The notes under the pieces were generated by a model, which worked only from the letters and a program-made list of their open reading frames with translations, was not told where the DNA came from and ran no database searches. A DNA stretch of 64,000 nucleotides from Vicinamibacterales bacterium (lineage in GTDB: Bacteria; Acidobacteriota; Vicinamibacteria; Vicinamibacterales; UBA8438), in NCBI GenBank assembly GCA_965204675.1, contig OZ242003.1, positions 5,803,996 to 5,867,995 on the forward strand. Reading direction: 5' to 3'. Positions 1 to 64,000 of the stretch are shown here, piece after piece (position 1 is the first letter of the stretch; each line of letters begins with the position of its first letter). The position numbers and the translations under genes were made by a program.

Positions 1-239
1 GCCAGGGGCGGCCATCGTCTCCCGCGCCAGTCGTGCGGCTGCCCGCCGCTACGATGTCCTTCCAGCAGTGCGCGGCGAGCAGCGCGATGTCCCGCCCGCG
101 CTCACGCAACGCCGGAGCAGTGAGCCCCGACAGTCCCGAGGATTGCTGGAGCCGCGCCGGCAAGCGACACCGCCCGCAGCACTGTCCCGACAACCTCCCT
201 CCCGGCCGCGACCCCAAACGTGGCGGCAAGCGACGCGCA

Positions 240-423
240 CCCTCCGCGTGCCTGAGTAACGCCCCCCTGCCGAACTGCCCCGGCGAGCACGCCGCCGACC
301 TCCAGCCGACAGTCCTTGCGCGACCAGCGGAGAGCATCTCAGGCGACGCTTGGCGGCCACCGGAAACGCGCCTGAGTTCCTGCCCCCGGAGAGCCTGAGT
401 TCCTGCCCCCAGGCCGGAAACGC
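240..423. repeat. Cluster of iterated short motifs: GCCTGAGTTCCTGCCCCC x2 (370-387, 393-410), CCGGAAACGC x2 (360-369, 414-423), further CCTGAG(T/C) copies at ~250, ~453, ~555
   Basis: Read directly from the sequence. No convincing ORF covers the region. Confidence 0.6.
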
Positions 424-553
424 CCGAGGGTCGACGTACGCCGTACCCCGGACCCTGAGTCGCTAGGGAACGAGAGACGTCAAGTCCAATCATCACAGTA
501 GCTTGGAGCGAAACTCGGATCGCCCGGGGGCTAGCCCCCGAACCGGTTGAAGT

Positions 554-650
554 ACCCTGAGCGACCCCGGCCCGGGCCGTAAGACTCCCTGCCCCCACAC
601 GAACGGGGGCAGCGCGTCTCACGCCCGAACCGGCCGGGGTCGCTCAGGGT
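554..650. repeat. Nested inverted repeat / long hairpin. Outer 19-nt arms ACCCTGAGCGACCCCGGCC (554-572) / GGCCGGGGTCGCTCAGGGT (632-650); inner arms CTGCCCCC (589-596) / GGGGGCAG (605-612)
   Basis: Both stems are perfectly complementary when read from the sequence. Function unknown. Confidence 0.6.
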
Positions 651-1090
651 GCATTCTTCCCTGCGGGGAAGGCTGTCAACGACCGCGGGCTCGTGGTCGT
701 TGTCCGACCACGACGGCATCGGAAATGTCACGCAGTCGGCACCGAGCCGAACGACAGCCCGGTAGCACCCGCCGGGCGCGGCCGGCGGCAAGGGGTTCAA
801 GGTGGAGGACAGCCAGCACGGCCCGCGAGCGTCCCTCGCCCTTCGACATCGCCGGTTCCCTGTGCTGCCGGTCGAGCAGATCGCGGATCATCCCAGCTGC
901 GAAGCCGGCCGGTCAGAGCCGGCACGGGGACGGCTGGCGATGAAGTCGAGCACTTCCTGTTCAACCCAGCGAGCGTGGCCGGATGCCGTACGCCGGACGA
1001 GTTGGGACGGACGCTTGGCGCTCCCGCGCCTCCTGCACCGAGACGAGGGGGGAAGCCGCTCACCAGAGGCCGATGTCGGAGTCGGCTGCG

Positions 1091-1342
1091 TCACGATTCG
1101 CGTCCGCGACCGAGGCAGCCGCCGCGACCGCCGAACGACTGTCGGCTTGGCGGTAAGCGCTCTCCGTCGCATCTGCGGGTATCGACCCATTCATCGACGA
1201 CCTCCTGCGGCCAGCGAGGGTCGCCATTGGGGAGTCGAATCGGTGCGGCCGGGAACACCCGATCCTCCAGCATCTTGTACACGGTCGACCGCGAGACGCC
1301 TAGCTGACCGGCCACTTGCCTGACCGTCAAGAGCTGCGCCAT
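1091..1342 (-). CDS. AlpA/excisionase-family helix-turn-helix DNA-binding protein
   Basis: Translation 'MAQLLTVRQVAGQLGVSRSTVYKMLEDRVFPAAPIRLPNGDPRWPQEVVDEWV' matches the AlpA/Xis MerR-like HTH pattern. ATG at 1342 is preceded by GGGAGG 8 nt upstream. The C-terminal tail is uncertain. Confidence 0.7.
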   Translation of the reverse strand: MAQLLTVRQVAGQLGVSRSTVYKMLEDRVFPAAPIRLPNGDPRWPQEVVDEWVDTRRCDGERLPPSRQSFGGRGGCLGRGRES

Positions 1343-1528
1343 CACCAGTACCTCCCATTCGTCACGGCACGCTGCCCGGCCAGGCGCCGAGGCGAAAATG
1401 GAGAGATCGACCTCGCCGCGCGATCCCGACGCGGCTGCCCGGCAATTCGTATATATACCGAAAATGATGGATCGTGATCACGAGTCCAGTCAAGCGCCGT
1501 TCGCGTTGGGAGGCGGTATACTTTCAAC
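1343..1528. promoter_or_regulatory. Divergent intergenic control region between the excisionase-like and repressor-like genes
   Basis: Locally AT-richer stretch with palindromes GTATATATAC (~1449-1458) and CGTGATCACG (~1482-1491), plus a GGTATAC half-site near 1515. Promoters and operators are inferred only. Confidence 0.35.
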
Positions 1529-2533
1529 GTGGCGACCATCGATTTCGCGGAGGCGGTCCGGCGGCGGCTCGCCGAAAGAGGACAATCCCAGTACCGGGCC
1601 GCGGTCAACAGCGGCCTGCCGCAGGACGCGATCCGCTCGGTCTTGAACGGGCACGTCCCCCGCCTGAACCGCGTCGAGCAGATCTGCCGCGCCCTCGGCC
1701 TGGAGCTCTACATCGGTCCGCCGCGGGATGTTCAGGTCGAGGCCGACGGCGGAGAACCGTCCCGCCCGCTGACGCGCTTCGACTCGAGCGTCCAACTGCC
1801 GGTGCGGGTGCTGTCGCAGCCGTCGCCGGAGGTCTTCCTGATGGAGAGCGAACAGCAGGATCAGACGAGGCCGGCGCCGGTGGATCTGGACGACCCGCAG
1901 GCGTTCTACGTGAGCTACTACGGCTACTCGATGGTCCCGACCGGCATCGGGTCGGCGGATTTCTGCCTCGTCTCTCCGTGCGCGAAGCTCGAACCCGGTC
2001 AGCGGATCTGGCTCCGGGACCGGAAGGGGCGCGAAGGGCTGCGGTGGCTGCTCAGGCTGACGGCGACCACCTACGAGGTGGCCGCCTGGGACACGCCCAA
2101 GCCGAACGGCCACCAGGACCTGGTCACGGAGCGTTGGGAACGCAAGGACGTCGACGACCGCGGTGTCATCCTGGCCGTGTACCGCGGTTGGCTCGATTCG
2201 TCGGACCCGGTGTTCCGGCTTCCCGACTGGCACCCTGGCCGGCTCACCGGCTTGTGGCGGGCGCTGTTCGACGAGGAACCGGAGCTCCAGGCTGCGGTGG
2301 CGGAGCATCTCGAAGAGACGGCCTCCTCCTTCAACCGGCGGATCACGGGCTGGCTCGAGCAGGGTTCGGTCCAGCGCTCCGACATGCAGGATCTCCTGCA
2401 GCAGGTCGAGAGCGTGAAGCAGTTGGCGCAGTTGCTGTCCCGGCGCTCGGACGCGTCTCTCGACGAGTCCGGCGCACGTGACGAAAAGTTGACCGGCCCA
2501 CCGACGGGCGCGGGTACGAGGAGGGGGCGGTGA
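1529..2533 (+). CDS. CI/LexA-like repressor: XRE-type HTH plus S24 peptidase-like domain with an extra ~100 aa C-terminal extension
   Basis: N-terminus 'FAEAVRRRLAERGQSQYRAAVNSGLPQDAIRSVLNGHVPRLNRVEQICRALGLELYIG' is an XRE HTH. 'YYGYSMVPTGIGSADFCLVSP...GQRIWL' resembles the S24 Ser-containing motif. GTG start; the RBS is distant. Confidence 0.7.
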   Translation: MATIDFAEAVRRRLAERGQSQYRAAVNSGLPQDAIRSVLNGHVPRLNRVEQICRALGLELYIGPPRDVQVEADGGEPSRPLTRFDSSVQLPVRVLSQPSPEVFLMESEQQDQTRPAPVDLDDPQAFYVSYYGYSMVPTGIGSADFCLVSPCAKLEPGQRIWLRDRKGREGLRWLLRLTATTYEVAAWDTPKPNGHQDLVTERWERKDVDDRGVILAVYRGWLDSSDPVFRLPDWHPGRLTGLWRALFDEEPELQAAVAEHLEETASSFNRRITGWLEQGSVQRSDMQDLLQQVESVKQLAQLLSRRSDASLDESGARDEKLTGPPTGAGTRRGR

Positions 2534-2713
2534 CGAAGCCTGCCCTCGCGTGACGGAGCCCGGCGGCGGTGTCCCCGCCGGCCGATTCCGTCGTCCTCGA
2601 CGACCTGCCCTTCCGCTCACTTCCCACCACCGGCTCGACACTGACGCCCCCTCACGAACAGCGGCCACCCGGCGCCGGTTCGGTGACCGTCCGGCGACCG
2701 GCCGCCCGAGTCC

Positions 2714-3247
2714 TCATCGTTCATCGGGCGGCGCCTGCGCGTTGACGCGGTCGAGCATCGCGCCGATCAGGGAGGTTGCCTTCGCCTTGCCGAGCTTCTC
2801 GAGCTCGGGCTCGTCGGGGTCGACGCCGAACTCCCGCGCGAGTTCGGGATGCTCCTCGACGAGGTTGGCCAACAACTTCCTCTGCCGGGGCGTGATTGGG
2901 GCCGACCGTGAGGCCGCCGGCTCGGCCTCACCTGCCTCGGTGGCGTCGGCGGACGGCTCTCCGTCGAGTCCGAAGAGGGCACGGTCGTCGGGCCGCGTCA
3001 GGGCCTGAATCTGCTCCTCGAGCCAGTCGAGGCTGATGTCGGTCTGCGATGTCTGTGCCGCCCGAACGATGGCCCCGATGATGATCTTGCGCCGGGTCTC
3101 CCGCTTGCGTTCCGCCTTCATCTCGTGCGTCTGAAGTTGACGCAGCTGATCCGCGAGTCGCTTGTCGGCGTCCCTCGTCTTGGCCGCCAACTCCTGCCGC
3201 CGCTTCTTGATCTTCGCGATCTGAGCCGTACGTCTTGACGTCTGCAT
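2714..3247 (-). CDS. Relaxosome accessory protein (MobC/TraD-like), divergent from the relaxase
   Basis: Coiled-coil N-terminus with 'ERKRETRRKIIIGA', as in small TraD/MobC-type mobilisation accessory proteins. Its position is the same as mobC relative to oriT and mobA in RSF1010-type modules. Confidence 0.55.
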   Translation of the reverse strand: MQTSRRTAQIAKIKKRRQELAAKTRDADKRLADQLRQLQTHEMKAERKRETRRKIIIGAIVRAAQTSQTDISLDWLEEQIQALTRPDDRALFGLDGEPSADATEAGEAEPAASRSAPITPRQRKLLANLVEEHPELAREFGVDPDEPELEKLGKAKATSLIGAMLDRVNAQAPPDER

Positions 3248-3339
3248 TGGTCAAGCATATATCATGAATCCAGGCGGTCAGAAATATGGACAAATACGTA
3301 CAAAACCGGACACCACTACCCGGGGATCCACAGCGCCAA

Positions 3340-3400
3340 CTGAAAAACCCCCGAAACCCGAAGGGCGCACTTACCGGTTTCGCTGTGCGAAACCGACGTG
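3340..3400 (-). other. oriT candidate (MOBQ, RSF1010/R1162-like nick region)
   Basis: The minus strand reads GGTTTCGC-ACA-GCGAAACC followed immediately by GGTAAGTGCGCCCT. That is an inverted repeat followed by the conserved MOBQ nick-region core as I recall it (GGTAAGTGCG/CCCT). The predicted nick lies between nt 3366 and 3365 on the minus strand. Confidence 0.65.
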
Positions 3401-3434
3401 CGACGAGACGCCTGAGGCGTAAAGGCACGCGCGC

Positions 3435-5978
3435 ATGTATTGCCACGTCAACGTGAAGACGGGCAGCCGCGGCACCGGCCAGTCGGCGGCGGCGAAGTAC
3501 GACTACATCAGCCGCGCCGGCAAGTACGAGGCGGCTTTCCAGGACGAGGTGGTGCACCTCGAGTCGGGCTGCATGCCGTCCTTCGCGTCGGCGGACGCGC
3601 GGCTGTACTGGGCGGCGGCCGACTGCCACGAGCGGAGCAACGGGCGCCTTTTCCGCTCGCTGACGGCGGCGCTGCCCAACTCGCTCGACTTCGCGGGGCG
3701 GCTCGATCTGGCGCGGACCTTCGCGGCGCGGGTGACGGCGGGCGAGTTGCCGTACACGCTCGTTCTGCACGCGGGGCTGTCGAAGGTGGCGGGCAAGCCG
3801 GACAACCCGCACCTTCACCTGGTGTTCTCGGAGCGGGTGAACGACGGGGTGGAGCGGGCGGCGGAGCAGTGGTTCCGGCGCGCGGCTCCGAAGGGGGGCG
3901 ACCCGGCGGCGGGCGGTGCGAAGAAGAGCGAGCGGACGAAGCCGCGGGCCTGGTTGGAGGAGACGCGTGAAGCGTGGGCGGCGGAGATGAACGTGGCGTT
4001 CGACCGGGCCGGCGTGTCGGACCGGGTGACGTCGGAGAGCCACGCCACGCAACTGGCGCGGGCGCGCGAGGCTGGCGACGCGGCGGAGGAGGAACGTCTT
4101 CTGCTGAACCCGCCGTCGGAGCACATCGGGCCGGCGGCGAAGCACCGCTGGGAGGACCGGTCGCCGGACGAGAAGCCGGACCGGGTTGTCGCGTACGAGG
4201 AGGCGTCGGCTTCGGCCCGGGAGGTCCGGTCGGCGCACGCGCGGGACGCGGCGGAAGCGGCCGAGGGGAGGCGGAGGCTCGAGGTGCTCGACGCGGAGAT
4301 CGCGGCGCTGGAGGCGGAGCAGCGGCGAGCCGAAGCGGCGGCCCGGCGCGAAGCGACCGCACGCCGCGAAGCGGAGCGGGCCCGGGCCGAGGCGCAGTGG
4401 GCGAAGCGCGAAGAGGAGAGGAAAGCCCGGCGAACGGCTCTCGTCCGCCTGCCCGGGGGCGTGGAGCTGTACCTCGCAAACCTGGCCGACCTCGATCCGA
4501 AGTGGAACGTGGACGGCAACGACGCGACGACGGGCGGGAACATCGATGCGGCCCTCGACGCCGCCGAGTCGGACGACACGCGTCTCGGCCGGCTTCGCGA
4601 CGTGCTGTCGGACGAGGCGGCCGACGCCCGGTTCCGTCGGGAGCTCGGCAGGCGCGGCGGGCGGTTCGGGACGGTGGATCTCGACGACGCCCTCGCGACG
4701 GCCGAGCGAGATCGGGAAGAGCGGCGTCAGGCCGAGGCCGCGCAGCGCCAGCGGCGGGCGGCCACCGGGCAGCGCGTCTCTCGCCTGGAGCGGCTGTTCG
4801 ACGCCCCCGGGGGAGGCGAGGCGTTCTTCGCGGCCCTCGACGCGCAGCATCCGTCGTGGCGGCGGACGGGGACTCGCCCGAGCGACATCGACAGCGCGCT
4901 CGATGTCGCCGAGCGCGGCCGTGACGCCGACGAGCCGCCGCCGTGGCGGCATCGGCTGGTCCTCGAGGCGGAACGGACGTTTCCCGACGCCGCCAGCGCG
5001 GCGTGGCGGGACGCGGGCGCCGGGTTCAACCGGTCCACCGAGACCGCCCGGCAGGCCGGGAGCGTATCGCAGACGCTCTCGGATCGCGCCCGCGCCCGGG
5101 CGCTCGCGGCCGAGCGGCCCGAGCCGCCGGCGTCACGCGGCCTGGTGAAGCGGCTGTTCGCGTGGCTGCGGGAGCGAGTTCAGAAGATGCTGGGCAGGCT
5201 TCGCCCGTCGAAGCCGGCGCACCATCAGGATCGTTCTGCGGGCGGCGATGCCGAACCGACACGGGCCGTCGCAGCCGAGCGGGAGTCGGCGGAGTGGGAG
5301 CCGGCGGAGCGGGACTTGGCCGGCCAGTTGATCACCGCGGCCAGCACGGCCGCCCGGCAGTGGGGGAACACCACCCTAGCCACGGACACCCTCATCGCTG
5401 CCGCGGCGTCGATCGGCACTCGGCCGGGGACGCTGGCGTCACAGCGGGCGGTCCTCGAGCAGATCAACTGGGAGACGGCGCCCTCGGTCGGTCGCTCGAC
5501 CGAGGCTGGCGGATTGAGACACCGCTGCCTGGTTGAGAAGCGCGCGGCGGCCGACGAACGCCATCGCCAGGCTCTCGACGAGTGGAGCGCCCTGCCGCGT
5601 CGGCGGCGCTGGATGACCCGAAAGCCGGAACGAGAGCGTCCCGGCCCGCCGAGCCGGCAAGAAGTCGAGGTCGCTCGTGGCGAGCTGTTCGGCGTTGTCA
5701 GGACGGCAATGGCCGCCGAGCTCGAGCGGGTCATGCCGAGGCCGCGGCCGCCCTCGGGGCCCGCCGGAACATCGCCGGTCGAGACCGTGCGGCGGCACGA
5801 CGCGCCCTCGCCGCCTTCGAGGGCGCCACTCCGGAGCGATGGCGAGGTCGAGCGTCCCGCCGAGGGGAACCGTCCGGTTCGGATCCCGAGCGGGGACACG
5901 TCGTCCAGGCCGGCGCAGGCAACGTCGCCGCCCGGGCACCCGCCGCGGCGGGACCGGGGCCATGAACCGAGCTTCTGA
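3435..5978 (+). CDS. mobA: MOBQ-family relaxase (MobA/MobL-type) with a long Ala/Arg/Glu-rich C-terminal region
   Basis: N-terminal 'MYCHVNVKTGSRGTGQSAAAKYDYISRAGKY' has the catalytic Tyr region. 'GKPDNPHLHLVFSERV' is the HxH metal motif typical of MobA/MobL relaxases. The C-terminal end is less certain because of low complexity. Confidence 0.85.
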   Translation: MYCHVNVKTGSRGTGQSAAAKYDYISRAGKYEAAFQDEVVHLESGCMPSFASADARLYWAAADCHERSNGRLFRSLTAALPNSLDFAGRLDLARTFAARVTAGELPYTLVLHAGLSKVAGKPDNPHLHLVFSERVNDGVERAAEQWFRRAAPKGGDPAAGGAKKSERTKPRAWLEETREAWAAEMNVAFDRAGVSDRVTSESHATQLARAREAGDAAEEERLLLNPPSEHIGPAAKHRWEDRSPDEKPDRVVAYEEASASAREVRSAHARDAAEAAEGRRRLEVLDAEIAALEAEQRRAEAAARREATARREAERARAEAQWAKREEERKARRTALVRLPGGVELYLANLADLDPKWNVDGNDATTGGNIDAALDAAESDDTRLGRLRDVLSDEAADARFRRELGRRGGRFGTVDLDDALATAERDREERRQAEAAQRQRRAATGQRVSRLERLFDAPGGGEAFFAALDAQHPSWRRTGTRPSDIDSALDVAERGRDADEPPPWRHRLVLEAERTFPDAASAAWRDAGAGFNRSTETARQAGSVSQTLSDRARARALAAERPEPPASRGLVKRLFAWLRERVQKMLGRLRPSKPAHHQDRSAGGDAEPTRAVAAERESAEWEPAERDLAGQLITAASTAARQWGNTTLATDTLIAAAASIGTRPGTLASQRAVLEQINWETAPSVGRSTEAGGLRHRCLVEKRAAADERHRQALDEWSALPRRRRWMTRKPERERPGPPSRQEVEVARGELFGVVRTAMAAELERVMPRPRPPSGPAGTSPVETVRRHDAPSPPSRAPLRSDGEVERPAEGNRPVRIPSGDTSSRPAQATSPPGHPPRRDRGHEPSF

Positions 5979-6201
5979 CCCGACAGCCCACGCCCTCGTG
6001 GGCGAGTCGTTCGAGAAGGCAGAGGGCGAACGAGCGCCGGCGGGGCGCCATCCCGACCTCCCGGAATACGGCGCGTCAGGCGGCACAGGTGGGGGGGGGT
6101 CGGAGGTACGATCGCCCCCTCATGTGACCCCGACCCCTTGACCCTCGCCCCCGGTCCACCCGGCCGCTGTCGAAGACAGGCGGCCGGGGCGGGAAAATTT
6201 C

Positions 6202-6225
6202 GCGCGCGCTATGCGCGCTTTTTTT
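6202..6225 (+). terminator. Intrinsic terminator-like hairpin GCGCGC-GCTAT-GCGCGC followed by TTTTTTT. A second hairpin CTGCCCCGC-TGT-GCGGGGCAG lies at 6226-6246.
   Basis: Read directly. It is about 220 nt downstream of the relaxase stop codon. Confidence 0.55.
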
Positions 6226-6307
6226 CTGCCCCGCTGTGCGGGGCAGGGACGAAGACCCCGACCGGCAAGGGGCCGCCACGAACCTCCCCAGGGAAAGGAG
6301 AACGCGA

Positions 6308-6919
6308 ATGGACGAGGTGCGCCTCGACCCGCTGCAGGCGCCGGCGCGCGCCGAGCTGCTGCTGGGTGCCGACTTCGGGCAGGAGGCCCGTGGGCGCCCC
6401 ATCCACGGCAGCCTCGAGAGCGAGGACGGCGGCGCCGACGAGCCCAGGCCCAGGCTGAAGCTCGGCGCCGTCCGGACACGGCGGCTCGCGGTGAGCGAAG
6501 GCACCGACAGGCCCTCGGACAGCGCGTACGGGAACCCGCTCCGCGCTACGCGGGACACCGCGCCGGTCGTGCCCATCGGCGCGCCCGTGATCGCGAGGAC
6601 CGACATCCCCGACGCCCGCGGGTGGCGCGTCTACCGGGTGGCGCCGAACGGGGCCGTCATCTACGACGGGTGGATCGAGCACGACCCCGCCAACGCGGAG
6701 CTGGTGATCACCGAGCTGCGGGCGGCTGCGGCGACGAGCCCTGCGGCGGCGTTGCGGCGCGTGGTCGAAAGGCGGCCCGGCCACGCGAGCGCGCAAGCGA
6801 TCACGCGGTGGCTCGCCGGCCAGGAGACCGGGCGGCGGAGCGCCCCGGCGAAGCCCCGGTCGCGGGCGGCCCGGCGACGGTGGCGGCGCGCCCTCGCCCG
6901 GAAAGGCGGCCGCGCATGA
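6308..6919 (+). CDS. Hypothetical protein
   Basis: ATG at 6308 preceded by AAAGGAGA. The amino-acid composition looks protein-like. No recognisable domain. Confidence 0.5.
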   Translation: MDEVRLDPLQAPARAELLLGADFGQEARGRPIHGSLESEDGGADEPRPRLKLGAVRTRRLAVSEGTDRPSDSAYGNPLRATRDTAPVVPIGAPVIARTDIPDARGWRVYRVAPNGAVIYDGWIEHDPANAELVITELRAAAATSPAAALRRVVERRPGHASAQAITRWLAGQETGRRSAPAKPRSRAARRRWRRALARKGGRA

Positions 6920-6964
6920 CGTCCTTCACCGGGAACCGCGACGCCCTGCCAACCGTTGCCCGAT

Positions 6965-6994
6965 CACGCCGGCCGAAGGGCGGCGTGGTGCGGC
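6965..6994. repeat. 30-nt GC-rich hairpin element CACGCCGGCCGAAGGGCGGCGTGGTGCGGC, copy 1 (copy 2 at 9950-9979, 29/30 identical)
   Basis: The direct comparison shows a stem CCACGCCG(G)CC / GGCGGCGTGG with a GAAG loop. Confidence 0.7.
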
Positions 6995-7357
6995 GTCGAC
7001 GCCCGTACGTCGGCACGCCGCGGACGACACCGCTGGCGCGACCATCCTGACGACCGCCCACGACCACCGCATCACCGTCGCCTTCTGCGCCGTCCGCATC
7101 TCTCCACAGCCCACTCCACCGCGGTCGCCGCGGGCGCAAGCCTCGCCGTTATCCGTCAGAACGCCTCGTGACCACGGCCCACGCGGACCCGTCCCGCTCC
7201 GTGCCGACCCTGCGCGCGCCCCGCCACCAGCCCGCGGGAACCGCCGTCGGCCCGTCGATCCCCACCCATCTCGCCCCCCCGTAGGAACACCGTCCGGCAC
7301 TCGGCGCGGCCGGCGGGTTGGTCCCGTCCGCCGCACATCCCCGAAGAGAGGAGAACC

Positions 7358-7990
7358 ATGTCCGAACGAACCGTTCACCGGGTCGGCGCCAAGGTCGTCG
7401 TCCGCTCCATCGACAACGCCGGCTGCACGATGCGGGCGTTGACCGTCGAGTCGAAGCTGCGGCTGCAGGGGTCGGCCCTCGCCGCCGCGCTCGCCAGGCC
7501 CGATGTCCAGTCCACGCTGGCCGACGTCAGCTGGCGGACCGGCGCCGGTCACGTCACCGGCGTCTCGGTCGTCTACGGCGAGCCCGAGCCCCAGCTGGTC
7601 TCGGTGCGGGAAGCCGCCACCGGCGCGGTCGCCGAGGCCGAGGTGGTCTGGCAGGGCAGCGACGGCGCCCTCGACCAGGACCCCGAGGAGCTCATGCCCG
7701 AGGGGCCGCAGCGCACGCTTCTCGACTGGAAGAACCTCGGGAAGTACGCCCCGGACGTCGACGACCCGCGCACGGCGCCGTTGCCGGCGGACCGGGCGAC
7801 GCTGAGACGCCCGGGCCGGGTGTCGAGCGGACGCGGCTATCTGCGCCCGCCGCTCTCGGTCGACACCGTCGCGCGCATCTTCGAGCTCCGCGACCAGGGC
7901 CTCAGCTTCAAGAAGATCGGCAAGGCCCTCGGCATCGCGGCGTGGACCGTCTCGCGCTACGTCCGCAGCTTCGAGGAGGGAGGCCGATGA
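7358..7990 (+). CDS. Hypothetical protein with a C-terminal resolvase-type HTH
   Basis: Strong RBS GAGAGGAGAACC before the ATG. The C-terminus 'VARIFELRDQGLSFKKIGKALGIAAWTVSRYV' is HTH-like. Confidence 0.65.
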   Translation: MSERTVHRVGAKVVVRSIDNAGCTMRALTVESKLRLQGSALAAALARPDVQSTLADVSWRTGAGHVTGVSVVYGEPEPQLVSVREAATGAVAEAEVVWQGSDGALDQDPEELMPEGPQRTLLDWKNLGKYAPDVDDPRTAPLPADRATLRRPGRVSSGRGYLRPPLSVDTVARIFELRDQGLSFKKIGKALGIAAWTVSRYVRSFEEGGR

Positions 7991-8192
7991 CGAGGTGACG
8001 TGGACAACTGCTCCCGAGGCCCTGGCCGAGCTTCGCGTTCCATCGCCGAAGTGTCCCCGGACGAGGACTACGGCAGACGCGTGAGCGCCTGGAACGACAT
8101 GATCACCGGACCCGGGCCGACGCCGTGTACGATGTCGGGGTCGCGCGCGTGTCCGCCGCGGCTGGTCACCAGCGGCCCGCGGGACAGCCAGC

Positions 8193-8495
8193 ATGCCGAC
8201 CACCTACAGAGTCATCCTCGAAACCGAGACCCGCCCGCGTGAAGCCGCGGTCGCCCTCGACCACCTGCCCACCTTCCAGGTCGACGCACCGAACGTCGAC
8301 ACCGCCGCCCGGCTCGCACTGTCCCATCACATCGACAGCCGGACGACCCCGCCTCCCGCCGGGACGTCTTTCGGGCTCCTCGTGATCACGCCGCCGCCCC
8401 ACGACCCGAACGTGCCTCACCACGACCTCGACGACGAGGCCGAGATACACCGCCTCAACGTCGAGTACCGGCCCACCACAACCTCCGCGCACTGA
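8193..8495 (+). CDS. Hypothetical small protein
   Basis: ORF with plausible composition but a weak RBS. Confidence 0.35.
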   Translation: MPTTYRVILETETRPREAAVALDHLPTFQVDAPNVDTAARLALSHHIDSRTTPPPAGTSFGLLVITPPPHDPNVPHHDLDDEAEIHRLNVEYRPTTTSAH

Positions 8496-8599
8496 CCGCC
8501 CGTTTGCGCCCGGAGCAAGCACCCCGCCGCCACGCGAACCACGCCAACCGGCCGCTTGCCGACACGCTTTCGACCACGTTCCCCCATCGACCGCTTCAG

Positions 8600-9194
8600 G
8601 CTGTCGGGACGGCGCTGCAGCGCTTCGCCGTGCGGCCGGTCCGCCGGGCAGCCCTGCGCCACCGGCGTCGTCTCCGTGGCCGGCACCGACGATCGCTGTG
8701 CGACCTCGTGCAGGAGCGTGTCGCAGATGTCGTTCCACGGCGCTCTCGTGGCGGTCTCGAAACGGAAGCGCCACTTGGGAGTACGCCAACGCTCAATCTG
8801 CCGACGGTGCCGCTCGCGCATCGCCTGGAGAGTCAACGCCCGCGGGCCAGGCCGCGGACCGTAGCAACGCGCGAGCCGACTTGCCAACACTGCCCGTACG
8901 ATCCGATGGCTCACCTGCACCGTCAAACGACCGTCAGCGGACTTGCTCCGCCCCCGCGGGCGGGAAGCCTTTTCGGCCCACCCTCCCACCCCTGTTGACG
9001 ACACGACCAGGGGGAGCTCGAACAACGGCCCCAGAACATATCGCGGCGCGTCGGTCGCGATCGTGCGCAGGACGTGCCGGGTCCGAGTAGCGCTGCCCGA
9101 AGGGCACCACGGGAAGGCGGCTGAAGGGCCCGTCGTGCATGCCCGGCTCCGCGGACTGCGCGACCGTCTCCAACTTGACGGTGTCAAGCGACAC
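8600..9194 (-). pseudogene. Possible gene fragment truncated at the IS21 end and read in at least two frames
   Basis: Protein-like stretches 'LDTVKLETVAQSAEPGMHDGPF' and 'LTVQVSHRIVRAVLASRLARCYGP...LQAMRERHRRQIERWRTPKWRFRFETATRAPWNDICDTLLHEV' lie on the minus strand and end exactly at the IS terminus. No family recognised. Confidence 0.25.
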
Positions 9195-9541
9195 TCAAAA
9201 CTGACCCCTTGGCGACACCGAAAACTGACCCCCGAAGAAACGGCGTATGTAGCTTCATAACGACGATTGCGTGGTCGATGCCGACTGCAACCCCGGGCGG
9301 CGGCTCCGGTCTGCCGCACCCTCCTGAATCCTGGCCCTCCGCTGCGTCCCGGGAGTCGTCGTGGACGGCCGGGACGCCCCGTCCAGGCCGGGCCGCAAGG
9401 CCCATAACTGCCATCTGAGCCGCGGGGCGGGGGGCGTGTCACCCGACAGGGCCGTAGCATCGCGGAGGACGCGCGCAGCGCGTTGACACGCCCCCCGTCC
9501 CGCAGCTACTCCGTTGCGACCTCCCGACGGGCTTGCGTGGT

Positions 9542-9832
9542 CTAGCCATCACGCCCGAAGCCCCTGGGCAGCTCGACAGCCTCCAGCACCGACAGATCCA
9601 GATCGCAGACCTCCTCGAGCAACGCCGCGGTCGCCGACCCGACGAGCGATTCCGGCAACGCGTCCCGCCACGCCCGGTACTGGTCCTGCAGCGCCAGGAG
9701 CGTCTGCACCGCGTCGTCCCACTGCTGCGGCCGCGACCGCCGGTCCGTCGGCCGGCGGTACCGGAGCCGGGACTCGCCGGCCTGCCGCCGCTCCCGGTAA
9801 CGCGCCTGCCGCTCCGCGTTCGTCAACGCCAC
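9542..9832 (-). CDS. Hypothetical 96-aa protein carried inside the IS21-like element (passenger)
   Basis: GTG start with GGAG 7 nt upstream. 'ALTNAERQARYRERRQAG...QWDDAVQTLLALQDQYRAWRDALPESL...LDLSVLEAVELPRGFGRDG' looks like a conserved small helical protein. I cannot assign a family. Confidence 0.5.
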   Translation of the reverse strand: MALTNAERQARYRERRQAGESRLRYRRPTDRRSRPQQWDDAVQTLLALQDQYRAWRDALPESLVGSATAALLEEVCDLDLSVLEAVELPRGFGRDG

Positions 9833-9949
9833 AAGACCGCTCCATCACCGTTACGTAACGGAACAGCGAGAAGGCCGCTCGGCACCCGGATCGGCCCGGC
9901 GTCCGCGACCGGCGGCGCGTTCCGGCGGGCCGGCCCGCCTGACAACCGC

Positions 9950-9979
9950 CACGCCGGCCGAAGGGCGGCGTGGCGCGGC
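9950..9979. repeat. 30-nt GC-rich hairpin element, copy 2 (see 6965-6994)
   Basis: 29/30 identity to copy 1. It lies between the istB stop codon and the passenger ORF. Confidence 0.7.
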
Positions 9980-10034
9980 AGCGGCGCGTGGGCGTGGGCC
10001 TCCCGCGTTGCCCGCCGCGGTGTCGGTCGCGTGA

Positions 10035-10841
10035 TCATGACGACACCTGCGGACGGATCGCCGACGCGGCCGGCTTCGGGGCTGCGATCTTCAGCGCGCC
10101 CGCCCGCCGCTTCTCCCGCAGCCGGTAGCTCTCCCCGGTAATCGTCAGCACGTGGCTGTGGTGCAGCAGCCGGTCGAGGATCGCGGTGGCGACCACGGCG
10201 TCGCCGAACACCTCGCCCCATTCCCCGACCGAGCGGTTCGACGTGATCAGGATGCTCCCGCGCTCGTAGCGCCTCGAGACGAGCTGGAAGAACAGGTGCG
10301 CGGCATGCGCCTCGAAAGGGAGGTATCCCATTTCGTCGCAGATCAATAACTTCGGCTTGGCGTAGAAGGCCAGGCGGTCCTCCAGCCGCCCCTCGCTGTG
10401 CGCCTTGACCAGCGCCGCCATCAGCGCCTGGGCCGTCGTGAACAGGGTCGAGTAGCTCTGCCGGATCGCCTCGCGCCCGAGCGCGACCGCGAGATGCGTC
10501 TTCCCGACCCCCGGCGGGCCGAGCACCAGGAGCGCGTCGCCGTGCGCCACCCACCGCGACGTCGCCAGCTCCCGCACCTGGCGCCGGTCGACGCTCGGCT
10601 GCGCCTTGAAGTCGAAGTCGGCGAGCTCGCGCACCATCGGGAAGCGCGCGATCTTCAGCGCCATCTCGATGCGCCGCTCGTCCTTGCGGGAAACTTCCCG
10701 CTCGACGAACATCGCCAGCGCCTCCCGCAACGTCAGCTTCTTCTCCGCCGCCTCGTCGAGCAGGTTGTCGAGCTGGTCCCGGATCGCGGTCAGCTGCAGC
10801 CGCGTCAACCAGCCGAGAAGCGTCTCATGGTCCACGGCCAT
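10035..10841 (-). CDS. istB: IS21-family helper ATPase IstB
   Basis: 'LVLGPPGVGKTHLAVALG' is a Walker A motif. 'LLICDEMGYLPF' is a Walker B motif. 'RGSILITSNRSVGEW' is also present. The ATG overlaps the istA stop codon (ATGA at 10841). Confidence 0.9.
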   Translation of the reverse strand: MAVDHETLLGWLTRLQLTAIRDQLDNLLDEAAEKKLTLREALAMFVEREVSRKDERRIEMALKIARFPMVRELADFDFKAQPSVDRRQVRELATSRWVAHGDALLVLGPPGVGKTHLAVALGREAIRQSYSTLFTTAQALMAALVKAHSEGRLEDRLAFYAKPKLLICDEMGYLPFEAHAAHLFFQLVSRRYERGSILITSNRSVGEWGEVFGDAVVATAILDRLLHHSHVLTITGESYRLREKRRAGALKIAAPKPAASAIRPQVSS

Positions 10842-12118
10842 CAGAAACGCCCCCCGGCGACGGCCGCGTACTCGTCGAGCGGACGCAGCAGCTCCGGCTT
10901 CGGCCGGACCGCCGCGGTCTCGGCCGGACGCGGGCCGCCGACGACGCCGACCAGGTGCGCCCGGTCGGTGACCCGAGCGTGGCGTCCCTCGTGCTCGGCG
11001 TGCTCGGCGACAACCCTCGGGCCGTGGTGAACGCGCACCCGGCCGCCGCTGACCAACACCCGCACCCGCTCGCCGATCAGCCGCCACGGTACCGAGTAGG
11101 CGTTGGTGTCGACCACCACCGCGCAGTCGGCATGGACCGTCCGGCTCAGATCACGCAACTGGCCGAACGGCGGCCGGCCCCCGCAGGGGCGAAGGCGCTC
11201 CGCTTCCCGGGCAAAGCGCTCGAGAGGGACTTCGCCGGTGGTGCCGTGGCGTCGCCGGTCGGCAATCTCCCGCTGCCACCACCCCAGATGCGCGTCCATC
11301 CCCGCCCAGCTCTCGAAGCGATGTCCGGCGATGGCGCTTGCTTTGACGTAGCCGACTCCGCGCTCGTCCTTCCCCTTCGTCCGGGCCCGGTACGGCGCAC
11401 ACGCGCGCGGACGGAACCCCCAGTGGGCCGCGAACGCCAGGAACCGGTGGTTGAACTCGACCTCCCGAGTCGACATGTCGTGCTCGACCACCAGCGGCCG
11501 CGGGTTGTCGAGCAGCACCTCCCTCGTCACGCCGCCGAAGTGATGGAACGCGCCCTCCAGGCCGCGGAACCACGACGACTGCCGCTCGTGTCTGAACGTC
11601 GCCACGTGGCAGCGCCGCGAGTAGCCCAGCGTCGCCACGAACAGGAACACGCGCACCCGCTCCCCGGCAATCGGCACCTGCCGCTGGCCGAAGTCAACCT
11701 GCAGCTGACGCCCGGGCGGAGTCTCGAACCGCACCGTCGCCTTCGCCTCGGCCGTCAGCAGCCGCCGGAACGGCGCCACCGCCCGCTCGACCGTGCGCAG
11801 GCTCACGTCGATCCCCTGCTCCCGCACCAGGTCCTGGCGCACCACCTCGGCATTGCCGCCGTGCTGGAAGAAGCGCTCCTTCAGCCACGTCTCCTGATCC
11901 TCGAGCTTGCCGCCGCCGGGCCGTCGGCTGTACGTCATCCAGCCGTCGGCCGCGACGTAGCGTCTCACCGTGTTCTTGCTGCACCCGAACTCCCGGGCGA
12001 TGCGCCTCAGCCCCCAACCGAGCGCCCGCAGGTGCAGCATCGCCTCCACCTCGTCTGACTTCCTCATCTGTGCCCGTGGCCTCCCTGCCCACGGGCCGAC
12101 ATCCTCGCATCCCTTCAT
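10841..12118 (-). CDS. istA: IS21-family transposase IstA
   Basis: The N-terminal HTH is 'LGWGLRRIAREFGCSKNTVRRYV'. The DDE core region is 'LQVDFGQ...VFLFVATLGYSRR'. ATG at 12118 has GGGAGGAG upstream. Confidence 0.9.
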   Translation of the reverse strand: MKGCEDVGPWAGRPRAQMRKSDEVEAMLHLRALGWGLRRIAREFGCSKNTVRRYVAADGWMTYSRRPGGGKLEDQETWLKERFFQHGGNAEVVRQDLVREQGIDVSLRTVERAVAPFRRLLTAEAKATVRFETPPGRQLQVDFGQRQVPIAGERVRVFLFVATLGYSRRCHVATFRHERQSSWFRGLEGAFHHFGGVTREVLLDNPRPLVVEHDMSTREVEFNHRFLAFAAHWGFRPRACAPYRARTKGKDERGVGYVKASAIAGHRFESWAGMDAHLGWWQREIADRRRHGTTGEVPLERFAREAERLRPCGGRPPFGQLRDLSRTVHADCAVVVDTNAYSVPWRLIGERVRVLVSGGRVRVHHGPRVVAEHAEHEGRHARVTDRAHLVGVVGGPRPAETAAVRPKPELLRPLDEYAAVAGGRF

Positions 12119-12180
12119 CTGCTGACTCCTCCCTCGGACTGGGGGGTCAGTTTTCAGTGTCGCTGGGGGGTCAGTTTTCC

Positions 12181-12210
12181 ATACCCTATGCAGAGCTCTG
12201 CATAGGGTAT
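12181..12210. repeat. Perfect 30-bp palindrome ATACCCTATGCAGAG|CTCTGCATAGGGTAT exactly at the IS21/RIT junction
   Basis: Read directly. It is built from the same CTATGC(A/G)GAG motif that recurs in both RIT ends. Confidence 0.8.
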
Positions 12211-12359
12211 GCTATGCGGAGTTCCGGACTATGCGGAGTCGGTTGAGGGCTTGCTCTCAAGTACCTGTCAAAACGAGGGTTACGTGAGCTGACCGGTTGG
12301 GGGTACTCCGCATAGTTGGGATGCTCTGTCCGGCCTGATTGGCCGGAAAGGAGCATTCC

Positions 12360-13283
12360 ATGACCGTTCACGGCTCGTGGACCGTCGACCGCCTCGTCGA
12401 CGCGTACACGCACCACCAACGACGTACGCGCGGTTTGCGCCCTCAGACGTTACGCTACCGCGCTTGGTTCGCCCGGACGCTCGTCCGGGCCGCTCTTGGC
12501 GCGGACCCGATCGACCCCAGCCGCCTGACGCCGGCCGCCGTGGTGGTGTTCATCACGTCGTTGCGGCACCGGTTCTCCCCCGCGTCGATGCAGACCGCGC
12601 GGTCATCGTTGCGGTCGTTCTTCCGGTTCCTGCGCGTCGAGGGATTCTGCAACGACGCACTCGAAGCGGCTCTCCCGACCGTTGCCCATTGGCGGCTTGC
12701 GACGCTCCCTCGTTCCCTGACCGAGCAGCAGCTCGAGCAAGTGCTCGCGTCGTTCGACCCGTCCACCCCGTACGGACAACGCGACCAGGCAATCGTGCAG
12801 TGCCTGGCGACCTTGGGGCTGCGGCCCGGCGAGGTGGCCGGCCTTTGTCTGGACGACATCGACTGGCGCGGCGGCACCCTGCAGATACGCACCCGAAAGA
12901 ACCGTCGAGGCGCCGTGCTGCCACTGCCCCGCGTGGTGGGACAGGCGCTGGTCGGCTATCTGAGCGGGGAGCGTCCGGCGACCGACGAACGCCGGGTGTT
13001 CGTCGAGCACCTGGGAGATCGTCGCGGCAAGCCGCTCTCGAGCCCTGCCGTCTCGCGTGTCGCGACACGCGCGGTTCGCCGGGCAGGAGTCGACGCGCCG
13101 CACGCCGGCGCCAACGTCTTCCGGCACACGGTAGCCAGCCGCATGGTGCGAGAGGGGGCCAGCCTCAAGGAGGTCGCTGACGTGCTCGGCCATCGCAGCC
13201 TCGACACCACGACGGTCTACGCCAAGCTCGACCTGCCGCGGTTGCGTGAGGTCGCGCTTCCCTGGCCGGAGGTGCTCCGATGA
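12360..13283 (+). CDS. Tyrosine recombinase, RIT subunit A
   Basis: XerC/D-like: 'GLRPGEVAGLCLDDIDW', 'HTVASRMV', 'LGHRSLDTTTVYAK'. RBS AAAGGAG precedes the ATG at 12360. Confidence 0.85.
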   Translation: MTVHGSWTVDRLVDAYTHHQRRTRGLRPQTLRYRAWFARTLVRAALGADPIDPSRLTPAAVVVFITSLRHRFSPASMQTARSSLRSFFRFLRVEGFCNDALEAALPTVAHWRLATLPRSLTEQQLEQVLASFDPSTPYGQRDQAIVQCLATLGLRPGEVAGLCLDDIDWRGGTLQIRTRKNRRGAVLPLPRVVGQALVGYLSGERPATDERRVFVEHLGDRRGKPLSSPAVSRVATRAVRRAGVDAPHAGANVFRHTVASRMVREGASLKEVADVLGHRSLDTTTVYAKLDLPRLREVALPWPEVLR

Positions 13284-14236
13284 CACCTCCAAGCTTCCAT
13301 CACCTGGTCGACGAGTACCTCACCGCGCGCCGCGGACTGGGTTTCGGCCTCGAAACGGATGAGTGGTTCCTGCGGGACTTCGCCAGCCATGCAGAGCGGA
13401 TCGGACACAGCGGGCCCGTGACAATCGAGCTCGCAGTCCAGTGGGCACTATCCTCACGCTCGACCAATCCGGCGCAGGCTGCACGTCGACTGACGATCGT
13501 GCGGCAGTTCACCCGGTACCGCGCACTCGTCGATCCGGCCACCGAAGTGCCGCCGGTCGGGCTCCTGGGACGCGACTCCAGGCGCCGCTCGACGCCCCAC
13601 ATCTACACCGAGGCGGAGGTCGCCGCGCTCCTGCAGCAGGCACGCTGCTTGCTGCCCCGAGGCGGGTTGCGACCCGCCACCTATGTCGCGTTCTTCGCCC
13701 TGCTGGCGTCGACCGGCCTGCGGCTGTCCGAGGCCCGCCGTCTGACGACCGACGACGCCGACCTCGTCAACGGCATCCTGACCATCAGCGAGACCAAGTT
13801 CCGCAAGTCCCGACTCGTCCCGCTCCATCCGACTACGACCCGGGCACTGCGTCGCTACGCCGACCGCCGTGACGCGTGTCTTGCTGCACCCCGGTCCGCG
13901 TACTTCTTCCGCACCGAGCACTCACCCCGGCTCACGCGCGCCGTGGTGGAGGCGACGTTCCGCGGGATCAGGCGGTGTCTCGACTGGACTGCGGAAGGGC
14001 GTGCGCGACAACCGCGCATCCACGACCTGCGCCACACCTTCGTCGTTCGCCGGCTGCTGCGCTGGCACCAGGAAGGTGCAGATGTAGATCGCAAAGTCCT
14101 GGCTCTCGCAACCTACCTCGGCCACACCGGGGTCGCCCACACCTACTGGTACTGCACCGCCGTTCCCGAGTTGCTCGCCAGCACCGGGCAGCGTTTCGAA
14201 CGCTTCGCCCACCGAGCGTCGGAGCGCCCGTCATGA
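13280..14236 (+). CDS. Tyrosine recombinase, RIT subunit B
   Basis: 'GLRLSEARRLTTDDADL', 'HDLRHTFV', 'LGHTGVAHTYWY'. The start overlaps the upstream stop codon. Confidence 0.85.
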   Translation: MTPPSFHHLVDEYLTARRGLGFGLETDEWFLRDFASHAERIGHSGPVTIELAVQWALSSRSTNPAQAARRLTIVRQFTRYRALVDPATEVPPVGLLGRDSRRRSTPHIYTEAEVAALLQQARCLLPRGGLRPATYVAFFALLASTGLRLSEARRLTTDDADLVNGILTISETKFRKSRLVPLHPTTTRALRRYADRRDACLAAPRSAYFFRTEHSPRLTRAVVEATFRGIRRCLDWTAEGRARQPRIHDLRHTFVVRRLLRWHQEGADVDRKVLALATYLGHTGVAHTYWYCTAVPELLASTGQRFERFAHRASERPS

Positions 14237-15234
14237 CCTCCGTCGAGCGGGCGTTCCCCGCACTCCTGCAAGAGTTCTTCCACCGGCGCCTCATCGCGCA
14301 ACGGGGCGCCAGCACGCACACAATCGCCAGCTACCGCGACACCTTCACGTTGTTCCTCGGGTACGCCGCAGAGCGCACCGGACGCACCCCCTCGGCGCTG
14401 ACCCTCTCGGATCTCGACGCGCCCGTGGTCCTCGGCTTCCTCGACCATCTCGAAACCGAACGCGGCAATTCTGCGCGCACCCGCAACCTCCGGCTCACCG
14501 CCATACGGTCCTTCATGCGCTACGCCTCGCTGCGCGAGCCATCCCTGCTGCCCGTCGCGCAACGCGTCCTCGCGATTCCCGTCAAGCGCTTCGACCGGTC
14601 CGTCCTCGGCTACCTGTCCCGCGACGAGATCACCGCGATCATCGACGCACCCGACCGGTCCACCTGGAGCGGACAGCGCGACGCCGTCCTCTTCGCCGTG
14701 CTCTACAACACCGGCGCCCGGGTCTCCGAGATCACCCGTCTGCACGTTGCCGACGTGCTTCTCGACCGAGCGTCCTCGCTGCTTCTGCACGGCAAGGGAC
14801 GCAAGGAGCGGGTCATCCCGCTCTGGAAGAGCACCGCAGCGCAACTGCGGAGGTGGCTTCCCCGAATCAATGGAAACCCCGACGCCCCCGTGTTTCCCAA
14901 TCGCGCGGGCAAGCCCCTGTCGCGCTCCGGGGTCGAACATCAACTGCGCGGCGCCTGCCGAAAGGCCTCGGAGCGTCACCCATCGCTCACGACGCGGCGC
15001 ATCTCGCCCCACACACTGCGCCACACGACCGCGATGCATCTGCTTCAGTCCGGAGTCGACATCACCGTCATCGCCCTCTGGCTCGGCCATGAGCACACCG
15101 CCACCACCCACCAGTACGTCGAAGCCGACCTCGCCATGAAGGAGGCGGCGCTCCGGTGCGTCGACGATCCCGCACCCCAACCGCTCCGCTTCACGGCCGG
15201 CGATCGGCTCCTCGACTTCCTGGAAGCCCTCTGA
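14233..15234 (+). CDS. Tyrosine recombinase, RIT subunit C
   Basis: 'TIASYRDTF', 'GARVSEITRLHVADV', 'HTLRHTTAMHLL', 'LGHEHTATTHQYVEA'. The start overlaps the upstream stop codon (ATGA at 14233). Confidence 0.85.
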   Translation: MTSVERAFPALLQEFFHRRLIAQRGASTHTIASYRDTFTLFLGYAAERTGRTPSALTLSDLDAPVVLGFLDHLETERGNSARTRNLRLTAIRSFMRYASLREPSLLPVAQRVLAIPVKRFDRSVLGYLSRDEITAIIDAPDRSTWSGQRDAVLFAVLYNTGARVSEITRLHVADVLLDRASSLLLHGKGRKERVIPLWKSTAAQLRRWLPRINGNPDAPVFPNRAGKPLSRSGVEHQLRGACRKASERHPSLTTRRISPHTLRHTTAMHLLQSGVDITVIALWLGHEHTATTHQYVEADLAMKEAALRCVDDPAPQPLRFTAGDRLLDFLEAL

Positions 15235-15539
15235 CTATGCGGAGTACCGCTCCACGCGATCGGCTCCGTCCACGCGGTCCCCCGGGCCAACTCTGCATAG
15301 TCCGGAACTCCGCATAGCATGTCGCCTGACATGACGGTGACGGAACCCAACCGTAGTACCTCGCGAATCCCCCTCAGCAGCCTCCGTGACGGCATCGCCT
15401 CGCCCTCCTCTCGGAAAGCGATGCGTACCCGCAGTCACGCTACCGACGAGAGTTCACAACCCCCGGAGCCGCCGTTCCACTTCATCCGGAATCGATGTTC
15501 CACTTCGTCCCAAGTACGCATCAAACCGTCCGGTGGTGG

Positions 15540-15944
15540 TCACTGCACCGTCTCTCCGTCCTCTCCGTCCTCTCGATCTGCTTCGTCGGCAAGCGCCTCG
15601 ACGATATCCGCGTACTGCACCAGCGTGGCGCGCACTACCGAGTGAACCGCATTCCGGAACGCCGCCGACGGAGCCCACGCTCGTACCGCCGCCGGATCGT
15701 CCTCGTTCGGCATCTCCGCGAGTGCCGCCGCCGCCAGCCGCTCCGCGGGTGTGGCGACCCCTCGCCGCACACGCTCCGTGATTACCGCGCGCGCTGCCCC
15801 CATCACCGTACCGAACCCAGATTCGCCGAAGTCCTCAGGGTCCAACATCCCGCCACCCCCATGTCCACCTTCGCGTCCATCGAAACCAGCAGCAAGCACA
15901 GTGCGTCTTGGCATCGCTCCCTCTTCCGTCCGCCATCGCCGCAT
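15540..15944 (-). CDS. Hypothetical small acidic protein downstream of the RT gene (same strand)
   Basis: ORF with alternative starts at 15914 (MPRR) and 15848 (MLDPEDF). Helical, Ala-rich, with an acidic tail. No family recognised. Confidence 0.4.
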   Translation of the reverse strand: MRRWRTEEGAMPRRTVLAAGFDGREGGHGGGGMLDPEDFGESGFGTVMGAARAVITERVRRGVATPAERLAAAALAEMPNEDDPAAVRAWAPSAAFRNAVHSVVRATLVQYADIVEALADEADREDGEDGETVQ

Positions 15945-16275
15945 CTCCCGCGCCTCACCGCAAGCCTACTGGCCAGACATCCCCTGCCGCCAGGGGTCCT
16001 CCGTCAGCCGCGGCTACCCGCCACCTTGGGCGCCCACCCCAACCGGATCCCTACCCCCTATCCGCAGCACCACGCCGAGATCCACGGTCCTTGGATGCCC
16101 ACGACGGCCACTTGTCACCGCCAGCAACATCCCCCCAACGTGCGCCCGTCCTCTCGTCGACCGCTGAGCGAGTGCCCCCGGCCGCTCCTAGCTCCGAGCC
16201 GATCGCCCACCGTCAGAGTCCGACACGCTGAACAAGTTCCCACAGAACACCCCTTGTGTCCCCAGGAGACCGCCC

Positions 16276-19200
16276 TCACCCGTCGCGCCGGAATCCCGGA
16301 GGTGGCGCCTTAAACCGCGTGGCCGCCAAGCTCTCGCCACCCCAGTGCCCCGCCGCCTGCGCGACCGCTCTGGCCACACCCCCCCTCTGGGCCTCCAGCA
16401 GTTCCCTGACTGGCAACCGGACGTCCGCTGTCAATACCAATCCTCTTCCCCGCAGCCTCGCCAACTCGCGCCCATGGGTACGCCGCGGCGTCCACAAAAA
16501 CGACCCACCGTACCGTCCGTGATTAACTGACGCGACGTTCACATAGTTCTCGTACGCTCGCACCCAGGTTAGCGAATCGAATAGCTCCACGTCCTTGTTG
16601 AACGCCACCATCAGCAGGTGTAGCAACTCGCCTCGTAGCGCCCTCCACGGCGCCGCGTCAATCAGATCCGCGCAGATCGCCACGCTGAAGTCCCCCCACC
16701 TCGGGTGCACGAATCGATACCAGCGTCGGCCCCGCAGCATGCGCCACCGCGTCTGCGACGCCCCCGCCGACAGCGCCAGCGCCAAACCGTCCTCCATGTG
16801 CGCCGCCACCGGCTTTTGAATGCGAAACCAGCGCACAGTCGGCGGACCACGGTCCTCTCCAACCGGCACAATCAACTCCACCTCGTTCACGAAAAACCTC
16901 CGCCTCGCAGTGAATATCCTCGGGGGGCGGAACGCAGGCCTCAACGCCCGCCAGTAAAGCCCCGCAACCGCCGCTTTGCCTTCACTCCGAACCAAATCCC
17001 GGAGGCTCCCCACCTCCTGTTGCGGAATTGCCAGTTCCGGAAGCACCACCACACCCGGACCCGAATCCCCAACGCCCTGCGTCGGCGCAAGAAAGGCGTT
17101 GCATACCTCCTCTATCATTTCGTTCGCCGTAGTAGTCAAAACCCGCGGAAACTGATCCACAACCTCCCGCCTAGCCGGCCACGCCGCCACCTGCCCGACC
17201 CGCACCACCAGCTCATTAGCAATTCCAGCACCGCCAACCCCCAATTCTGGCGGCAGCTCGGGCCCGCCCAAATCACCCGGTGGCCGAATCGTCCTCACAA
17301 TTTCCCAATCTCGACCCACAGGCAAACCGACATCAATGCGCTCGGGCCGGAAGTCCTCAGTCGAAATAACGTCGCGCGACCACCCGGCCAGCGACTCCAC
17401 CAGCCGCCTTCCCCATTCGGTCACATCCGACTCTGGCGCCGCGCTCCAGCGCAGCGCCTCTTCAATCGCCTCCCATGCGTCAACAGGCAAGTGTATCCGC
17501 GCCCGCCATGACCACCGATCTGCGAATGGCGTACCCCTGACACCCGTCCGGGCCAAACCGTCTAGAATCCGCTCACCACCATCCAGTACCGTCAGCAGGA
17601 GAAGAACATCGCAGTACAGCACGTAGCTATCCACGTGCACTGCGCGCCCACTCGCGGAGGCAAACGGTAGATAAAACGCCTCATGCGGCAGCACTTCCCA
17701 TGCCATCGCCCTTTCTATCTGTAGCGGGTGCTCGGCATGTGCCGTTTCCTCCTCTGGAAAAAACTGATCGCGGCGACCGGCCGCCAGGGCCCCTTCCGTA
17801 CCATCGATTAACCAGTTCAGCGGCCCCTGACTTGGGACCCACCCCCCGGGCATATCCGCCGCCCGGACGACCCTGAACAACGCAGCCCCTACACGGCTCG
17901 GCAAACCAACAGCCGGCATCTCCCACGGGGCCATCGGCCAGTCGTTCAGCGCGGTCCCCACCGGCGTGCCCCACAAGAGCCTGTGTACCGTCACTACACC
18001 CGCCGGCCTCGGGTCGTGGCCCACGATGAGACGTCGCGCGCGCGCGTAGTCGCGCAGGAGAAACGCATCCCGCCCAAGCGCCGGGTCTGTATCCCCGCCT
18101 ATCGGAGGAAGCGCGCGACGTGCGAGCGCCGGCCCCACCCATCCGAAGCAGCCGAGGGCCAACCCGGCCGCCACCGCGCCCCGGGCATCGCTTTCGGCTC
18201 GCGCTATACGTGGCCGGCCTGACGTCGGGAACAGCACACCGCCCAACTCTTGATTCCAATGACCCAGTTGCACGTTCGCCAGCGCCCAATAGTCCAGCCT
18301 TCTATTGCGCCTCGATCCCGTTCGACGCAACCTTCCGAATCTGGCCAGGATCTGCGTCGCCTTCGGCATACCCTCAAGTAGCGCGGTCGCCGGTACCATG
18401 AGTATCGCCTCGGGGCCGGCAGTGCGCCGCCATGCATCCGCGAGGTCGGCTGTCGAGTGCATCGCCAAGATCGCTCCGACGAACTCATCAAGTTCCCATG
18501 GCCATGCCTCCATATTCGTGCCGCTTTGCGACGGATACAGCACATCCACCCATTGATCGATTCGGCCCAAAGATGTCGCTACCTGCGCGTGGCCCAGGTC
18601 AGCCACGGCTCTCGTAGTCCACAGAACAGGTGGAGGTATCCAGGCATCCCGCTCCTCGTGTGCCATTCGTGCGGCATGCCTTTCCAAGTCGCGTATCGCT
18701 TGCGCCAGCGCGTGCCAAAACGCCGCTCGGAGAAACGACAGATAGAGTGCGCTCCAACGCTCAGTCCGTTCGTTGGCGTGGCCGTCATCAGCGTCCACCT
18801 CCGGCCACGCGTTCAGCCACGCCGCGGAATCTGTATGGTCAGTTACGCATGCGATCCGACGGAGCTGATTGCCCAGCCACTCTGACGCCTCTTGCGAACT
18901 GTGCTTCGCCTCGCCGAGCACGCGCCGCGCAGCAGCACGAACTACGGCCCGCCAGATCGTGAATTTCCAGGGTGTTCGGTCCAATACGAAGCTGACTGTG
19001 TCGCGAATCCGGCGCAGCTCCCGGTGCTCTTCGCCCACATCGAGGGACTTCGGCAGCCAGGCCCGAACAAGCCGGTTGACAGAAAACGCGCGACGCGTGT
19101 CGGGTCGCACTTGTTCGTCTGCGATGTCGAAGCGCGCCAGTTCGTGGAGTCGCGCCAAGTGGTCCCGTGCGCCATCGCCGAACCGCTGGCGCAGAGTGTC

Positions 19201-20661
19201 TGTCCCTATATCGCTCAGGCGTTCCACCAAGCCCGTGACGAACGGACCGACGTCTCCTCGTTGGATCGCCGTGCGCACCAACGACTCGCGATGGGACACG
19301 AACTCCTTGCGGGTCAACTTTGCCAGCCACCAGTTCAATATCGACTCAGGTGCGCGCTCGCTAGTAGGAGACGGCGGCAACGGCTGTTTGCATGTCTGGT
19401 CCACGCACTCGATCCAACCGTTCTCCACGAGGTAGATGCGAATCACTTCCTGCACCGCATCCGGCCTGATTTTCTTGAAGTTTATGCAGATATTGGAACC
19501 CCTGTTGGGAGTCGCAAGCGAAGCCACCTCGGCTCCCGACAGTGCTCCGTGAACGGTCTCGACGAGAGACCAAAGGCCATCCGGCGATCGGGACATCACG
19601 TACATGTCGTCGGCGAACCTGACGATCGCTCCACGTTTGTCCTCTGTGTTTCGTTCCAGGTAGTTCTGGATTATTCGATCCGGTTCCAAGAAGACGACAT
19701 TAAGCAATATCCCGGAGATAGCGAGCCCGGTAGGTATCCCATCGTGCGCGGATACCTGTGGGAGTGGGTGGCCCCGTGGCGGTCCCCAAGACTGGGGCGG
19801 GATTCCAGCGGGATCCAGGGTGATCTCACCCAGGGCTGTCGTCAGCCGGCGCCCAATGTCCGCTCGAACACCGGGGAGGGCAAGCGCTTCGAGTACCGTC
19901 TGCGGGCAGCCGTCAAACAGCGAACCAACGTCTGCCGGGCGCCGCAACGCCTGTTCCATCGCCATGGCCAGCCGATTGAGCCGTACGGATGGATACGCCA
20001 GTTCGACATCCAGGGCGGCCCAGAACGCGCGCGGCGCGTCGGGTGTACCGCGCCACCAATCCTCGCGCGTCCACGGCGGCAGCTCTGACTCCTCGTAGTC
20101 CGCGGGTAGTTGTACGCGGCCGGAATCATCTGTCGCTGGGAGGGTCGCGTCCGTCATGCGGGCGACGGTCCAATGCGCCACGCGCCGAAATAATCCGTGG
20201 GAGCGAGCGTATGAAAGGAAGATCTTGTCCGTGAGCATCGGATATCGACGGTGCCGCCATCGTGGCGGTTCTGCCCGACGATCCCAGGCGATTGGCCGGT
20301 ACCACCGATTCCCGAATGCGAAATTGGTAACCTGCACATCGAGAATCGGTCCCAGCGCGACCATGTGCGCCATGAACGCCACTTGGTCGCGTACGGTCGG
20401 CATCACGTAGTGCCTCAGCCGGGCGCCCTTTTTCGGGTAGGGTACCTGACGCCATTGCTCCGGCGACCAGGTCGCGGCCCGGAGCTCCTCTGCGAGGTCG
20501 CGAAGCATCCCTTCAGGGTACAGCCGCCAGCGGGATAGTTCCGGCTGCGGCGCCAAGTCGCCCTTTCGGTACCAGGAATCCACCCGCATCCAGGCACCCT
20601 GCAGGATCACCGGATTGGCGAGCACATCCGCCGCCTGCCGTGAATCGTGTTCGGAGTTCAT
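16276..20661 (-). CDS. Giant reverse transcriptase / helical linker / nitrilase-superfamily (C-N hydrolase) fusion protein; DRT type 1 (UG36)-like defence RT candidate
   Basis: RT motifs: 'PYPKKGARLRHYVMPTVRDQVA', 'ALDVELAYPSV', 'GIPTGLAISGILLNVVF', 'RFADDMYVMS' (FADD at 19606-19617). Nitrilase E-K-C candidates: 'VVLPELAIP', 'FRIQKPV', 'VAICADL' (Cys codon at 16672-16674). The maximal ORF starts at a TTG (20724). ATG at 20661 has AGAGG 11 nt upstream. Confidence 0.85.
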   Translation of the reverse strand: MNSEHDSRQAADVLANPVILQGAWMRVDSWYRKGDLAPQPELSRWRLYPEGMLRDLAEELRAATWSPEQWRQVPYPKKGARLRHYVMPTVRDQVAFMAHMVALGPILDVQVTNFAFGNRWYRPIAWDRRAEPPRWRHRRYPMLTDKIFLSYARSHGLFRRVAHWTVARMTDATLPATDDSGRVQLPADYEESELPPWTREDWWRGTPDAPRAFWAALDVELAYPSVRLNRLAMAMEQALRRPADVGSLFDGCPQTVLEALALPGVRADIGRRLTTALGEITLDPAGIPPQSWGPPRGHPLPQVSAHDGIPTGLAISGILLNVVFLEPDRIIQNYLERNTEDKRGAIVRFADDMYVMSRSPDGLWSLVETVHGALSGAEVASLATPNRGSNICINFKKIRPDAVQEVIRIYLVENGWIECVDQTCKQPLPPSPTSERAPESILNWWLAKLTRKEFVSHRESLVRTAIQRGDVGPFVTGLVERLSDIGTDTLRQRFGDGARDHLARLHELARFDIADEQVRPDTRRAFSVNRLVRAWLPKSLDVGEEHRELRRIRDTVSFVLDRTPWKFTIWRAVVRAAARRVLGEAKHSSQEASEWLGNQLRRIACVTDHTDSAAWLNAWPEVDADDGHANERTERWSALYLSFLRAAFWHALAQAIRDLERHAARMAHEERDAWIPPPVLWTTRAVADLGHAQVATSLGRIDQWVDVLYPSQSGTNMEAWPWELDEFVGAILAMHSTADLADAWRRTAGPEAILMVPATALLEGMPKATQILARFGRLRRTGSRRNRRLDYWALANVQLGHWNQELGGVLFPTSGRPRIARAESDARGAVAAGLALGCFGWVGPALARRALPPIGGDTDPALGRDAFLLRDYARARRLIVGHDPRPAGVVTVHRLLWGTPVGTALNDWPMAPWEMPAVGLPSRVGAALFRVVRAADMPGGWVPSQGPLNWLIDGTEGALAAGRRDQFFPEEETAHAEHPLQIERAMAWEVLPHEAFYLPFASASGRAVHVDSYVLYCDVLLLLTVLDGGERILDGLARTGVRGTPFADRWSWRARIHLPVDAWEAIEEALRWSAAPESDVTEWGRRLVESLAGWSRDVISTEDFRPERIDVGLPVGRDWEIVRTIRPPGDLGGPELPPELGVGGAGIANELVVRVGQVAAWPARREVVDQFPRVLTTTANEMIEEVCNAFLAPTQGVGDSGPGVVVLPELAIPQQEVGSLRDLVRSEGKAAVAGLYWRALRPAFRPPRIFTARRRFFVNEVELIVPVGEDRGPPTVRWFRIQKPVAAHMEDGLALALSAGASQTRWRMLRGRRWYRFVHPRWGDFSVAICADLIDAAPWRALRGELLHLLMVAFNKDVELFDSLTWVRAYENYVNVASVNHGRYGGSFLWTPRRTHGRELARLRGRGLVLTADVRLPVRELLEAQRGGVARAVAQAAGHWGGESLAATRFKAPPPGFRRDG

Positions 20662-20782
20662 GTATCGGTCGACCTCTGTCGCTCCGTCAGCACTGCCGGC
20701 GTGCGTCAACCAGCCGCCCGCCAAAGTGGGTCAGAACACCTCGAGATCGACAGCGGGAAGTGCGCCGAAGAGGCTCCGCGGC

Positions 20783-21560
20783 TCTAGGCAGATGGTACTC
20801 CATGGAGATGCGCAGCCCAATGGGCCATTAGCCAGCGGCGACGCTCGAAGGGGTCGACCGCGCGTACGCAGCCTCGACCTTGTCCTTGACCCGATGCGCG
20901 AGCGCGGCCTCGACGACCCCCGCGGGTGGTTCGTCTCCTCGGACGCCCAGTCCCGAACGCTCGACCGGAAGCCGTGCCGCGCGGCCTGGATGCACTGCTC
21001 TTTGAGCAGCTTCAACAAGGTCAGGTCGGAGAGAGGTTGGCGCGGGGGCTCGGGAACACGAGGTCGCTCCAGTTGCGCAACGTCGGTGCCGTCTCGAGGA
21101 GGCTCCCGGCCGGCGGCGACAGCGACAGCCGGTGCTCGCGGTTCGCCTTCATGCGCTCAGTTTGGGACGGTCTAGACATCGGCCTGGAGACCGATCTTCT
21201 CCCACCGTGCCAGTCGCACCTCGGCGGAGCGCGCCGCCGTCAGCACCGGGAACTCGAACGCCAGCTTGCCCGCAGCGGTGGCCCGCGATGCCCGCGCGGT
21301 GGCCTTGGCCGACGCGACCTCGGCATGAGGCAGGGTCCGCATGTGCCGGACGACATCTCCTTGGCGCCCCAGGGTCGCGGCGACCCGGTCGCACGGGTTG
21401 TCGGCCCGGTACTCCGTGGCCACCGCCCACTGCGTCACGGTGTCGATCCGCTGCGCACCCGGCGGGCGGTCTCCGGCTTGTCGTGCCAGATGGGGGCGAG
21501 CACGCCGAGCACGTCGGAACTGCTGACCTCCGACACTGGGCGTTCGCCGAACCGGGGGAG
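20783..21560 (-). pseudogene. Decayed P4-like tyrosine integrase: N-terminal ~120 codons missing and at least five frameshifts
   Basis: Integrase-like pieces appear in different frames. They include 'FGERPVSEVSSSDVLGVLAPIWHDKPETARRV', 'QRIDTVTQWAVATEYRADNPCD...LAFEFPVLTAARSAEVRLARWEKI', 'RMKANREHRLSLS' and 'HGFRSSVRDWASEETNHPRG'. Further pieces are 'VVEAALAHRVKDKVEAAYARS' and 'DPFERRRWLMAHWAAHL'. Confidence 0.8.
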
Positions 21561-21564
21561 CCTG

Positions 21565-22722
21565 TTAACGGGTAGGCACAGAGCCGGTCACGAACGCGGC
21601 CCATCGGTCCATCAGCCCGCGCCGCTGGTCGAACAGATCGCTGCGCGCGTAACTGCGCTCCACAGCTCCGCCGACCACGTGGGCAAGGGCCATCTCCGCC
21701 ACGTCCCTCGTCGCCCCGGACCGCTCCGCCGCCCACGTGCGGAAACTCGAGCGGAAGCCGTGAACGTCCGCATCCGTCCCCGTCGCTTTCCGCAGCGCGT
21801 AGATCAAGGTGGTGCCGTTGAGCCGCCGCCCGCCCACGCCAGGGAAGATCAGCGAGTCGGCCGCGCCGCCAGAATGCGCCTTCATGCCTTCCAGCACGCC
21901 CACAGCCGCATCCGACAACGGCACCCGATGTTCCGCCCCGGCCTTCATCCGCGACGCCGGTACGCGCCACTCCCGCGCCGCAAGGTCGACCTCGCCCCAC
22001 GTCGCCCCGCGAGCCTCGCCGGACCGTACCGCCGTCAGCGCCGTGAAGCGAATCACCGCCTTGACGGCCGGACCGGACCCGCACGCCTCGACCGCCGCCA
22101 GCGCCGCGGGAACGTCCGCGTACGGCAACGCCCGCCGATGCGCTCGGGTCTTCGGGGTCTTCGGCAATGCCGCGTCGATCACTTCGCCCGCCGCGTTCAC
22201 GTCGACGTGCCCGAGAGCTTGCGCCGCCGCGAGCACGCCCCGGACCCAACCGCGCAAGAGCTTGCCGGTCGCGGGCTTGTCGCGGTAGACCGGCCCGAGC
22301 ACCGAGAGCACGGCCGCCCGGTCGATCTGGTCGACGGGTCGCCCCATCAGACGCGCCGCGTACCGCGCCAGGGTCCGCCGCCGCGTCTCTCGGGTACTGC
22401 CGCACCACTGGCCCCCCTGATCGACCTTGGCGGACAGGTCCGCGAACGTCGGCACGGTCGACGCACGCCCGGACGGGTCGCCGCCGCGCTTCGCCGTCAG
22501 GCGGTTGTCGTGCGCCCGCTCCCGAGCCTCGGACAGCGTGACGGCCGGGTAGGTCCCGATGCTGATGTCGCGCCGCTTCCCCTGGACGTGGAGCCGTTGA
22601 ACCCACCGCTTGTTGACCCGGCCCGTCCGGCCCTTGGCCACGACCAGGTACACCGTGTCGCCCGCCTGATACCGGCCCGGCTTCAGTAGCGTCTCGGCCC
22701 GCTTGGCTGTCAGTCTTTCCAT
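21565..22722 (-). CDS. int: Site-specific tyrosine integrase (P4-like, DUF4102-type N-terminus), intact
   Basis: 'LTAKRAETLLKPGRYQAGDTVYLVV', 'LTAVRSGEARGATWGEVDL', 'HRVPLS', 'HGFRSSFRTWAAE', 'ALAHVVGGAVERSYARSDLFDQRRGLMDRW'. ATG at 22722 has GGGAGG 9 nt upstream. Confidence 0.9.
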   Translation of the reverse strand: MERLTAKRAETLLKPGRYQAGDTVYLVVAKGRTGRVNKRWVQRLHVQGKRRDISIGTYPAVTLSEARERAHDNRLTAKRGGDPSGRASTVPTFADLSAKVDQGGQWCGSTRETRRRTLARYAARLMGRPVDQIDRAAVLSVLGPVYRDKPATGKLLRGWVRGVLAAAQALGHVDVNAAGEVIDAALPKTPKTRAHRRALPYADVPAALAAVEACGSGPAVKAVIRFTALTAVRSGEARGATWGEVDLAAREWRVPASRMKAGAEHRVPLSDAAVGVLEGMKAHSGGAADSLIFPGVGGRRLNGTTLIYALRKATGTDADVHGFRSSFRTWAAERSGATRDVAEMALAHVVGGAVERSYARSDLFDQRRGLMDRWAAFVTGSVPTR

Positions 22723-22851
22723 GGAACCAGCCTCCCTTGGCCGAAATACTACACCCACGGTACGCCCACAGTCAAGACCCGGATTCGGGTGGATCGTCCC
22801 GGACCGGTCTGGACCCGGGAGAGGGTAAATTTCCCTTATTCCGCTTTGAAA

Positions 22852-22875
22852 TCCGCATGATTGGACAGATGCGGA
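22852..22875 (-). terminator. Hairpin TCCGCAT-N10-ATGCGGA downstream of the dehydrogenase gene; a TTTCAAAG tail follows on the minus strand
   Basis: Read directly. The U-tract is weak. Confidence 0.35.
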
Positions 22876-22897
22876 CCGGCCCGGACCAGGGCTAGCG

Positions 22898-25072
22898 TTA
22901 AGGCAGCGCGAACACGTAGAGCGCGTTGCCGGTCTGCGGGTGGTGGATGTCCGGCGCCAGCGCCCGCGGGGCCGCCCGCGGGCTGCCGCCGCCGAGGCCG
23001 GTCGACACCGCGACGTACTGCCGGCCGTCGACCGCGAACGAGATCGGGAAGCCCTGCACCGACGTGCCGAGCCGGGCCCGCCACAGCTCCTCGCCGGTCC
23101 GCACGTCGAACGCCCGGAACCGCCGGTCGAGGTCGCCGGCGAAGGCGATGTCCCCGGCCGTCGACAGGACGCCGGTCAGGAACGGGGCCCGCTGCTCGAC
23201 GCTCCAGACCTCCTCCAGGGTCTCGGCGTCGAACGCCGCGAGCTTGCCGAGCCGGCCCTCGGTGTCGGGCATCTCGAAGAAGGGACGCGCGCTCATCCCC
23301 ACGCCGCCCGAGCCGGGCTCGAGGGCGACCTCGCGGGCCGACAGCTCCATGCAGGTCTGGGAGAGCGGGAGGATGAGGAGCCCCGAATCGGGGTGGTAGC
23401 TCATGGGGTGCCAGTTCTTGCCGCCGGCGGTGCTGGGGCACGCCGGGACGAGCTGCTCGAACTGCGCGTCGACGATGTCCTGGCGGTAGGTGACGGCGCC
23501 GGTCTCGGGGTCGATGTGGTCGAAGACGTTCTGGAAGACGGTCTCCTTGTGGCCGAGGAACTCGCCGGTCTCGCGGTCCAGCTTCCAGAGGATGCCGTGC
23601 TTGCCGGCGCTGAAGACGACGCGACGGTCCTCCAGGTCGACGAGCACCCGCTCGAAGACCTCATCGAGATCGAGGCTCTCGCCGGGGACGTGCTGGAAGT
23701 GCCAGGCGAGGTCGCCGTCCCCCGGCCGGAGGGCGACGGTCGAGCTGGTGTAGAGCGCCGGGTCGTGCACCGTCATGCCCCGGCTGACCGCGACCCACGG
23801 CTTGGCCTGCGCGACGCCGAAGTAGACGAGGTCGAGCGCGGGGTCATAGCTCCCCGTGATCCACGTCTCGCCGCCCCCGCGCAGGTAGTCGGGCAGGTTC
23901 GCCCAGGTGTTGCCGCCGGGCTCGTCCGCGCGGGCCACGGTGTTGAACCGCCAGCGCCGCTCGCCGGTCGCGGCGTCGTAGCCGCTGATGAAGCAACCCT
24001 CGCGGGTGAACTGCCCGCAGCCGCCGAGCCCCTGCACGATCGTGCCGCCGGCGATGACCGGCCCGCTGGTGTTGCGGAAGCCCTCGGCGTCGTCGGCGAT
24101 GCGGGTCGTCCAGACCTCGGCGCCGGTGCGCGCGTCGAGCGCGAGCAGCCGTGCGTCGGCGGTGGCCAGGAAGAGCTTGTCCTCGTAGATGGCGAGATTG
24201 CGGCTCGAGCTGGCGAGCTGGCCCGCCTCGACGCCCACCTCGTGCTCCCAGATCAGGTCGCCGGTGCGGGCGTCGAGCGCCTGCACCACCGGGCCGAAGC
24301 CGGCGAAGTAGAGCACGCCGTCGTGCGCGATCGGCGAGGGCGCGTTCCTTCCGCCCTCGTTCATGGCCCACATCCACTGCAGCTCGAGCTCCCCGACGTT
24401 GTCGCGGGTGATCGCGTCGAGGGGGCTGTGGCTCCAGGCCTGGTAGTTCCGCCGTACCATCAGCCAGTCGCCCGGATCGGGATCGCGCAACATCTCGTCG
24501 GTGACCGGCGTGTAGCTCTCCACCTCGCCGGCGACCGTCACGCCGCCCGGCACGGCGGCCGCCGCGGTGCGCGTGTCGGGCCGCCGCGCCCGGCCCTGGG
24601 CCGCCGCGGTTATCGCCGGCGCGGGGGTCGTCTCGCCTGTCGCCACGTCGCCGATGGGAACGGCGGTGGCCGCCGTCAGGGCCTGGTCCCCGGCCGGCGC
24701 GCCGTTGGCCTCGAGCAGGTACGCGACGATGTCGAGATAGGTCTCGTCCCCGAGGCGGCCCGGCCGGTCGGGGGGCATCGTGGTCCGGATGCGCTCGACG
24801 AGTTCCTGAGGCGTGAGGTCTCCCCAGAAGCTCAGGAAGTTGGGGCCGGCCAGCGGCGGGGACTCGAAGTTGCCCCGCAGGTCGGTGCGGTGACAGATGG
24901 CGCAGCTCCGCGTGTAGACGGCGCGGCCGTTCTCGGCCTGACTCGCGGTGTGGATGCCGTCCCGAGCGGGCTGCCCGGCGGCGAGTGCGGCCCCGTCGAC
25001 GAGACTGACGACAACGACCAGCGCCGCCGCGGTTGCCGCCGGACGCCCGAGGAAACAGCTTGCAGAGATCAT
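22898..25072 (-). CDS. PQQ-dependent (quinoprotein) dehydrogenase beta-propeller with an N-terminal c-type cytochrome domain and a signal peptide
   Basis: Signal-like '[24 protein letters not shown]'. Haem motif 'CAICH'. Propeller signatures '[21 protein letters not shown]' and '[11 protein letters not shown]'. The start was set at the ATG at 25072. Confidence 0.8.
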
Positions 25073-25341
25073 CTCGCCACCCCCTGTTCGGTCGGAATGC
25101 CCGTAGTCTACATGCCCGACCCGACAAATCGCGGGAAAGTCTGCAAGCGCTTGATTGCGGGATCCCGCCGGTGGTAGCGTCCCTGCCACCGGAAGAGCCG
25201 GACCGACTCGGCGCAACGTGGGCGCCCGTGGCGATGGTCCCGCTGCATTCGGGCGGGGATGGCATCCCGCCACGCGGGGTCGTTACGGGTTCCGACGCGG
25301 CCGCCTCTTCGATCACGGTGGGCTTTTGGAGAACCGTCACC

Positions 25342-26838
25342 ATGAGAGCTGGACTGACTCGGCGGAGCCTGTTGCAGAGCGCGTTCGCGGCCGGCGTGAT
25401 CGGAGCGGGGGCCGCGACGCCGTTCACCCCGGCCGCGAGGGCGATGCAGCCCGGCGGCGCTTCACGAACCGACCCGGCCGTCTCGCTCAGCCGGCAGTTC
25501 GCGCGGTGGGTCGCCGGCCTGCGCTACGAGGACCTGCCCCCGGAGGTGGTCGACCGCGCCAGGGGACTCACGCTCCAGGCCCTCTCGTCGGCCCTCCTCG
25601 GCTCGCAACTGCCCGCGGGCCGGCAGGCCGTCGAGCTCGTCACCCGGGAAGAGGGCGGTGCGCCGGCCGGCGTCACCGTCATGGTGGACGGCGCGAGGGC
25701 CACGAAGGCGGGCGCGGTCTTCGCCAACGCCGAGCTGATCCTGGCCGGCGGCAAGTGGGACACGTTCCGCATGCTCCTGCACCCCGGCACGTGCATCGTC
25801 CCCTGCGCGTTCGCGGCGGCACAGGCCGAGGACGCCTCCGGGCGCGACTTCGTCACCGGCCTCGTGGCCGGCTACGAGGTGATGGAGCGGATGGCCGCCG
25901 AGTTCATCCCGACGATGATGGCGCGCGGCTTCCACGCCGGGCCGGTCTTCGGCATCTTCGGGGCCGCCGTCGCCGCCGCGAAGATCATGCGCCTCTCCGA
26001 GGACCAGACGACGAACGCGATCGGCCTCTGCGCCAACCTCGCCGGCTGCAATCTCGAGGCCCGCGGCCTCCGGGAGAGCGCCGCCGCGCGCAACGCCATG
26101 CTCGCGGTGGCGCTGGCGCGGCAGGGCCGCGAGGCGGGCGAGGCCGCCCTGGAGGGCGACGCCGGCTTCTACCACGCCTACGCCGGCAACAACCGGGGCG
26201 ACCTGACCTACAGCTTCGTCGGAGACACGCGCGCCAGCCTGGACGCGCTGACCGCCGGGCTCGGCGAGGAGTGGCTGTTCCTGGAGACCCTCTACCGCAT
26301 CTACTCGACGGCCGGCTACAACATCGCCCACGTCGACGTCACCGCGCAGCTCTGCGAGGAGCACGGCATCACCTACGCGGACGTCGACCGGGTCGAGGCG
26401 GTGGTGAACTGGCTGGAGACCCAGTACCCCAGCCCCGCCTTCCCCACCCGGCGGGAGGACCTCGGCGAGGCCGCCGTGGGCAGCACGCGGTACTACGCGG
26501 CCTACGGGGTCGTGCGGCGCGGCTTCCCCCTGCTGGCGGGGGCGCCGGACCCGCCGGAGGTGCTCGACCTCATGCGGCGGGTCACGATCATCCCGTCCCA
26601 CGAGATGACCCTCTTCGGCCCGCGCATCACCGTCTTCACGAACGACGGGCGCAGCTACACCCGGCAGGCCACGGGCCGCGAGTTCATCTGGGACTTCGAG
26701 GAGGAGGCGCGGCGCATTCGCGACGTCGTGCCGGGGCTCCCCATCCCCGCGGCGCGGTTCGAGGAGATCATCGCGGCCTGCCGCGGCCTCGACCGGACCG
26801 ACCCGGCCCACCGGCTCGTCGAGCTGACGGTGGCGTGA
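25342..26838 (+). CDS. MmgE/PrpD-family protein with a twin-arginine (Tat) signal
   Basis: 'MRAGLTRRSLLQSAFAAGVIGAGAA' is a Tat signal. 'RWVAGLRYEDLPPEVVDRARGLTLQAL' is a typical PrpD-family N-terminus. Confidence 0.8.
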   Translation: MRAGLTRRSLLQSAFAAGVIGAGAATPFTPAARAMQPGGASRTDPAVSLSRQFARWVAGLRYEDLPPEVVDRARGLTLQALSSALLGSQLPAGRQAVELVTREEGGAPAGVTVMVDGARATKAGAVFANAELILAGGKWDTFRMLLHPGTCIVPCAFAAAQAEDASGRDFVTGLVAGYEVMERMAAEFIPTMMARGFHAGPVFGIFGAAVAAAKIMRLSEDQTTNAIGLCANLAGCNLEARGLRESAAARNAMLAVALARQGREAGEAALEGDAGFYHAYAGNNRGDLTYSFVGDTRASLDALTAGLGEEWLFLETLYRIYSTAGYNIAHVDVTAQLCEEHGITYADVDRVEAVVNWLETQYPSPAFPTRREDLGEAAVGSTRYYAAYGVVRRGFPLLAGAPDPPEVLDLMRRVTIIPSHEMTLFGPRITVFTNDGRSYTRQATGREFIWDFEEEARRIRDVVPGLPIPAARFEEIIAACRGLDRTDPAHRLVELTVA

Positions 26839-27010
26839 GGATGGTCTGGACATCGAAAGGCGCCGACTGCATCCGGGCGTGGCCCGTCTGCGGCGGTTTC
26901 GCGCGCCTGGCACGCGGCGAACGGAGTTCCGTCAACTTCGCGAGAACCGGCGGTGTCCGAACGGTGAGCGCCACAACGTCCGGGTGCGCAACAGGCCTCC
27001 GAGGTTTCCG

Positions 27011-27901
27011 ATGGTGACACGCAACGTATTCCGCTCGGTGGTGGTCGCGGCCCTCGGTCTTCTCCTGGCGGCCAGGCCGGCGCTGGCGGCCTGCGGAGAG
27101 ACCGGCGTGCAGCTCCAGATCCTGGGCTCGGGGGGGCCGGGCGCGTCCTCGGGACGGGCCTCGGCCGGCTACCTCGTCTGGGTCGACGGGGTCAGCCGCA
27201 TCCTCGTCGACGCCGGCGGCGGCATCAAGCAGCGCTTCCATGCGTCCGGCGCCGACCTCGAAGACTTGGGGCTGCTGGCGCTCAGTCACTTCCATCCCGA
27301 CCATTCCGCCGAGGTGCCGGCGCTGCTGTGGCCCGGCGGCGCCGGGTTGCGGGTCGCCGGCCCATCCGGGAGCAGCGCGTTCCCGTCGCTGGACGACTGG
27401 CTGGACGGGCTCTTCGGGCCGGGCGGGATCTTCCGGGTGCTCGCCGGCCGCCTCGACCTGGATGCGGTCACGGTGGACGTCGCGGCCGGCGCGCCGGCCG
27501 AGGTCTGGCGCGACGGAGACGTCCGGGTACGCGGCATCGGGGTGCCGCACGCCGATGTCCCCACCGTGGGGTACCGGGTGGACGTGGGGGCCGTCAGCGT
27601 GGGGTTCAGCAGCGACCAGAACGGTTCGGACGCCGCCTTCGTTGAGCTCGTGCGCGACGTGGACGTGCTGGTGGTGCACCTCGGCGGCGCCGAGACGTCG
27701 ACCGGACGCTCGGCCGAGCTGCATGCCCGGCCGAGCGTCTGGGGAGCGCTGGCCGCGGACGCCGGCGTCGGCCGGGTGGTCGCCTCCCACGTCTCCACCT
27801 CGTCGCCGCAGGTCCTCGCGGACAGCCTCGCCCATCTGCGCGCTGCCTACGGGGGGCCGGTCACGGTGGGCGAAGACCTCCTGTGCGTGCCGTTGCCCTG
27901 A
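27011..27901 (+). CDS. MBL-fold metallo-hydrolase, secreted
   Basis: Signal peptide 'VVVAALGLLLAARPALAA'. 'LSHFHPDHSAEV' is the HxHxDH motif. Confidence 0.8.
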   Translation: MVTRNVFRSVVVAALGLLLAARPALAACGETGVQLQILGSGGPGASSGRASAGYLVWVDGVSRILVDAGGGIKQRFHASGADLEDLGLLALSHFHPDHSAEVPALLWPGGAGLRVAGPSGSSAFPSLDDWLDGLFGPGGIFRVLAGRLDLDAVTVDVAAGAPAEVWRDGDVRVRGIGVPHADVPTVGYRVDVGAVSVGFSSDQNGSDAAFVELVRDVDVLVVHLGGAETSTGRSAELHARPSVWGALAADAGVGRVVASHVSTSSPQVLADSLAHLRAAYGGPVTVGEDLLCVPLP

Positions 27902-27937
27902 GCGCTATCACGGCTTCACGCAGGGTGCCGGACGATG

Positions 27938-28741
27938 CTAGCGCAGCTCGTCCAGGGCCACCCCGCGCGCCTCGAAGGCGGCGGTGAGCAACCGGCCCGC
28001 GTTCACGGCGGCCGGCCAGCCCGCGTAGAAGGTGACGTGCAGGACCACCTCGGAGAGCTCCTGCGGCTCGACGCCGTTCTGGTCGAGGGCCCGGTCGATG
28101 TGCAGTCGCAGCTCGTTGGTGACGTAGAGGGCCTGGTTGACGGCCACGGTGATGAGGCTGCGGTCGCGCTTCGAGAGCAGCGGACGCTCCCAGATGTCCC
28201 CGTAGAGGAGGCTGTTCCGTAGCGCCCCCAGCCGCGGCACCGCCGCGTAGGCGTCGCTGAGCCCGCCCGGGGTGGTGACCTCGGCCTCGAGCGCCGGCGC
28301 CCGCGGCAGGTCGCCGAGGGTCAAGCCCCGCGCCTCGAACGCCTCGGCCGCGGTCAGCGAGGCCTGCACGCCGGTCGGCCAGCCCGCGTAGAACGTCACG
28401 TGCAGGATGATCTCGGAGATCTCCTCGGGCGTCAGCCCATTGTCGAGGCCCCGCGGGATGTGAATGGCCAGCTCCTCCCGGGCCAGGGCCTGGAGAACGG
28501 CGATGGTGATGAGGCTGCGGTCGCGCTTGGACAGGTACGGGCGCTCCCAGACCTCCCCGTACACCAGCGAGTTCCGCAGCTCGCGGAGATAGGGGGACCC
28601 GGCGTACAGGTCGGGAGCGGGCAGGGCAGGGACATCGGCCTGCTGGGCGGCGGCGGTCGTGACCGACCCACCGAACGCCAGGCCCGAAAGGCAGAGCGCC
28701 GCCACGACGAACAGGTGCGTTGCGCGGGTTCTCGTCGACAT
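27938..28741 (-). CDS. Tandem-duplicated carboxymuconolactone decarboxylase (CMD/AhpD-like) domain protein with a signal peptide
   Basis: Two copies of '...RN(S)L(V/L)YG(E/D)(V/I)WERP.LSKRDRSLIT.AV...HVTFYAGWP' occur within one ORF. Confidence 0.8.
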   Translation of the reverse strand: MSTRTRATHLFVVAALCLSGLAFGGSVTTAAAQQADVPALPAPDLYAGSPYLRELRNSLVYGEVWERPYLSKRDRSLITIAVLQALAREELAIHIPRGLDNGLTPEEISEIILHVTFYAGWPTGVQASLTAAEAFEARGLTLGDLPRAPALEAEVTTPGGLSDAYAAVPRLGALRNSLLYGDIWERPLLSKRDRSLITVAVNQALYVTNELRLHIDRALDQNGVEPQELSEVVLHVTFYAGWPAAVNAGRLLTAAFEARGVALDELR

Positions 28742-28889
28742 CGTTCAGGACTCCTTCGCGGTTCCGGGAATCGCCCGCCATTCGCGGGCGCGGGTACTTC
28801 GACACGCCGATGATATCCGGGCGCGTAGATTACCGCGCCGGGACTCCCTTCGCATCCCGCAGCCGCGGGCGGCGGAGCGCCGGGCCGTA

Positions 28890-29447
28890 CTCGTGGATAA
28901 CGGCCCTCTGCCGCTACGCCTTCCCGCGCATCGGGCACCGACCGGTCTCGGAGGTCACGAGCGCCGACGTGCTGGCGATCCTCGGCCCCATCTGGCACAC
29001 GCAGCCCGTCCGCGCCAAGAGCGTCAAGCAGCGCGTCCACACCGTGCCGGAGTGGGCGATCGCCATGAACCTGAGGAAGCCGACCCGGTGCGGCCGGTCC
29101 TCCGCCCACAGCGCAACATCGTGCAGCACCGGCAGGCGTCGCCGTACCGGGAGGTCGCCGCGGTGCTGGCGACGGTGCGGGCATTGCGCTACCTGCCGGC
29201 TGTCCAGCCACGCTGCGGCACCGCCGCCGTTCCGCACGGCTTCAGGTCCAGCTTCCGGGACTGGGCGGCCAAGGAGACCGACCACCCGCGCGAGGTCATC
29301 GAGGCGCTGGCGCACATGATCCAGAATCCGGTCGAGGCGGCCTACGCCCGCTCGGACCTGTTCGAACGCCGGCGACGGCTCATGAACGACTGGGGCGCCT
29401 ACCTCGACCGCGAGCGCCGGGCGAGCCGGCTCGCCCCGGCTCTTTGA
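28890..29447 (+). pseudogene. Third integrase homologue, a degraded remnant (frameshift plus internal deletion of the catalytic core)
   Basis: 'ALCRYAFPRIGHRPVSEVTSADVLAILGPIWHTQPVRAKSVKQRVHTVPEWAI' in one frame. '...PYREVAAVLATV...PHGFRSSFRDWAAKETDHPREVIEALAHMIQNPVEAAYARSDLFERRRRLMNDW' in another. About 100 aa between the two blocks are missing. Confidence 0.75.
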
Positions 29448-29630
29448 CGCGGCGGCGCGGCGGACGGCGAACACGCCGCGGCGGCATGGCGGCGGCTGGC
29501 GGCGTTGTTCCAGGTGGTCGGCAGCGAGCCGATCCACCACCGGGAGCGCCGGTCAGGCGCGGCCGGCAGCCAAGGGATCGAAGGGGACGCGCAGCTTCCC
29601 CTCGCCACCACAATGTCGGACATTGGGTAA

Positions 29631-29662
29631 GCTGGCTCCCGACTACCAAGTCGGGAGCCAGC
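29631..29662 (+). terminator. Perfect 13-bp-stem hairpin GCTGGCTCCCGAC-TACCAA-GTCGGGAGCCAGC
   Basis: Read directly. There is no clear T-tract, so a terminator role is only a guess. Confidence 0.3.
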
Positions 29663-30326
29663 CCCTTTCCGGGCCGCTCGTTCGTGCGTCACACCCGCCG
29701 GGTCGGGTCGCTCCCCCTCGAACCTTCCCTTCTGGAAGGAGATCCGCCCCCGCTGGCGCAGCCGCTTCGTGCCAGCCGCTCCGACGCGCGTCAGCACGTC
29801 ACGCTGCCACGCACGTACACCGACTGCAACGCCTCTCGGCCGGCTGCCGAGGCCGCCCTGCCGCGCGCCCTCGACCCGCACGTCAACGCGCCGATCCAAC
29901 GTACAGCGTCACCCGCAGCGCAGCCCCCGGTAGCCCCATCGCCGACGACGCCACCCGGCGGACGGTGCGCCCGTGCCCCCGCCACTCGGTCCCGCGATCC
30001 CGTAGCCGATGTCGTCCGCCAACTGCTCGCCCGCCCGCGTCGAAAAACGGTCGAACCCAGCGACGGCGTCATCGTCAGCGACAGACCCCGGCCCGCCAGA
30101 CAGGATCGAAACGCACCGAGGCGTGAAGCCCCACTCCTGCTGTTTCGGCGACCGGAAAGCCCGCCAACCCGACGTGTGGTACGCTGTCTTGTTGTCGGAT
30201 GAGTTTCCTCCGAGAGCGAACGCCAAATGTGCCGGCACGAGGAGATCGGGCGGGCCTACGGCCGCCTCGACAAAGCGATCACGGCTGAGGCGTCGAATGG
30301 AACGCGTCGGCTGGGTGAGGGAGCCA

Positions 30327-30968
30327 ATGAACACGTTCGTATGTGCCGATGAGTGTCAGGACATTTTGGGATCTTTGGAACAGTGTGCCTTCAGCTTAGC
30401 TCAAGCGCGTCGATCAGAACGGGCTTGGAAATGGGTCGTCTTGTCCCTTCATAGCGCCTTGCAGGGTGCCATGGTCTGTCACCTGTCTGGAACGGAACAA
30501 CTTGGCGCGCTACAAGAACGCGGTGCCACAGAATGGCGTGAATGGAACAACAAGAGTATTCAGGAGGGTGACGAAGACGCCGGTGATCCCCCTCCGGCGC
30601 GCCTCGCCGACGCTAACGAACTGTTCAAGCGGCTACATCGTTCGGCCGCTCGGATCGAAGATGGATGTGGTGGGGTGATCTCGGTCACCGAACAGCAAAA
30701 AGCATCGTTCAAATGGCTGCACGAACTTCGGAACGAATTCTCTCATTTTAGTCCAAAAGGTTGGAGCATCGGACTGTCTGGTACCATGCAGGCAATTGAC
30801 GACGTGCTCAACATCATGCGTCTGATCGCGAATGATGATTGGCCGTTTTGGCATATGACAGAGCACGGGAACATCCTGCGTTCGAAGATCGAAGAGGTCC
30901 GTCGGGAAGCCGATGGGATTGACCGAATACTTGCGATCCGCGGAGGCCTCGAACGAGAGGATGCGTAA
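30327..30968 (+). CDS. Hypothetical protein with an Rx4H (HEPN-like) motif, in a visibly low-G+C islet
   Basis: RBS GAGGGAG before the ATG at 30327. 'FKWLHELRNEFSHF' has R135-x4-H140 (nt 30729-30746), matching the 'l..lRNxxxH' pattern of HEPN/DUF4145-type domains. The motif evidence is short. Confidence 0.6.
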   Translation: MNTFVCADECQDILGSLEQCAFSLAQARRSERAWKWVVLSLHSALQGAMVCHLSGTEQLGALQERGATEWREWNNKSIQEGDEDAGDPPPARLADANELFKRLHRSAARIEDGCGGVISVTEQQKASFKWLHELRNEFSHFSPKGWSIGLSGTMQAIDDVLNIMRLIANDDWPFWHMTEHGNILRSKIEEVRREADGIDRILAIRGGLEREDA

Positions 30969-31084
30969 TTTGTCACACGTACTCAGTCCCGTCGTGGTCG
31001 ACCTCCTCAGCCTCGCCGGCACTTGGTTCTACCGGCAAAGGGGGATTGCCGGAGTGATCGCGTCGCGACCACGGGAGTGCCCCA

Positions 31085-32197
31085 ATGAAGCTGATGCAAA
31101 GGAAACAACCCTTGATTGCCGTTTTTGTACTGGCGCTGGTACTCGTCGCTCCTTCTGGCGTGCTCGGGCAGGACGACGAGCTTGATTCGGAGTCGATCGG
31201 TGAACTTCGCCGCCAAGCCGAGCGGGGAGTCGCTGAGGCCCAATTCGCGCTCGGCGACGCATACGCCCTCGGCCAAGGTGTGCCTCATGACGAAGCTGAG
31301 GCCGTGACGTGGTGGCGCCTAGCTGCGACGCAGGGATACGCTACTGCTCAAGTCGCGCTCGGCGACGCGTACGCCAACGGCTGGGGTGGGGTGCCCCAAG
31401 ACTACCAAGTGGCCGTGACGTGGTACCACCGGGCCGCGACGCAAGGAGACGCTGAGGCCCACTACAACCTCGGGTTCATGTACGCCAACGGTCGGGGCGT
31501 GTCGCAGGACGACGCGGAAGCCGTTCGATGGTACCGCTTGGCCGCCGAGCAGGGGCTCTCCGGCGCGCAGTACAACCTCGGGTTTATGCACGCCAACGGT
31601 CGGGGCGTGTCGCAGGACGACGCGGAAGCCGTTCGGTGGTACCGCTTGGCCGCCGAACAGGGCAACGCCCCGGCGCAATTCGTCCTCGGATTCATGTACG
31701 AGAATGGTCGGGGCGTGCCGCAAGATGACGCCCATGCCGCCACTTGGTACAGTCAAGCCGCGACGCGGGGAGTCGCTGTAGCCCAGCACCAACTCGGGTC
31801 CATGTACGCCGACGGTCGGGGCGTTCCGCAGGACCAAGCGGAGGCCGTTCGGTGGCACCGTTTGGCCGCCGAGCAGGGCAACGCCCCAGCGCAGACGGCA
31901 CTCGGGCTTATGTACTTCGACGGTCGGGGCGTTCCGCAGGACCACGCGGAAGCCGCCGGGTGGTTCCGCTTGGCCGCCGAGCAGGGCAACGCCGCGGCGC
32001 AGTACGTCCTCGGGCTCATGTACCAGAGTGGTTGGGGCGTGCCGCAGGACTACGTGTCCGCGCATATGTGGTTCAACCTTCTCGCGGCGACCGGCGACGA
32101 GGTTGCCCGCAGGGCGCGCGAGAATGTCGCTTCCAGCATGACGCGTGAACAGATCTCCGAGGCGCAAGCGCGGGCACGGGAATGGGCGACTCGGTGA
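31085..32197 (+). CDS. Sel1-like repeat (SLR/TPR-like) protein with a signal peptide
   Basis: About eight repeats of 'AEAVRWYRLAAEQGNAPAQ..LG.MY..GRGVPQD'. N-terminal 'KQPLIAVFVLALVLVAPSGVLG'. Confidence 0.85.
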   Translation: MKLMQRKQPLIAVFVLALVLVAPSGVLGQDDELDSESIGELRRQAERGVAEAQFALGDAYALGQGVPHDEAEAVTWWRLAATQGYATAQVALGDAYANGWGGVPQDYQVAVTWYHRAATQGDAEAHYNLGFMYANGRGVSQDDAEAVRWYRLAAEQGLSGAQYNLGFMHANGRGVSQDDAEAVRWYRLAAEQGNAPAQFVLGFMYENGRGVPQDDAHAATWYSQAATRGVAVAQHQLGSMYADGRGVPQDQAEAVRWHRLAAEQGNAPAQTALGLMYFDGRGVPQDHAEAAGWFRLAAEQGNAAAQYVLGLMYQSGWGVPQDYVSAHMWFNLLAATGDEVARRARENVASSMTREQISEAQARAREWATR

Positions 32198-32710
32198 GCC
32201 GGCAGACCCCGAGCGAGAGCACGACGCAGGGGGCGGGAGTGGCACGCGACGCATCTGGAACCCTGACGGGGATGCGGTAGGCCAAGGGAGCCGGCAGTCG
32301 CGAACCGAAGCCCGATCTAGATCGGTCCGCGGGCAGTCCCTATCTGGTGCGACCGAGTCCGGTTTAGTTTACGGGGTACCGTATGGGAAGCACAGGGAGG
32401 GAAGACTCCGTAAAGTATGGTAGGCCATAGAGTTGCGGAATTTTGTATGGCGGACCATGGCCATGCCTCCGCCGGGCGACTCGGGCGAACGCCGGACGGT
32501 CGGGGCGGCGCAGTGCGAGAATGGCAGTGACGACGACGGTCGCGGCCTCGCCCGCCAATCGTCGCCCGCAACTCCGCCTGGCGCCGAACCAACCCTTCAA
32601 GGGTCCGCGCCGTTCTGCGACGCAGACGCCTGACCGAACGGTGGAGAGGAGCCTCCGCGGGGGCGGGATGCCACGGCCGAGCAGGTCATTCGCAGGGCAG
32701 GCCGCGTGGA

Positions 32711-37603
<4,893 letters not shown>

Positions 37604-37807
37604 GGCGAGGCTGGCGGCCTCGGGCGCGGCACGCGATTCCGCCGTGAGCCCGGGAAGCTCGCGCGAAGTGCGGGCGCGGCGGCGCTCCTCCGGAAAGGCC
37701 CGCAGGGTGAACTCCCCCGGGTCAGCCAGGGCGATCGGTGACCGTGCCTTCGAGCTGGTCGAACGACACCCGGCGGCACCGGCCGCGCCGGACGGGCCCG
37801 CTCGACG

Positions 37808-40800
37808 TCAATCGCGGCGCCGACGCGGCCCGCCGCGACCGGACCCGTCACCGCGGCGGGACCCGCCGCCGCGCGGCTTCGACGCCGGCGGCGAGGGCGG
37901 GGCCGGATTCAGCTTGAAATAGCGGTCGCACGCGGCGCGGAAGCGCTCGGAGAGCTGGTGCCCGGTCTCGCCCGGAATCACCCCCAGGGCCCGCCGCTCG
38001 GCCTGCAGCCGCCTCACCGTCTCCGCATCCTCCCGCCGCTTCGCGTCCGCATCGGCCCGGCCGCCCATCGTGTTGCTGGCCAGCGCCTCCCGCAGCCGCG
38101 CCGCGAGAATCTCCGACGGCGAACGCTCGTCAGCGGACGGGGCCCTCGTCTCCGCCTCGATCATCGACTCGACGCGCTCGCAGAGCCGCTCGAGCGCCGG
38201 CACGTGGCGCAGGGGGTCGAGGTCGGTGCCGGCGAAGGCGCCGGGAAACCGATCGACGACGCGGCCGACGGCGGCGTCGAACCGCGCCGCCAGGCTGCGC
38301 TCCTGCGGCCGCGGTATCGGCTCCATGGCGCGCCACTCGGCCCGGACCGCCTCGACCGTCTCCGCGAGATCGGCCGGCGGCCCGGCCGCGGGATCACCCT
38401 CGCCCCCGCCCTCGCCGCCCGCCTCGGGGGTGTCTGCCGGCGGACGCGCATCGGCGGCGCCGCCGCCCGCCTCCCCTGCGTCGGGGGCGAGCGCCTCCAG
38501 GCGCTCGCACAGCGCGGCCCGGGCCCGGATGTGCTCGACGAAGGGAGCGTCCACGGCCTCGCGCGCCCGCGCATAGACCTGGTCGCACGCGGCACGGAAG
38601 CGCTGCCACAACGTCTCGGACCGCGAGCGCCGAACCGGCCCCACCGTCTTCCACTCGGCCTGCAGTTGCCTGACCGCGGCCTTGGCCGCTTCGAGGTCGC
38701 TCTCGTCGGCCAGCGCCTCCGCCTTGCCGCACAGCTCCTCCTTGAGCTGCGCGTTCTTCGCCCAGACCTCCTTGCGCTCCGCGAGGTCCTGCCGGCGCCG
38801 CCGGAAGAAATGGCCGCAGGCGGCCCGGAACCGGTTCCAGACCTCGCGCTCGTCCTTGCGGGTCGCCGGCCCCACCTGCTTCCACTGCTCCTGGAGCTCG
38901 GTCATGCGCTGCGCGACCTTGATCCACTCGGTGGAGTCGGCCAGCCGCTCCGCCTCCTCGCACAGCGCCACCTTCTTGGCGAGGTTCTCGCCGCGCGCCG
39001 CGTCCTTGGCCGTCCGCAACGCCTCGAAACGGGGATACAGCGCGTCGTGGGCGGTCTTGAAGCGCTGCCAGACGTCGTTCCCCTCGTCCCGGGCGACGTC
39101 GCTGGCCTGCCGCCACTCGTTCATGATCTGCCGGAATTCGCGCGCGAACCTCTCGTCGTCGTCCTCGCCCCGCGCGGCGAGCGCTTCGAGGCGCTGGCAG
39201 AGGGCCGCCTGCACGCCGACGTTGGCCCACTGCTTCCACTCGACGAGCGCACGCAGCTCCCGCAGGCGGCCGGTCAACCCGGTCTGGGCGGCGCGGAGTC
39301 GTTCCGTGAGGGTCTCGCGGTCCTGGCGGGTCGGCAATCGCCCCAGATTGCCGAGCAGGGAACGGGTGAGACGGAGAAAGTGCTCGGCATCCTTCAGCGT
39401 GAGCTGCTCGTCGGCGAGCGCCCGTTCGATCTCGTCGCACCGGGCCTTCTGCTTGACGAGACTGGCCTGCTCGCGGCGGCGGCGGGCTTCGCGGGCGGCG
39501 AACAACCGGTCGCCCCGCTTCTGTTCCGCCGCGGCCACCCGCGGGGCCAGCTCGGCCAGCTCGCCCGGCGTGGACTCGCCCGCCAACGCCGTCCACTCGG
39601 CGTGCGGCGCCTTCCACCCCGTCGTCAGCTCCTCCGGGTTCTCGGTCGCGCTCACCGCCTCGAGCTTCTCCGCCAGCGCCGCCAGCCGGACGACGCGGTG
39701 CGCGGCCGTGCGGCGCCGCTCGACCTGACGCTCGGCCGCCGCCACCAGATCGGCGAACCGCCGCTCGACCTGGGTGGAGGCGTCACCTCCCGCGCGGTCC
39801 TCCCCGGCCGTCCCGGCATCGTCGGCGGCATCGCCGCCGACGGGCGGAACCTCGGGCAGCGCCGTCCACTCCGCGCGCACGACGCCGATCTCGGCCGCGA
39901 GGGCATCGGCGTCCCGGGCCTCGTCGGCCGCGAGCGCGGTCAGCCGGTCACACAGTGCGACGCGCGACGCGAGGGCGTCGCTGCGGACCTGACGACGCCG
40001 GTCGGCGGCGCTCCGTGCCGCATCGAGACGTGCCAGGTGGTCGAGCCCCGCCGCCACCGCCGCCCGCCACCGCGCCGCCACCGCGGCATCGGCGTCGGCC
40101 GGCCCATCGGCGGCCGCCCCGACCGGGGCCGGGACCTCGGCCGCCGCGGGCGCCTCGCCGTCGGCGGCGACCGGCTCCTCGGTGGCGACCGGCTCCTCGG
40201 TGGCGACCGGCTCCTCGGTGGCGACCGGCTCCTCGGTGGCGACCGGCTCCTCGGTGGCGACCGGCTCCTCGGTAGCGACCGGCTCCTCGGTAGCGGCGTG
40301 CCCCTCGGAGGCGACGGACACTTCGGCGCCGCCAGGCGCTTCGTCTCCTTCCGCCAGGTCCCGCCAGTCGCGCTCGGCCTGATCGAGCGCCGCGGTCACC
40401 GCGTCCCATTGCTCGACCCCGGCCAGCGCCTCGACGCGCTCGCACAGCTCCTCGCGGCGCCGTCGCCGCTCGTCCGCGGAGAGGGGGGCGGGCTGGGCGT
40501 CGATATCGGCGAGGGCGGTCCTCGCCCGCCGCGACACCGGCTTCGTACGGGCGCGGACGGCGACGGTCCTCAGGAGGTCCCGGTCGGCGGGGCCCAGGGG
40601 GGCGAGCCGATCGAACGCGGCGAGGGCGATCTCGCGATGGTCGGTCTTGATCGCCACCGCGGCCAGCTCGCTGCGTTCGTCGAGCCGGTCGAGGGCCGCT
40701 CCCCGCACCGCGCGATGCGTCGATCGCCGGGCGACGGCGCCGATCGCCTTCTGGGAATCGAGACGCCCGAGGGCCGAGCGGCTGACCGCCTCGTTGCGGG

Positions 40801-41143
40801 CGGTCCGGGCCACCTCGCCGAGATCGCGCTCCTCGGACAGCCCCGCGAGGGCGGCCTCGCCCGCGTCGGGCTCCGTCGCCTCGACCGCGATCCCCCGCAG
40901 CATCGAGATCGCCTCGTCCCGGACCTGTCCGTCCGAGTCCGTCCGCGCGATCCGCCCGATGGTCTCGGGGTCGGACAACCGAACGACGGCGGCGAGCCGC
41001 ACGCCGGGATCGGCATCCTCGGATGCAATGGCCGCGAACACGTCCTGGGCATCGTTCTCCAGGTCGTCCACGGCCGAGGCCCGCACCAGCGGATCCTCGT
41101 GTTGCCAACCCGGCTGGCCGCGCAATCGGTCGAGCAAACTCAT
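37808..41143 (-). CDS. DUF349-repeat protein with N-terminal HEAT-like repeats
   Basis: Repeated '..W(K/R)..G...R..E..(L/V)W.RF(R/K).A.D..(F/Y)' units, for example 'QEQWKQVGPATRKDEREVWNRFRAACGHFF'. N-terminal 'DPLVRASAV', 'DPGVRLAAV' and 'DGQVRDEAI' are HEAT-like. Confidence 0.8.
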   Translation of the reverse strand: MSLLDRLRGQPGWQHEDPLVRASAVDDLENDAQDVFAAIASEDADPGVRLAAVVRLSDPETIGRIARTDSDGQVRDEAISMLRGIAVEATEPDAGEAALAGLSEERDLGEVARTARNEAVSRSALGRLDSQKAIGAVARRSTHRAVRGAALDRLDERSELAAVAIKTDHREIALAAFDRLAPLGPADRDLLRTVAVRARTKPVSRRARTALADIDAQPAPLSADERRRRREELCERVEALAGVEQWDAVTAALDQAERDWRDLAEGDEAPGGAEVSVASEGHAATEEPVATEEPVATEEPVATEEPVATEEPVATEEPVATEEPVAADGEAPAAAEVPAPVGAAADGPADADAAVAARWRAAVAAGLDHLARLDAARSAADRRRQVRSDALASRVALCDRLTALAADEARDADALAAEIGVVRAEWTALPEVPPVGGDAADDAGTAGEDRAGGDASTQVERRFADLVAAAERQVERRRTAAHRVVRLAALAEKLEAVSATENPEELTTGWKAPHAEWTALAGESTPGELAELAPRVAAAEQKRGDRLFAAREARRRREQASLVKQKARCDEIERALADEQLTLKDAEHFLRLTRSLLGNLGRLPTRQDRETLTERLRAAQTGLTGRLRELRALVEWKQWANVGVQAALCQRLEALAARGEDDDERFAREFRQIMNEWRQASDVARDEGNDVWQRFKTAHDALYPRFEALRTAKDAARGENLAKKVALCEEAERLADSTEWIKVAQRMTELQEQWKQVGPATRKDEREVWNRFRAACGHFFRRRRQDLAERKEVWAKNAQLKEELCGKAEALADESDLEAAKAAVRQLQAEWKTVGPVRRSRSETLWQRFRAACDQVYARAREAVDAPFVEHIRARAALCERLEALAPDAGEAGGGAADARPPADTPEAGGEGGGEGDPAAGPPADLAETVEAVRAEWRAMEPIPRPQERSLAARFDAAVGRVVDRFPGAFAGTDLDPLRHVPALERLCERVESMIEAETRAPSADERSPSEILAARLREALASNTMGGRADADAKRREDAETVRRLQAERRALGVIPGETGHQLSERFRAACDRYFKLNPAPPSPPASKPRGGGSRRGDGSGRGGPRRRRD
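40167..40292. repeat. Seven tandem copies of the 18-bp unit GCGACCGGCTCCTCGGTG (encoding (PVATEE)x7 on the minus strand)
   Basis: Read directly. The first five units are identical; the last two end in GGTA. Confidence 0.9.
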
Positions 41144-41493
41144 GAGGCTGTATGGTCCCGCTCAGTTCGTCCGTGGGTCCGGGCGCCGTGGGCCGTCGGC
41201 GACCGCCGTCGGCGCCACTGGACAGCGCCAAGGGGAATTATGCATACTCGGGGCCAAAAGTGGAGAGTGGCGCGTACTCGGGACGAGATCGGACGCCGGG
41301 CCACCGAGGGACGGGGAGCCGACCCAAGAAATCCACGTAATTGGATCACGTATATCAGATAATTGGATGAGCGGCATCGGTCGCTCCCGGACGAAGCAGC
41401 TCGCCGCTCCCGGCGGGATGTCGCCGTTCGGGGACCGCTTCATCGCTCCCGAACGGGCGAGCCGCCGCTCCACGGCCAAAGGAGGCCCCTTCA

Positions 41494-42069
41494 ATGTCGC
41501 ATCGACCTCTCTCGTTCCTCGTGATCTGTGGCCTCGCCGCCATCCTGGCCGCCCCGCCCGCCGCCGCCCAGAACCCCGTCGTCGTGATCGAGACCAACCT
41601 GGGCTCGATCACGGCGGAGCTCGACCGCCGGGCCGCGCCGGTCTCGGTGGCCAACTTCCTCGCCTACGCCGAGAGCGGGTTCTACAACGGCACCGTGTTC
41701 CACCGCGTCATCAGGGGCTTCATGATCCAGGGTGGCGGAATGACGGCCGACCTGCAGCGGAAGGAGACCCGCGCCCCGATTCGCAACGAGGCGACCAACG
41801 GGCTCTCGAACGACCGGGGCACGCTGGCGATGGCCCGCACCAACGTCGTCGACAGCGCCACCGCGCAGTTCTTCATCAACACCGTCGACAACCCCGGGCT
41901 CAACAACCGCGGCACCGACCCCGGAAGCTACGGCTATGCGGTGTTCGGCCGGGTCACCGGCGGCATGGACGTCGTCGACGAGATCGAGGGCGTGCGGACC
42001 GGCCGCCGCGGGCCGTTCAACGACGTGCCGGAAACCGCGGTCGAGATTCTCTCGGTGACCGTGCAGTAG
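41494..42069 (+). CDS. Periplasmic cyclophilin-type peptidyl-prolyl cis-trans isomerase
   Basis: Signal peptide plus '[19 protein letters not shown]', 'GTLAMART' and 'QFFINTVDN'. RBS AAAGGAGG. Confidence 0.9.
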
Positions 42070-42247
42070 CCGCGGGCCGGACGGACTGCCGACCGCCCCG
42101 GGAGCCCGCGGTGAAACCCGCGTTGCACCGCGCCCGGAGAGCGCGAGCGAATCGCCGAGGCGCCCGCCGCTCGAATGCGGCGGGGACTCTCGCCACGGGC
42201 TCCCGGCGGCAGCCGGCGCATCCCCGAAATCAGCGAAGGAGCACGTA

Positions 42248-42928
42248 GTGCATCTACCCATCCGCCGGGTACCCCGGACGAAGCCCCCTTGCCCCCCCCT
42301 CTCGACCAACCACCGGCGAGTCCGCGGGGCCGGACGCCTGCTGTCGGCCTGCGTCCTCGCGGCCCTGCTGGCGGCACCCGCGACGGGCCAGCAGATGCCG
42401 CCCAACCCCCACGTGCTGGTGGAGACCAGCATGGGCGACTTCGAGATGGAGCTGTTCCGTAACCAGGTCCCCGCGACGGTGGTCAACTTCCTGGTCTACG
42501 TGCGGGACGGCTACTACGACGGCACCGTGTTCCATCGGATCCTGCGCGACATCATCGTGCAGGGCGGCGGCTTCCGGGTCGGCGAGGAAGACCTGCTCGA
42601 GCCGAAGGTCGAGGGGCTACGGGGCACCATCATCAACCAGGCGAGCCGCAACCTGCTGAACCTGCGGGGCACGGTGGCGATGGCGCGCGGCTCCGCGCCC
42701 GACAGCGCGCGGCAGCAGTTCTTCATCAACCTCGACAACAACGACAACTTCAACTATCGGAACCCCCTGCCGTCGGGCGTCGGCTACGCGGTCTTCGGCC
42801 GGGTGACCGAGGGCATGGACGTCGTCGACCGGATCGGCCGGGTCCGGACCGGCCGCCAGGGGGGCATGCAGGACGTTCCCCGCGACCCGGTGGTCATCCA
42901 CGCCATCACCCGGATCGAGGCCGGCTAG
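42248..42928 (+). CDS. Second cyclophilin-type PPIase (exported)
   Basis: 'YDGTVFHRILRDIIVQGGG', 'GTVAMARG', 'QFFINLDNN'. GTG start with AAGGAG 6 nt upstream. Confidence 0.85.
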   Translation: MHLPIRRVPRTKPPCPPLSTNHRRVRGAGRLLSACVLAALLAAPATGQQMPPNPHVLVETSMGDFEMELFRNQVPATVVNFLVYVRDGYYDGTVFHRILRDIIVQGGGFRVGEEDLLEPKVEGLRGTIINQASRNLLNLRGTVAMARGSAPDSARQQFFINLDNNDNFNYRNPLPSGVGYAVFGRVTEGMDVVDRIGRVRTGRQGGMQDVPRDPVVIHAITRIEAG

Positions 42929-42930
42929 GC

Positions 42931-42955
42931 GTCTGTGCCGTAGAACGGTGCAGAC
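42931..42955 (+). repeat. TAG-loop hairpin motif, copy A: GTCTGTGCCG-TAGAA-CGGTGCAGAC (core GCCGTAGAACGG at 42937-42948)
   Basis: A 10-bp stem (two G-U pairs) starting 3 nt after the PPIase stop codon. The same 12-mer core recurs at 45984, 48239 and 55458. Confidence 0.7.
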
Positions 42956-43143
42956 GCCCGGCAGGATTCGTTGGGCGGTGAGCGGAGCCGCAGGCGACGC
43001 TCTCCGGGCCAGGAGCCGCCGTGGCACGGCGCGGGCCGGCGCCGCGCCACGGCTTCGGGCCGGACTCGTCCCGCCCCCCCGATTCCGGACCGCGGCCCGT
43101 CGGTATCGGGGGGCGATCCGATCGTGCCGAAGGCCCGCCGATC

Positions 43144-45990
43144 ATGTCGGATCGCACTCCCCCGCCGGGCGACGACACCGCACTCCGACGCCGCGTCCTG
43201 GACCTGGTGGGACAACTGGTCGCGGAGCTCCGCCCGGGGTCCGCCGCCGCCGGCGTCAACCCCGACGACTCGCTGGAACGCGACCTCGGCCTGGGCTCTC
43301 TCGAGCAGGTCGAGCTGCTCGGCCGCATCGAGAGGGCCACGGGCGTCCGGGTGTCGGACGCGGTGCTCGGCGCCGTCGACACCCCCGCCGAGCTGGTGCG
43401 GGCGGTGCTCGCGGCCGAGCCGGGGGCCGCGGAGACGCCGAGGCCGCGAACCGCGCCCGAGGCGCGGCCGGGGCTCGGGACGGCGGCCGCCGCCCCCGAC
43501 ACCGCCGAGACCCTGGTCGACGTGCTCGAGCGGCACGCGCAGGCGACGCCGGACCGGCCGCACGTCTACCTGCGAGAGGACGACGGCCCGGAGCGGACCC
43601 TCACCTACGCGTGGCTGTGGCGCCGCGCGGCCGCGGTGGCCGGCTCGCTGCGGGCCCGCGGCATCGGCCAGCGCGACACGGTGGCGATCATGCTGCGGAC
43701 CGAGGCGGCGTTCTTCCCCGCCTTCTTCGGGGCGCTGCTCGCGGGGGCGGTGCCGGTCCCGGTGTACCCGCCGTTCCGCCCGGACCGGATCGCCGATTAC
43801 GCCGCGCGCCAGGGGCGCATCCTGTCGAACGCGGGCGCCCGCCTCCTCATCACCTTCGCCGCCGTCGAACGCCTGGCGGGGCTCCTGCGAGGGCAGGTCC
43901 CGACGCTGTCGGGGGTGACGACCCTGGACGACCTCGCGCCCGAGCCCCCCGCCGACGGCCCCCTGCCGCACCGGCCCGCGAGCTGGCTGACCGGCGACGA
44001 CCCGGCCCTCATCCAGTACACGTCCGGCAGCACCGGCCAGCCCAAGGGCGTGCTGCTGACCCACGCCAACCTGCTCGCCAACATCCGCGCCATCCGCGAC
44101 GGACTCGCCATCCGGCCCGACGACGCGGTCGTGAGCTGGCTGCCGCTGTACCACGACATGGGGCTCATCGGGGCGTGGCTGGGCAGCCTCTACACCGGCA
44201 TCCCCGTCGCGATCCTGTCCCCGCTGGCCTTCCTGTCGCGCCCCGCCCGCTGGCTGTGGGCCATCCACGAGCATCGGGCCACGCTGTCGGTCGCGCCCAA
44301 CTTCGCGTTCGACCTGTGCGCCGCCAAGGTCACCGCGGAGGAGATGGAGGGCCTCGATCTGGGGTCGCTCCGCATCCTCCTCAACGGGTCGGAGGCGATA
44401 CTGCCCCGCACCCTGACCCGCTTCGCGGAGCGCTTCGCCCCCGCCGGGCTGCGCCCCGACGCCCTGCGGCCGGTGTACGGGCTCGCCGAGTGCTCGGTGG
44501 GGCTCGCGGTGACCCCGCGGCGCCACCCGCCCCTCGTCGATCGGGTCGCGCCGGGGTTCCGGGCCACCGGCCGGGCCGAGCCGAGCGCCGGACCCGAGGC
44601 GCTGGCGTTCGTCTCGTGCGGCGCCGCCCTGCCGCGGCACGAGCTCCGGATCGCAGACGAGGCCGGCGCCGCCCTCGGCGAGCGCCTCGAGGGGCGGGTG
44701 CAGTTCCGCGGCCCGTCGACGATGGCCGGCTACTACCGCAACCCCGACGCGACCCGGGCCGTCACCACCGGCGACGGGTGGCTCGACTCGGGCGACCTCG
44801 GCTACCTGGCCGGCGGCGAGCTGTTCCTGACGGGACGGCGGAAGGACATCGTCATCAAGGCCGGGCGCAACATCTACCCGCACGAGGCGGAGGCGGTGGT
44901 CGACGGCGTCGACGGCGTGCGCAAGGGCTGCGTCGCCGCCTTCGGGGTCCCCGACGCGGCCCTGGGCACCGAGCGGCTGGTGGTGGTGGCGGAAACGCGC
45001 GCCGCCGAGCCGGAGCGGCGGGAGCGGATGCGGCGGGAGATTCTCGAGCGCGTGGCCGACGCGCTGGGGGTCCCCCCCGACACCGTCGTGCTGGCCCGGC
45101 CCGGCTCCGTGCTCAAGACCTCGAGCGGCAAGGTGCGCCGGAGCGGGACGCGCGACGCGTACCGGGCGGGCACGCTGGAGCGGGGCGCGGGGTCTCTCGC
45201 GCGCCAGTGGGCGGCGATGGCCTGGCAGGCGGCGCGCGGGCACGGCCGCCGCGCCCTCGACGTCCTGTTGCGGTCGGCCTACACCCTCTACATGGTCGGC
45301 CTGCTCGTCGTCCTCGTGCCCCCGCTGTGGGTCCTGGTGCGCACGAGCCCCCGGCCCGGCTCCGCCCGGCGGTGGCTGCACCGCTTCGCGCGGCTGCTGG
45401 CCGCGGCCTCGCTGTCGCGGGTCACCGCGAGCGGCCTCGAGCACCTCCGCGGCCTCGGACCGGCCGTCTTCGTGTCCAACCACGCGAGCTTCGCGGACGT
45501 CGTCGCGGTGCTCGCCACCCTGCCCGCCAGCTTCCGCTTCGCGGCCAAGGGAAGGCTCGCCACGTATCCGATCCTGAAGACCATCATCCGGCGCGGCGGC
45601 TATCTGCGGATCGAGAAGACCGGGCTCTCGCAGCGCATGGAGGGCGCCGGCGAGGTCGGGGCCACCCTGGCCGCGGGAGAGTCGATGTTCGTGTTCCCGG
45701 AGGGGCGCTTCGTCCGGGCGCCGGGGCTGCTGCCGTTCCGCCTCGGCGCGTTCCGCGCCGCGGCCGAGGCGGGATGCCCGGTGGTGCCGGTGGCCCTGGC
45801 CGGCACACGGCGCATGTTCCCGGCGGGAACCCTGCTGCTGCGGCCCGGCCGCATCCGCGTCGCGGTGGGGCCGCCGCTGCAACCCCGGAGCGCGGACTGG
45901 AGCGAGGTGGTCCGGCTCCGCGACGAGGCGCGGCGGCTCATCGCGAAGGATGCGGGCGAGGAATCCGCGGGGCAGGAATCTGCGCCGTAG
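43144..45990 (+). CDS. Tri-domain fusion: acyl-carrier (PP-binding) domain, fatty-acyl-AMP ligase/acyl-CoA synthetase-like adenylation domain, and a PlsC/LPLAT acyltransferase domain
   Basis: 'DDSLERDLGLGSLEQVELLGRIE' is a Ser attachment motif. 'IQYTSGSTGQPKGVLLTH' and 'GWLDSGDLG' mark the adenylation domain. The acyltransferase HX4D-like block is 'VSNHASFADVVAV' and 'FVFPEGRF'. Confidence 0.85.
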   Translation: MSDRTPPPGDDTALRRRVLDLVGQLVAELRPGSAAAGVNPDDSLERDLGLGSLEQVELLGRIERATGVRVSDAVLGAVDTPAELVRAVLAAEPGAAETPRPRTAPEARPGLGTAAAAPDTAETLVDVLERHAQATPDRPHVYLREDDGPERTLTYAWLWRRAAAVAGSLRARGIGQRDTVAIMLRTEAAFFPAFFGALLAGAVPVPVYPPFRPDRIADYAARQGRILSNAGARLLITFAAVERLAGLLRGQVPTLSGVTTLDDLAPEPPADGPLPHRPASWLTGDDPALIQYTSGSTGQPKGVLLTHANLLANIRAIRDGLAIRPDDAVVSWLPLYHDMGLIGAWLGSLYTGIPVAILSPLAFLSRPARWLWAIHEHRATLSVAPNFAFDLCAAKVTAEEMEGLDLGSLRILLNGSEAILPRTLTRFAERFAPAGLRPDALRPVYGLAECSVGLAVTPRRHPPLVDRVAPGFRATGRAEPSAGPEALAFVSCGAALPRHELRIADEAGAALGERLEGRVQFRGPSTMAGYYRNPDATRAVTTGDGWLDSGDLGYLAGGELFLTGRRKDIVIKAGRNIYPHEAEAVVDGVDGVRKGCVAAFGVPDAALGTERLVVVAETRAAEPERRERMRREILERVADALGVPPDTVVLARPGSVLKTSSGKVRRSGTRDAYRAGTLERGAGSLARQWAAMAWQAARGHGRRALDVLLRSAYTLYMVGLLVVLVPPLWVLVRTSPRPGSARRWLHRFARLLAAASLSRVTASGLEHLRGLGPAVFVSNHASFADVVAVLATLPASFRFAAKGRLATYPILKTIIRRGGYLRIEKTGLSQRMEGAGEVGATLAAGESMFVFPEGRFVRAPGLLPFRLGAFRAAAEAGCPVVPVALAGTRRMFPAGTLLLRPGRIRVAVGPPLQPRSADWSEVVRLRDEARRLIAKDAGEESAGQESAP

Positions 45991-45995
45991 AATGG
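45984..45995 (+). repeat. TAG-loop motif, copy B: core GCCGTAGAATGG, whose TAG (45988-45990) is the stop codon of the fusion gene
   Basis: Read directly. The flanks CTGCGCCG...CGGCAG can pair. Confidence 0.6.
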
Positions 45996-46075
45996 TGGAC
46001 GGCAGCTATGTGAACGCCGGGGGCGGGGATACCGGCCCCGGAGCCGCCGGCGGGCCGGTGGTGGTCCTTCGGTTC

Positions 46076-46750
46076 ATGGTGGAACATGCTATGGGAATGA
46101 AGCGACTGGCGGCGGCGCTGATGACCGCCATGACGGCGGCGGCCGCCTCCGGTCAATCGCTGGTCGTGTCCGCGAACGACGAATGGGCCGTGTCGGCCAG
46201 CTACGGCTACTCGCAGCGGCATCACGACGAGGATCCCTGGATCCAAATCGATGTAGGGCTCGGCGGTACGCGGTGGTGGACAGTCCGCCCGCATAGCGCG
46301 TTCCACCTGTTGACGCCCGACGGGGAGCGGATCGACCTGCCGGATCAACGCGAGTTCAGGCGCGGGCTGGACGGTATACGGGCCATGTACGCGAGGGCTG
46401 CGACCATGCAGTATTCGCCGTGGCTGGCGTTCTCCCGCTGTCGGTTCATGGCGTTCGCCGGCTGGCAGGATGCTGAAGAGCAACTCGGAATTTCGTTAGG
46501 GAGTCTCCCCCCGGGCTCGCACTACTGCCGGACGTGGCGGTTGTGGGGGAATGGCGGTGTCGATTGGGCGGTGACACTCGGGCCGGACATTTACGGCGGG
46601 ACCTCTCTGTTCTTCAAGGCGCCGGCGGGCTCGTGGCCCGCCGGCCGGTACACGCTGGTTGTAGAGGGTCCGGGAGATTCGGTGGCCCGGCTGCCGATCA
46701 ACCTGGGCACGGCGGCGGCGGATGAGGCAGTCCGTACGGCCGCGCGTTGA
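46076..46750 (+). CDS. Secreted hypothetical protein, paralogue 1
   Basis: 'MKRLAAALMTAMTAAAASGQSLVV' is signal-like. It is very similar, by eye, to the ORF at 48910-49584. The start is ambiguous (46076, 46091 or 46097). Confidence 0.6.
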   Translation: MVEHAMGMKRLAAALMTAMTAAAASGQSLVVSANDEWAVSASYGYSQRHHDEDPWIQIDVGLGGTRWWTVRPHSAFHLLTPDGERIDLPDQREFRRGLDGIRAMYARAATMQYSPWLAFSRCRFMAFAGWQDAEEQLGISLGSLPPGSHYCRTWRLWGNGGVDWAVTLGPDIYGGTSLFFKAPAGSWPAGRYTLVVEGPGDSVARLPINLGTAAADEAVRTAAR

Positions 46751-47019
46751 ACCAAGCCCGGCGCCGCCCCGGCCGGGGCGGCGCCGCCTTTTCCCCTGAC
46801 ACGTCCGCCGGCATTCTCCGGCGTTTGCGGACGTTCCCAAACACGGATGTGTCGCATCTTGTGAATCCGCCCCGCCTGATGCACCGAAAACGCCCGGATT
46901 CATTGGTCGAGTCGCGGATCATCAACAGAACGGCGCGGACTCCGGGAGGACCGGTCGGGGCGCCGGGGGGGCCGCCCGGCGATGTTGGCGGGTCGGGGCG
47001 CGCGCCACGACGCCCTCCG

Positions 47020-48000
47020 TCAGGACGCGAGCACGATGCCCCCGACCGCTCGGCCCGCGCGCAGATCGTCGAGCGCCGCCTGAGCGTCGGCGAAGGGCCG
47101 CGGCTCGATCGGGATGGCCGGCGCCCGCCCGGTCCCGGCCAGTTGCATCAGCTCGCGCATCTCCGCGAGGCTGCCGACGTACGACCCCTGCACGGTGAGG
47201 CTGCGCAGCGGCCAGAGCGGCAGCGACGCCCGCAGCTCTCCCCCGAAGAGCCCCACGACGACGAGCAGGCCCCCGGTGGCGAGCACGCCGAGCCCGAGGG
47301 AGGCGCTGCTCTCCGACCCCACGAAGTCGATGGCCGCGGCGGCCCCGCCGCCGGTGGCCCGACGAATCTGCCTGGCCGCGTCCGGGGCGCGGGCGTCGAC
47401 GACCTCGGCCCCCGCCTCGGCCCCGGCCTCGAGGGTCGCGTCGTCGACGTCGGCCACGATGATGACGGAGGCGTCGGTCAGGGCCTGCGCGAGCCGCAGG
47501 GCCGCGAAGCCGACGCCGCCGAGACCGATGACGACGAGCGGGCGCCCGTCGACCCGCGCCCGGACCTTCCGCACGGCGCCGAAGGCGGTGAGCCCCGAGC
47601 AGGCGTAGGTGCAGGCGAGGGTCAGCGGCACATCGCCGACCGCGAAGAGATAGCGGGGATGCGGCACGATGACGTGATCGCCGAAGCCTCCGGCCCGGGT
47701 GACCCCGAGCACCCGCGGCTGCGCGCGCAGGTGCTCGTGCCCCGACCCGCACGTGTCGCAGCCGCCGCAGCCGATCCACGGGTACGCCACGTACCGCGCC
47801 CCGACGTCGACGCCGGCGACCTCGGGGCCGCACGCCGCAGCCGCGCCGACGATCTCGTGCCCCCAGCGGCAGGGGCAGCGTCCGCCCCTTCGACAGGTCC
47901 AGCCGCCGGCCGCCCCCCATGTCGAAGAAGCCGCCCTGCAGGTGAAGGTCGCTGTGGCACACCCCGCAGGCCCTCCGCCCGGAGGAGCACCTCGGTCCCC
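47020..48000 (-). pseudogene. Zinc-type alcohol dehydrogenase pseudogene (5'-truncated at the duplication junction, at least two frameshifts)
   Basis: The C-terminal ~290 aa are collinear with the intact copy at 49870-50916. The N-terminal pieces 'GTEVLLR', 'ACGVCHSDLHLQGGFFDMGGGRRLDLSKGRTLPLPLG' and 'HEIVGAAAACGP' lie in three different frames. Confidence 0.8.
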
Positions 48001-48005
48001 CAGCG

Positions 48006-48245
48006 CCTCGGAACGCCGCGGCCGAGGCGGGATGCCCGGTGGTGCCGGTGGCCCTGACCGGCACGCGGCGCCTGTTCCCGGCGGGAACCCTGCTGCTGCG
48101 GCCCGGCCGCATTCGCGTCGCGGTGGGGCCGCCGCTGCAACCCCGGAACGCCGACTGGAGCGAGGTGGTCCGGCTCCGCGACGAGGCGCGGGCGATAGGG
48201 AAGGAAACGGGCGAGGAGTCGGCGCCGCAGGAGCCGGCGCCGTAG
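48006..48245 (+). pseudogene. Duplicated 3' fragment of the acyltransferase fusion gene
   Basis: 'VPVALTGTRRLFPAGTLLLRPGRIRVAVGPPLQPRNADWSEVVRLRDEAR' compared with the last ~70 aa of the 43144-45990 product. Confidence 0.85.
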
Positions 48246-48261
48246 AACGGCGCGACTCCTG
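48228..48261 (+). repeat. TAG-loop hairpin motif, copy C: CAGGAG-CCG-GCGCCG-TAGAA-CGGCGC-GA-CTCCTG
   Basis: Core GCCGTAGAACGG at 48239-48250. TAG at 48243-48245 ends the duplicated gene fragment. Confidence 0.7.
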
Positions 48262-48380
48262 GGGGCTGAATGATACCCATGTTCCATGGTGTCCACGACC
48301 GTTGACAGACGTTTCCGGTTGTGCCAAGCTGTGATCGCATGTGTCGGAATGGACCGGCACATCCATCCAGAGGAGTTCCA

Positions 48381-48934
48381 ATGAAACTATTGCTTCGTTT
48401 CGGTTTAACGGCCGCGGCCGTTAAACCGAAACAAAGCAATAACCGCTTCGTTTCGGTTTAACGGCCGCGGCAGCGATCCTGCTCGCGGCCGTCGGCGTCC
48501 TGCTCGCACCGGCCGAAATGCGCACGTTCGTCGCGGGCGTAGAGGCGCATACCACGTCACAAGGTCACGTGCACGGAAACGGCGGCTACCACGCGCCCGC
48601 CGGTTCCAGCACGGGGAGGCACGCACAATGTCGGTACGGCTACAACGAGAGCGAGCAGCGCTGCAACTGCGAGCCAGGCAAGGTCTACCAGGACGGTAGC
48701 TGCATCTCACCCGGCGCCAGCCGCGCCGGCAACTCCAACGGCTCCAAAGACCCGTCGCGCGGGTCGTGTCAGGGGCCGAGCGTAGGCCAGGGGATAAGCC
48801 GTACTCCCTGCTCAACCCAAGGCCCCCCCGCCGGTGATGCCGGCCCGGCCGGCTTCGCGCCCGGCCCCCCCGTGGGCGGCGGCTTCTCGTTTTGGTCATC
48901 CTTCGATTCATGGTGGGACAGGCTATGGGAATGA
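48381..48934 (+). pseudogene. Small secreted Cys-rich protein gene interrupted in its signal peptide by a 53-bp insertion
   Basis: ATG at 48381 with AGGAG 5 nt upstream gives 'MKLLLRFGLTAAA', then a premature stop. Removing 53 nt restores a 166-aa ORF 'MKLLLRFGLTAAAAILLAAVGVLLAPAEMRTF...CRYGYNESEQRCNCEPGKVYQDGSC...FSFWSSFDSWWDRLWE'. Confidence 0.65.
48393..48470. repeat. Direct-inverted-direct repeat: CTTCGTTTCGGTTTAACGGCCGCGG (48393-48417), its near-perfect inverted copy (48418-48440), and the direct copy again (48446-48470)
   Basis: Read directly. The palindrome is centred on GGCCGCGGCC (~48411-48420) with one arm mismatch. Confidence 0.85.
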
Positions 48935-49584
48935 GGACAGCGGCGGCGTTGGCGGCCGTCATGACGGCGGTGACCGCATCCGGTCAATCGCTGGTCGTGT
49001 CCGGGAACCACGAATGGGCCGTGTCGGCCAGCTACGCGTACTCGCAGCGGCATCATGCCGATGATCCCTGGATCCAAATCGATGTAGGGCTCGGCGGAGA
49101 TCGGCGGTGGACGATTCATCCCCATAGCGCGTTCCACCTGTTGACGCCAGACGGGGAACGGATCGACCTGCCGGACCAGCGCGAGTTCAGGCGCGGGCGG
49201 GACGACATACGGGCCATGTACGCGAGGGCTGTAACCATGCAGTATTCGCCGTGGTTGGCGTTCTCCCGCTGCCGGTCGATGGCGTTCGTCGGCTGGCAGC
49301 ATGTTGCTGCCGATCAACTTGGAGTGTCGTTAGAGATTCCCCCCCCGACATCGCAATTCTGCCGGACGTGGCGGCTGTGGGGGAACGGCGGCGTCGATTG
49401 GGCGGTGACCGTCGGGCCGGATATCTACGGCGGCGCCTGTCTGTTCTTCAAGGCGCCTTCGGGCTCTTGGCCCGCCGGCCGGTACACGCTGGTCGTGAAG
49501 GGTCCGGGGGATTCGGTGGCCCGGCTGCCGATCAACCTGGGCGCGGCGCCGGCGGATGAGGCAGTCCGTACGGCCGCACGTTGA
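48910..49584 (+). CDS. Secreted hypothetical protein, paralogue 2
   Basis: 'MRTAAALAAVMTAVTASGQSLVV...' It is collinear with paralogue 1. The start is ambiguous (48892, 48910, 48925 or 48931). Confidence 0.6.
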   Translation: MVGQAMGMRTAAALAAVMTAVTASGQSLVVSGNHEWAVSASYAYSQRHHADDPWIQIDVGLGGDRRWTIHPHSAFHLLTPDGERIDLPDQREFRRGRDDIRAMYARAVTMQYSPWLAFSRCRSMAFVGWQHVAADQLGVSLEIPPPTSQFCRTWRLWGNGGVDWAVTVGPDIYGGACLFFKAPSGSWPAGRYTLVVKGPGDSVARLPINLGAAPADEAVRTAAR

Positions 49585-49869
49585 ACCACCCGGGCGCCGC
49601 CCCCGCCGGGGCGGCGCCCGCCCGCAGGCAATCCGCCCCGGGACCAGCCGGCGGTTCGCCCCGGAAAACGTCCGCAGACGTTCCCGATACGCCCATGTGT
49701 GTCGTCTTGTGAATCCGCCCGCGCCGACCATCGAAAAACGCCCGGATTCATTGAAAAAAACGCGAATCTTCCGCAAGAACGGCGTGGACTCCCGGAGGGA
49801 CCGGTCGGGGCGCCGGGGGGGCCGCCCGACGACGTTGGCGGGTCGGGGCGCGCGGCGCGACGCCCTCCG

Positions 49870-50916
49870 TCAGGACACGAGCACGATCCGCCCGACGGCG
49901 CGGCCGGCCCGGAGATCGTCGAGGGCCGCCTGCGCGGCGGCGAAGGGACGAGGCTCGATCGGGATGGCCGGCGCCCGCCCGGTCCCGGCCAGTTGCATCA
50001 GCTCGCGCATCTCCGCCAGACTGCCGACGTACGACCCCTGCACGGTGAGGCTGCGCAGCGGCCAGAGCGGCAGCGACGCCCGCAGCTCGCCCCCGAAGAG
50101 CCCCACGACGACGAGCAGGCCCCCGGTGGCGAGGACGCCGAGCCCGAGGGCGGCGCTGCGCTCCGACCCCACGAAGTCGATGGCCGCGGCGGCCCCGCCG
50201 CCGGTGGCCCGGCGAATCTGTTTGGCCGCGTCCGCGGCGCGGGCGTCGACGACCTCGGCCCCCGCCTCGGCCCCCGCCTGCAGGGTCGCGTCGTCGACGT
50301 CGGCGACGACGATGGAGGCGTCGGTCAGGGCCTGCGCGAGCCGCAGGGCCGCGAAGCCGACGCCGCCGAGACCGATGATGACGAGGGGGCGCCCGTCGAC
50401 CCGCGCCCGGACCTTCCTCACCGCGCCGAAGGCGGTGAGCCCCGAGCAGGCGTAGGTGCAGGCGAGGGGCAGCGGCAGATCGCCGACGTCGAAGAGATAG
50501 CGGGGATGCGGGACGAGGACGTGATCGCTGAACCCGCCGGCCCGGGTGACCCCGAGCGCCCGCGGCTGCGGGCACAGGTGCTCCTGCCCCGATTCGCAGA
50601 TGCCGCAGCCGCCGCAGCCTATCCAGGGATAGGCCACGTACCGCGCCCCCACGTCGACACCCTCGGCGTCCGGGCCGCGGGCGGCGGCGACGCCGGCGAT
50701 CTCGTGCCCCAACGTCAGGGGCAGCGTCCGCCCCTTCGACAGGTCCAGCCGCCGGCCGCCCCCCATGTCGAAGAACCCGTCCTGCAGGTGGAGGTCGCTG
50801 TGGCACACCCCGCAGGCCTCCGTCCGGAGCAGCACCTCGGTCCCCGCCGGCTCCGGCGGCGGGGACTCGACGCGCTCGAGGGGATCGCCGAACCGGGTGA
50901 GCTGATAGCTGATCAT
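49870..50916 (-). CDS. Zinc-dependent alcohol dehydrogenase family oxidoreductase (intact copy)
   Basis: 'EACGVCHSDLH', 'GHEIAG', 'CGGCGICESGQEHLC', 'IGLGGVGFAALRLAQ' (Rossmann fold). Confidence 0.9.
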   Translation of the reverse strand: MISYQLTRFGDPLERVESPPPEPAGTEVLLRTEACGVCHSDLHLQDGFFDMGGGRRLDLSKGRTLPLTLGHEIAGVAAARGPDAEGVDVGARYVAYPWIGCGGCGICESGQEHLCPQPRALGVTRAGGFSDHVLVPHPRYLFDVGDLPLPLACTYACSGLTAFGAVRKVRARVDGRPLVIIGLGGVGFAALRLAQALTDASIVVADVDDATLQAGAEAGAEVVDARAADAAKQIRRATGGGAAAAIDFVGSERSAALGLGVLATGGLLVVVGLFGGELRASLPLWPLRSLTVQGSYVGSLAEMRELMQLAGTGRAPAIPIEPRPFAAAQAALDDLRAGRAVGRIVLVS

Positions 50917-51413
50917 GTTTCGTCCGCCAGCCGGTCGAGAGCGGCGCCGGTCACGCGATAGACCGTCCAGCCGTCCATCGGCACTGCACCGGCCCGGCGG
51001 TAGGACCGGATCGCCGGCTCGTTCCAGTCCAGCACCGCCCACTCGAAGCGGCGGCAGCCCCGTTCGCGCGCGAGCCGGGCGAGGTGGCGGAGCAGGCGGC
51101 GCCCCACGCCCCGTCCCCGGTGCTCCGGCCGCACGTAGAGGTCTTCGAGATAGAGACCCCGCTTCCCCGCGAACGTCGAGAAGTTGTGGAAGTAGAGCGC
51201 GAAGCCGGCCGGCCGCTCCCCGACCATCGCAATCACCGCCTCGGCGCTCGGGGCCGGACCGAACAGCGCCTCCCGAATGTCCGCCTCGGTGGTGCTGACC
51301 TCGCCGGCGAGGCGCTCGTACTCCGCCAGCTCCCGGATCAGCACGAGGACGAGCGGCGCGTCCGCCTCGACGGCGGGCCGGATGCGGCACGGAGGCGCCT
51401 CGCGCTCGCCCAT
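50913..51413 (-). CDS. GNAT-family N-acetyltransferase
   Basis: 'LYLEDLYVRPEHRGRGVGRRLLRHLARLA' is the acetyl-CoA binding motif A. Its stop codon overlaps the ADH start (ATGA). Confidence 0.85.
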   Translation of the reverse strand: MGEREAPPCRIRPAVEADAPLVLVLIRELAEYERLAGEVSTTEADIREALFGPAPSAEAVIAMVGERPAGFALYFHNFSTFAGKRGLYLEDLYVRPEHRGRGVGRRLLRHLARLARERGCRRFEWAVLDWNEPAIRSYRRAGAVPMDGWTVYRVTGAALDRLADET

Positions 51414-51415
51414 GC

Positions 51416-52570
51416 TCACTCCGACGTCGACGCCAGCGCCCGGTCGAGGTCGGCCAGCAGGTCGTCGACCGCCTCGATGCCTATCGACAGCCGCAGCAGA
51501 TCCTCGGGCACCCGCGTGCCCGGTCCCTCCACGGGGGCCCGGTGCTCGACCAGGCTCTCGACGCCGCCCAGGGACGTGGCGTTCCGGAACAGCCGCAACG
51601 AGCCGGCCACCCGCTTCGCGGCCGCCGCGCCGCCCCGGGGGCGGAACGACACGAGCATCCCGAACCCGCCCCCCATCTGCCGCGCCGCCACCGCGTGCCC
51701 CGGGTGCGACGGCAGCCCCGGGTAGTGGACCTCGAGCACCGCGGGATGCGACGCCAGCCGCTCGGCGATGCGCATCGCGCTCTCGGCCGAACGGGGGACG
51801 CGGAGGAACAGGGTCCGCATGCCCCGCAGCAGCAGCCACGTCTCGAACGGGCCGAGCACCGCGCCCCGGTAGCCGCGATCGTGGACGAGCCGCTCCCAGA
51901 ACCCGTCGCGGCGGGCGGCGACCACCGCCCCCGCGAGCACGTCGGCGTGGCCGTTGAGCTGCTTGGTAGCCGAGTGCACCACCAGATCGGCGCCGTGCTC
52001 GATGGGACGGCACAGCACCGGGGTGGCGAGGGTGCCGTCGGCGACCAGCCGGGCCCCCGCGGCGTGGGCCGCCTCCGCCGCCGCCTCGATGTCGGTGATG
52101 GCGGTGCCCGGGTTCGCGGGGGTCTCGATCCAGACGATCTTCGTCCGTCCGGGCCTCAGCGCCGCCTCGAGCGCGCCCAGGTCGCCGTTGGGCACGAGGT
52201 CGAGGGCGACGCGGCCGCGGCCCGCGAGCTCTTCCAGCCACCGCTGGATCGTCCAGTACATCTGCTCGGGGGCGACGACGTGGTCGCCGGCGTCGAGGGT
52301 CTCGAACACCGTCGTCGCCGCCGCCATCCCCGACGCGAAGAGCAGCGCCCCCTCGCCGCCCTCGAGGCGGTTGAGCAGCGCCTCGGCCTGGTCGTAGGTC
52401 GGGTTCTGGTCCCGCGTGTAGGTGTGGCCGCCGGGGTAGCTGCCGTCCGCCGCCCGCTCGTAGGTGGTGGAAGGGTAGATGGCGGGAACCACCGACCGGG
52501 TGGTCGGCTCCACCCACCCCAGCGCCTGCGCGGCCAGCGTCTCCGGGCGGTCGCGTGGGTCGCCGGGCAT
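51416..52570 (-). CDS. Cys/Met-metabolism PLP-dependent enzyme (cystathionine gamma-synthase/lyase family)
   Basis: '[34 protein letters not shown]' and '[19 protein letters not shown]' (PLP-binding Lys). Confidence 0.85.
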
Positions 52571-52580
52571 GGGCGTCTGT

Positions 52581-52979
52581 TCACCCGAGGGCCCGAAACA
52601 CCGCCACGACGACCGCGGTGCCAGCGGCGACCACGATGCCGGTGGCCGTGAGCGCGATTCCGATCATCCACTTGATGAGGCGGGCTTCGAGGGCGGCCAC
52701 GTCCGCTCTGACCTCTGCGCGAAACGTGTCGAAGTCCGCCCGAGCTGCGGCACGGTGGACGTCGAAGTCCGCCCGGACTGCGGCACGGTGGACGTCGAAG
52801 TCCGCACGGAGGCCGTCGATATCCTTGTGGACCGCGACACCGCGGGCGTCGAGATCCGCCCGCGTGACCGGATCGCCGTGCTCGGCGGCCTGCTGGACGA
52901 CATGCGTGATCGCATCGGCCTGTTTCGCCTCGATGCCGGCGTCCTTCAGCTCGCGGGCGAGGGAGAGCGTGTCGAGCAT
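52581..52979 (-). CDS. DUF1640-like coiled-coil protein with a C-terminal transmembrane helix
   Basis: 'MLDTLSLARELKDAGIEAKQADAITHVV', repeated 'ADFDVHRAAVR' units, and a hydrophobic tail 'MIGIALTATGIVVAAGTAVVVAVF'. Confidence 0.65.
   Translation of the reverse strand: MLDTLSLARELKDAGIEAKQADAITHVVQQAAEHGDPVTRADLDARGVAVHKDIDGLRADFDVHRAAVRADFDVHRAAARADFDTFRAEVRADVAALEARLIKWMIGIALTATGIVVAAGTAVVVAVFRALG
52727..52819. repeat. 33-bp tandem repeat, 2.8 copies (GTCGAAGTCCGCCCGAGCTGCGGCACGGTGGAC)
   Basis: Read directly. It is in frame within the DUF1640-like gene. Confidence 0.85.
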
Positions 52980-53110
52980 CCTGAGGCCATTCTATCCCGA
53001 CCGCCGGAACGCCATGGAGTGCTTCTCCCCTCCAGCCGTCTCGCGCCACGCGACGGTACGGGCGCGTGCGAGCCTGGTTGAGGCGAAGCGAGCCGCCGCC
53101 GGCCGCTGCC

Positions 53111-54523
53111 TCAAGCGCGGGCCGGGCCGATGTCGACGGCGATGTCCCGCCACTTGCCCTGGCGGAAGCGCACCACGCTGAGCCCGCACCGGGTCATGTG
53201 GCCGATGACGATGGCGAGCCAGATGTCGCGCGACTCCAGCCCCGTCGTCGCCTGCAGGACGGCGCAGATGCCGAGGGGCACGATGACCTGCGAGACGATG
53301 GAGATGTACAGCGGGCTCCGGGTGTCGCCGGTGCCCTGCAGCCCGCCGGTGTGGGCGAGGGCGACGGTGACGAAGAGGCCCGAGATCGCGAGATAGCCGA
53401 GCAGCTCGACCCCGATGTCGACGACCGCGCCCTCGTGCATCCCGAAGATGGCGAGGAGCCACCGCGGTATCGTGACGAACAGCAATCCCACCCCGCAGGC
53501 GACCATCAGGCCCATCAGCGACGCGACCCACGTCGACCGGGCGCTGCGGTCCGGGAACCCGGCCCCGAGGTTCTGGCCGGCCACCGCCGCGGTGGCCCCC
53601 ATCAGCCCGACCGAGGTCCACGTGATCAGCGAGAAGAGCTCGGTGTAGCCGACCGCGTAGGCGGCCTGTGCGGCGGCGCTCTCCTGGAGCGATCCGATGA
53701 ACCGCAGCATGAGCACCCCGCCCAGGTTCATCACGATGCCCTGGAACCCGGCGGGCAGGCCGAACCGGAACAGCGACCGGATGATCTCCAGGTTCGGCCG
53801 GTACGACATCGTCCGGGAGAAGTGGATGACGAGCCGGTCGGAGAACAGCAGCCACAGGAAGACGGCGGCGGTGATGCCGCTCGCGATGGCCGTGCCCATC
53901 GCCGCGCCGCGGGTGCCGAACGCGGGGATCGGCCCCAGCCCCCGGATCAGCACCACGTTGAGCACGATGTTCATCGCGGTCATCGCGATGCCGAGCCGCA
54001 TCGGGGTCTTGGCGTCGCCGGCCGCCCGCAGGGCCCCGCCGAACATGAAGAACAGCAGCATCCCGATGCTGAAGACGAACAGGATGCGGATGTACGGCAG
54101 CGCCTCGACCTGCACCTCGGGGGCCGCGTTGATCAACGTCAGCAGGGTCGGGGCGAGCCAGTAGCCGATCGGGGCCATGATCCCGACGGCGAGGGCGACG
54201 GCGACGATGAACGCCTGGTACACCGACTGGTTGACCTTGTCGGGCTCGTCGGCGCCCGCGAACCGCGCCACCAGCACCCCCATGCCCGTGAACACCGAGG
54301 CCACGAACACGATGACGAGGATGAAGATCTGGAGGCTGACCCCGATGGCGGCGTTGCCGGTGTGGCCCACGAAGTTGCCCACCATCGCCTGGTCGATGAT
54401 GCCCTGCAGCCCGCCGATGACGTTCTGCACCATCGTCGGCCACGCGAGCCGCCAGACCGCGGGGGTCAGCGGCCCCTCGACGATCGACCGGTCGAACCTG
54501 GACTTGGCGGCGGTCTCGGTCAT
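53111..54523 (-). CDS. MATE-family efflux transporter
   Basis: 'LAWPTMVQNVIGGLQGIIDQAMVG' and about 12 hydrophobic segments. The start was set at the ATG at 54523. Confidence 0.85.
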   Translation of the reverse strand: MTETAAKSRFDRSIVEGPLTPAVWRLAWPTMVQNVIGGLQGIIDQAMVGNFVGHTGNAAIGVSLQIFILVIVFVASVFTGMGVLVARFAGADEPDKVNQSVYQAFIVAVALAVGIMAPIGYWLAPTLLTLINAAPEVQVEALPYIRILFVFSIGMLLFFMFGGALRAAGDAKTPMRLGIAMTAMNIVLNVVLIRGLGPIPAFGTRGAAMGTAIASGITAAVFLWLLFSDRLVIHFSRTMSYRPNLEIIRSLFRFGLPAGFQGIVMNLGGVLMLRFIGSLQESAAAQAAYAVGYTELFSLITWTSVGLMGATAAVAGQNLGAGFPDRSARSTWVASLMGLMVACGVGLLFVTIPRWLLAIFGMHEGAVVDIGVELLGYLAISGLFVTVALAHTGGLQGTGDTRSPLYISIVSQVIVPLGICAVLQATTGLESRDIWLAIVIGHMTRCGLSVVRFRQGKWRDIAVDIGPARA

Positions 54524-54771
54524 GAGGCGCTCGGCGGGGTCGAACGGCGGCCGCCCCGGAAGGAACGGCCGGCGCCGGACCGGGGCCGGCCACGACGGCG
54601 ATGCGCGGGCCTCGCCGCACACCGGTCAGCGCGGGAACGGACTCGTGTCGGATACCCTCATCGGACGCGCCGGGAGCCTGCGCCGCAAGCGGTGCGGACT
54701 TCCGGCAGGATTGGCTGGGCGGTAATCGGAGCCGCAGACAACGATTTCGGGCTAGGATAGAAGCCCGGATC

Positions 54772-55464
54772 GTGGAAGCAGCCCCGACACTGTATCAGAT
54801 CGAAGATCGGCTCCGCGCCGCCCTCGCCGACCCGACGCCGCGCCCGGACGTCCACGACGCCCTCGCTCCCCGGCCCCGGCGGAACTGGCGGGCCGGGGTC
54901 GTCCCGTCGCCGACCCGCCCCGCCGCCGCCCTCGTGCTCCTCTACCCCATAGACGCGCGAGCGCACCTGGTGCTTACCCGGCGGGCGGCCACCCTCGGCC
55001 AGCATGCCGGCCAGATCTCGCTGCCGGGCGGCGCCGTCGACGCGCACGAGACCATCGAGGCGGCGGCCCTGCGCGAGGCCCGCGAGGAGGTCGGGGTGGG
55101 GTCGGACCCGCGGGTCGTCGGGCGGCTGACCGCCCTGCACATTCCCGTCAGCAACTTCGCCCTGCATCCCGTCGTCGCCGTCGCCGACCGCCGCCCGCGC
55201 TTCGTCGCGGCGGCGGGAGAGGTGGCCCACGTGCTCGAGGTGCCCCTCGACGACCTCCGCGGGGCGGGGTCGCGCCGGAGCGGCTGGAGTTGGCGCGGGG
55301 ACGAGCTGATCGAGGTGCCCTACTTCGAGGCGCAGGGGGAACGCGTGTGGGGGGCGACCGCCATGGTGCTGGGCGAGCTGATCCACCTGCTGGAAGGGGA
55401 CGGCGAGGGACGCGGCGTGACACGCACGACCGAAGAAGGCCGCGCCCGGGAGCCTGCGCCGTAG
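54772..55464 (+). CDS. NUDIX hydrolase (CoA pyrophosphatase-like)
   Basis: Nudix box 'LPGGAVDAHETIEAAALREAREEVGV'. The start is uncertain (GTG at 54772 chosen). Confidence 0.7.
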   Translation: MEAAPTLYQIEDRLRAALADPTPRPDVHDALAPRPRRNWRAGVVPSPTRPAAALVLLYPIDARAHLVLTRRAATLGQHAGQISLPGGAVDAHETIEAAALREAREEVGVGSDPRVVGRLTALHIPVSNFALHPVVAVADRRPRFVAAAGEVAHVLEVPLDDLRGAGSRRSGWSWRGDELIEVPYFEAQGERVWGATAMVLGELIHLLEGDGEGRGVTRTTEEGRAREPAP

Positions 55465-55480
55465 AACGGCAATCCGGCTC
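55450..55480 (+). repeat. TAG-loop hairpin motif, copy D: GAGCC-TGC-GCCG-TAGAA-CGGC-AATCC-GGCTC
   Basis: Core GCCGTAGAACGG at 55458-55469. TAG at 55462-55464 is the NUDIX stop codon. Confidence 0.7.
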
Positions 55481-55547
55481 CGCGTCGCGCGCGGTGCGAT
55501 TCGGGCCCGATTGCAGGGCCAGATATAGTAGCCTGTAGTGACTGGCA

Positions 55548-55563
55548 CCCCTACATGTAGGGG
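55548..55563. promoter_or_regulatory. Perfect 16-bp palindrome CCCCTACATGTAGGGG, 30 nt upstream of the topoisomerase subunit A start codon
   Basis: Read directly. An operator or structural role is speculative. Confidence 0.3.
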
Positions 55564-55593
55564 CATCAGGCTAGATCAGCTCGCCAGCAACCG

Positions 55594-57975
<2,382 letters not shown>

Positions 57976-58243
57976 TGCTGCGCCATGACCGGATGCTCGC
58001 GTATGCGGTGGTCCGATTCGTCGATCATCGCGCACCGTGGTCCCGTGTCCGTGTCCGACCATCAGGACGCGAAGCGCGATCGGGAGCCCGTGGCGGGATC
58101 CGGCATCGCATTGCGTCCCAGAGGCGCCGGCGCGAGCCGCGGGCGCCGGCGGGTTGAACAGCGCCCGGGCGCGGCGAGGCGCGACGACGCGACCGAATCA
58201 CCGGCTCGATCGACCCCGTCGATCGGGTGACGACCGACGATCC

Positions 58244-60166
<1,923 letters not shown>

Positions 60167-60295
60167 CGGCGAGCCGGCCCGGCCCGAGGCCCTGGAACTA
60201 GCGCCCGCCCTCCCGTCGTTGATACGATAGGAAGTTGTGGCGGAAGTCCGCCGCGCCCAGCCGACCACCGCTCGACGCACTGGAGAAGATCGCCG

Positions 60296-61447
60296 ATGCG
60301 CTGCGTAGCCCGCCTCTCCTGGATGCTCCCGCTTGCCCTGCTGCTGGCGCCCGTACCGGCGCCGGCCCAGTCCGACGCCACCGGCAAGGCAACCGCCGCC
60401 GCGCCGGCCGATGCGTGGCCGCAGTTCCGGGGCACCCCGTCCCTGAGCGGGGTGTCCGAGGCGGAGCTGCCGGCCGAGCTGACGCTGCAGTGGACCTACC
60501 AGGCCGACGACATCATCGACTCGTCGGCGGCCATCGCCGACGGCGCCGTGTACGTCGGCAGCTACTCGGGCAACCTCATCGCCCTCGACCTCGAGACCGG
60601 CGAGGAGCGCTGGAAGTACTCGACCGGCAACATGGGCATCGGCGAGTCGTCGCCCGCGGTGGCCGGCGGCCTCGTGTTCATCGGTGACCTCGGGGGCGTG
60701 TTCCACGCCGTCGACGCCGCGACCGGGGAGGCCCGCTGGACGTTCGAGACCCTCGGCGAGATCAAGTCGTCGCCGGTCGTCGTCGGCGACCGCGTGCTCA
60801 TCGGCTCTTACGACGGCTTCCTCTACGCCCTCGACATCGCCGACGGGACGCTGGTCTGGCAGTACGAGACGCTCAACTACGTGCACGCGACCCCCGCGGT
60901 GTGGGACGGCGTGGCCTACTTCGGCGGCTGCGACGAGGTGTTCCACGGGGTGCGGGTCAGCGACGGGGCCGAGATGGTCAGCCTGCCCGCGGGCGCCTAC
61001 ACCATCTCCTCCCCCGCCATCGACGACGGGCAGGTCTTCTTCGGCACCTACGACAACGAGGTCATCGGCATCGACCTCGCGACGCAGTCGCTGATCTGGC
61101 GCTACGAGCACCCGCGACGGCACTTCCCGTACTACTCGTCGGCCCTGGCGACCCGCGACACCATCGTGGTCGGCGGGCGCGACAAGATGATCCACGCCAT
61201 CGACCAGGCCACCGGCGAGGCGCGGTGGACGTTCACGACCCGGGCGCGGGTCGACTCGTCGCCGGCCGCGAGCGGCGGGCGGGTGTACGCGGGGTCGAGC
61301 GACGGCCGGCTCTACGTGCTGGACCTCGCGAGCGGGGAGAAGCTCTGGGAGTTCGACACCGCCGCCCCCCTCGTGGCGTCGCCGGCCATCGCCGAGGGCC
61401 GGTTGGTCATCGGGTCCGAGGACGGGGTGCTGTACTGCTTCGGGTAG
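60296..61447 (+). CDS. PQQ-like beta-propeller repeat protein (BamB-like), secreted
   Basis: Signal peptide '[18 protein letters not shown]'. Repeated 'G.VY.GS.DG.LYALD...G...W' blades. Confidence 0.8.
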
Positions 61448-61760
61448 GCCTACTTGCGATTCGCGACGCATGGACCCGTTCTTCCGGCTACTTGACCGCG
61501 TACTCGACGGACCGCCACGGTAACAGCGCCGCCAACGGGTAAAGAGAGGCGGAACGACAAGCGACGCGAGACCGGGGCAATGACGTAACGCAGCGTCGAC
61601 CACACGACTGGCAGGTCCTGCGGGAGGGAATCGACGTCGGGCCGATACGCGTGCGCTGTAGCAGGTGTCCTGGTGAAGGCTGGGACGACGGGGAGTACAT
61701 CGAACACGTTGGAGATACGTACCGCTGGTGCCCGATAGAGGCTCCTGACAGAAGCTGACG

Positions 61761-63089
61761 ATGACCGAGACAGCAGCGGCGGCGCCCGAGCAGACCGAGG
61801 TCGGCAGCTACTTCGTCGCCAACTATCCCCCGTTCTCCACGTGGACGCACGAGGCGGTGGCCGCCGACGCCCTGCCGGCACTGGCCCAGCCCGCCGCCGA
61901 CGTCCCCCTCGGGCTCTACCTGCACATTCCGTTCTGCCGGAAGCGGTGCCACTTCTGCTACTACCGCGTGTACACCGGCAAGAACGCGAGCGAGGTGACC
62001 GAGTACCTCGACCTGCTGGGCCGGGAGTGGGAAATCTACGCCACCCAGCCGGCCATCGCCGGGCGCCCGCTGCGGTTCGTGTACTTCGGGGGCGGCACGC
62101 CGTCCTTCCTCTCCGTGCGTCAGCTCCGCGGGCTCGTCGACCGCCTGTCGGCGGTGACGCCGTGGACGGGGGCCGAGGAGATCACCTTCGAGTGCGAGCC
62201 GGGCACCCTCACCGAGTCGAAGCTGGCCCAGATCCGCGAGCTAGGGGTCACCCGCCTCAGCCTCGGCATCGAGCACTACGACGACCGCATCCTCGAGCTG
62301 AACGGCCGCGCCCACCGGTCGGCCGAGGTGTTCCGGGCCTACCGCTTCGCGCAGTCCCTGGGCTTTCCCCAGATCAACATCGACCTCATCGCGGGCATGC
62401 TCGGCGACGACGACGCGAAGTGGCGGGCGGCGGTCGAGCAGACCATCGAGCTCGACCCCGACAGCGTCACCATCTACCAGATGGAGCTGCCCTACAACAC
62501 CACCATCAGCCACGACCTGCTCGAGAAGACCGGGCAGTTCACGGAGGCGGTGGCGGGCTGGCCGACGAAGCGGCGCTGGGTGGACGAGGCGTTCGCGGCA
62601 CTCGAGGACGCCGGCTACACCGTCGGCAGCGCCTACACCGCGGTCAAGGACCCCGCCGCGACCCGCTTCGTCTACCGCGACCAGCTCTGGCGGGGGGCCG
62701 ACCTCGCGCCGCTGGGGGTCGCCTCGTTCGGGCACGTCAACGGCGTGCACATGCAGAACTTCGACGGCTGGGGACGCTACGCGGCCGCCATCCAGCGGGG
62801 CGAGATTCCCCTCAACCGCGCCTACCGGCCGACGGACGAGGAGCGGCTGATCCGCGAGTTCGTGCTCCAGCTCAAGCTCGGCTCGGTGCGGCCGGAGTAC
62901 TTCCGGGCCAAGTACGACGTGCCGGTTCTGGAGCGGTTCGCCGGACCCCTGGCGGCCCTGCGCGACGACGGCTACCTGACGGCGGCCGACGAGGACCGGA
63001 TTGCCCTGACCCGCGACGGGCTGCTCCGGGTCGACAGCCTGCTGCCGCGCTTCTTCCTTCCCGAGCATGTCGACCTCAGGTACACCTAA
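61761..63089 (+). CDS. Radical SAM protein of the HemN/coproporphyrinogen dehydrogenase-like family
   Basis: 'LYLHIPFCRKRCHFCYY' is the CxxxCxxC motif. 'VYFGGGTPS' and 'LSLGIEHYDD' are also present. Confidence 0.85.
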   Translation: MTETAAAAPEQTEVGSYFVANYPPFSTWTHEAVAADALPALAQPAADVPLGLYLHIPFCRKRCHFCYYRVYTGKNASEVTEYLDLLGREWEIYATQPAIAGRPLRFVYFGGGTPSFLSVRQLRGLVDRLSAVTPWTGAEEITFECEPGTLTESKLAQIRELGVTRLSLGIEHYDDRILELNGRAHRSAEVFRAYRFAQSLGFPQINIDLIAGMLGDDDAKWRAAVEQTIELDPDSVTIYQMELPYNTTISHDLLEKTGQFTEAVAGWPTKRRWVDEAFAALEDAGYTVGSAYTAVKDPAATRFVYRDQLWRGADLAPLGVASFGHVNGVHMQNFDGWGRYAAAIQRGEIPLNRAYRPTDEERLIREFVLQLKLGSVRPEYFRAKYDVPVLERFAGPLAALRDDGYLTAADEDRIALTRDGLLRVDSLLPRFFLPEHVDLRYT

Positions 63090-64000
63090 CGGGGCCGCGC
63101 TCGATTCGCCGTACGACGTGATCGTCGTCGGCGGGGGGCCGGCGGGGGCGACCACCGCGACCGTCCTCGCCCAGCATGGGCGCCGGGTGCTGCTGCTCGA
63201 GCGCGAGGCGTTTCCCCGCTACCACATCGGCGAGTCGCTGATGCCGTGGACCTGGTTCACCTTCGAGCGCCTCGGGGTGCTCGACTGGCTGAAGCGGTCG
63301 GGCAGCCCCGTGAAGCACAGCGTGCAGTTCGTGTCGACGAACGGCAAGGTGTCGCAGCCGTTCTACTTCTTCCAGACCATCGAGCACGAGTGCGCGAGCA
63401 CGTGGCAGATCCTGCGGTCGGACTTCGACGCCATGATGCTGCGGAACGCGGCCGAGAAGGGGGCCGAGGTCCGCCAGGGGGCGACGGTCCGCGAGGTCCT
63501 GATGGAGGGCGGCCGGGCCGTCGGGGTGCGCGCGGCCCTGGCCGGCGGGGGGACGGAAACCTGGCGGGCCCGGGTCGTCGTCGACGCCACCGGGCGCGAC
63601 GCCCTGCTCGCAGGCCGGCTGGGCTGGAAGCGGCGCGACCCCGACCTGAACAAGATCGCCATCTTCACCTACTTTACCGGCGCCCTCCGCGACCCCGGGC
63701 TCGACGAGGGGGCCACCACCGTCGCCTACATCCCCGACAAGGGCTGGTTCTGGTACATCCCCCTCGTGGACGACACGGTGAGCGTCGGCGTGGTCGCCGA
63801 GCGCGACTACCTGTACCGGGACACGCGCGATCCCGAGGCCATCTTCTGGCGCGAGGCGGCCGACTGCAAGTGGATCCGCGAGCACCTCGGGCCCGGCACC
63901 CACCGGGGGCCGGTGCGGGTCACCGGCGAGTTCAGCTATCGCTCGACCGCCGCCGGCGGCGACGGCTTCTGCCTGGTGGGAGACGCCTTCGCGTTCCTCG
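63067..64000 (+). CDS. FAD-dependent oxidoreductase (geranylgeranyl reductase / flavin halogenase-like), 3'-truncated by the window end
   Basis: 'YDVIVVGGGPAGATTATVLAQHGRRVLLLE' is a dinucleotide-binding motif. 'VVDATGRDA' and 'GDAFAFL' are also present. The ATG at 63067 overlaps the upstream gene end. This ORF is not in the track because it has no stop codon in the window. Confidence 0.8.
   Translation, partial: MSTSGTPNGAALDSPYDVIVVGGGPAGATTATVLAQHGRRVLLLEREAFPRYHIGESLMPWTWFTFERLGVLDWLKRSGSPVKHSVQFVSTNGKVSQPFYFFQTIEHECASTWQILRSDFDAMMLRNAAEKGAEVRQGATVREVLMEGGRAVGVRAALAGGGTETWRARVVVDATGRDALLAGRLGWKRRDPDLNKIAIFTYFTGALRDPGLDEGATTVAYIPDKGWFWYIPLVDDTVSVGVVAERDYLYRDTRDPEAIFWREAADCKWIREHLGPGTHRGPVRVTGEFSYRSTAAGGDGFCLVGDAFAFL

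What the first reader, a model, noticed from the sequence alone, without database searches (positions are those of the whole stretch)
16276..20724. Giant RT / ~750-aa helical region / nitrilase fusion: DRT1 (UG36)-like defence reverse transcriptase in a mobile-island context
One uninterrupted minus-strand ORF of 1461-1482 aa.

N-terminal RT motifs, read directly from the translation: 'VPYPKKGARLRHYVMPTVRDQVAFMAHMVAL' (motifs 1-2), 'FWAALDVELAYPSV' (motif A Asp), 'HDGIPTGLAISGILLNVVF' (motif B) and 'IVRFADDMYVMS' (motif C, F-A-D-D at nt 19606-19617).

Residues ~430-1170 are Trp/Arg/Ala-rich and helical-looking, with no motif I can name. They may correspond to the alpha-repeat region reported for some UG/Abi RTs.

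Residues ~1170-1450 carry carbon-nitrogen hydrolase signatures with E-K-C triad candidates. These are 'VVVLPELAIP' (E1230, nt 17035-17037), 'WFRIQKPVAAHMED' (K1304, nt 16813-16815) and 'FSVAICADLID' (C1351, nt 16672-16674).

RT-nitrilase fusion is the hallmark of the defence-associated RT class called DRT type 1 (UG36) in the Gao et al. 2020 screen and the Mestre et al. UG/Abi classification. To my knowledge its template, cDNA product and the nitrilase substrate are unknown.

This copy has visibly lower G+C than its flanks (by eye). It is wedged between a RIT element and a decayed integrase, with its promoter necessarily inside that pseudogene. No maturase/endonuclease, retron msr-msd or DGR TR/VR features were seen nearby.
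Basis: partly seen in the sequence, partly recalled or inferred. Interest (0 to 1): 0.9.

Follow-up and report, generated by a model that had tools for sequence, protein, structure and literature searches.

The report
Unclassified UG6-like RT–nitrilase defence gene
This is an intact, horizontally acquired giant gene that fuses a reverse transcriptase to a nitrilase-type enzyme; it is a probable anti-phage defence protein from an unnamed lineage, related to but distinct from the known DRT1, UG5 and UG6 systems, found so far only in uncultured bacteria and often inside BREX defence operons.

Summary
The RT aspartates and the nitrilase E/K/C residues are invariant or near-invariant in 52 homologues. 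They align with experimentally validated catalytic residues of DRT1 and DRT11.

The label "DRT1 (UG36)" is wrong. DRT1 is UG1, and UG36 has no nitrilase. The PADLOC DRT1 and UG5 models match only the nitrilase part.

The RT core (residues 10-533) is closest to UG6 (hhalign E 9e-38). It scores only 42-80 bits on the UG6 model, where true UG6 scores 700-780. The protein lacks UG6's primase partner and kinase-like tail. Instead it has a family-specific region of about 640 aa with no detectable homologue.

The family has at least about 150 clusters at 50% identity. It is known only from MAGs and is named only "hypothetical protein". It occurs fused or split at about residue 885. It is embedded in BREX type 1 or type 3 operons in 11 of 42 species-level loci.

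[quoted passage not shown] Verdict: a new variant of a known kind, of moderate interest.

The parts
16276..20661 (-). Complete CDS of the RT / family-specific region / nitrilase fusion protein. It is 1461 aa from the ATG at 20659-20661, with the stop at 16276-16278. The frame stays open upstream to a TTG at 20724.
   Evidence: Homologues align from residue 1. GAGG lies about 12 nt upstream of the ATG.
19063..20634 (-). RT core plus post-palm segment (residues 10-533). This is the part homologous to UG6 RTs.
   Evidence: hhalign against bona fide UG6: probability 99.95, E 9.4e-38, 440 columns. RT fold by Foldseek: group II intron RTs first, then DRT9, DRT4, AbiA, UG15, DRT6 and AbiK. PADLOC RT_UG6 is the best UG model.
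20008..20010 (-). Motif A catalytic Asp D218 (in FWAALDVELAYPSV).
   Evidence: Invariant in 52 sequences. Aligned with the DRT1 motif A segment, but in a very weak stretch of -2.4 bits.
19606..19617 (-). Motif C, F349-A350-D351-D352 (FADD).
   Evidence: F349 and D351 are invariant; A350 and D352 are at least 90% conserved. Aligns with DRT1 RYVDD, whose D324/D325 are required for defence.
19063..19248 (-). Conserved but unmodelled segment, residues 472-533 (GPFVTxLVERLSxIG...DTRRxFxxNRL). It is a candidate mobile priming loop. T476 is at nt 19234-19236 and S483 at nt 19213-19215.
   Evidence: pLDDT is below 50 for 475-540 despite many invariant residues. The segment is shared with UG6. S483 is conserved in 49/49 family members and T476 in 96%; both are conserved in 4/4 UG6. 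The analogy is the unresolved DRT1 loop 382-478 that carries priming S402. The priming role is an inference.
18007..19062 (-). Family-specific helical region 1 (residues 534-885). In split-gene relatives it ends the first protein.
   Evidence: Mostly helical and confidently modelled. No Pfam hit and no significant PDB sequence hit (best E 0.13). No homology to UG6 beyond residue 533. Split junction shown.
17146..18006 (-). Family-specific alpha/beta region 2 (residues 886-1172). In split-gene relatives it forms the N-terminal half of the second (effector) protein.
   Evidence: Model pLDDT is about 90. No Pfam hit and no significant PDB sequence hit (best E 0.66). It is absent from the 302-aa UG6-associated nitrilase and from DRT11 alignments.
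16279..17145 (-). Nitrilase-superfamily (C-N hydrolase) effector domain, residues 1173-1461. Catalytic candidates are E1209 (17035-17037), K1283 (16813-16815), C1330 (16672-16674) and D1332 (16666-16668).
   Evidence: PADLOC RTasNitrilase E 3.4e-33. Foldseek hits to nitrilase-superfamily amidases, E 4e-9, TM about 0.6. E1209/K1283/C1330/D1332 align with E772/K833/C876/E878 of DRT11; the last three are the triad named in PMC13436386. C1330 aligns with DRT1 C1116. E1209, K1283, C1330 and D1332 are invariant.
16291..16314 (-). Conserved C-terminal tail motif F1450-KAPPPG-F1457. It is a candidate active-site lid or domain-swap element.
   Evidence: K1451, P1454 and P1455 are invariant; P1453 and G1456 are at least 90% conserved. 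The motif is shared with DRT11 (FKPVPDGF) and the UG6-associated nitrilase (FKSKPPGY). In DRT1 the conserved C-terminal tail (K1219) closes the neighbouring nitrilase site and is essential. The lid function here is an inference.
20830..22758 (-). Flank: P4-type tyrosine integrase. It is intact for 397 aa (21565-22758) and its C-terminal part is out of frame. Any promoter for the RT gene must lie in its 3' remnant or the roughly 170-bp spacer.
   Evidence: Pfam Arm-DNA-bind_3, Phage_int_M and Phage_integrase. Sequence read. No sigma-70 consensus match was found.
12209..15320 (+). Flank: RIT (recombinase-in-trio) element with 34-nt terminal inverted repeats.
   Evidence: Three Phage_integrase ORFs. 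Inverted repeat I2 is 94% complementary. The element is absent at this position in the sister genome L010.

Best explanation
The ORF encodes an intact, horizontally acquired, stand-alone anti-phage defence protein of the class 3 UG/Abi reverse-transcriptase family. It belongs to an unnamed lineage. Its RT core is sister to UG6, and its nitrilase belongs to the UG1/UG5/UG6-associated nitrilase radiation. The two domains are joined by a family-specific region of about 640 aa.

Proposed mechanism:
1. The RT uses dNTPs without an RNA template. It primes on one of its own hydroxyl side chains. The best candidate is S483, then T476, in the conserved flexible loop 472-533. The product is a short covalent ssDNA adduct.
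2. The adduct drives oligomerisation through the nitrilase domains. It also holds the enzyme in a dormant state, with the conserved C-terminal FKAPPPGF tail acting as a lid.
3. Phage infection perturbs the adduct or the assembly. This releases nitrilase activity on an essential amide- or amine-bearing metabolite and causes abortive infection.

Shown here: domain identities, conservation and positional equivalence of the catalytic residues, relationship to UG6, UG5 and DRT1, defence context, and absence of room for a dedicated ncRNA.

Inferred by homology only: template-free protein priming, the priming residue, the lid role of the tail, and abortive infection.
For: Domains and catalytic residues:
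- RT fold and nitrilase fold.
- Catalytic residues invariant or near-invariant in 52 homologues.
- They align with DRT1 D324/D325 and C1116, which are required for defence, and with the DRT11 triad K833/C876/E878.

Placement:
- PADLOC DRT models hit: RTasNitrilase 3e-33, RT_UG5-nitrilase, RT_UG6, Drt1a.
- hhalign to bona fide UG6: E 9e-38.
- hhalign to the UG6-associated nitrilase: E 4e-22, including the tail motif.

Mechanistic precedent:
- Purified class 3 enzymes (DRT1, UG5-small, UG5-large) all make protein-linked DNA without a template (PMC13275509).

Defence context of the family:
- 11 of 42 species-level loci lie inside BREX-3 or BREX-1 operons. BREX-3 PglZ scores 849 bits and BrxC 668 bits.
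- Other loci lie next to TIR, NERD-kinase and TrlF/Ppl-like ATPase genes.

No room for an ncRNA:
- In BREX-embedded loci the flanking genes abut the RT-nitrilase within 0-77 nt upstream and 12-181 nt downstream.
- No conserved partner gene exists.

Window copy:
- Foreign composition, GC3 0.71 against 0.77-0.98 for neighbouring genes.
- Mobile-island setting.
- It retains every family-invariant residue.
Against: - No experiment exists on any member of this lineage, or on UG6, whose defence role Mestre et al. called inconclusive.
- Similarity to DRT1 is confined to short motif blocks (52.7 bits in total).
- DRT1's priming serine is stated not to be conserved in other class 3 DRTs. The S483/T476 proposal therefore rests only on conservation and on AlphaFold's failure to place the segment.
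- The family-specific 640 aa could confer a different regulation or activity.
- Pfam's CN_hydrolase model does not recognise the domain.
- D1332 replaces the second Glu of the canonical tetrad, although DRT1 also has C-x-D.
- No promoter or terminator consensus was found for the window gene.
- In the closest sequenced relative the gene is broken by an IS. Selection for the gene in this host lineage may therefore be weak.
Confidence: 0.7

Rival explanations
1. It is a bona fide DRT type 1 (UG1) system. Alternatively, it belongs to UG36.
For: It has the same overall RT / helical / nitrilase order. The Drt1a PADLOC model and the DRT1 structure 9yfd are hit.
Against: - Drt1a matches only the nitrilase part (48 bits, profile 964-1145 of 1176).
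- The RT part matches RT_UG6 better.
- The profile match to 9yfd totals only 52.7 bits in four short blocks.
- Length is 1461 aa against 1200-1300 for UG1.
- The RT_UG36 model (557 aa) exists in PADLOC but does not hit.
- UG36 has no nitrilase.
Confidence: 0.03
2. It is simply a divergent subgroup of UG6 in which the separately encoded nitrilase has been fused. It works as UG6 does, and UG6's function is itself unknown.
For: - UG6 is the nearest known group for the RT core (E 9e-38).
- The UG6-associated nitrilase is the same type and carries the same tail motif.
- Split two-gene forms of this family mimic the UG6 RT + nitrilase order.
- A UG6 example is likewise embedded in a modification-based defence operon (DISARM-like).
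Against: - Family members score 42-80 bits on RT_UG6, over profile positions about 2-349 only. True UG6 scores 700-780 bits over the full length.
- There is no homology after residue 533, so UG6's kinase-like C-terminal domain is absent.
- No DnaG-type primase neighbour appears in 35 loci, whereas a UG6 locus has one.
- The effector protein is 600 aa with an extra domain, against 302-315 aa in UG6.
Confidence: 0.15
3. The RT is RNA-templated, like class 2 DRTs or retrons. It would use an ncRNA or mRNA that was not recognised here, and the cDNA would be the functional product.
For: - The fingers region resembles group II intron and retron-type RTs.
- No experiment excludes a template.
- The window copy has about 950 bp of unassigned sequence downstream (15320-16276) and about 170 bp upstream.
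Against: - No Rfam hit.
- No conserved flanking non-coding region is possible in BREX-embedded loci, where neighbours abut the gene.
- All three class 3 enzymes tested are template-independent.
- No ncRNA was seen for UG5-large by RNA-seq.
Confidence: 0.08
4. The module is not an autonomous defence system. It is an accessory component that functions only together with BREX, for example as a back-up effector or sensor.
For: - 11 of 42 loci are inside BREX operons, at two different positions: pglXI-[RT-Nit]-pglZ in type 3 and brxC-[RT-Nit]-pglX in type 1.
- The gene is co-oriented and tightly packed with its BREX neighbours.
- The BREX-embedded copies are nearly all of the split form.
Against: - The window copy and about 70% of loci have no BREX genes nearby.
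- DRT1 and DRT11 work as single genes.
- BREX loci are known hot spots for embedded independent defence genes (PMC12839542).
Confidence: 0.1
5. The window copy is a non-functional relic in a decaying island.
For: - The adjacent integrase is frameshifted.
- The island is riddled with IS21 and RIT insertions.
- The orthologue in the 94%-identical sister genome is IS-disrupted.
- No promoter consensus was found.
Against: - A 4.4-kb frame is uninterrupted in a 64% G+C gene.
- All 150 family-invariant positions are retained.
- The start-codon context is plausible.
Confidence: 0.07

Closest known systems
UG6 (class 3 UG/Abi RT; Kojima & Kanehisa family E; function untested)
   Same: - The RT core and the conserved post-palm segment are homologous (residues 10-533; 25% identity, hhalign E 9e-38).
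- The associated nitrilase is of the same type and has the same FKxPPG[FY] C-terminal tail.
- Split forms of the family share the RT-then-nitrilase gene order.
- Both can be embedded in modification-based defence operons.
   Different: - The RT_UG6 model score is about a tenth of that of true members, and covers the RT core only.
- UG6's kinase-like C-terminal domain is replaced by an unrelated region of about 640 aa.
- There is no DnaG-type primase partner.
- The nitrilase is fused in the window copy.
- The effector carries an extra domain of about 290 aa.
DRT1 / UG1 (PDB 9YFD; PMC13275509)
   Same: - RT / helical / C-terminal nitrilase in one polypeptide.
- Catalytic Asp-Asp, Glu and Cys align.
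- C-x-D follows the catalytic Cys.
- A conserved C-terminal tail is present.
- A disordered segment lies after the palm.
- It works as a single-gene system.
   Different: - Sequence similarity is limited to motif blocks.
- The RT belongs to a different group.
- The window protein is about 230 aa longer, with a different middle region.
- DRT1's priming S402 context is not alignable.
- The window protein has no structural or biochemical data.
UG5-large / DRT11 (S. meliloti pSymA; PMC13436386) and UG5-small
   Same: - The nitrilase domain is homologous, with E/K/C equivalence and the FKxxPxGF tail.
- Fused (large) and split (small) architectures exist within one group, as they do here.
- Only the RT and nitrilase are needed for defence.
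   Different: - The RT_UG5-nitrilase model hits only the nitrilase part.
- UG5-large is about 1000 aa and has a small DUF4136 connector in place of a 640-aa region.
- UG5-large has YVDD where this protein has FADD.
UG29 (DnaG primase-RT-nitrilase, about 2500 aa)
   Same: Class 3 RT with a fused C-N hydrolase.
   Different: There is no primase domain. The RT_UG29 model gives no hit to the window protein. The UG29 nitrilase is a separate lineage.

Membership tests
Class 3 UG/Abi RTs (Mestre et al. 2022) | Large protein (>1000 aa) with an RT domain fused or adjacent to a C-N hydrolase or phosphohydrolase, with an extension of unknown function between them | tested here: met
   1461 aa. RT fold. 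Nitrilase fold. The intervening 640 aa have no known homologue. Definition.
Class 3 UG/Abi RTs (Mestre et al. 2022) | RT domain groups with UG/Abi class 3, not with group II intron, retron or DGR RTs | tested here: inconclusive
   Best specific relative is UG6 (hhalign E 9e-38; PADLOC). The generic fingers region also resembles group II RTs.
Class 3 UG/Abi RTs (Mestre et al. 2022) | Occurrence in defence islands | tested here: met
   11 of 42 loci are inside BREX operons. Others lie next to TIR, NERD-kinase and TrlF/Ppl-like ATPase genes. The window copy is in a mobile island without other recognised defence genes.
DRT1 / UG1 | Full-length match of the RT-nitrilase protein to the UG1 (Drt1a) profile | tested here: not met
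   Drt1a hit is 48 bits, restricted to profile 964-1145 of 1176, the nitrilase part. The match to 9yfd is 25-53 bits in short blocks.
DRT1 / UG1 | Conserved priming serine (S402) in a flexible loop after the RT | tested here: inconclusive
   No alignment to DRT1 exists in this region. An analogous disordered conserved loop with invariant S483 and T476 is present. Equivalence cannot be shown.
DRT1 / UG1 | [quoted passage not shown] | not testable with these tools
   Needs biochemistry, cryo-EM and phage assays.
UG36 | RT matching the UG36 profile, associated with methylase genes (clusters 169/2186), no nitrilase | tested here: not met
   RT_UG36 (PDLC03775) exists in PADLOC but gives no hit at E<=1. 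A nitrilase domain is present. No methylase lies next to the window gene.
UG6 | Full-length match to the RT_UG6 profile, including the kinase-like C-terminal domain | tested here: not met
   42-80 bits over profile positions about 2-349 of 925, against 700-780 bits over the full length for true UG6. hhalign homology stops at residue 533.
UG6 | Nitrilase (cluster 285) encoded by a separate downstream gene | tested here: not met
   It is fused in the window copy. Relatives do exist as split genes, but their effector is about 600 aa, against 302-315 aa in UG6.
UG6 | Associated DnaG-type primase gene (cluster 192) | tested here: not met
   No conserved primase neighbour in 35 loci, and none in the window flanks. 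One is present next to a true UG6.
UG5-large / DRT11 | RT domain matching the UG5 profile | tested here: not met
   RT_UG5-nitrilase matches only profile 680-891 of 907, the nitrilase part. hhalign to DRT11 aligns only the nitrilase.
Nitrilase (C-N hydrolase) superfamily | Alpha-beta-beta-alpha sandwich fold | tested here: met
   Foldseek hits to amidases 6ypa, 3hkx, 5jqn and others: E 4e-9, target TM 0.55-0.61. Model pLDDT 87.
Nitrilase (C-N hydrolase) superfamily | Glu-Lys-Cys catalytic triad at equivalent positions | tested here: met
   E1209, K1283 and C1330 are invariant. They align with DRT11 E772, K833 and C876 and DRT1 C1116. The three-dimensional geometry of the triad in the model could not be inspected.
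Nitrilase (C-N hydrolase) superfamily | Pfam PF00795 above gathering threshold | tested here: not met
   No hit even at E<=10. The domain is too divergent for the Pfam model.
Reverse transcriptase (PF00078) | RVT_1 above gathering threshold; motifs A and C aspartates | tested here: inconclusive
   RVT_1 scores 19.8 bits against a cut-off of 29.6. However, the RT fold is present, D218 and D351 are invariant and D352 is at least 90% conserved, and several homologues carry precomputed PF00078 hits.
Group II intron / retron / DGR RTs | Maturase/En domains and intron RNA; msr-msd; TR/VR repeats | tested here: not met
   No Rfam family in 9000-24000. TIGR04416 scores 49 bits against a cut-off of 300, on the fingers only. 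No relevant repeats.

The most novel reading that the evidence does not exclude
This gene represents an unrecognised DRT type restricted to MAGs. It is a sister lineage of UG6 that exchanged UG6's primase and kinase-like parts for a new 640-aa module. Its RT-nitrilase cassette has been captured at least twice inside BREX operons, between brxC and pglX in type 1 and between pglXI and pglZ in type 3. There it would act as a BREX-coupled abortive-infection layer, in which the protein-linked DNA adduct senses phage replication or anti-BREX factors. It would be the first RT-based and the first nitrilase-based BREX accessory.
Probability: 0.2. Interest if true: 0.8.

Novelty: new variant of a known kind. 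Interest (0 to 1): 0.55.

Why it matters
RT-nitrilase defence proteins were the least understood UG/Abi class until 2026, and the nitrilase substrate is still unknown. This lineage adds a third, deeply divergent natural experiment alongside UG1 and UG5.

- **Conserved parts.** It keeps the two catalytic centres, a conserved flexible post-palm loop with an invariant Ser/Thr pair, and the FKxPPG[FY] C-terminal tail. Everything between the two domains is replaced. That separates what is essential to the mechanism from what is lineage-specific.
- **Natural splitting.** The split at residue ~885 shows that RT and effector can work as separate polypeptides.
- **UG6.** It gives a handle on UG6, whose defence role has been inconclusive.
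- **BREX.** Its repeated embedding in BREX operons is not mentioned in a comprehensive 2026 BREX survey. It suggests either a preferred landing site or functional coupling.
- **Classification gap.** The family is seen only in MAGs and is absent from plasmid, phage and viral-contig collections. This shows that isolate-based defence catalogues (PADLOC models, the 42 UG/Abi groups) miss sizeable clades.

Tried and rejected
1. **Pfam and NCBIfam naming.** Only sub-threshold RVT_1 and group II RT hits were found, and no CN_hydrolase hit. These libraries are not informative for this family.

2. **DRT1 or UG36 membership.** Rejected.

3. **Identity of the middle region.**
   - Region-specific profiles against PDB sequences and Pfam gave nothing.
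   - Foldseek on both half-models returned only RT and nitrilase matches.
   - The viral structure library returned only one C-N hydrolase.
   - The fold of residues 534-1172 therefore remains unassigned.

4. **Structural comparison with the DRT1 cryo-EM model.** Not possible. 9YFD is not among the matches listed from the fold library, whose entries stop at April 2026.

5. **First profile job.** It failed because the profile exceeded 1200 positions. It was rerun with N-terminal sequences only. It was rerun.

6. **Conserved partner gene or ncRNA.** None was found.

7. **tRNA or att site for the island.** The only ARAGORN call is a 100-nt 'tRNA-Arg' at 5009-5108. It lies inside the MobA/MobL ORF and is probably spurious. 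No convincing flanking direct repeats were found.

8. **Relatives in plasmids, phages and viral contigs.** None.

9. **Literature.** No paper describes a BREX-embedded RT or nitrilase, or a newer DRT/UG name covering this lineage.

10. **BrxHII replacement in BREX type 3.** Rejected. L021 retains a SNF2 helicase after the RT-nitrilase gene.

Full report
**1. The observation**

The minus strand between 16276 and 20724 is one open frame.

The start is most probably the ATG at 20659-20661, giving 1461 aa. Homologues align from that residue, and a GAGG lies about 12 nt upstream.

The gene has G+C 0.636 and GC3 0.71. Neighbouring genes have GC3 0.77-0.98. The 'visibly lower G+C' is therefore real and indicates horizontal acquisition.

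**2. Are the two enzymatic domains real?**

Curated general libraries barely see them. Pfam gives only RVT_1 at 19.8 bits, below its cut-off of 29.6, and no CN_hydrolase hit even at E<=10. NCBIfam gives only a sub-threshold group II RT hit on the fingers. Four independent lines nevertheless confirm both domains.

- **PADLOC.** The defence models hit strongly on the C-terminal part: RTasNitrilase E 3.4e-33, RT_UG5-nitrilase 7.8e-21, Drt1a 8e-14. On the RT part, RT_UG6 hits at 6.6e-14.
- **Structure.** AlphaFold2 models were built for residues 1-885 (pLDDT 80, pTM 0.88) and 884-1461 (pLDDT 87, pTM 0.89).
  - The first matches RT structures. Group II intron RTs come first (target TM 0.62-0.66), followed by DRT9, DRT4, AbiA, UG15, DRT6 and AbiK.
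  - The second matches nitrilase-superfamily amidases (E 4e-9, target TM about 0.6).
- **Conservation.** In 52 homologues of 43-84% identity, D218, F349, D351, E1209, K1283, C1330 and D1332 are invariant. A350 and D352 are at least 90% conserved.
- **Positional equivalence with validated residues.**
  - The family profile aligns colinearly with DRT1 (PDB 9YFD). The blocks are motif A (a very weak stretch), GLPxGLA...R[FY][AV]DD (DRT1 D324/D325), PELA/SELA, and AIC[AY]D (DRT1 C1116). D324N/D325N and C1116A abolish DRT1 defence (PMC13275509).
  - Alignment to the UG5-large protein DRT11 pairs E1209/K1283/C1330/D1332 with E772/K833/C876/E878. The last three are the triad named by its authors (PMC13436386).

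**3. Which family?**

According to Mestre et al. 2022 (PMC9226505):

- DRT type 1 is UG1.
- UG36 is an unclassified, methylase-associated group without a nitrilase.
- RT-nitrilase fusions are UG1, UG5-large and UG29.
- UG5-small and UG6 encode the nitrilase separately.
- UG6 additionally has a DnaG-type primase partner and a kinase-like C-terminal domain.

The window protein gives no hit to RT_UG36 or RT_UG29. Both models exist in PADLOC. Drt1a and RT_UG5-nitrilase match only its nitrilase part.

Eight diverse family members all have RT_UG6 as their best UG model. Their scores are only 42-80 bits, over profile positions about 2-349 of 925.

A profile of the N-terminal 885 residues was searched against 1.84 billion representative proteins. 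It found 904 relatives, 151 of them with E<1e-30. Proteins that are bona fide UG6 appear only at the bottom of the top 150, at E about 1e-32. Those proteins are 1062-1087 aa long and score 700-780 bits over the full length of RT_UG6.

Profile-profile comparison with the bona fide UG6 proteins gives probability 99.95 and E 9.4e-38. It aligns residues 10-533 and nothing beyond.

A UG6 locus shows the expected primase-RT-small nitrilase order. The 302-aa nitrilase that follows another UG6 RT aligns only with window residues 1173-1461 (E 4.4e-22).

The protein is therefore a mosaic of three parts:

| Residues | Content |
|---|---|
| 10-533 | UG6-like RT core |
| 534-1172 | Family-specific region |
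| 1173-1461 | Nitrilase of the UG1/UG5/UG6-associated radiation |

The middle region has no Pfam hit, no significant PDB sequence hit (best E 0.13), and no fold-library match other than those to the flanking domains.

Public databases call members only 'hypothetical protein'. DRT10 and DRT11 designate UG17 and UG5-large, not this lineage.

**4. The family elsewhere**

A scan of one genome per GTDB species returned 42 loci. All are from MAGs. They span Acidobacteriota, Gammaproteobacteria, Myxococcota, Gemmatimonadota, Spirochaetia, Planctomycetota, Chloroflexota, Elusimicrobia and Bacillota, with identities from 94% down to 25%. None occurs in 72,556 plasmids, 50,697 phage records or 2.9 million viral contigs.

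*Fused and split forms.* About half of the intact copies are single ORFs, as in the window. The other half are split at about residue 885. The first gene encodes about 880 aa: the RT plus helical region 1. The second encodes about 600 aa: region 2 plus the nitrilase. The two genes overlap or abut. The fusion point thus marks a natural boundary between polymerase and effector.

*Gene neighbourhood.* Neighbour clustering found no universal partner gene. It did reveal a recurrent context, in which 11 of 42 loci lie inside BREX operons.

- **Type 3, six loci.** The module sits between the PF01555-type methyltransferase and a BREX-3 PglZ (849 bits against a cut-off of 250).
- **Type 1, five loci.** It sits between BrxC (668 bits against a cut-off of 400) and a BREX-1-like PglX.
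- One type 3 locus retains a SNF2 (BrxHII-like) helicase after the module. It is therefore an insertion and not a replacement.
- In these operons the neighbours lie 0-77 nt upstream and 12-181 nt downstream. That leaves no room for a dedicated ncRNA gene.
- A comprehensive 2026 BREX survey does not mention reverse transcriptases or nitrilases (PMC12839542).
- Other loci carry TIR, NERD-kinase or TrlF/Ppl-like ATPase genes nearby.
- A UG6 RT was found inside a DISARM-like operon, a parallel situation.

**5. The window context**

The window is about 94% identical at the DNA level to a Vicinamibacterales (Acidobacteriota) MAG chromosome, OY762226.1. There the orthologous gene is interrupted at window position about 18875 by a 1.5-kb IS encoding a DUF772/DDE_Tnp_1 transposase.

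In the window the gene lies in a mobile-element graveyard:

- a MobA/MobL relaxase (3435-5978);
- an IS21-family element (IstA/IstB, inverted repeats at 9187-9233 and 12142-12178);
- a RIT element (12209-15320);
- upstream, a P4-type integrase with a frameshifted 3' part.

No BREX gene is present. No sigma-70-type promoter or intrinsic terminator consensus flanks the gene. For a 71% G+C acidobacterium this is not informative. The window copy keeps every family-invariant residue, so it looks functional.

**6. Mechanism**

The nearest characterised relatives are DRT1 and UG5.

[quoted passage not shown] The DNA is covalently bound to the protein. In DRT1 it is primed on S402, in a loop (382-478) that is unresolved by cryo-EM. 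The adducts drive tetramer and filament assembly through the nitrilase domains. A conserved, domain-swapped C-terminal tail closes the neighbouring nitrilase site. Both activities are needed for abortive infection. The substrate is unknown.

*Matching features in the window protein.*
- It has both catalytic centres.
- Residues 475-540 were modelled with pLDDT below 50, although the stretch contains many invariant residues. Most of this stretch lies within the conserved segment 472-533, which is shared with UG6.
- In a 53-sequence alignment including 25%-identical members and UG6, S483 is conserved in all sequences and T476 in 96% of the family and all UG6.
- The C-terminal motif FKAPPPGF is nearly invariant (K1451, P1454 and P1455 are invariant). 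It recurs in DRT11 (FKPVPDGF) and in the UG6 nitrilase (FKSKPPGY).

[quoted passage not shown] The resulting adduct would gate a nitrilase effector whose lid is the FKxPPG tail.

Domain identity, residue equivalence and context are shown. Priming, adduct function, lid function and abortive infection are inferred.

**7. Rivals**

- **DRT1 or UG36 membership** is refuted by the profile tests.
- **'Just UG6'** fails three of UG6's defining features: full-length profile match, primase partner and kinase-like tail. Only a formal tree can settle whether the family nests inside UG6.
- **RNA-templated synthesis** is unlikely, given the tight operon packing and class 3 biochemistry, but it is untested.
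- **Obligate dependence on BREX** is contradicted by the many stand-alone copies, including this one.
- **Decay** is suggested by the IS-disrupted orthologue. It is contradicted by the intact 4.4-kb frame with all invariant residues.

**8. Verdict**

The family assignment is wrong, and the 'unknown mechanism' premise is outdated.

What is new:
- an unclassified, sizeable, MAG-only lineage of class 3 RT-nitrilase systems;
- a UG6-like RT joined to a nitrilase by an unprecedented 640-aa region;
- natural fused and split forms;
- a strong association with BREX operons.

This is a new variant of a known kind. It is useful for comparative dissection of RT-nitrilase immunity. It is less surprising than it would have been before the 2026 DRT1 and DRT11 papers. 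Interest 0.55.

Noticed in passing
L002:5147-15510; L015, L018, L021, L023, L031, L034 (type 3); L011, L020, L022, L029, L032 (type 1): The RT-nitrilase module is embedded in BREX operons at two different positions: pglXI-[RT-Nit]-pglZ in type 3 and brxC-[RT-Nit]-pglX in type 1. This holds for 11 of 42 species-level loci, and these copies are almost always the split two-gene form. A comprehensive 2026 BREX survey does not mention it.
   Followed up: partly
L010:11785-13284 (sister genome OY762226.1), corresponding to window ~18875; also L030:10001-15612: In the 94%-identical Vicinamibacterales MAG the orthologous gene is interrupted by a 1.5-kb IS with a DUF772/DDE_Tnp_1 transposase. A Bryobacterales copy (L030) also appears to be interrupted by an insertion of about 1.2 kb.
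   Followed up: partly
L047:1-13264 and L048: A bona fide UG6 RT plus its 302-aa nitrilase sits inside a DISARM-like operon: SNF2 helicase, Eco57I-type methylase, DEAD-helicase/MZB. Next to it is a SLFN_AlbA_2/HATPase_c_4 gene, a domain pair also carried by a gene in the BREX-3 loci that hold the window's family (L002:3276-5144). This UG6 locus has no DnaG primase.
   Followed up: no
window 12209-15320: A complete RIT (recombinase-in-trio) element. It has three overlapping tyrosine-recombinase ORFs bounded by 34-nt inverted repeats that are 94% complementary. It is absent from the corresponding position in the sister genome L010, so it is probably a recent insertion.
   Followed up: partly
window 9187-12178: An IS21-family element (IstA 10841-12118, IstB 10035-11087). 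Its terminal inverted repeats contain a tandemly duplicated GACACnnAAAACTGACCCC motif. It lies directly next to the RIT element.
   Followed up: partly
window 5009-5108 (within 3435-5978): ARAGORN calls a 100-nt tRNA-Arg(GCG) on the minus strand. It lies inside an 847-aa MobA/MobL relaxase ORF, is abnormally long, and is probably a false positive. No tRNA gene flanks the P4-type integrase, so the island's attachment site is unidentified.
   Followed up: no
window 15320-16276: About 950 bp lie between the RIT element and the 3' end of the RT-nitrilase gene. They contain only a 272-aa ORF (15495-16313, +) with no Pfam hit, which overlaps the gene's stop region. The stretch is conserved in the sister genome, and its function is unknown.
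   Followed up: no
window 32711-37603 (-) and 37958-41362 (+): Two very large ORFs (1630 aa and 1134 aa) have extreme G+C at first and third codon positions. They were not examined.
   Followed up: no
L004-L045 record titles: All 42 species-representative genomes carrying the family are MAGs. Many come from the same long-read assembly series (OY/OZ/CBD accessions) and from candidate taxa such as Ca. Versatilivorator, Azophilus, Azotimanducaceae and Marinacidobacterium. This hints at a shared habitat, which was not identified here.
   Followed up: no
window protein residues 414-428 (nt ~19378-19422): A short insert after the palm contains two Cys, C419 and C424. In the 52 full-length homologues C419 is invariant and C424 is at least 90% conserved (GWxxCxxCxQ). 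UG6 has nothing equivalent in the alignment. It may be a small structural or metal-binding element.
   Followed up: no

Follow-up and report, generated by a model that had tools for sequence, protein, structure and literature searches.

Does the open reading frame at 30327-30968 encode a HEPN-type ribonuclease that serves as a toxin or in defence? Bacterial conflict systems use HEPN RNases as one of their most common types of effector (Cas13, Csm6, HepT, AbiD/F, PrrC, RnlA, HepS), and an earlier note on this DNA had put the gene forward as a candidate from the letters and translations alone. The candidate was re-examined in the window, i.e. the whole stretch of 64,000 nucleotides that was analysed, and by comparison of its 213-aa product (P0001) with homologues, profile and structure libraries and known systems. 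It gained support: the R and H of the motif are the best-conserved positions of the aligned family, and the predicted fold finds its best compact match in HepT. We consider it probable that the gene represents a new family of solo HEPN RNases, Abi-like or toxic, mobile and partner-less. The features concerned are as follows.

28659-29447, + strand: degraded tyrosine-integrase remnant
30145-32282, + strand: two-gene cassette (HEPN-like gene and Sel1 gene) of ~2.1 kb, shared with loci L047, L001 and L006/L049
30290-30326, + strand: 5' leader, conserved as DNA across the four cassettes
30327-30968, + strand: HEPN-like gene; the product is a ~24-kDa cytoplasmic all-α protein, predicted to be a solo HEPN-type RNase
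30426-30491, + strand: family-specific block W34-K35-W36...H42...Q46-G47...C51...L53-S54-G55 in predicted helix 2
30729-30746, + strand: R135-N136-E-F-S-H140, predicted to be the Rx4H active-site motif of a HEPN domain, spanning the C-terminal end of helix 122-138 and the beginning of the loop after it
31085-32197, + strand: gene for a 370-aa Sel1-repeat protein with an N-terminal signal-peptide-like segment

The 213-aa gene is genuine. Translation of the stop-free frame yields a product carrying FKWLHELRNEFSHFSP, in which the R135-N-x3-H140 motif is present as claimed (R135 is encoded by 30729-30731, N136 by 30732-30734 and H140 by 30744-30746). The ribosome binding site mentioned in the earlier note was located as a Shine-Dalgarno-like GAGGGAG at 30317-30323, within the leader, and ATG 30327 is supported as the start codon. 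Longer ORFs from 30009 or 30297 were rejected, as it is the DNA that is conserved upstream and a 1-nt indel in L001 destroys the frame. The start at 30009 fails because the DNA common to the related cassettes begins only at 30145 or 30290, in addition to the L001 indel; since that indel shifts the frame, the leader is non-coding. The deviating base composition was also real: G+C drops to 0.54-0.58 over 30200-31000 compared to 0.71-0.80 in the flanks, and the gene itself has a G+C of 0.542 and a GC3 of 0.56, as opposed to a GC3 of 0.94 in the adjacent Lhr gene and a genome G+C of 71%. The gene is horizontally acquired. Searches for promoter-like or terminator-like sites around the cassette found none, nor were Rfam families detected in 28500-33000.

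The cassette comprises the HEPN-like gene and the Sel1 gene downstream of it. L047 shares it with 88% nucleotide identity over 30145-32206, L001 and L006/L049 share it from 30290 to about 32282, and its flanks differ from genome to genome. The neighbour was correctly described as a secreted Sel1-repeat protein: eight Sel1 repeats were recognised (Pfam E=6e-85) behind the signal-peptide-like segment, and the DNA of the gene shows six repeats with 108-nt spacing. A Sel1 gene adjoins the homologue in three of 36 surveyed loci, with L047, retrieved later, providing the fourth cassette; the gene is a lineage-specific neighbour and no general partner of the family. The pairing is real but confined to four close relatives. 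It is also less unusual than the earlier note supposed, as AbiU2-type HEPN genes are reported to share operons with Sel1-repeat genes or R-M systems (PMC3710099 Table 1; Anantharaman et al. 2013). This operon arrangement was found only in the window, L047, L001 and L006, and it amounts to a resemblance to AbiU2, not to membership.

The integrase remnant seen before lies ~0.9 kb upstream of the gene. It is spread over two frames (ORFs 28659-29447 and 28720-29319) and consists of a core-binding-like piece and a C-terminal HGFRSSFRDWA...LMNDW block, which corresponds to positions 331-396 of the NCBIfam integrase PRK09692 (E=4e-8). It is the trace of an old integration on the upstream side of the cassette. 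No tRNA adjoins it, and no convincing cassette-bounding repeats or attC-like sites were detected. Elsewhere in the window, a 1482-aa ORF (16276-20724) had no Pfam match at E<=1e-5, and its identity as an RT-nitrilase was not relied on.

The term 'orphan', used for the gene in the earlier note, applies to the missing partner gene but not to the protein, of which hundreds of homologues exist: 149 after clustering at 90%, and a minimum of 872 clusters when the identity cut-off is 50% (E<=1e-3), none of which bears a family name or has a match in Pfam, NCBIfam, PADLOC or PHROGs. The family as a whole has neither an annotation nor a model in Pfam, NCBIfam or PADLOC. They occur in Acidobacteriota, Alpha- and Gammaproteobacteria, Bacteroidota, Desulfobacterota, KSB1 and Babeliaceae. 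P0001 was not assigned to any family in Pfam, NCBIfam, PADLOC or PHROGs; its sole match in these libraries, to RamC_N at E=0.14, was regarded as due to chance. Fifteen plasmids, nine of them conjugative, hold a copy, and among the other genomes of the same genus that were searched a copy was present in one of 21. In nearly all 36 loci the G+C of the homologous gene lies below that of its flanks. The family, which is large, spreads by horizontal transfer and has no name as yet, most likely belongs to the HEPN superfamily. Many divergent HEPN families are still missed by domain databases.

A lone Rx4H pattern within one sequence of 213 aa would not be remarkable. The motif is more than a chance occurrence because it is near-invariant across 230 aligned homologues, where R135 and H140 (227 of 230 each) are the best-conserved positions of the family; a lack of this conservation had been named beforehand as a refuting result. 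Both residues are invariant in alignments A1, A5, A6 and A8, and they stay so in members at 23-28% identity. N136 follows the R in 199 of the 230 sequences, the next most frequent residues being R (11) and D (8). The family hence shows the conserved Rx4-6H of HEPN domains together with the polar residue (N, D or H) directly after the R that is part of their definition (PMC3710099). P0166, a rare member without the motif H (RNRLTN), is fused to HTH_3, and this combination of H loss and fusion would be consistent with activity of the remaining members.

A second conserved block precedes the motif. Its residues W34, K35, W36 and H42 are invariant even at 23-28% identity and, like Q46 and C51, have no equivalent in the HEPN definition (PMC3710099); the block may help to form the active site or to bind RNA. 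Helix 2, with W34, K35, W36, H42 and Q46, contains no conserved acidic residue of the Ex3[KR] type, which the same source describes for 'many' HEPN families and which is therefore frequent but not universal. Conserved acidic residues (D8, E9 and D12) are found at the start of helix 1.

The AlphaFold2 model of P0001 (pLDDT 89) is all-helical, as the earlier note had foreseen. The four helices of its predicted core bundle comprise residues ~9-26, ~31-53, ~122-138 and ~153-169, followed by an extra C-terminal helix (180-212), and an insert of ~70 residues separates helices 2 and 3. The motif region is formed by helix 122-138, a loop (139-152) and helix 153-169. A second model, of the more compact homologue from L033 (pLDDT 88), has a helix at 107-125 including R121, then a loop, then a helix at 139-156. 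Thus, in models of two different members, the motif is predicted at a helix end and the start of a loop, which agrees with its expected placement at the end of HEPN helix 3; HEPN domains also typically have an insert after their second helix, before the third (PMC3710099).

In Foldseek searches the top match of the P0001 model was HepT 7bxo_G (probability 0.97, TMt 0.50; TMt of HepT chains 0.50-0.52), and with the compact homologue the same chain reached a TMt of 0.60 with an rmsd of 4.6 over 152 columns, the E-values of HepT matches being non-significant. Further HepT chains followed for the latter model (7bxo_D, 0.57; 6m6u_G, 0.55; 5yep_B, 0.54), so that its HepT matches span a TMt of 0.54-0.60 and an rmsd of 4.6-5.5. 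All-α bundles match promiscuously. The helix order fits HEPN, with the insert after helix 2; however, the Foldseek E-values are 0.07-1.3, and by this measure other helical bundles do about equally well. Nothing meaningful was retrieved from the viral structures of BFVD.

Profile comparisons pointed in the same direction, again with no individually significant match to an established HEPN family in Pfam or by hhalign. Neither they nor the structure searches indicated anything other than HEPN, so the second refuting result named beforehand, a failure of such searches to find HEPN, did not arise either. The best Pfam E-values for HEPN families were 0.0033 (RiboL-PSP), 0.0053 (Apea) and 0.031 (Cthe2314), all under gathering thresholds. 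Among 117 diverse members, the three most recurrent sub-threshold Pfam matches were HEPN_Apea (9/117), HEPN_RiboL-PSP (5/117) and HEPN_Cthe2314 (3/117). When compared with the ApeA-HEPN alignment by hhalign, the R, N and H fell on the R, N and H of RNYxTH (P=0.0011, probability 21%, only 31 columns). The motifs were also aligned with those of RiboL-PSP (P=0.2) and AbiU2 (P=0.32), both represented by alignments built from genome matches, but without significance. Membership in either family was therefore rejected. AbiU2 (PF18734) also has an Rx5H instead of an Rx4H, is absent from the per-member Pfam tallies and found no match in a profile search of the window's genome. A likeness to DUF4145 (PF13643), suggested earlier, was not borne out, with no match for P0001 or in the listed tallies of 32 and 117 members. 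Profile searches of the PDB gave no HEPN match below E=1; ribosomal bS16, a clamp inhibitor and Bmp8, matched by two full-length profiles, were dismissed as chance. A sub-profile of helix 3, motif and helix 4 found R.SwaI and Cas13b (6dtd) at E ~1.

The genes surrounding the homologues were surveyed in 36 loci. All-against-all BLAST of the ORFs within 3.5 kb did not reveal a conserved partner; genes were shared among close relatives only. The observation that an MNT-type antitoxin is missing extends to the family: the 127 immediate neighbours that were sorted by Pfam family across the 36 loci include no nucleotidyltransferase, nor do the ten annotated loci. Neighbours include type I R-M, GmrSD, ApeA, SIR2, DruA, AAA_15/21, DUF4238, PDDEXK, ParE/DUF6290 and HicB-like genes as well as integrases and transposases; ApeA and a RiboL-PSP-like gene adjoin homologues in L003 and L074. 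A few family members are fused to domains of antitoxin or nuclease type (HTH_3, Unstab_antitox, DUF429). Defence, toxin-antitoxin or mobile-element genes are neighbours in eight of the ten annotated loci, while L001 and L075 contain little that is defence-like, and the defence association of the family, as judged from these ten loci, is anecdotal.

Three other explanations have to be weighed against a partner-less RNase. The gene might encode the toxin of a two-gene toxin-antitoxin system whose antitoxin escaped recognition. This antitoxin could be encoded by a short, rapidly diverging ORF upstream, could be an RNA, or could have been swapped for different ones between lineages. Such a system would account for the fusion of some members to domains of antitoxins (HTH_3 for P0166, Unstab_antitox PF09720 for P0116), for an Asticcacaulis copy that begins 2 nt past the ParE gene of a DUF6290-ParE pair, for the HicB-like genes located divergently upstream in L002 and L010, for unannotated same-strand ORFs of 60-90 aa just upstream of the homologue in several loci, and for the apparent disruption of three of 31 genome copies, which is common for toxin genes. 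Yet the BLAST survey found no neighbour shared beyond close relatives, and MNT is absent throughout. Among small upstream ORFs in ten loci, the only ones recognised were a HicB-like gene in L010, part of a transposase gene and a gene for RNase H, none of them shared; the other ORFs neither match Pfam nor cluster with one another. In the window, the 880 nt upstream of the gene hold unconvincing ORFs only, and the downstream gene encodes a secreted protein. We therefore regard this explanation as quite unlikely. It is more improbable still that the HEPN-like and Sel1 proteins form a two-component system, for example a Sel1 sensor or adaptor in the envelope coupled to a cytoplasmic RNase, comparable to AbiU2-Sel1. 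In four genomes whose flanking DNA differs, the two genes do move jointly in the 2.1-kb cassette, separated by gaps of 22-116 nt without a terminator-like site. Sel1 is adjacent, however, in only four close loci (65-88% identity) and absent from the other 30-plus and, these cases apart, from the Pfam tally of neighbours, the signal peptide would direct its product to a different compartment, the composition of the genes differs (GC3 of 56% for the HEPN-like gene, 76% for Sel1), and the family is not AbiU2.

The remaining explanation, which we judge unlikely, is a non-catalytic or non-HEPN helical protein in which R and H, together with H42 and C51, bind a ligand, metal or protein, for example in a regulatory or immunity function, with convergent likeness to HEPN. 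Every HEPN similarity score lies below significance, the block with W34-K35-W36, H42, Q46 and C51 is foreign to the HEPN definition, and non-catalytic HEPN-like domains are known (PMC3710099). Against this, a catalytic HEPN domain would be expected to show just such an RNxxxH pattern, nearly invariant and in exactly this structural position, the top three families among recurrent weak matches are all HEPN, the member lacking the H is the HTH-fused one, and the genomic contexts resemble those of conflict systems. A stand-alone RNA-cutting toxin or anti-phage gene is most likely because the family bears the HEPN catalytic signature.

By analogy to characterised HEPN enzymes, two protomers of this RNase would pair so that their R135-N136-x3-H140 motifs make up a composite, metal-independent endoribonuclease site. 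Cleavage of cellular RNA (tRNA, rRNA or mRNA) at this site would lead to growth arrest. As no partner gene is conserved in the family, the protein is most likely produced in a latent form, to be activated by a trigger, for instance a protein of a phage; a latent, trigger-activated RNase would constitute a single-gene abortive-infection or toxin module like HepS. The gene entered this genome by horizontal transfer, as a 2.1-kb cassette with the gene for the secreted Sel1-repeat protein, and it now borders a mosaic region rich in integrases.

HepS, the 'HEPN Solo' abortive-infection protein of the Gifsy-1 prophage in Salmonella, was shown experimentally to combine sensor and effector in a solo HEPN protein, and its working model is a latent oligomer which cuts RNA after activation by a phage protein (PMC13043305). 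Both are small single HEPN-type proteins on mobile DNA with an RNxxxH motif (R100-N101...H105 in HepS), and the genes studied here likewise stand alone in mobile or defence-related DNA, as judged from the 36 loci, the low G+C, the patchy distribution and the plasmid copies. No sequence similarity between them was detectable, however, and HepS structures were outside the best 50 Foldseek matches. The 70-residue insert, the block in helix 2 and the extra C-terminal helix are particular to the present family, which resides on chromosomal islands and plasmids and was found in none of 50,697 phage records. HepT, the RNase toxin of HepT-MntA (type VII TA; PDB 7bxo, 6m6u, 6m6w, 5yep), is likewise a small all-α Rx4H protein and gave the best compact structural match (TMt 0.50-0.60, at non-significant E-values), but the family proteins are ~80 residues longer, match no DUF86/HEPN Pfam profile and lack an adjoining MNT gene in all 36 loci.

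AbiU2 resembles the family in being a stand-alone protein, about 200-250 aa long, whose R..H motif is conserved, and its Sel1 and R-M contexts match those of the window's cassette and of several homologue loci; it differs by its motif (RNRRIAH, compared to RNEFSH here), and the Sel1 linkage in the present family is limited to one small clade. With ApeA, RiboL-PSP and Cthe_2314 (PF18739, PF18735, PF18730) a near-identical local motif, [LT]RN-x-[FY]-[ST]-H-[FYW], is shared, but the alignable part extends no further than helix 3, the motif and the beginning of helix 4, and the family has neither the N-terminal β-rich domain of ApeA nor a fusion to endoribonuclease L-PSP. The sub-profile aligned with both catalytic motifs of Cas13b, LQVLRNYYSH and LIAVRNAFSH, in a local, non-significant match (E=1.2); Cas13b is an 1127-aa effector with two HEPN domains, and no CRISPR context is present here.

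In a more far-reaching and rather doubtful version of this explanation, a 'WKW-HEPN' solo RNase would be an unrecognised, widespread single-gene anti-phage system. The insert, the WKW/H42 block and the C-terminal helix would then act as a built-in sensor that restrains the nuclease as long as no phage component is bound, and one acidobacterial clade would have coupled it to a secreted Sel1 protein, linking an envelope-side component and a cytoplasmic RNase.

Definition of the family would leave the general understanding of HEPN systems unchanged. It would improve the annotation of defence islands, supply a candidate single-gene Abi or toxin module and provide a second, independent case of HEPN-Sel1 linkage.

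The gene encoding P0001, a 213-aa HEPN-like protein, was located in the window by the following features:

30327-30968, + strand: P0001 gene, 213 uninterrupted codons, encodes FKWLHELRNEFSHFSP
30317-30323: GAGGGAG run 5' of the ATG at 30327
30729-30731, + strand: codon of R135
30744-30746, + strand: codon of H140

The open frame with its R135/H140 motif was thus present as described in the earlier note, which had proposed a candidate RNase toxin or defence component. A longer frame from 30009 was set aside and ATG 30327 was retained because DNA similarity to loci in other genomes begins only at 30145 (L047) or 30290 (L001 and L006), because in L001 the upstream frame is broken by an indel of 1 nt within the conserved leader, and because an equivalent methionine starts almost all homologues. 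Across 30200-31000 G+C was 0.54-0.58 vs 0.71-0.80 on either side, and GC3 was 56% in the P0001 gene, 76% in the downstream Sel1 gene and 94% in the adjacent Lhr helicase gene, in agreement with the deviating base composition noted before.

No match to P0001 was found among Pfam, NCBIfam, PADLOC and PHROG models, and its family has neither a name nor an entry in the domain and defence libraries searched. The description of the gene as an orphan, in the sense of an ORFan, did not hold, as a 90%-clustered collection contained 149 homologues, all 'hypothetical', and 872 clusters (50% identity) matched the family at E<=1e-3, 290 of them at E<=1e-10. Homologues with a named source came from, among others, Vicinamibacterales, Gemmatimonadetes, Alpha- and Gammaproteobacteria MAGs, Asticcacaulis, Neorhizobium, Aliiroseovarius, Mesoflavibacter, Desulfobacterales, KSB1 and Babeliaceae. 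Copies were also carried by 15 plasmids, nine of them conjugative (Bradyrhizobium, Sphingobium, Alteromonas, Methylobacterium, Methylomonas), whereas no copy turned up in 50,697 phage records. In relatives of the window's genome the distribution was patchy (1/21 other genomes of the genus, 2/36 in the family), and in nearly all of 36 loci the homologue was lower in G+C than its surroundings (e.g. 0.40 vs 0.63, 0.39 vs 0.61, 0.31 vs 0.53). The gene is accessory and moves horizontally.

Three of 31 genome copies looked disrupted (L014, L022 and L027; ~8000-8660 in each): the first is truncated, in the second, codon 161 is followed by an in-frame stop, beyond which the remainder of the protein continues in the same frame, and the third is frameshifted. 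GenBank lists the N-terminal half of the member on Bradyrhizobium diazoefficiens plasmid pNK6a (L094, 3974-4489) as a 115-aa 'RelB/DinJ family addiction module antitoxin'. Either a truncated gene call or a misannotation probably accounts for this; the same gene is labelled 'hypothetical protein' on ten other Bradyrhizobium plasmids.

Conservation of the motif residues among homologues was determined in a 230-sequence alignment of the family. R135 and H140 were each present in 227 sequences, L99 in 229, K35 and W36 in 221 each, and W34 and W146 in 217 each. N136 followed the arginine in 199 sequences and R occupied this position in 11, a variant that fits the RRQFAH (with WKWAILSMHSALQG) of a homologue in another genome. 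W34-K35-W36, H42, R135 and H140 were kept even in members of only 23-28% identity. Besides a tandem duplication of the domain (P0214, 336 aa), rare fusions were found in three homologues: P0123 (492 aa; N-terminal DUF429, E=1.5e-13), P0116 (269 aa; N-terminal Unstab_antitox, E=2e-9) and P0166 (298 aa; N-terminal HTH_3). The last is the one clear motif exception, its RNRLTN lacking the histidine.

As defined by Anantharaman et al. 2013 (PMC3710099), HEPN domains are four-helix bundles of two alpha-hairpins; inserts between helices 2 and 3 are frequent, the arginine is followed by a polar residue, and helix 2 often has an acidic one. For P0001, AF2 (pLDDT 89, pTM 0.85) predicted helices 9-26 and 31-53, an insert 54-121 in which short helices occur, a helix 122-138 with RNEF at its end, a loop with H140, a further helix 153-169 and an additional one at 180-212. 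A second model, of a compact homologue (L033, 25% identical; pLDDT 88), had the same layout with a shorter insert. In Foldseek searches of the PDB the top match of P0001 was HepT 7bxo_G (E=0.065, probability 0.97, TMt 0.50), and further HepT/HEPN chains recurred in the list. The L033 model matched 7bxo_G (TMt 0.60, rmsd 4.6 Å over 152 columns, 16% identity), 7bxo_D (0.57), 6m6u_G (0.55) and 5yep_B (0.54). With E-values of about 0.07-1.3, this resemblance is suggestive, not significant.

Profile comparisons pointed the same way. When 117 diverse members and a smaller 32-member set were scanned with Pfam, the top three recurrent families among the 117 were HEPN_Apea (9), HEPN_RiboL-PSP (5) and HEPN_Cthe2314 (3), all sub-threshold. 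In hhalign, RNxxxH fell on RNYxTH of an ApeA-HEPN alignment assembled from genome matches (P=0.0011, only 31 columns, probability 21%); against RiboL-PSP and AbiU2 the motifs aligned without significance, and membership of P0001 in AbiU2 was rejected. The helix3-motif-helix4 sub-profile hit both catalytic HEPN motifs of Cas13b (6dtd 150-164, 1058-1073) at E=1.2. Given the motif and where it lies, the polar residue, the order of the helices, the matches to HepT and weak matches that are exclusively to HEPN families, P0001 quite probably belongs to the HEPN fold.

To examine gene neighbourhoods, ORFs were called in the 36 loci, and all those lying up to 3.5 kb from the homologue were clustered. 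Apart from the homologue and shadow ORFs, no cluster extended beyond small sets of close relatives. When the Pfam families of 127 immediate neighbours were counted, none dominated (AAA_21 3; integrase, DUF4238, Sel1 and DDE transposase 2 each; IS66 and a number of DNA methylases once each), and nucleotidyltransferases were absent throughout, in line with the earlier remark that an MNT-type antitoxin is missing.

Neighbours of homologues at individual loci
L002: HicB-like, DUF4238, UvrD, AAA_15/21 + DUF3226, DUF4145
L003: integrase, ApeA-HEPN, type I R-M, GmrSD
L004: SIR2_2, DDE transposase, FitA-like
L047: AbiEii fragment, rve, integrase
L073, 6513-7648 (Asticcacaulis sp. SL142, CP113061.1): homologue starts 2 nt past the stop of ParE, which follows a DUF6290 antitoxin gene
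L074: two integrases, RiboL-PSP-like, PDDEXK_4, GmrSD_C, IS66, DruA
L076: homologue directly 3' of a type I R-M operon and a YgjP-like gene
L001, L075: mostly small genes without annotation
L095, 3021-4621 (Sphingobium sp. YG1 conjugative plasmid pYGP1): homologue starts at the last base of an HNH-endonuclease gene

The gene stands alone and lodges in variable DNA rich in conflict systems, an enrichment in defence genes that is qualitative only. Given the overlap on pYGP1, the HNH gene and the homologue look translationally coupled; in L001 a DUF222/HNH gene lies 3.5 kb upstream. The DUF6290-ParE-homologue string of L073 is inserted beside the EF-Tu/EF-G/S7/S12 ribosomal cluster.

The Sel1 gene (31085-32197, + strand) forms a two-gene block with the P0001 gene in the window and three other genomes. 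L047 matches 30145-32206 at 88% nt identity (Sel1 proteins 86% identical), L001 and L006 match from 30290 to ~32282, and the HEPN-like proteins of this clade are 65-88% identical. Since the flanks are unrelated, the pairing represents a conserved mobile cassette of one clade; it was absent from more distant homologues. The pairing pointed out earlier is real, in four cassettes, and less unusual than supposed, as AbiU2-type HEPN genes are reported in operons with Sel1-repeat genes (PMC3710099). Although the indel of L001 breaks the frame, the DNA of the non-coding leader at 30290-30326 (…GTGGAACGCGTCGGCTGGGTGAGGGAGCCAATG) was conserved in each of the four copies, and conservation with L047 reached back to 30145; the leader may be a regulatory element or 5'UTR.

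Further features of the surrounding region are:

12339-13283: intact tyrosine recombinase
13280-14236: intact tyrosine recombinase
21565-22758: intact tyrosine recombinase
28659-29447: badly degraded integrase remnant in two frames
32711-37603: Lhr, first clearly core gene downstream

The remnant reported near the gene was recognized by its C-terminal block (integrase model, E=4e-8); the ~12-32 kb region holds three intact tyrosine recombinases besides it, and no tRNA lies near it. Just 3' of it is a perfect hairpin (29631-29662; 14-bp stem, 4-nt loop; GCTGGCTCCCGACT/AGTCGGGAGCCAGC), followed by ~650 G+C-rich nt in which the GC skew is strongly negative and no ORF is convincing. The interval from the Sel1 gene to Lhr includes ~160 non-coding nt of lower G+C (32300-32460) that matched no Rfam family and lacked promoter- and terminator-like sites. 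A 1482-aa ORF (16276-20724, - strand), scanned whole, had no Pfam match at E<=1e-5; its assignment as an RT-nitrilase defence gene was not reproduced at this cut-off. Outside the window, a HEPN_RiboL-PSP match in the same genome (G000:C1:3792500-3792901, locus L070) scored 32.5 bits, which exceeds the Pfam cut-off, and has the motif RHGIVH; at least one further HEPN-type gene is therefore present in the organism.

The most likely reading, which we favor with somewhat better than even confidence, is that P0001 acts alone as a HEPN endoribonuclease. That it is instead a helical protein which is non-catalytic or convergent is unlikely: the HEPN similarities all fall short of significance, and R135 and H140 are nearly invariant. 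Slightly less probable is the toxin of a so far unrecognized toxin-antitoxin pair, to which the ParE neighbor of one homologue and the rare fusions to antitoxin-type domains would point, and against which stand 36 loci with no conserved partner. A functional HEPN-Sel1 two-gene system is the least probable; the cassette is conserved, its pairing is confined to one clade, and the signal-peptide-like N-terminus of the Sel1 protein (MKLMQRKQPLIAVFVLALVLVAPSGVLGQDD) makes a direct antitoxin role unlikely.

HEPN enzymes typically dimerize, two Rx4-6H motifs forming one metal-independent active site, and leave 2',3'-cyclic phosphate ends (PMC3710099, PMC13043305). HepS, a single HEPN protein with no partner gene, is made constitutively as an inactive tetramer which is opened by a phage tail-tip protein and then cuts tRNA anticodon loops (PMC13043305). 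As a solo HEPN endoribonuclease, P0001 would likewise have to be latent, as any partner-less HEPN protein must be; HepS is one solution and a model for the latency of the family. By analogy, autoinhibition or trigger sensing may fall to parts peculiar to the family, for which the insert, the WKW/H42 block and the C-terminal helix are the candidates. The probable kind of protein, a mobile solo HEPN RNase, is already well known.
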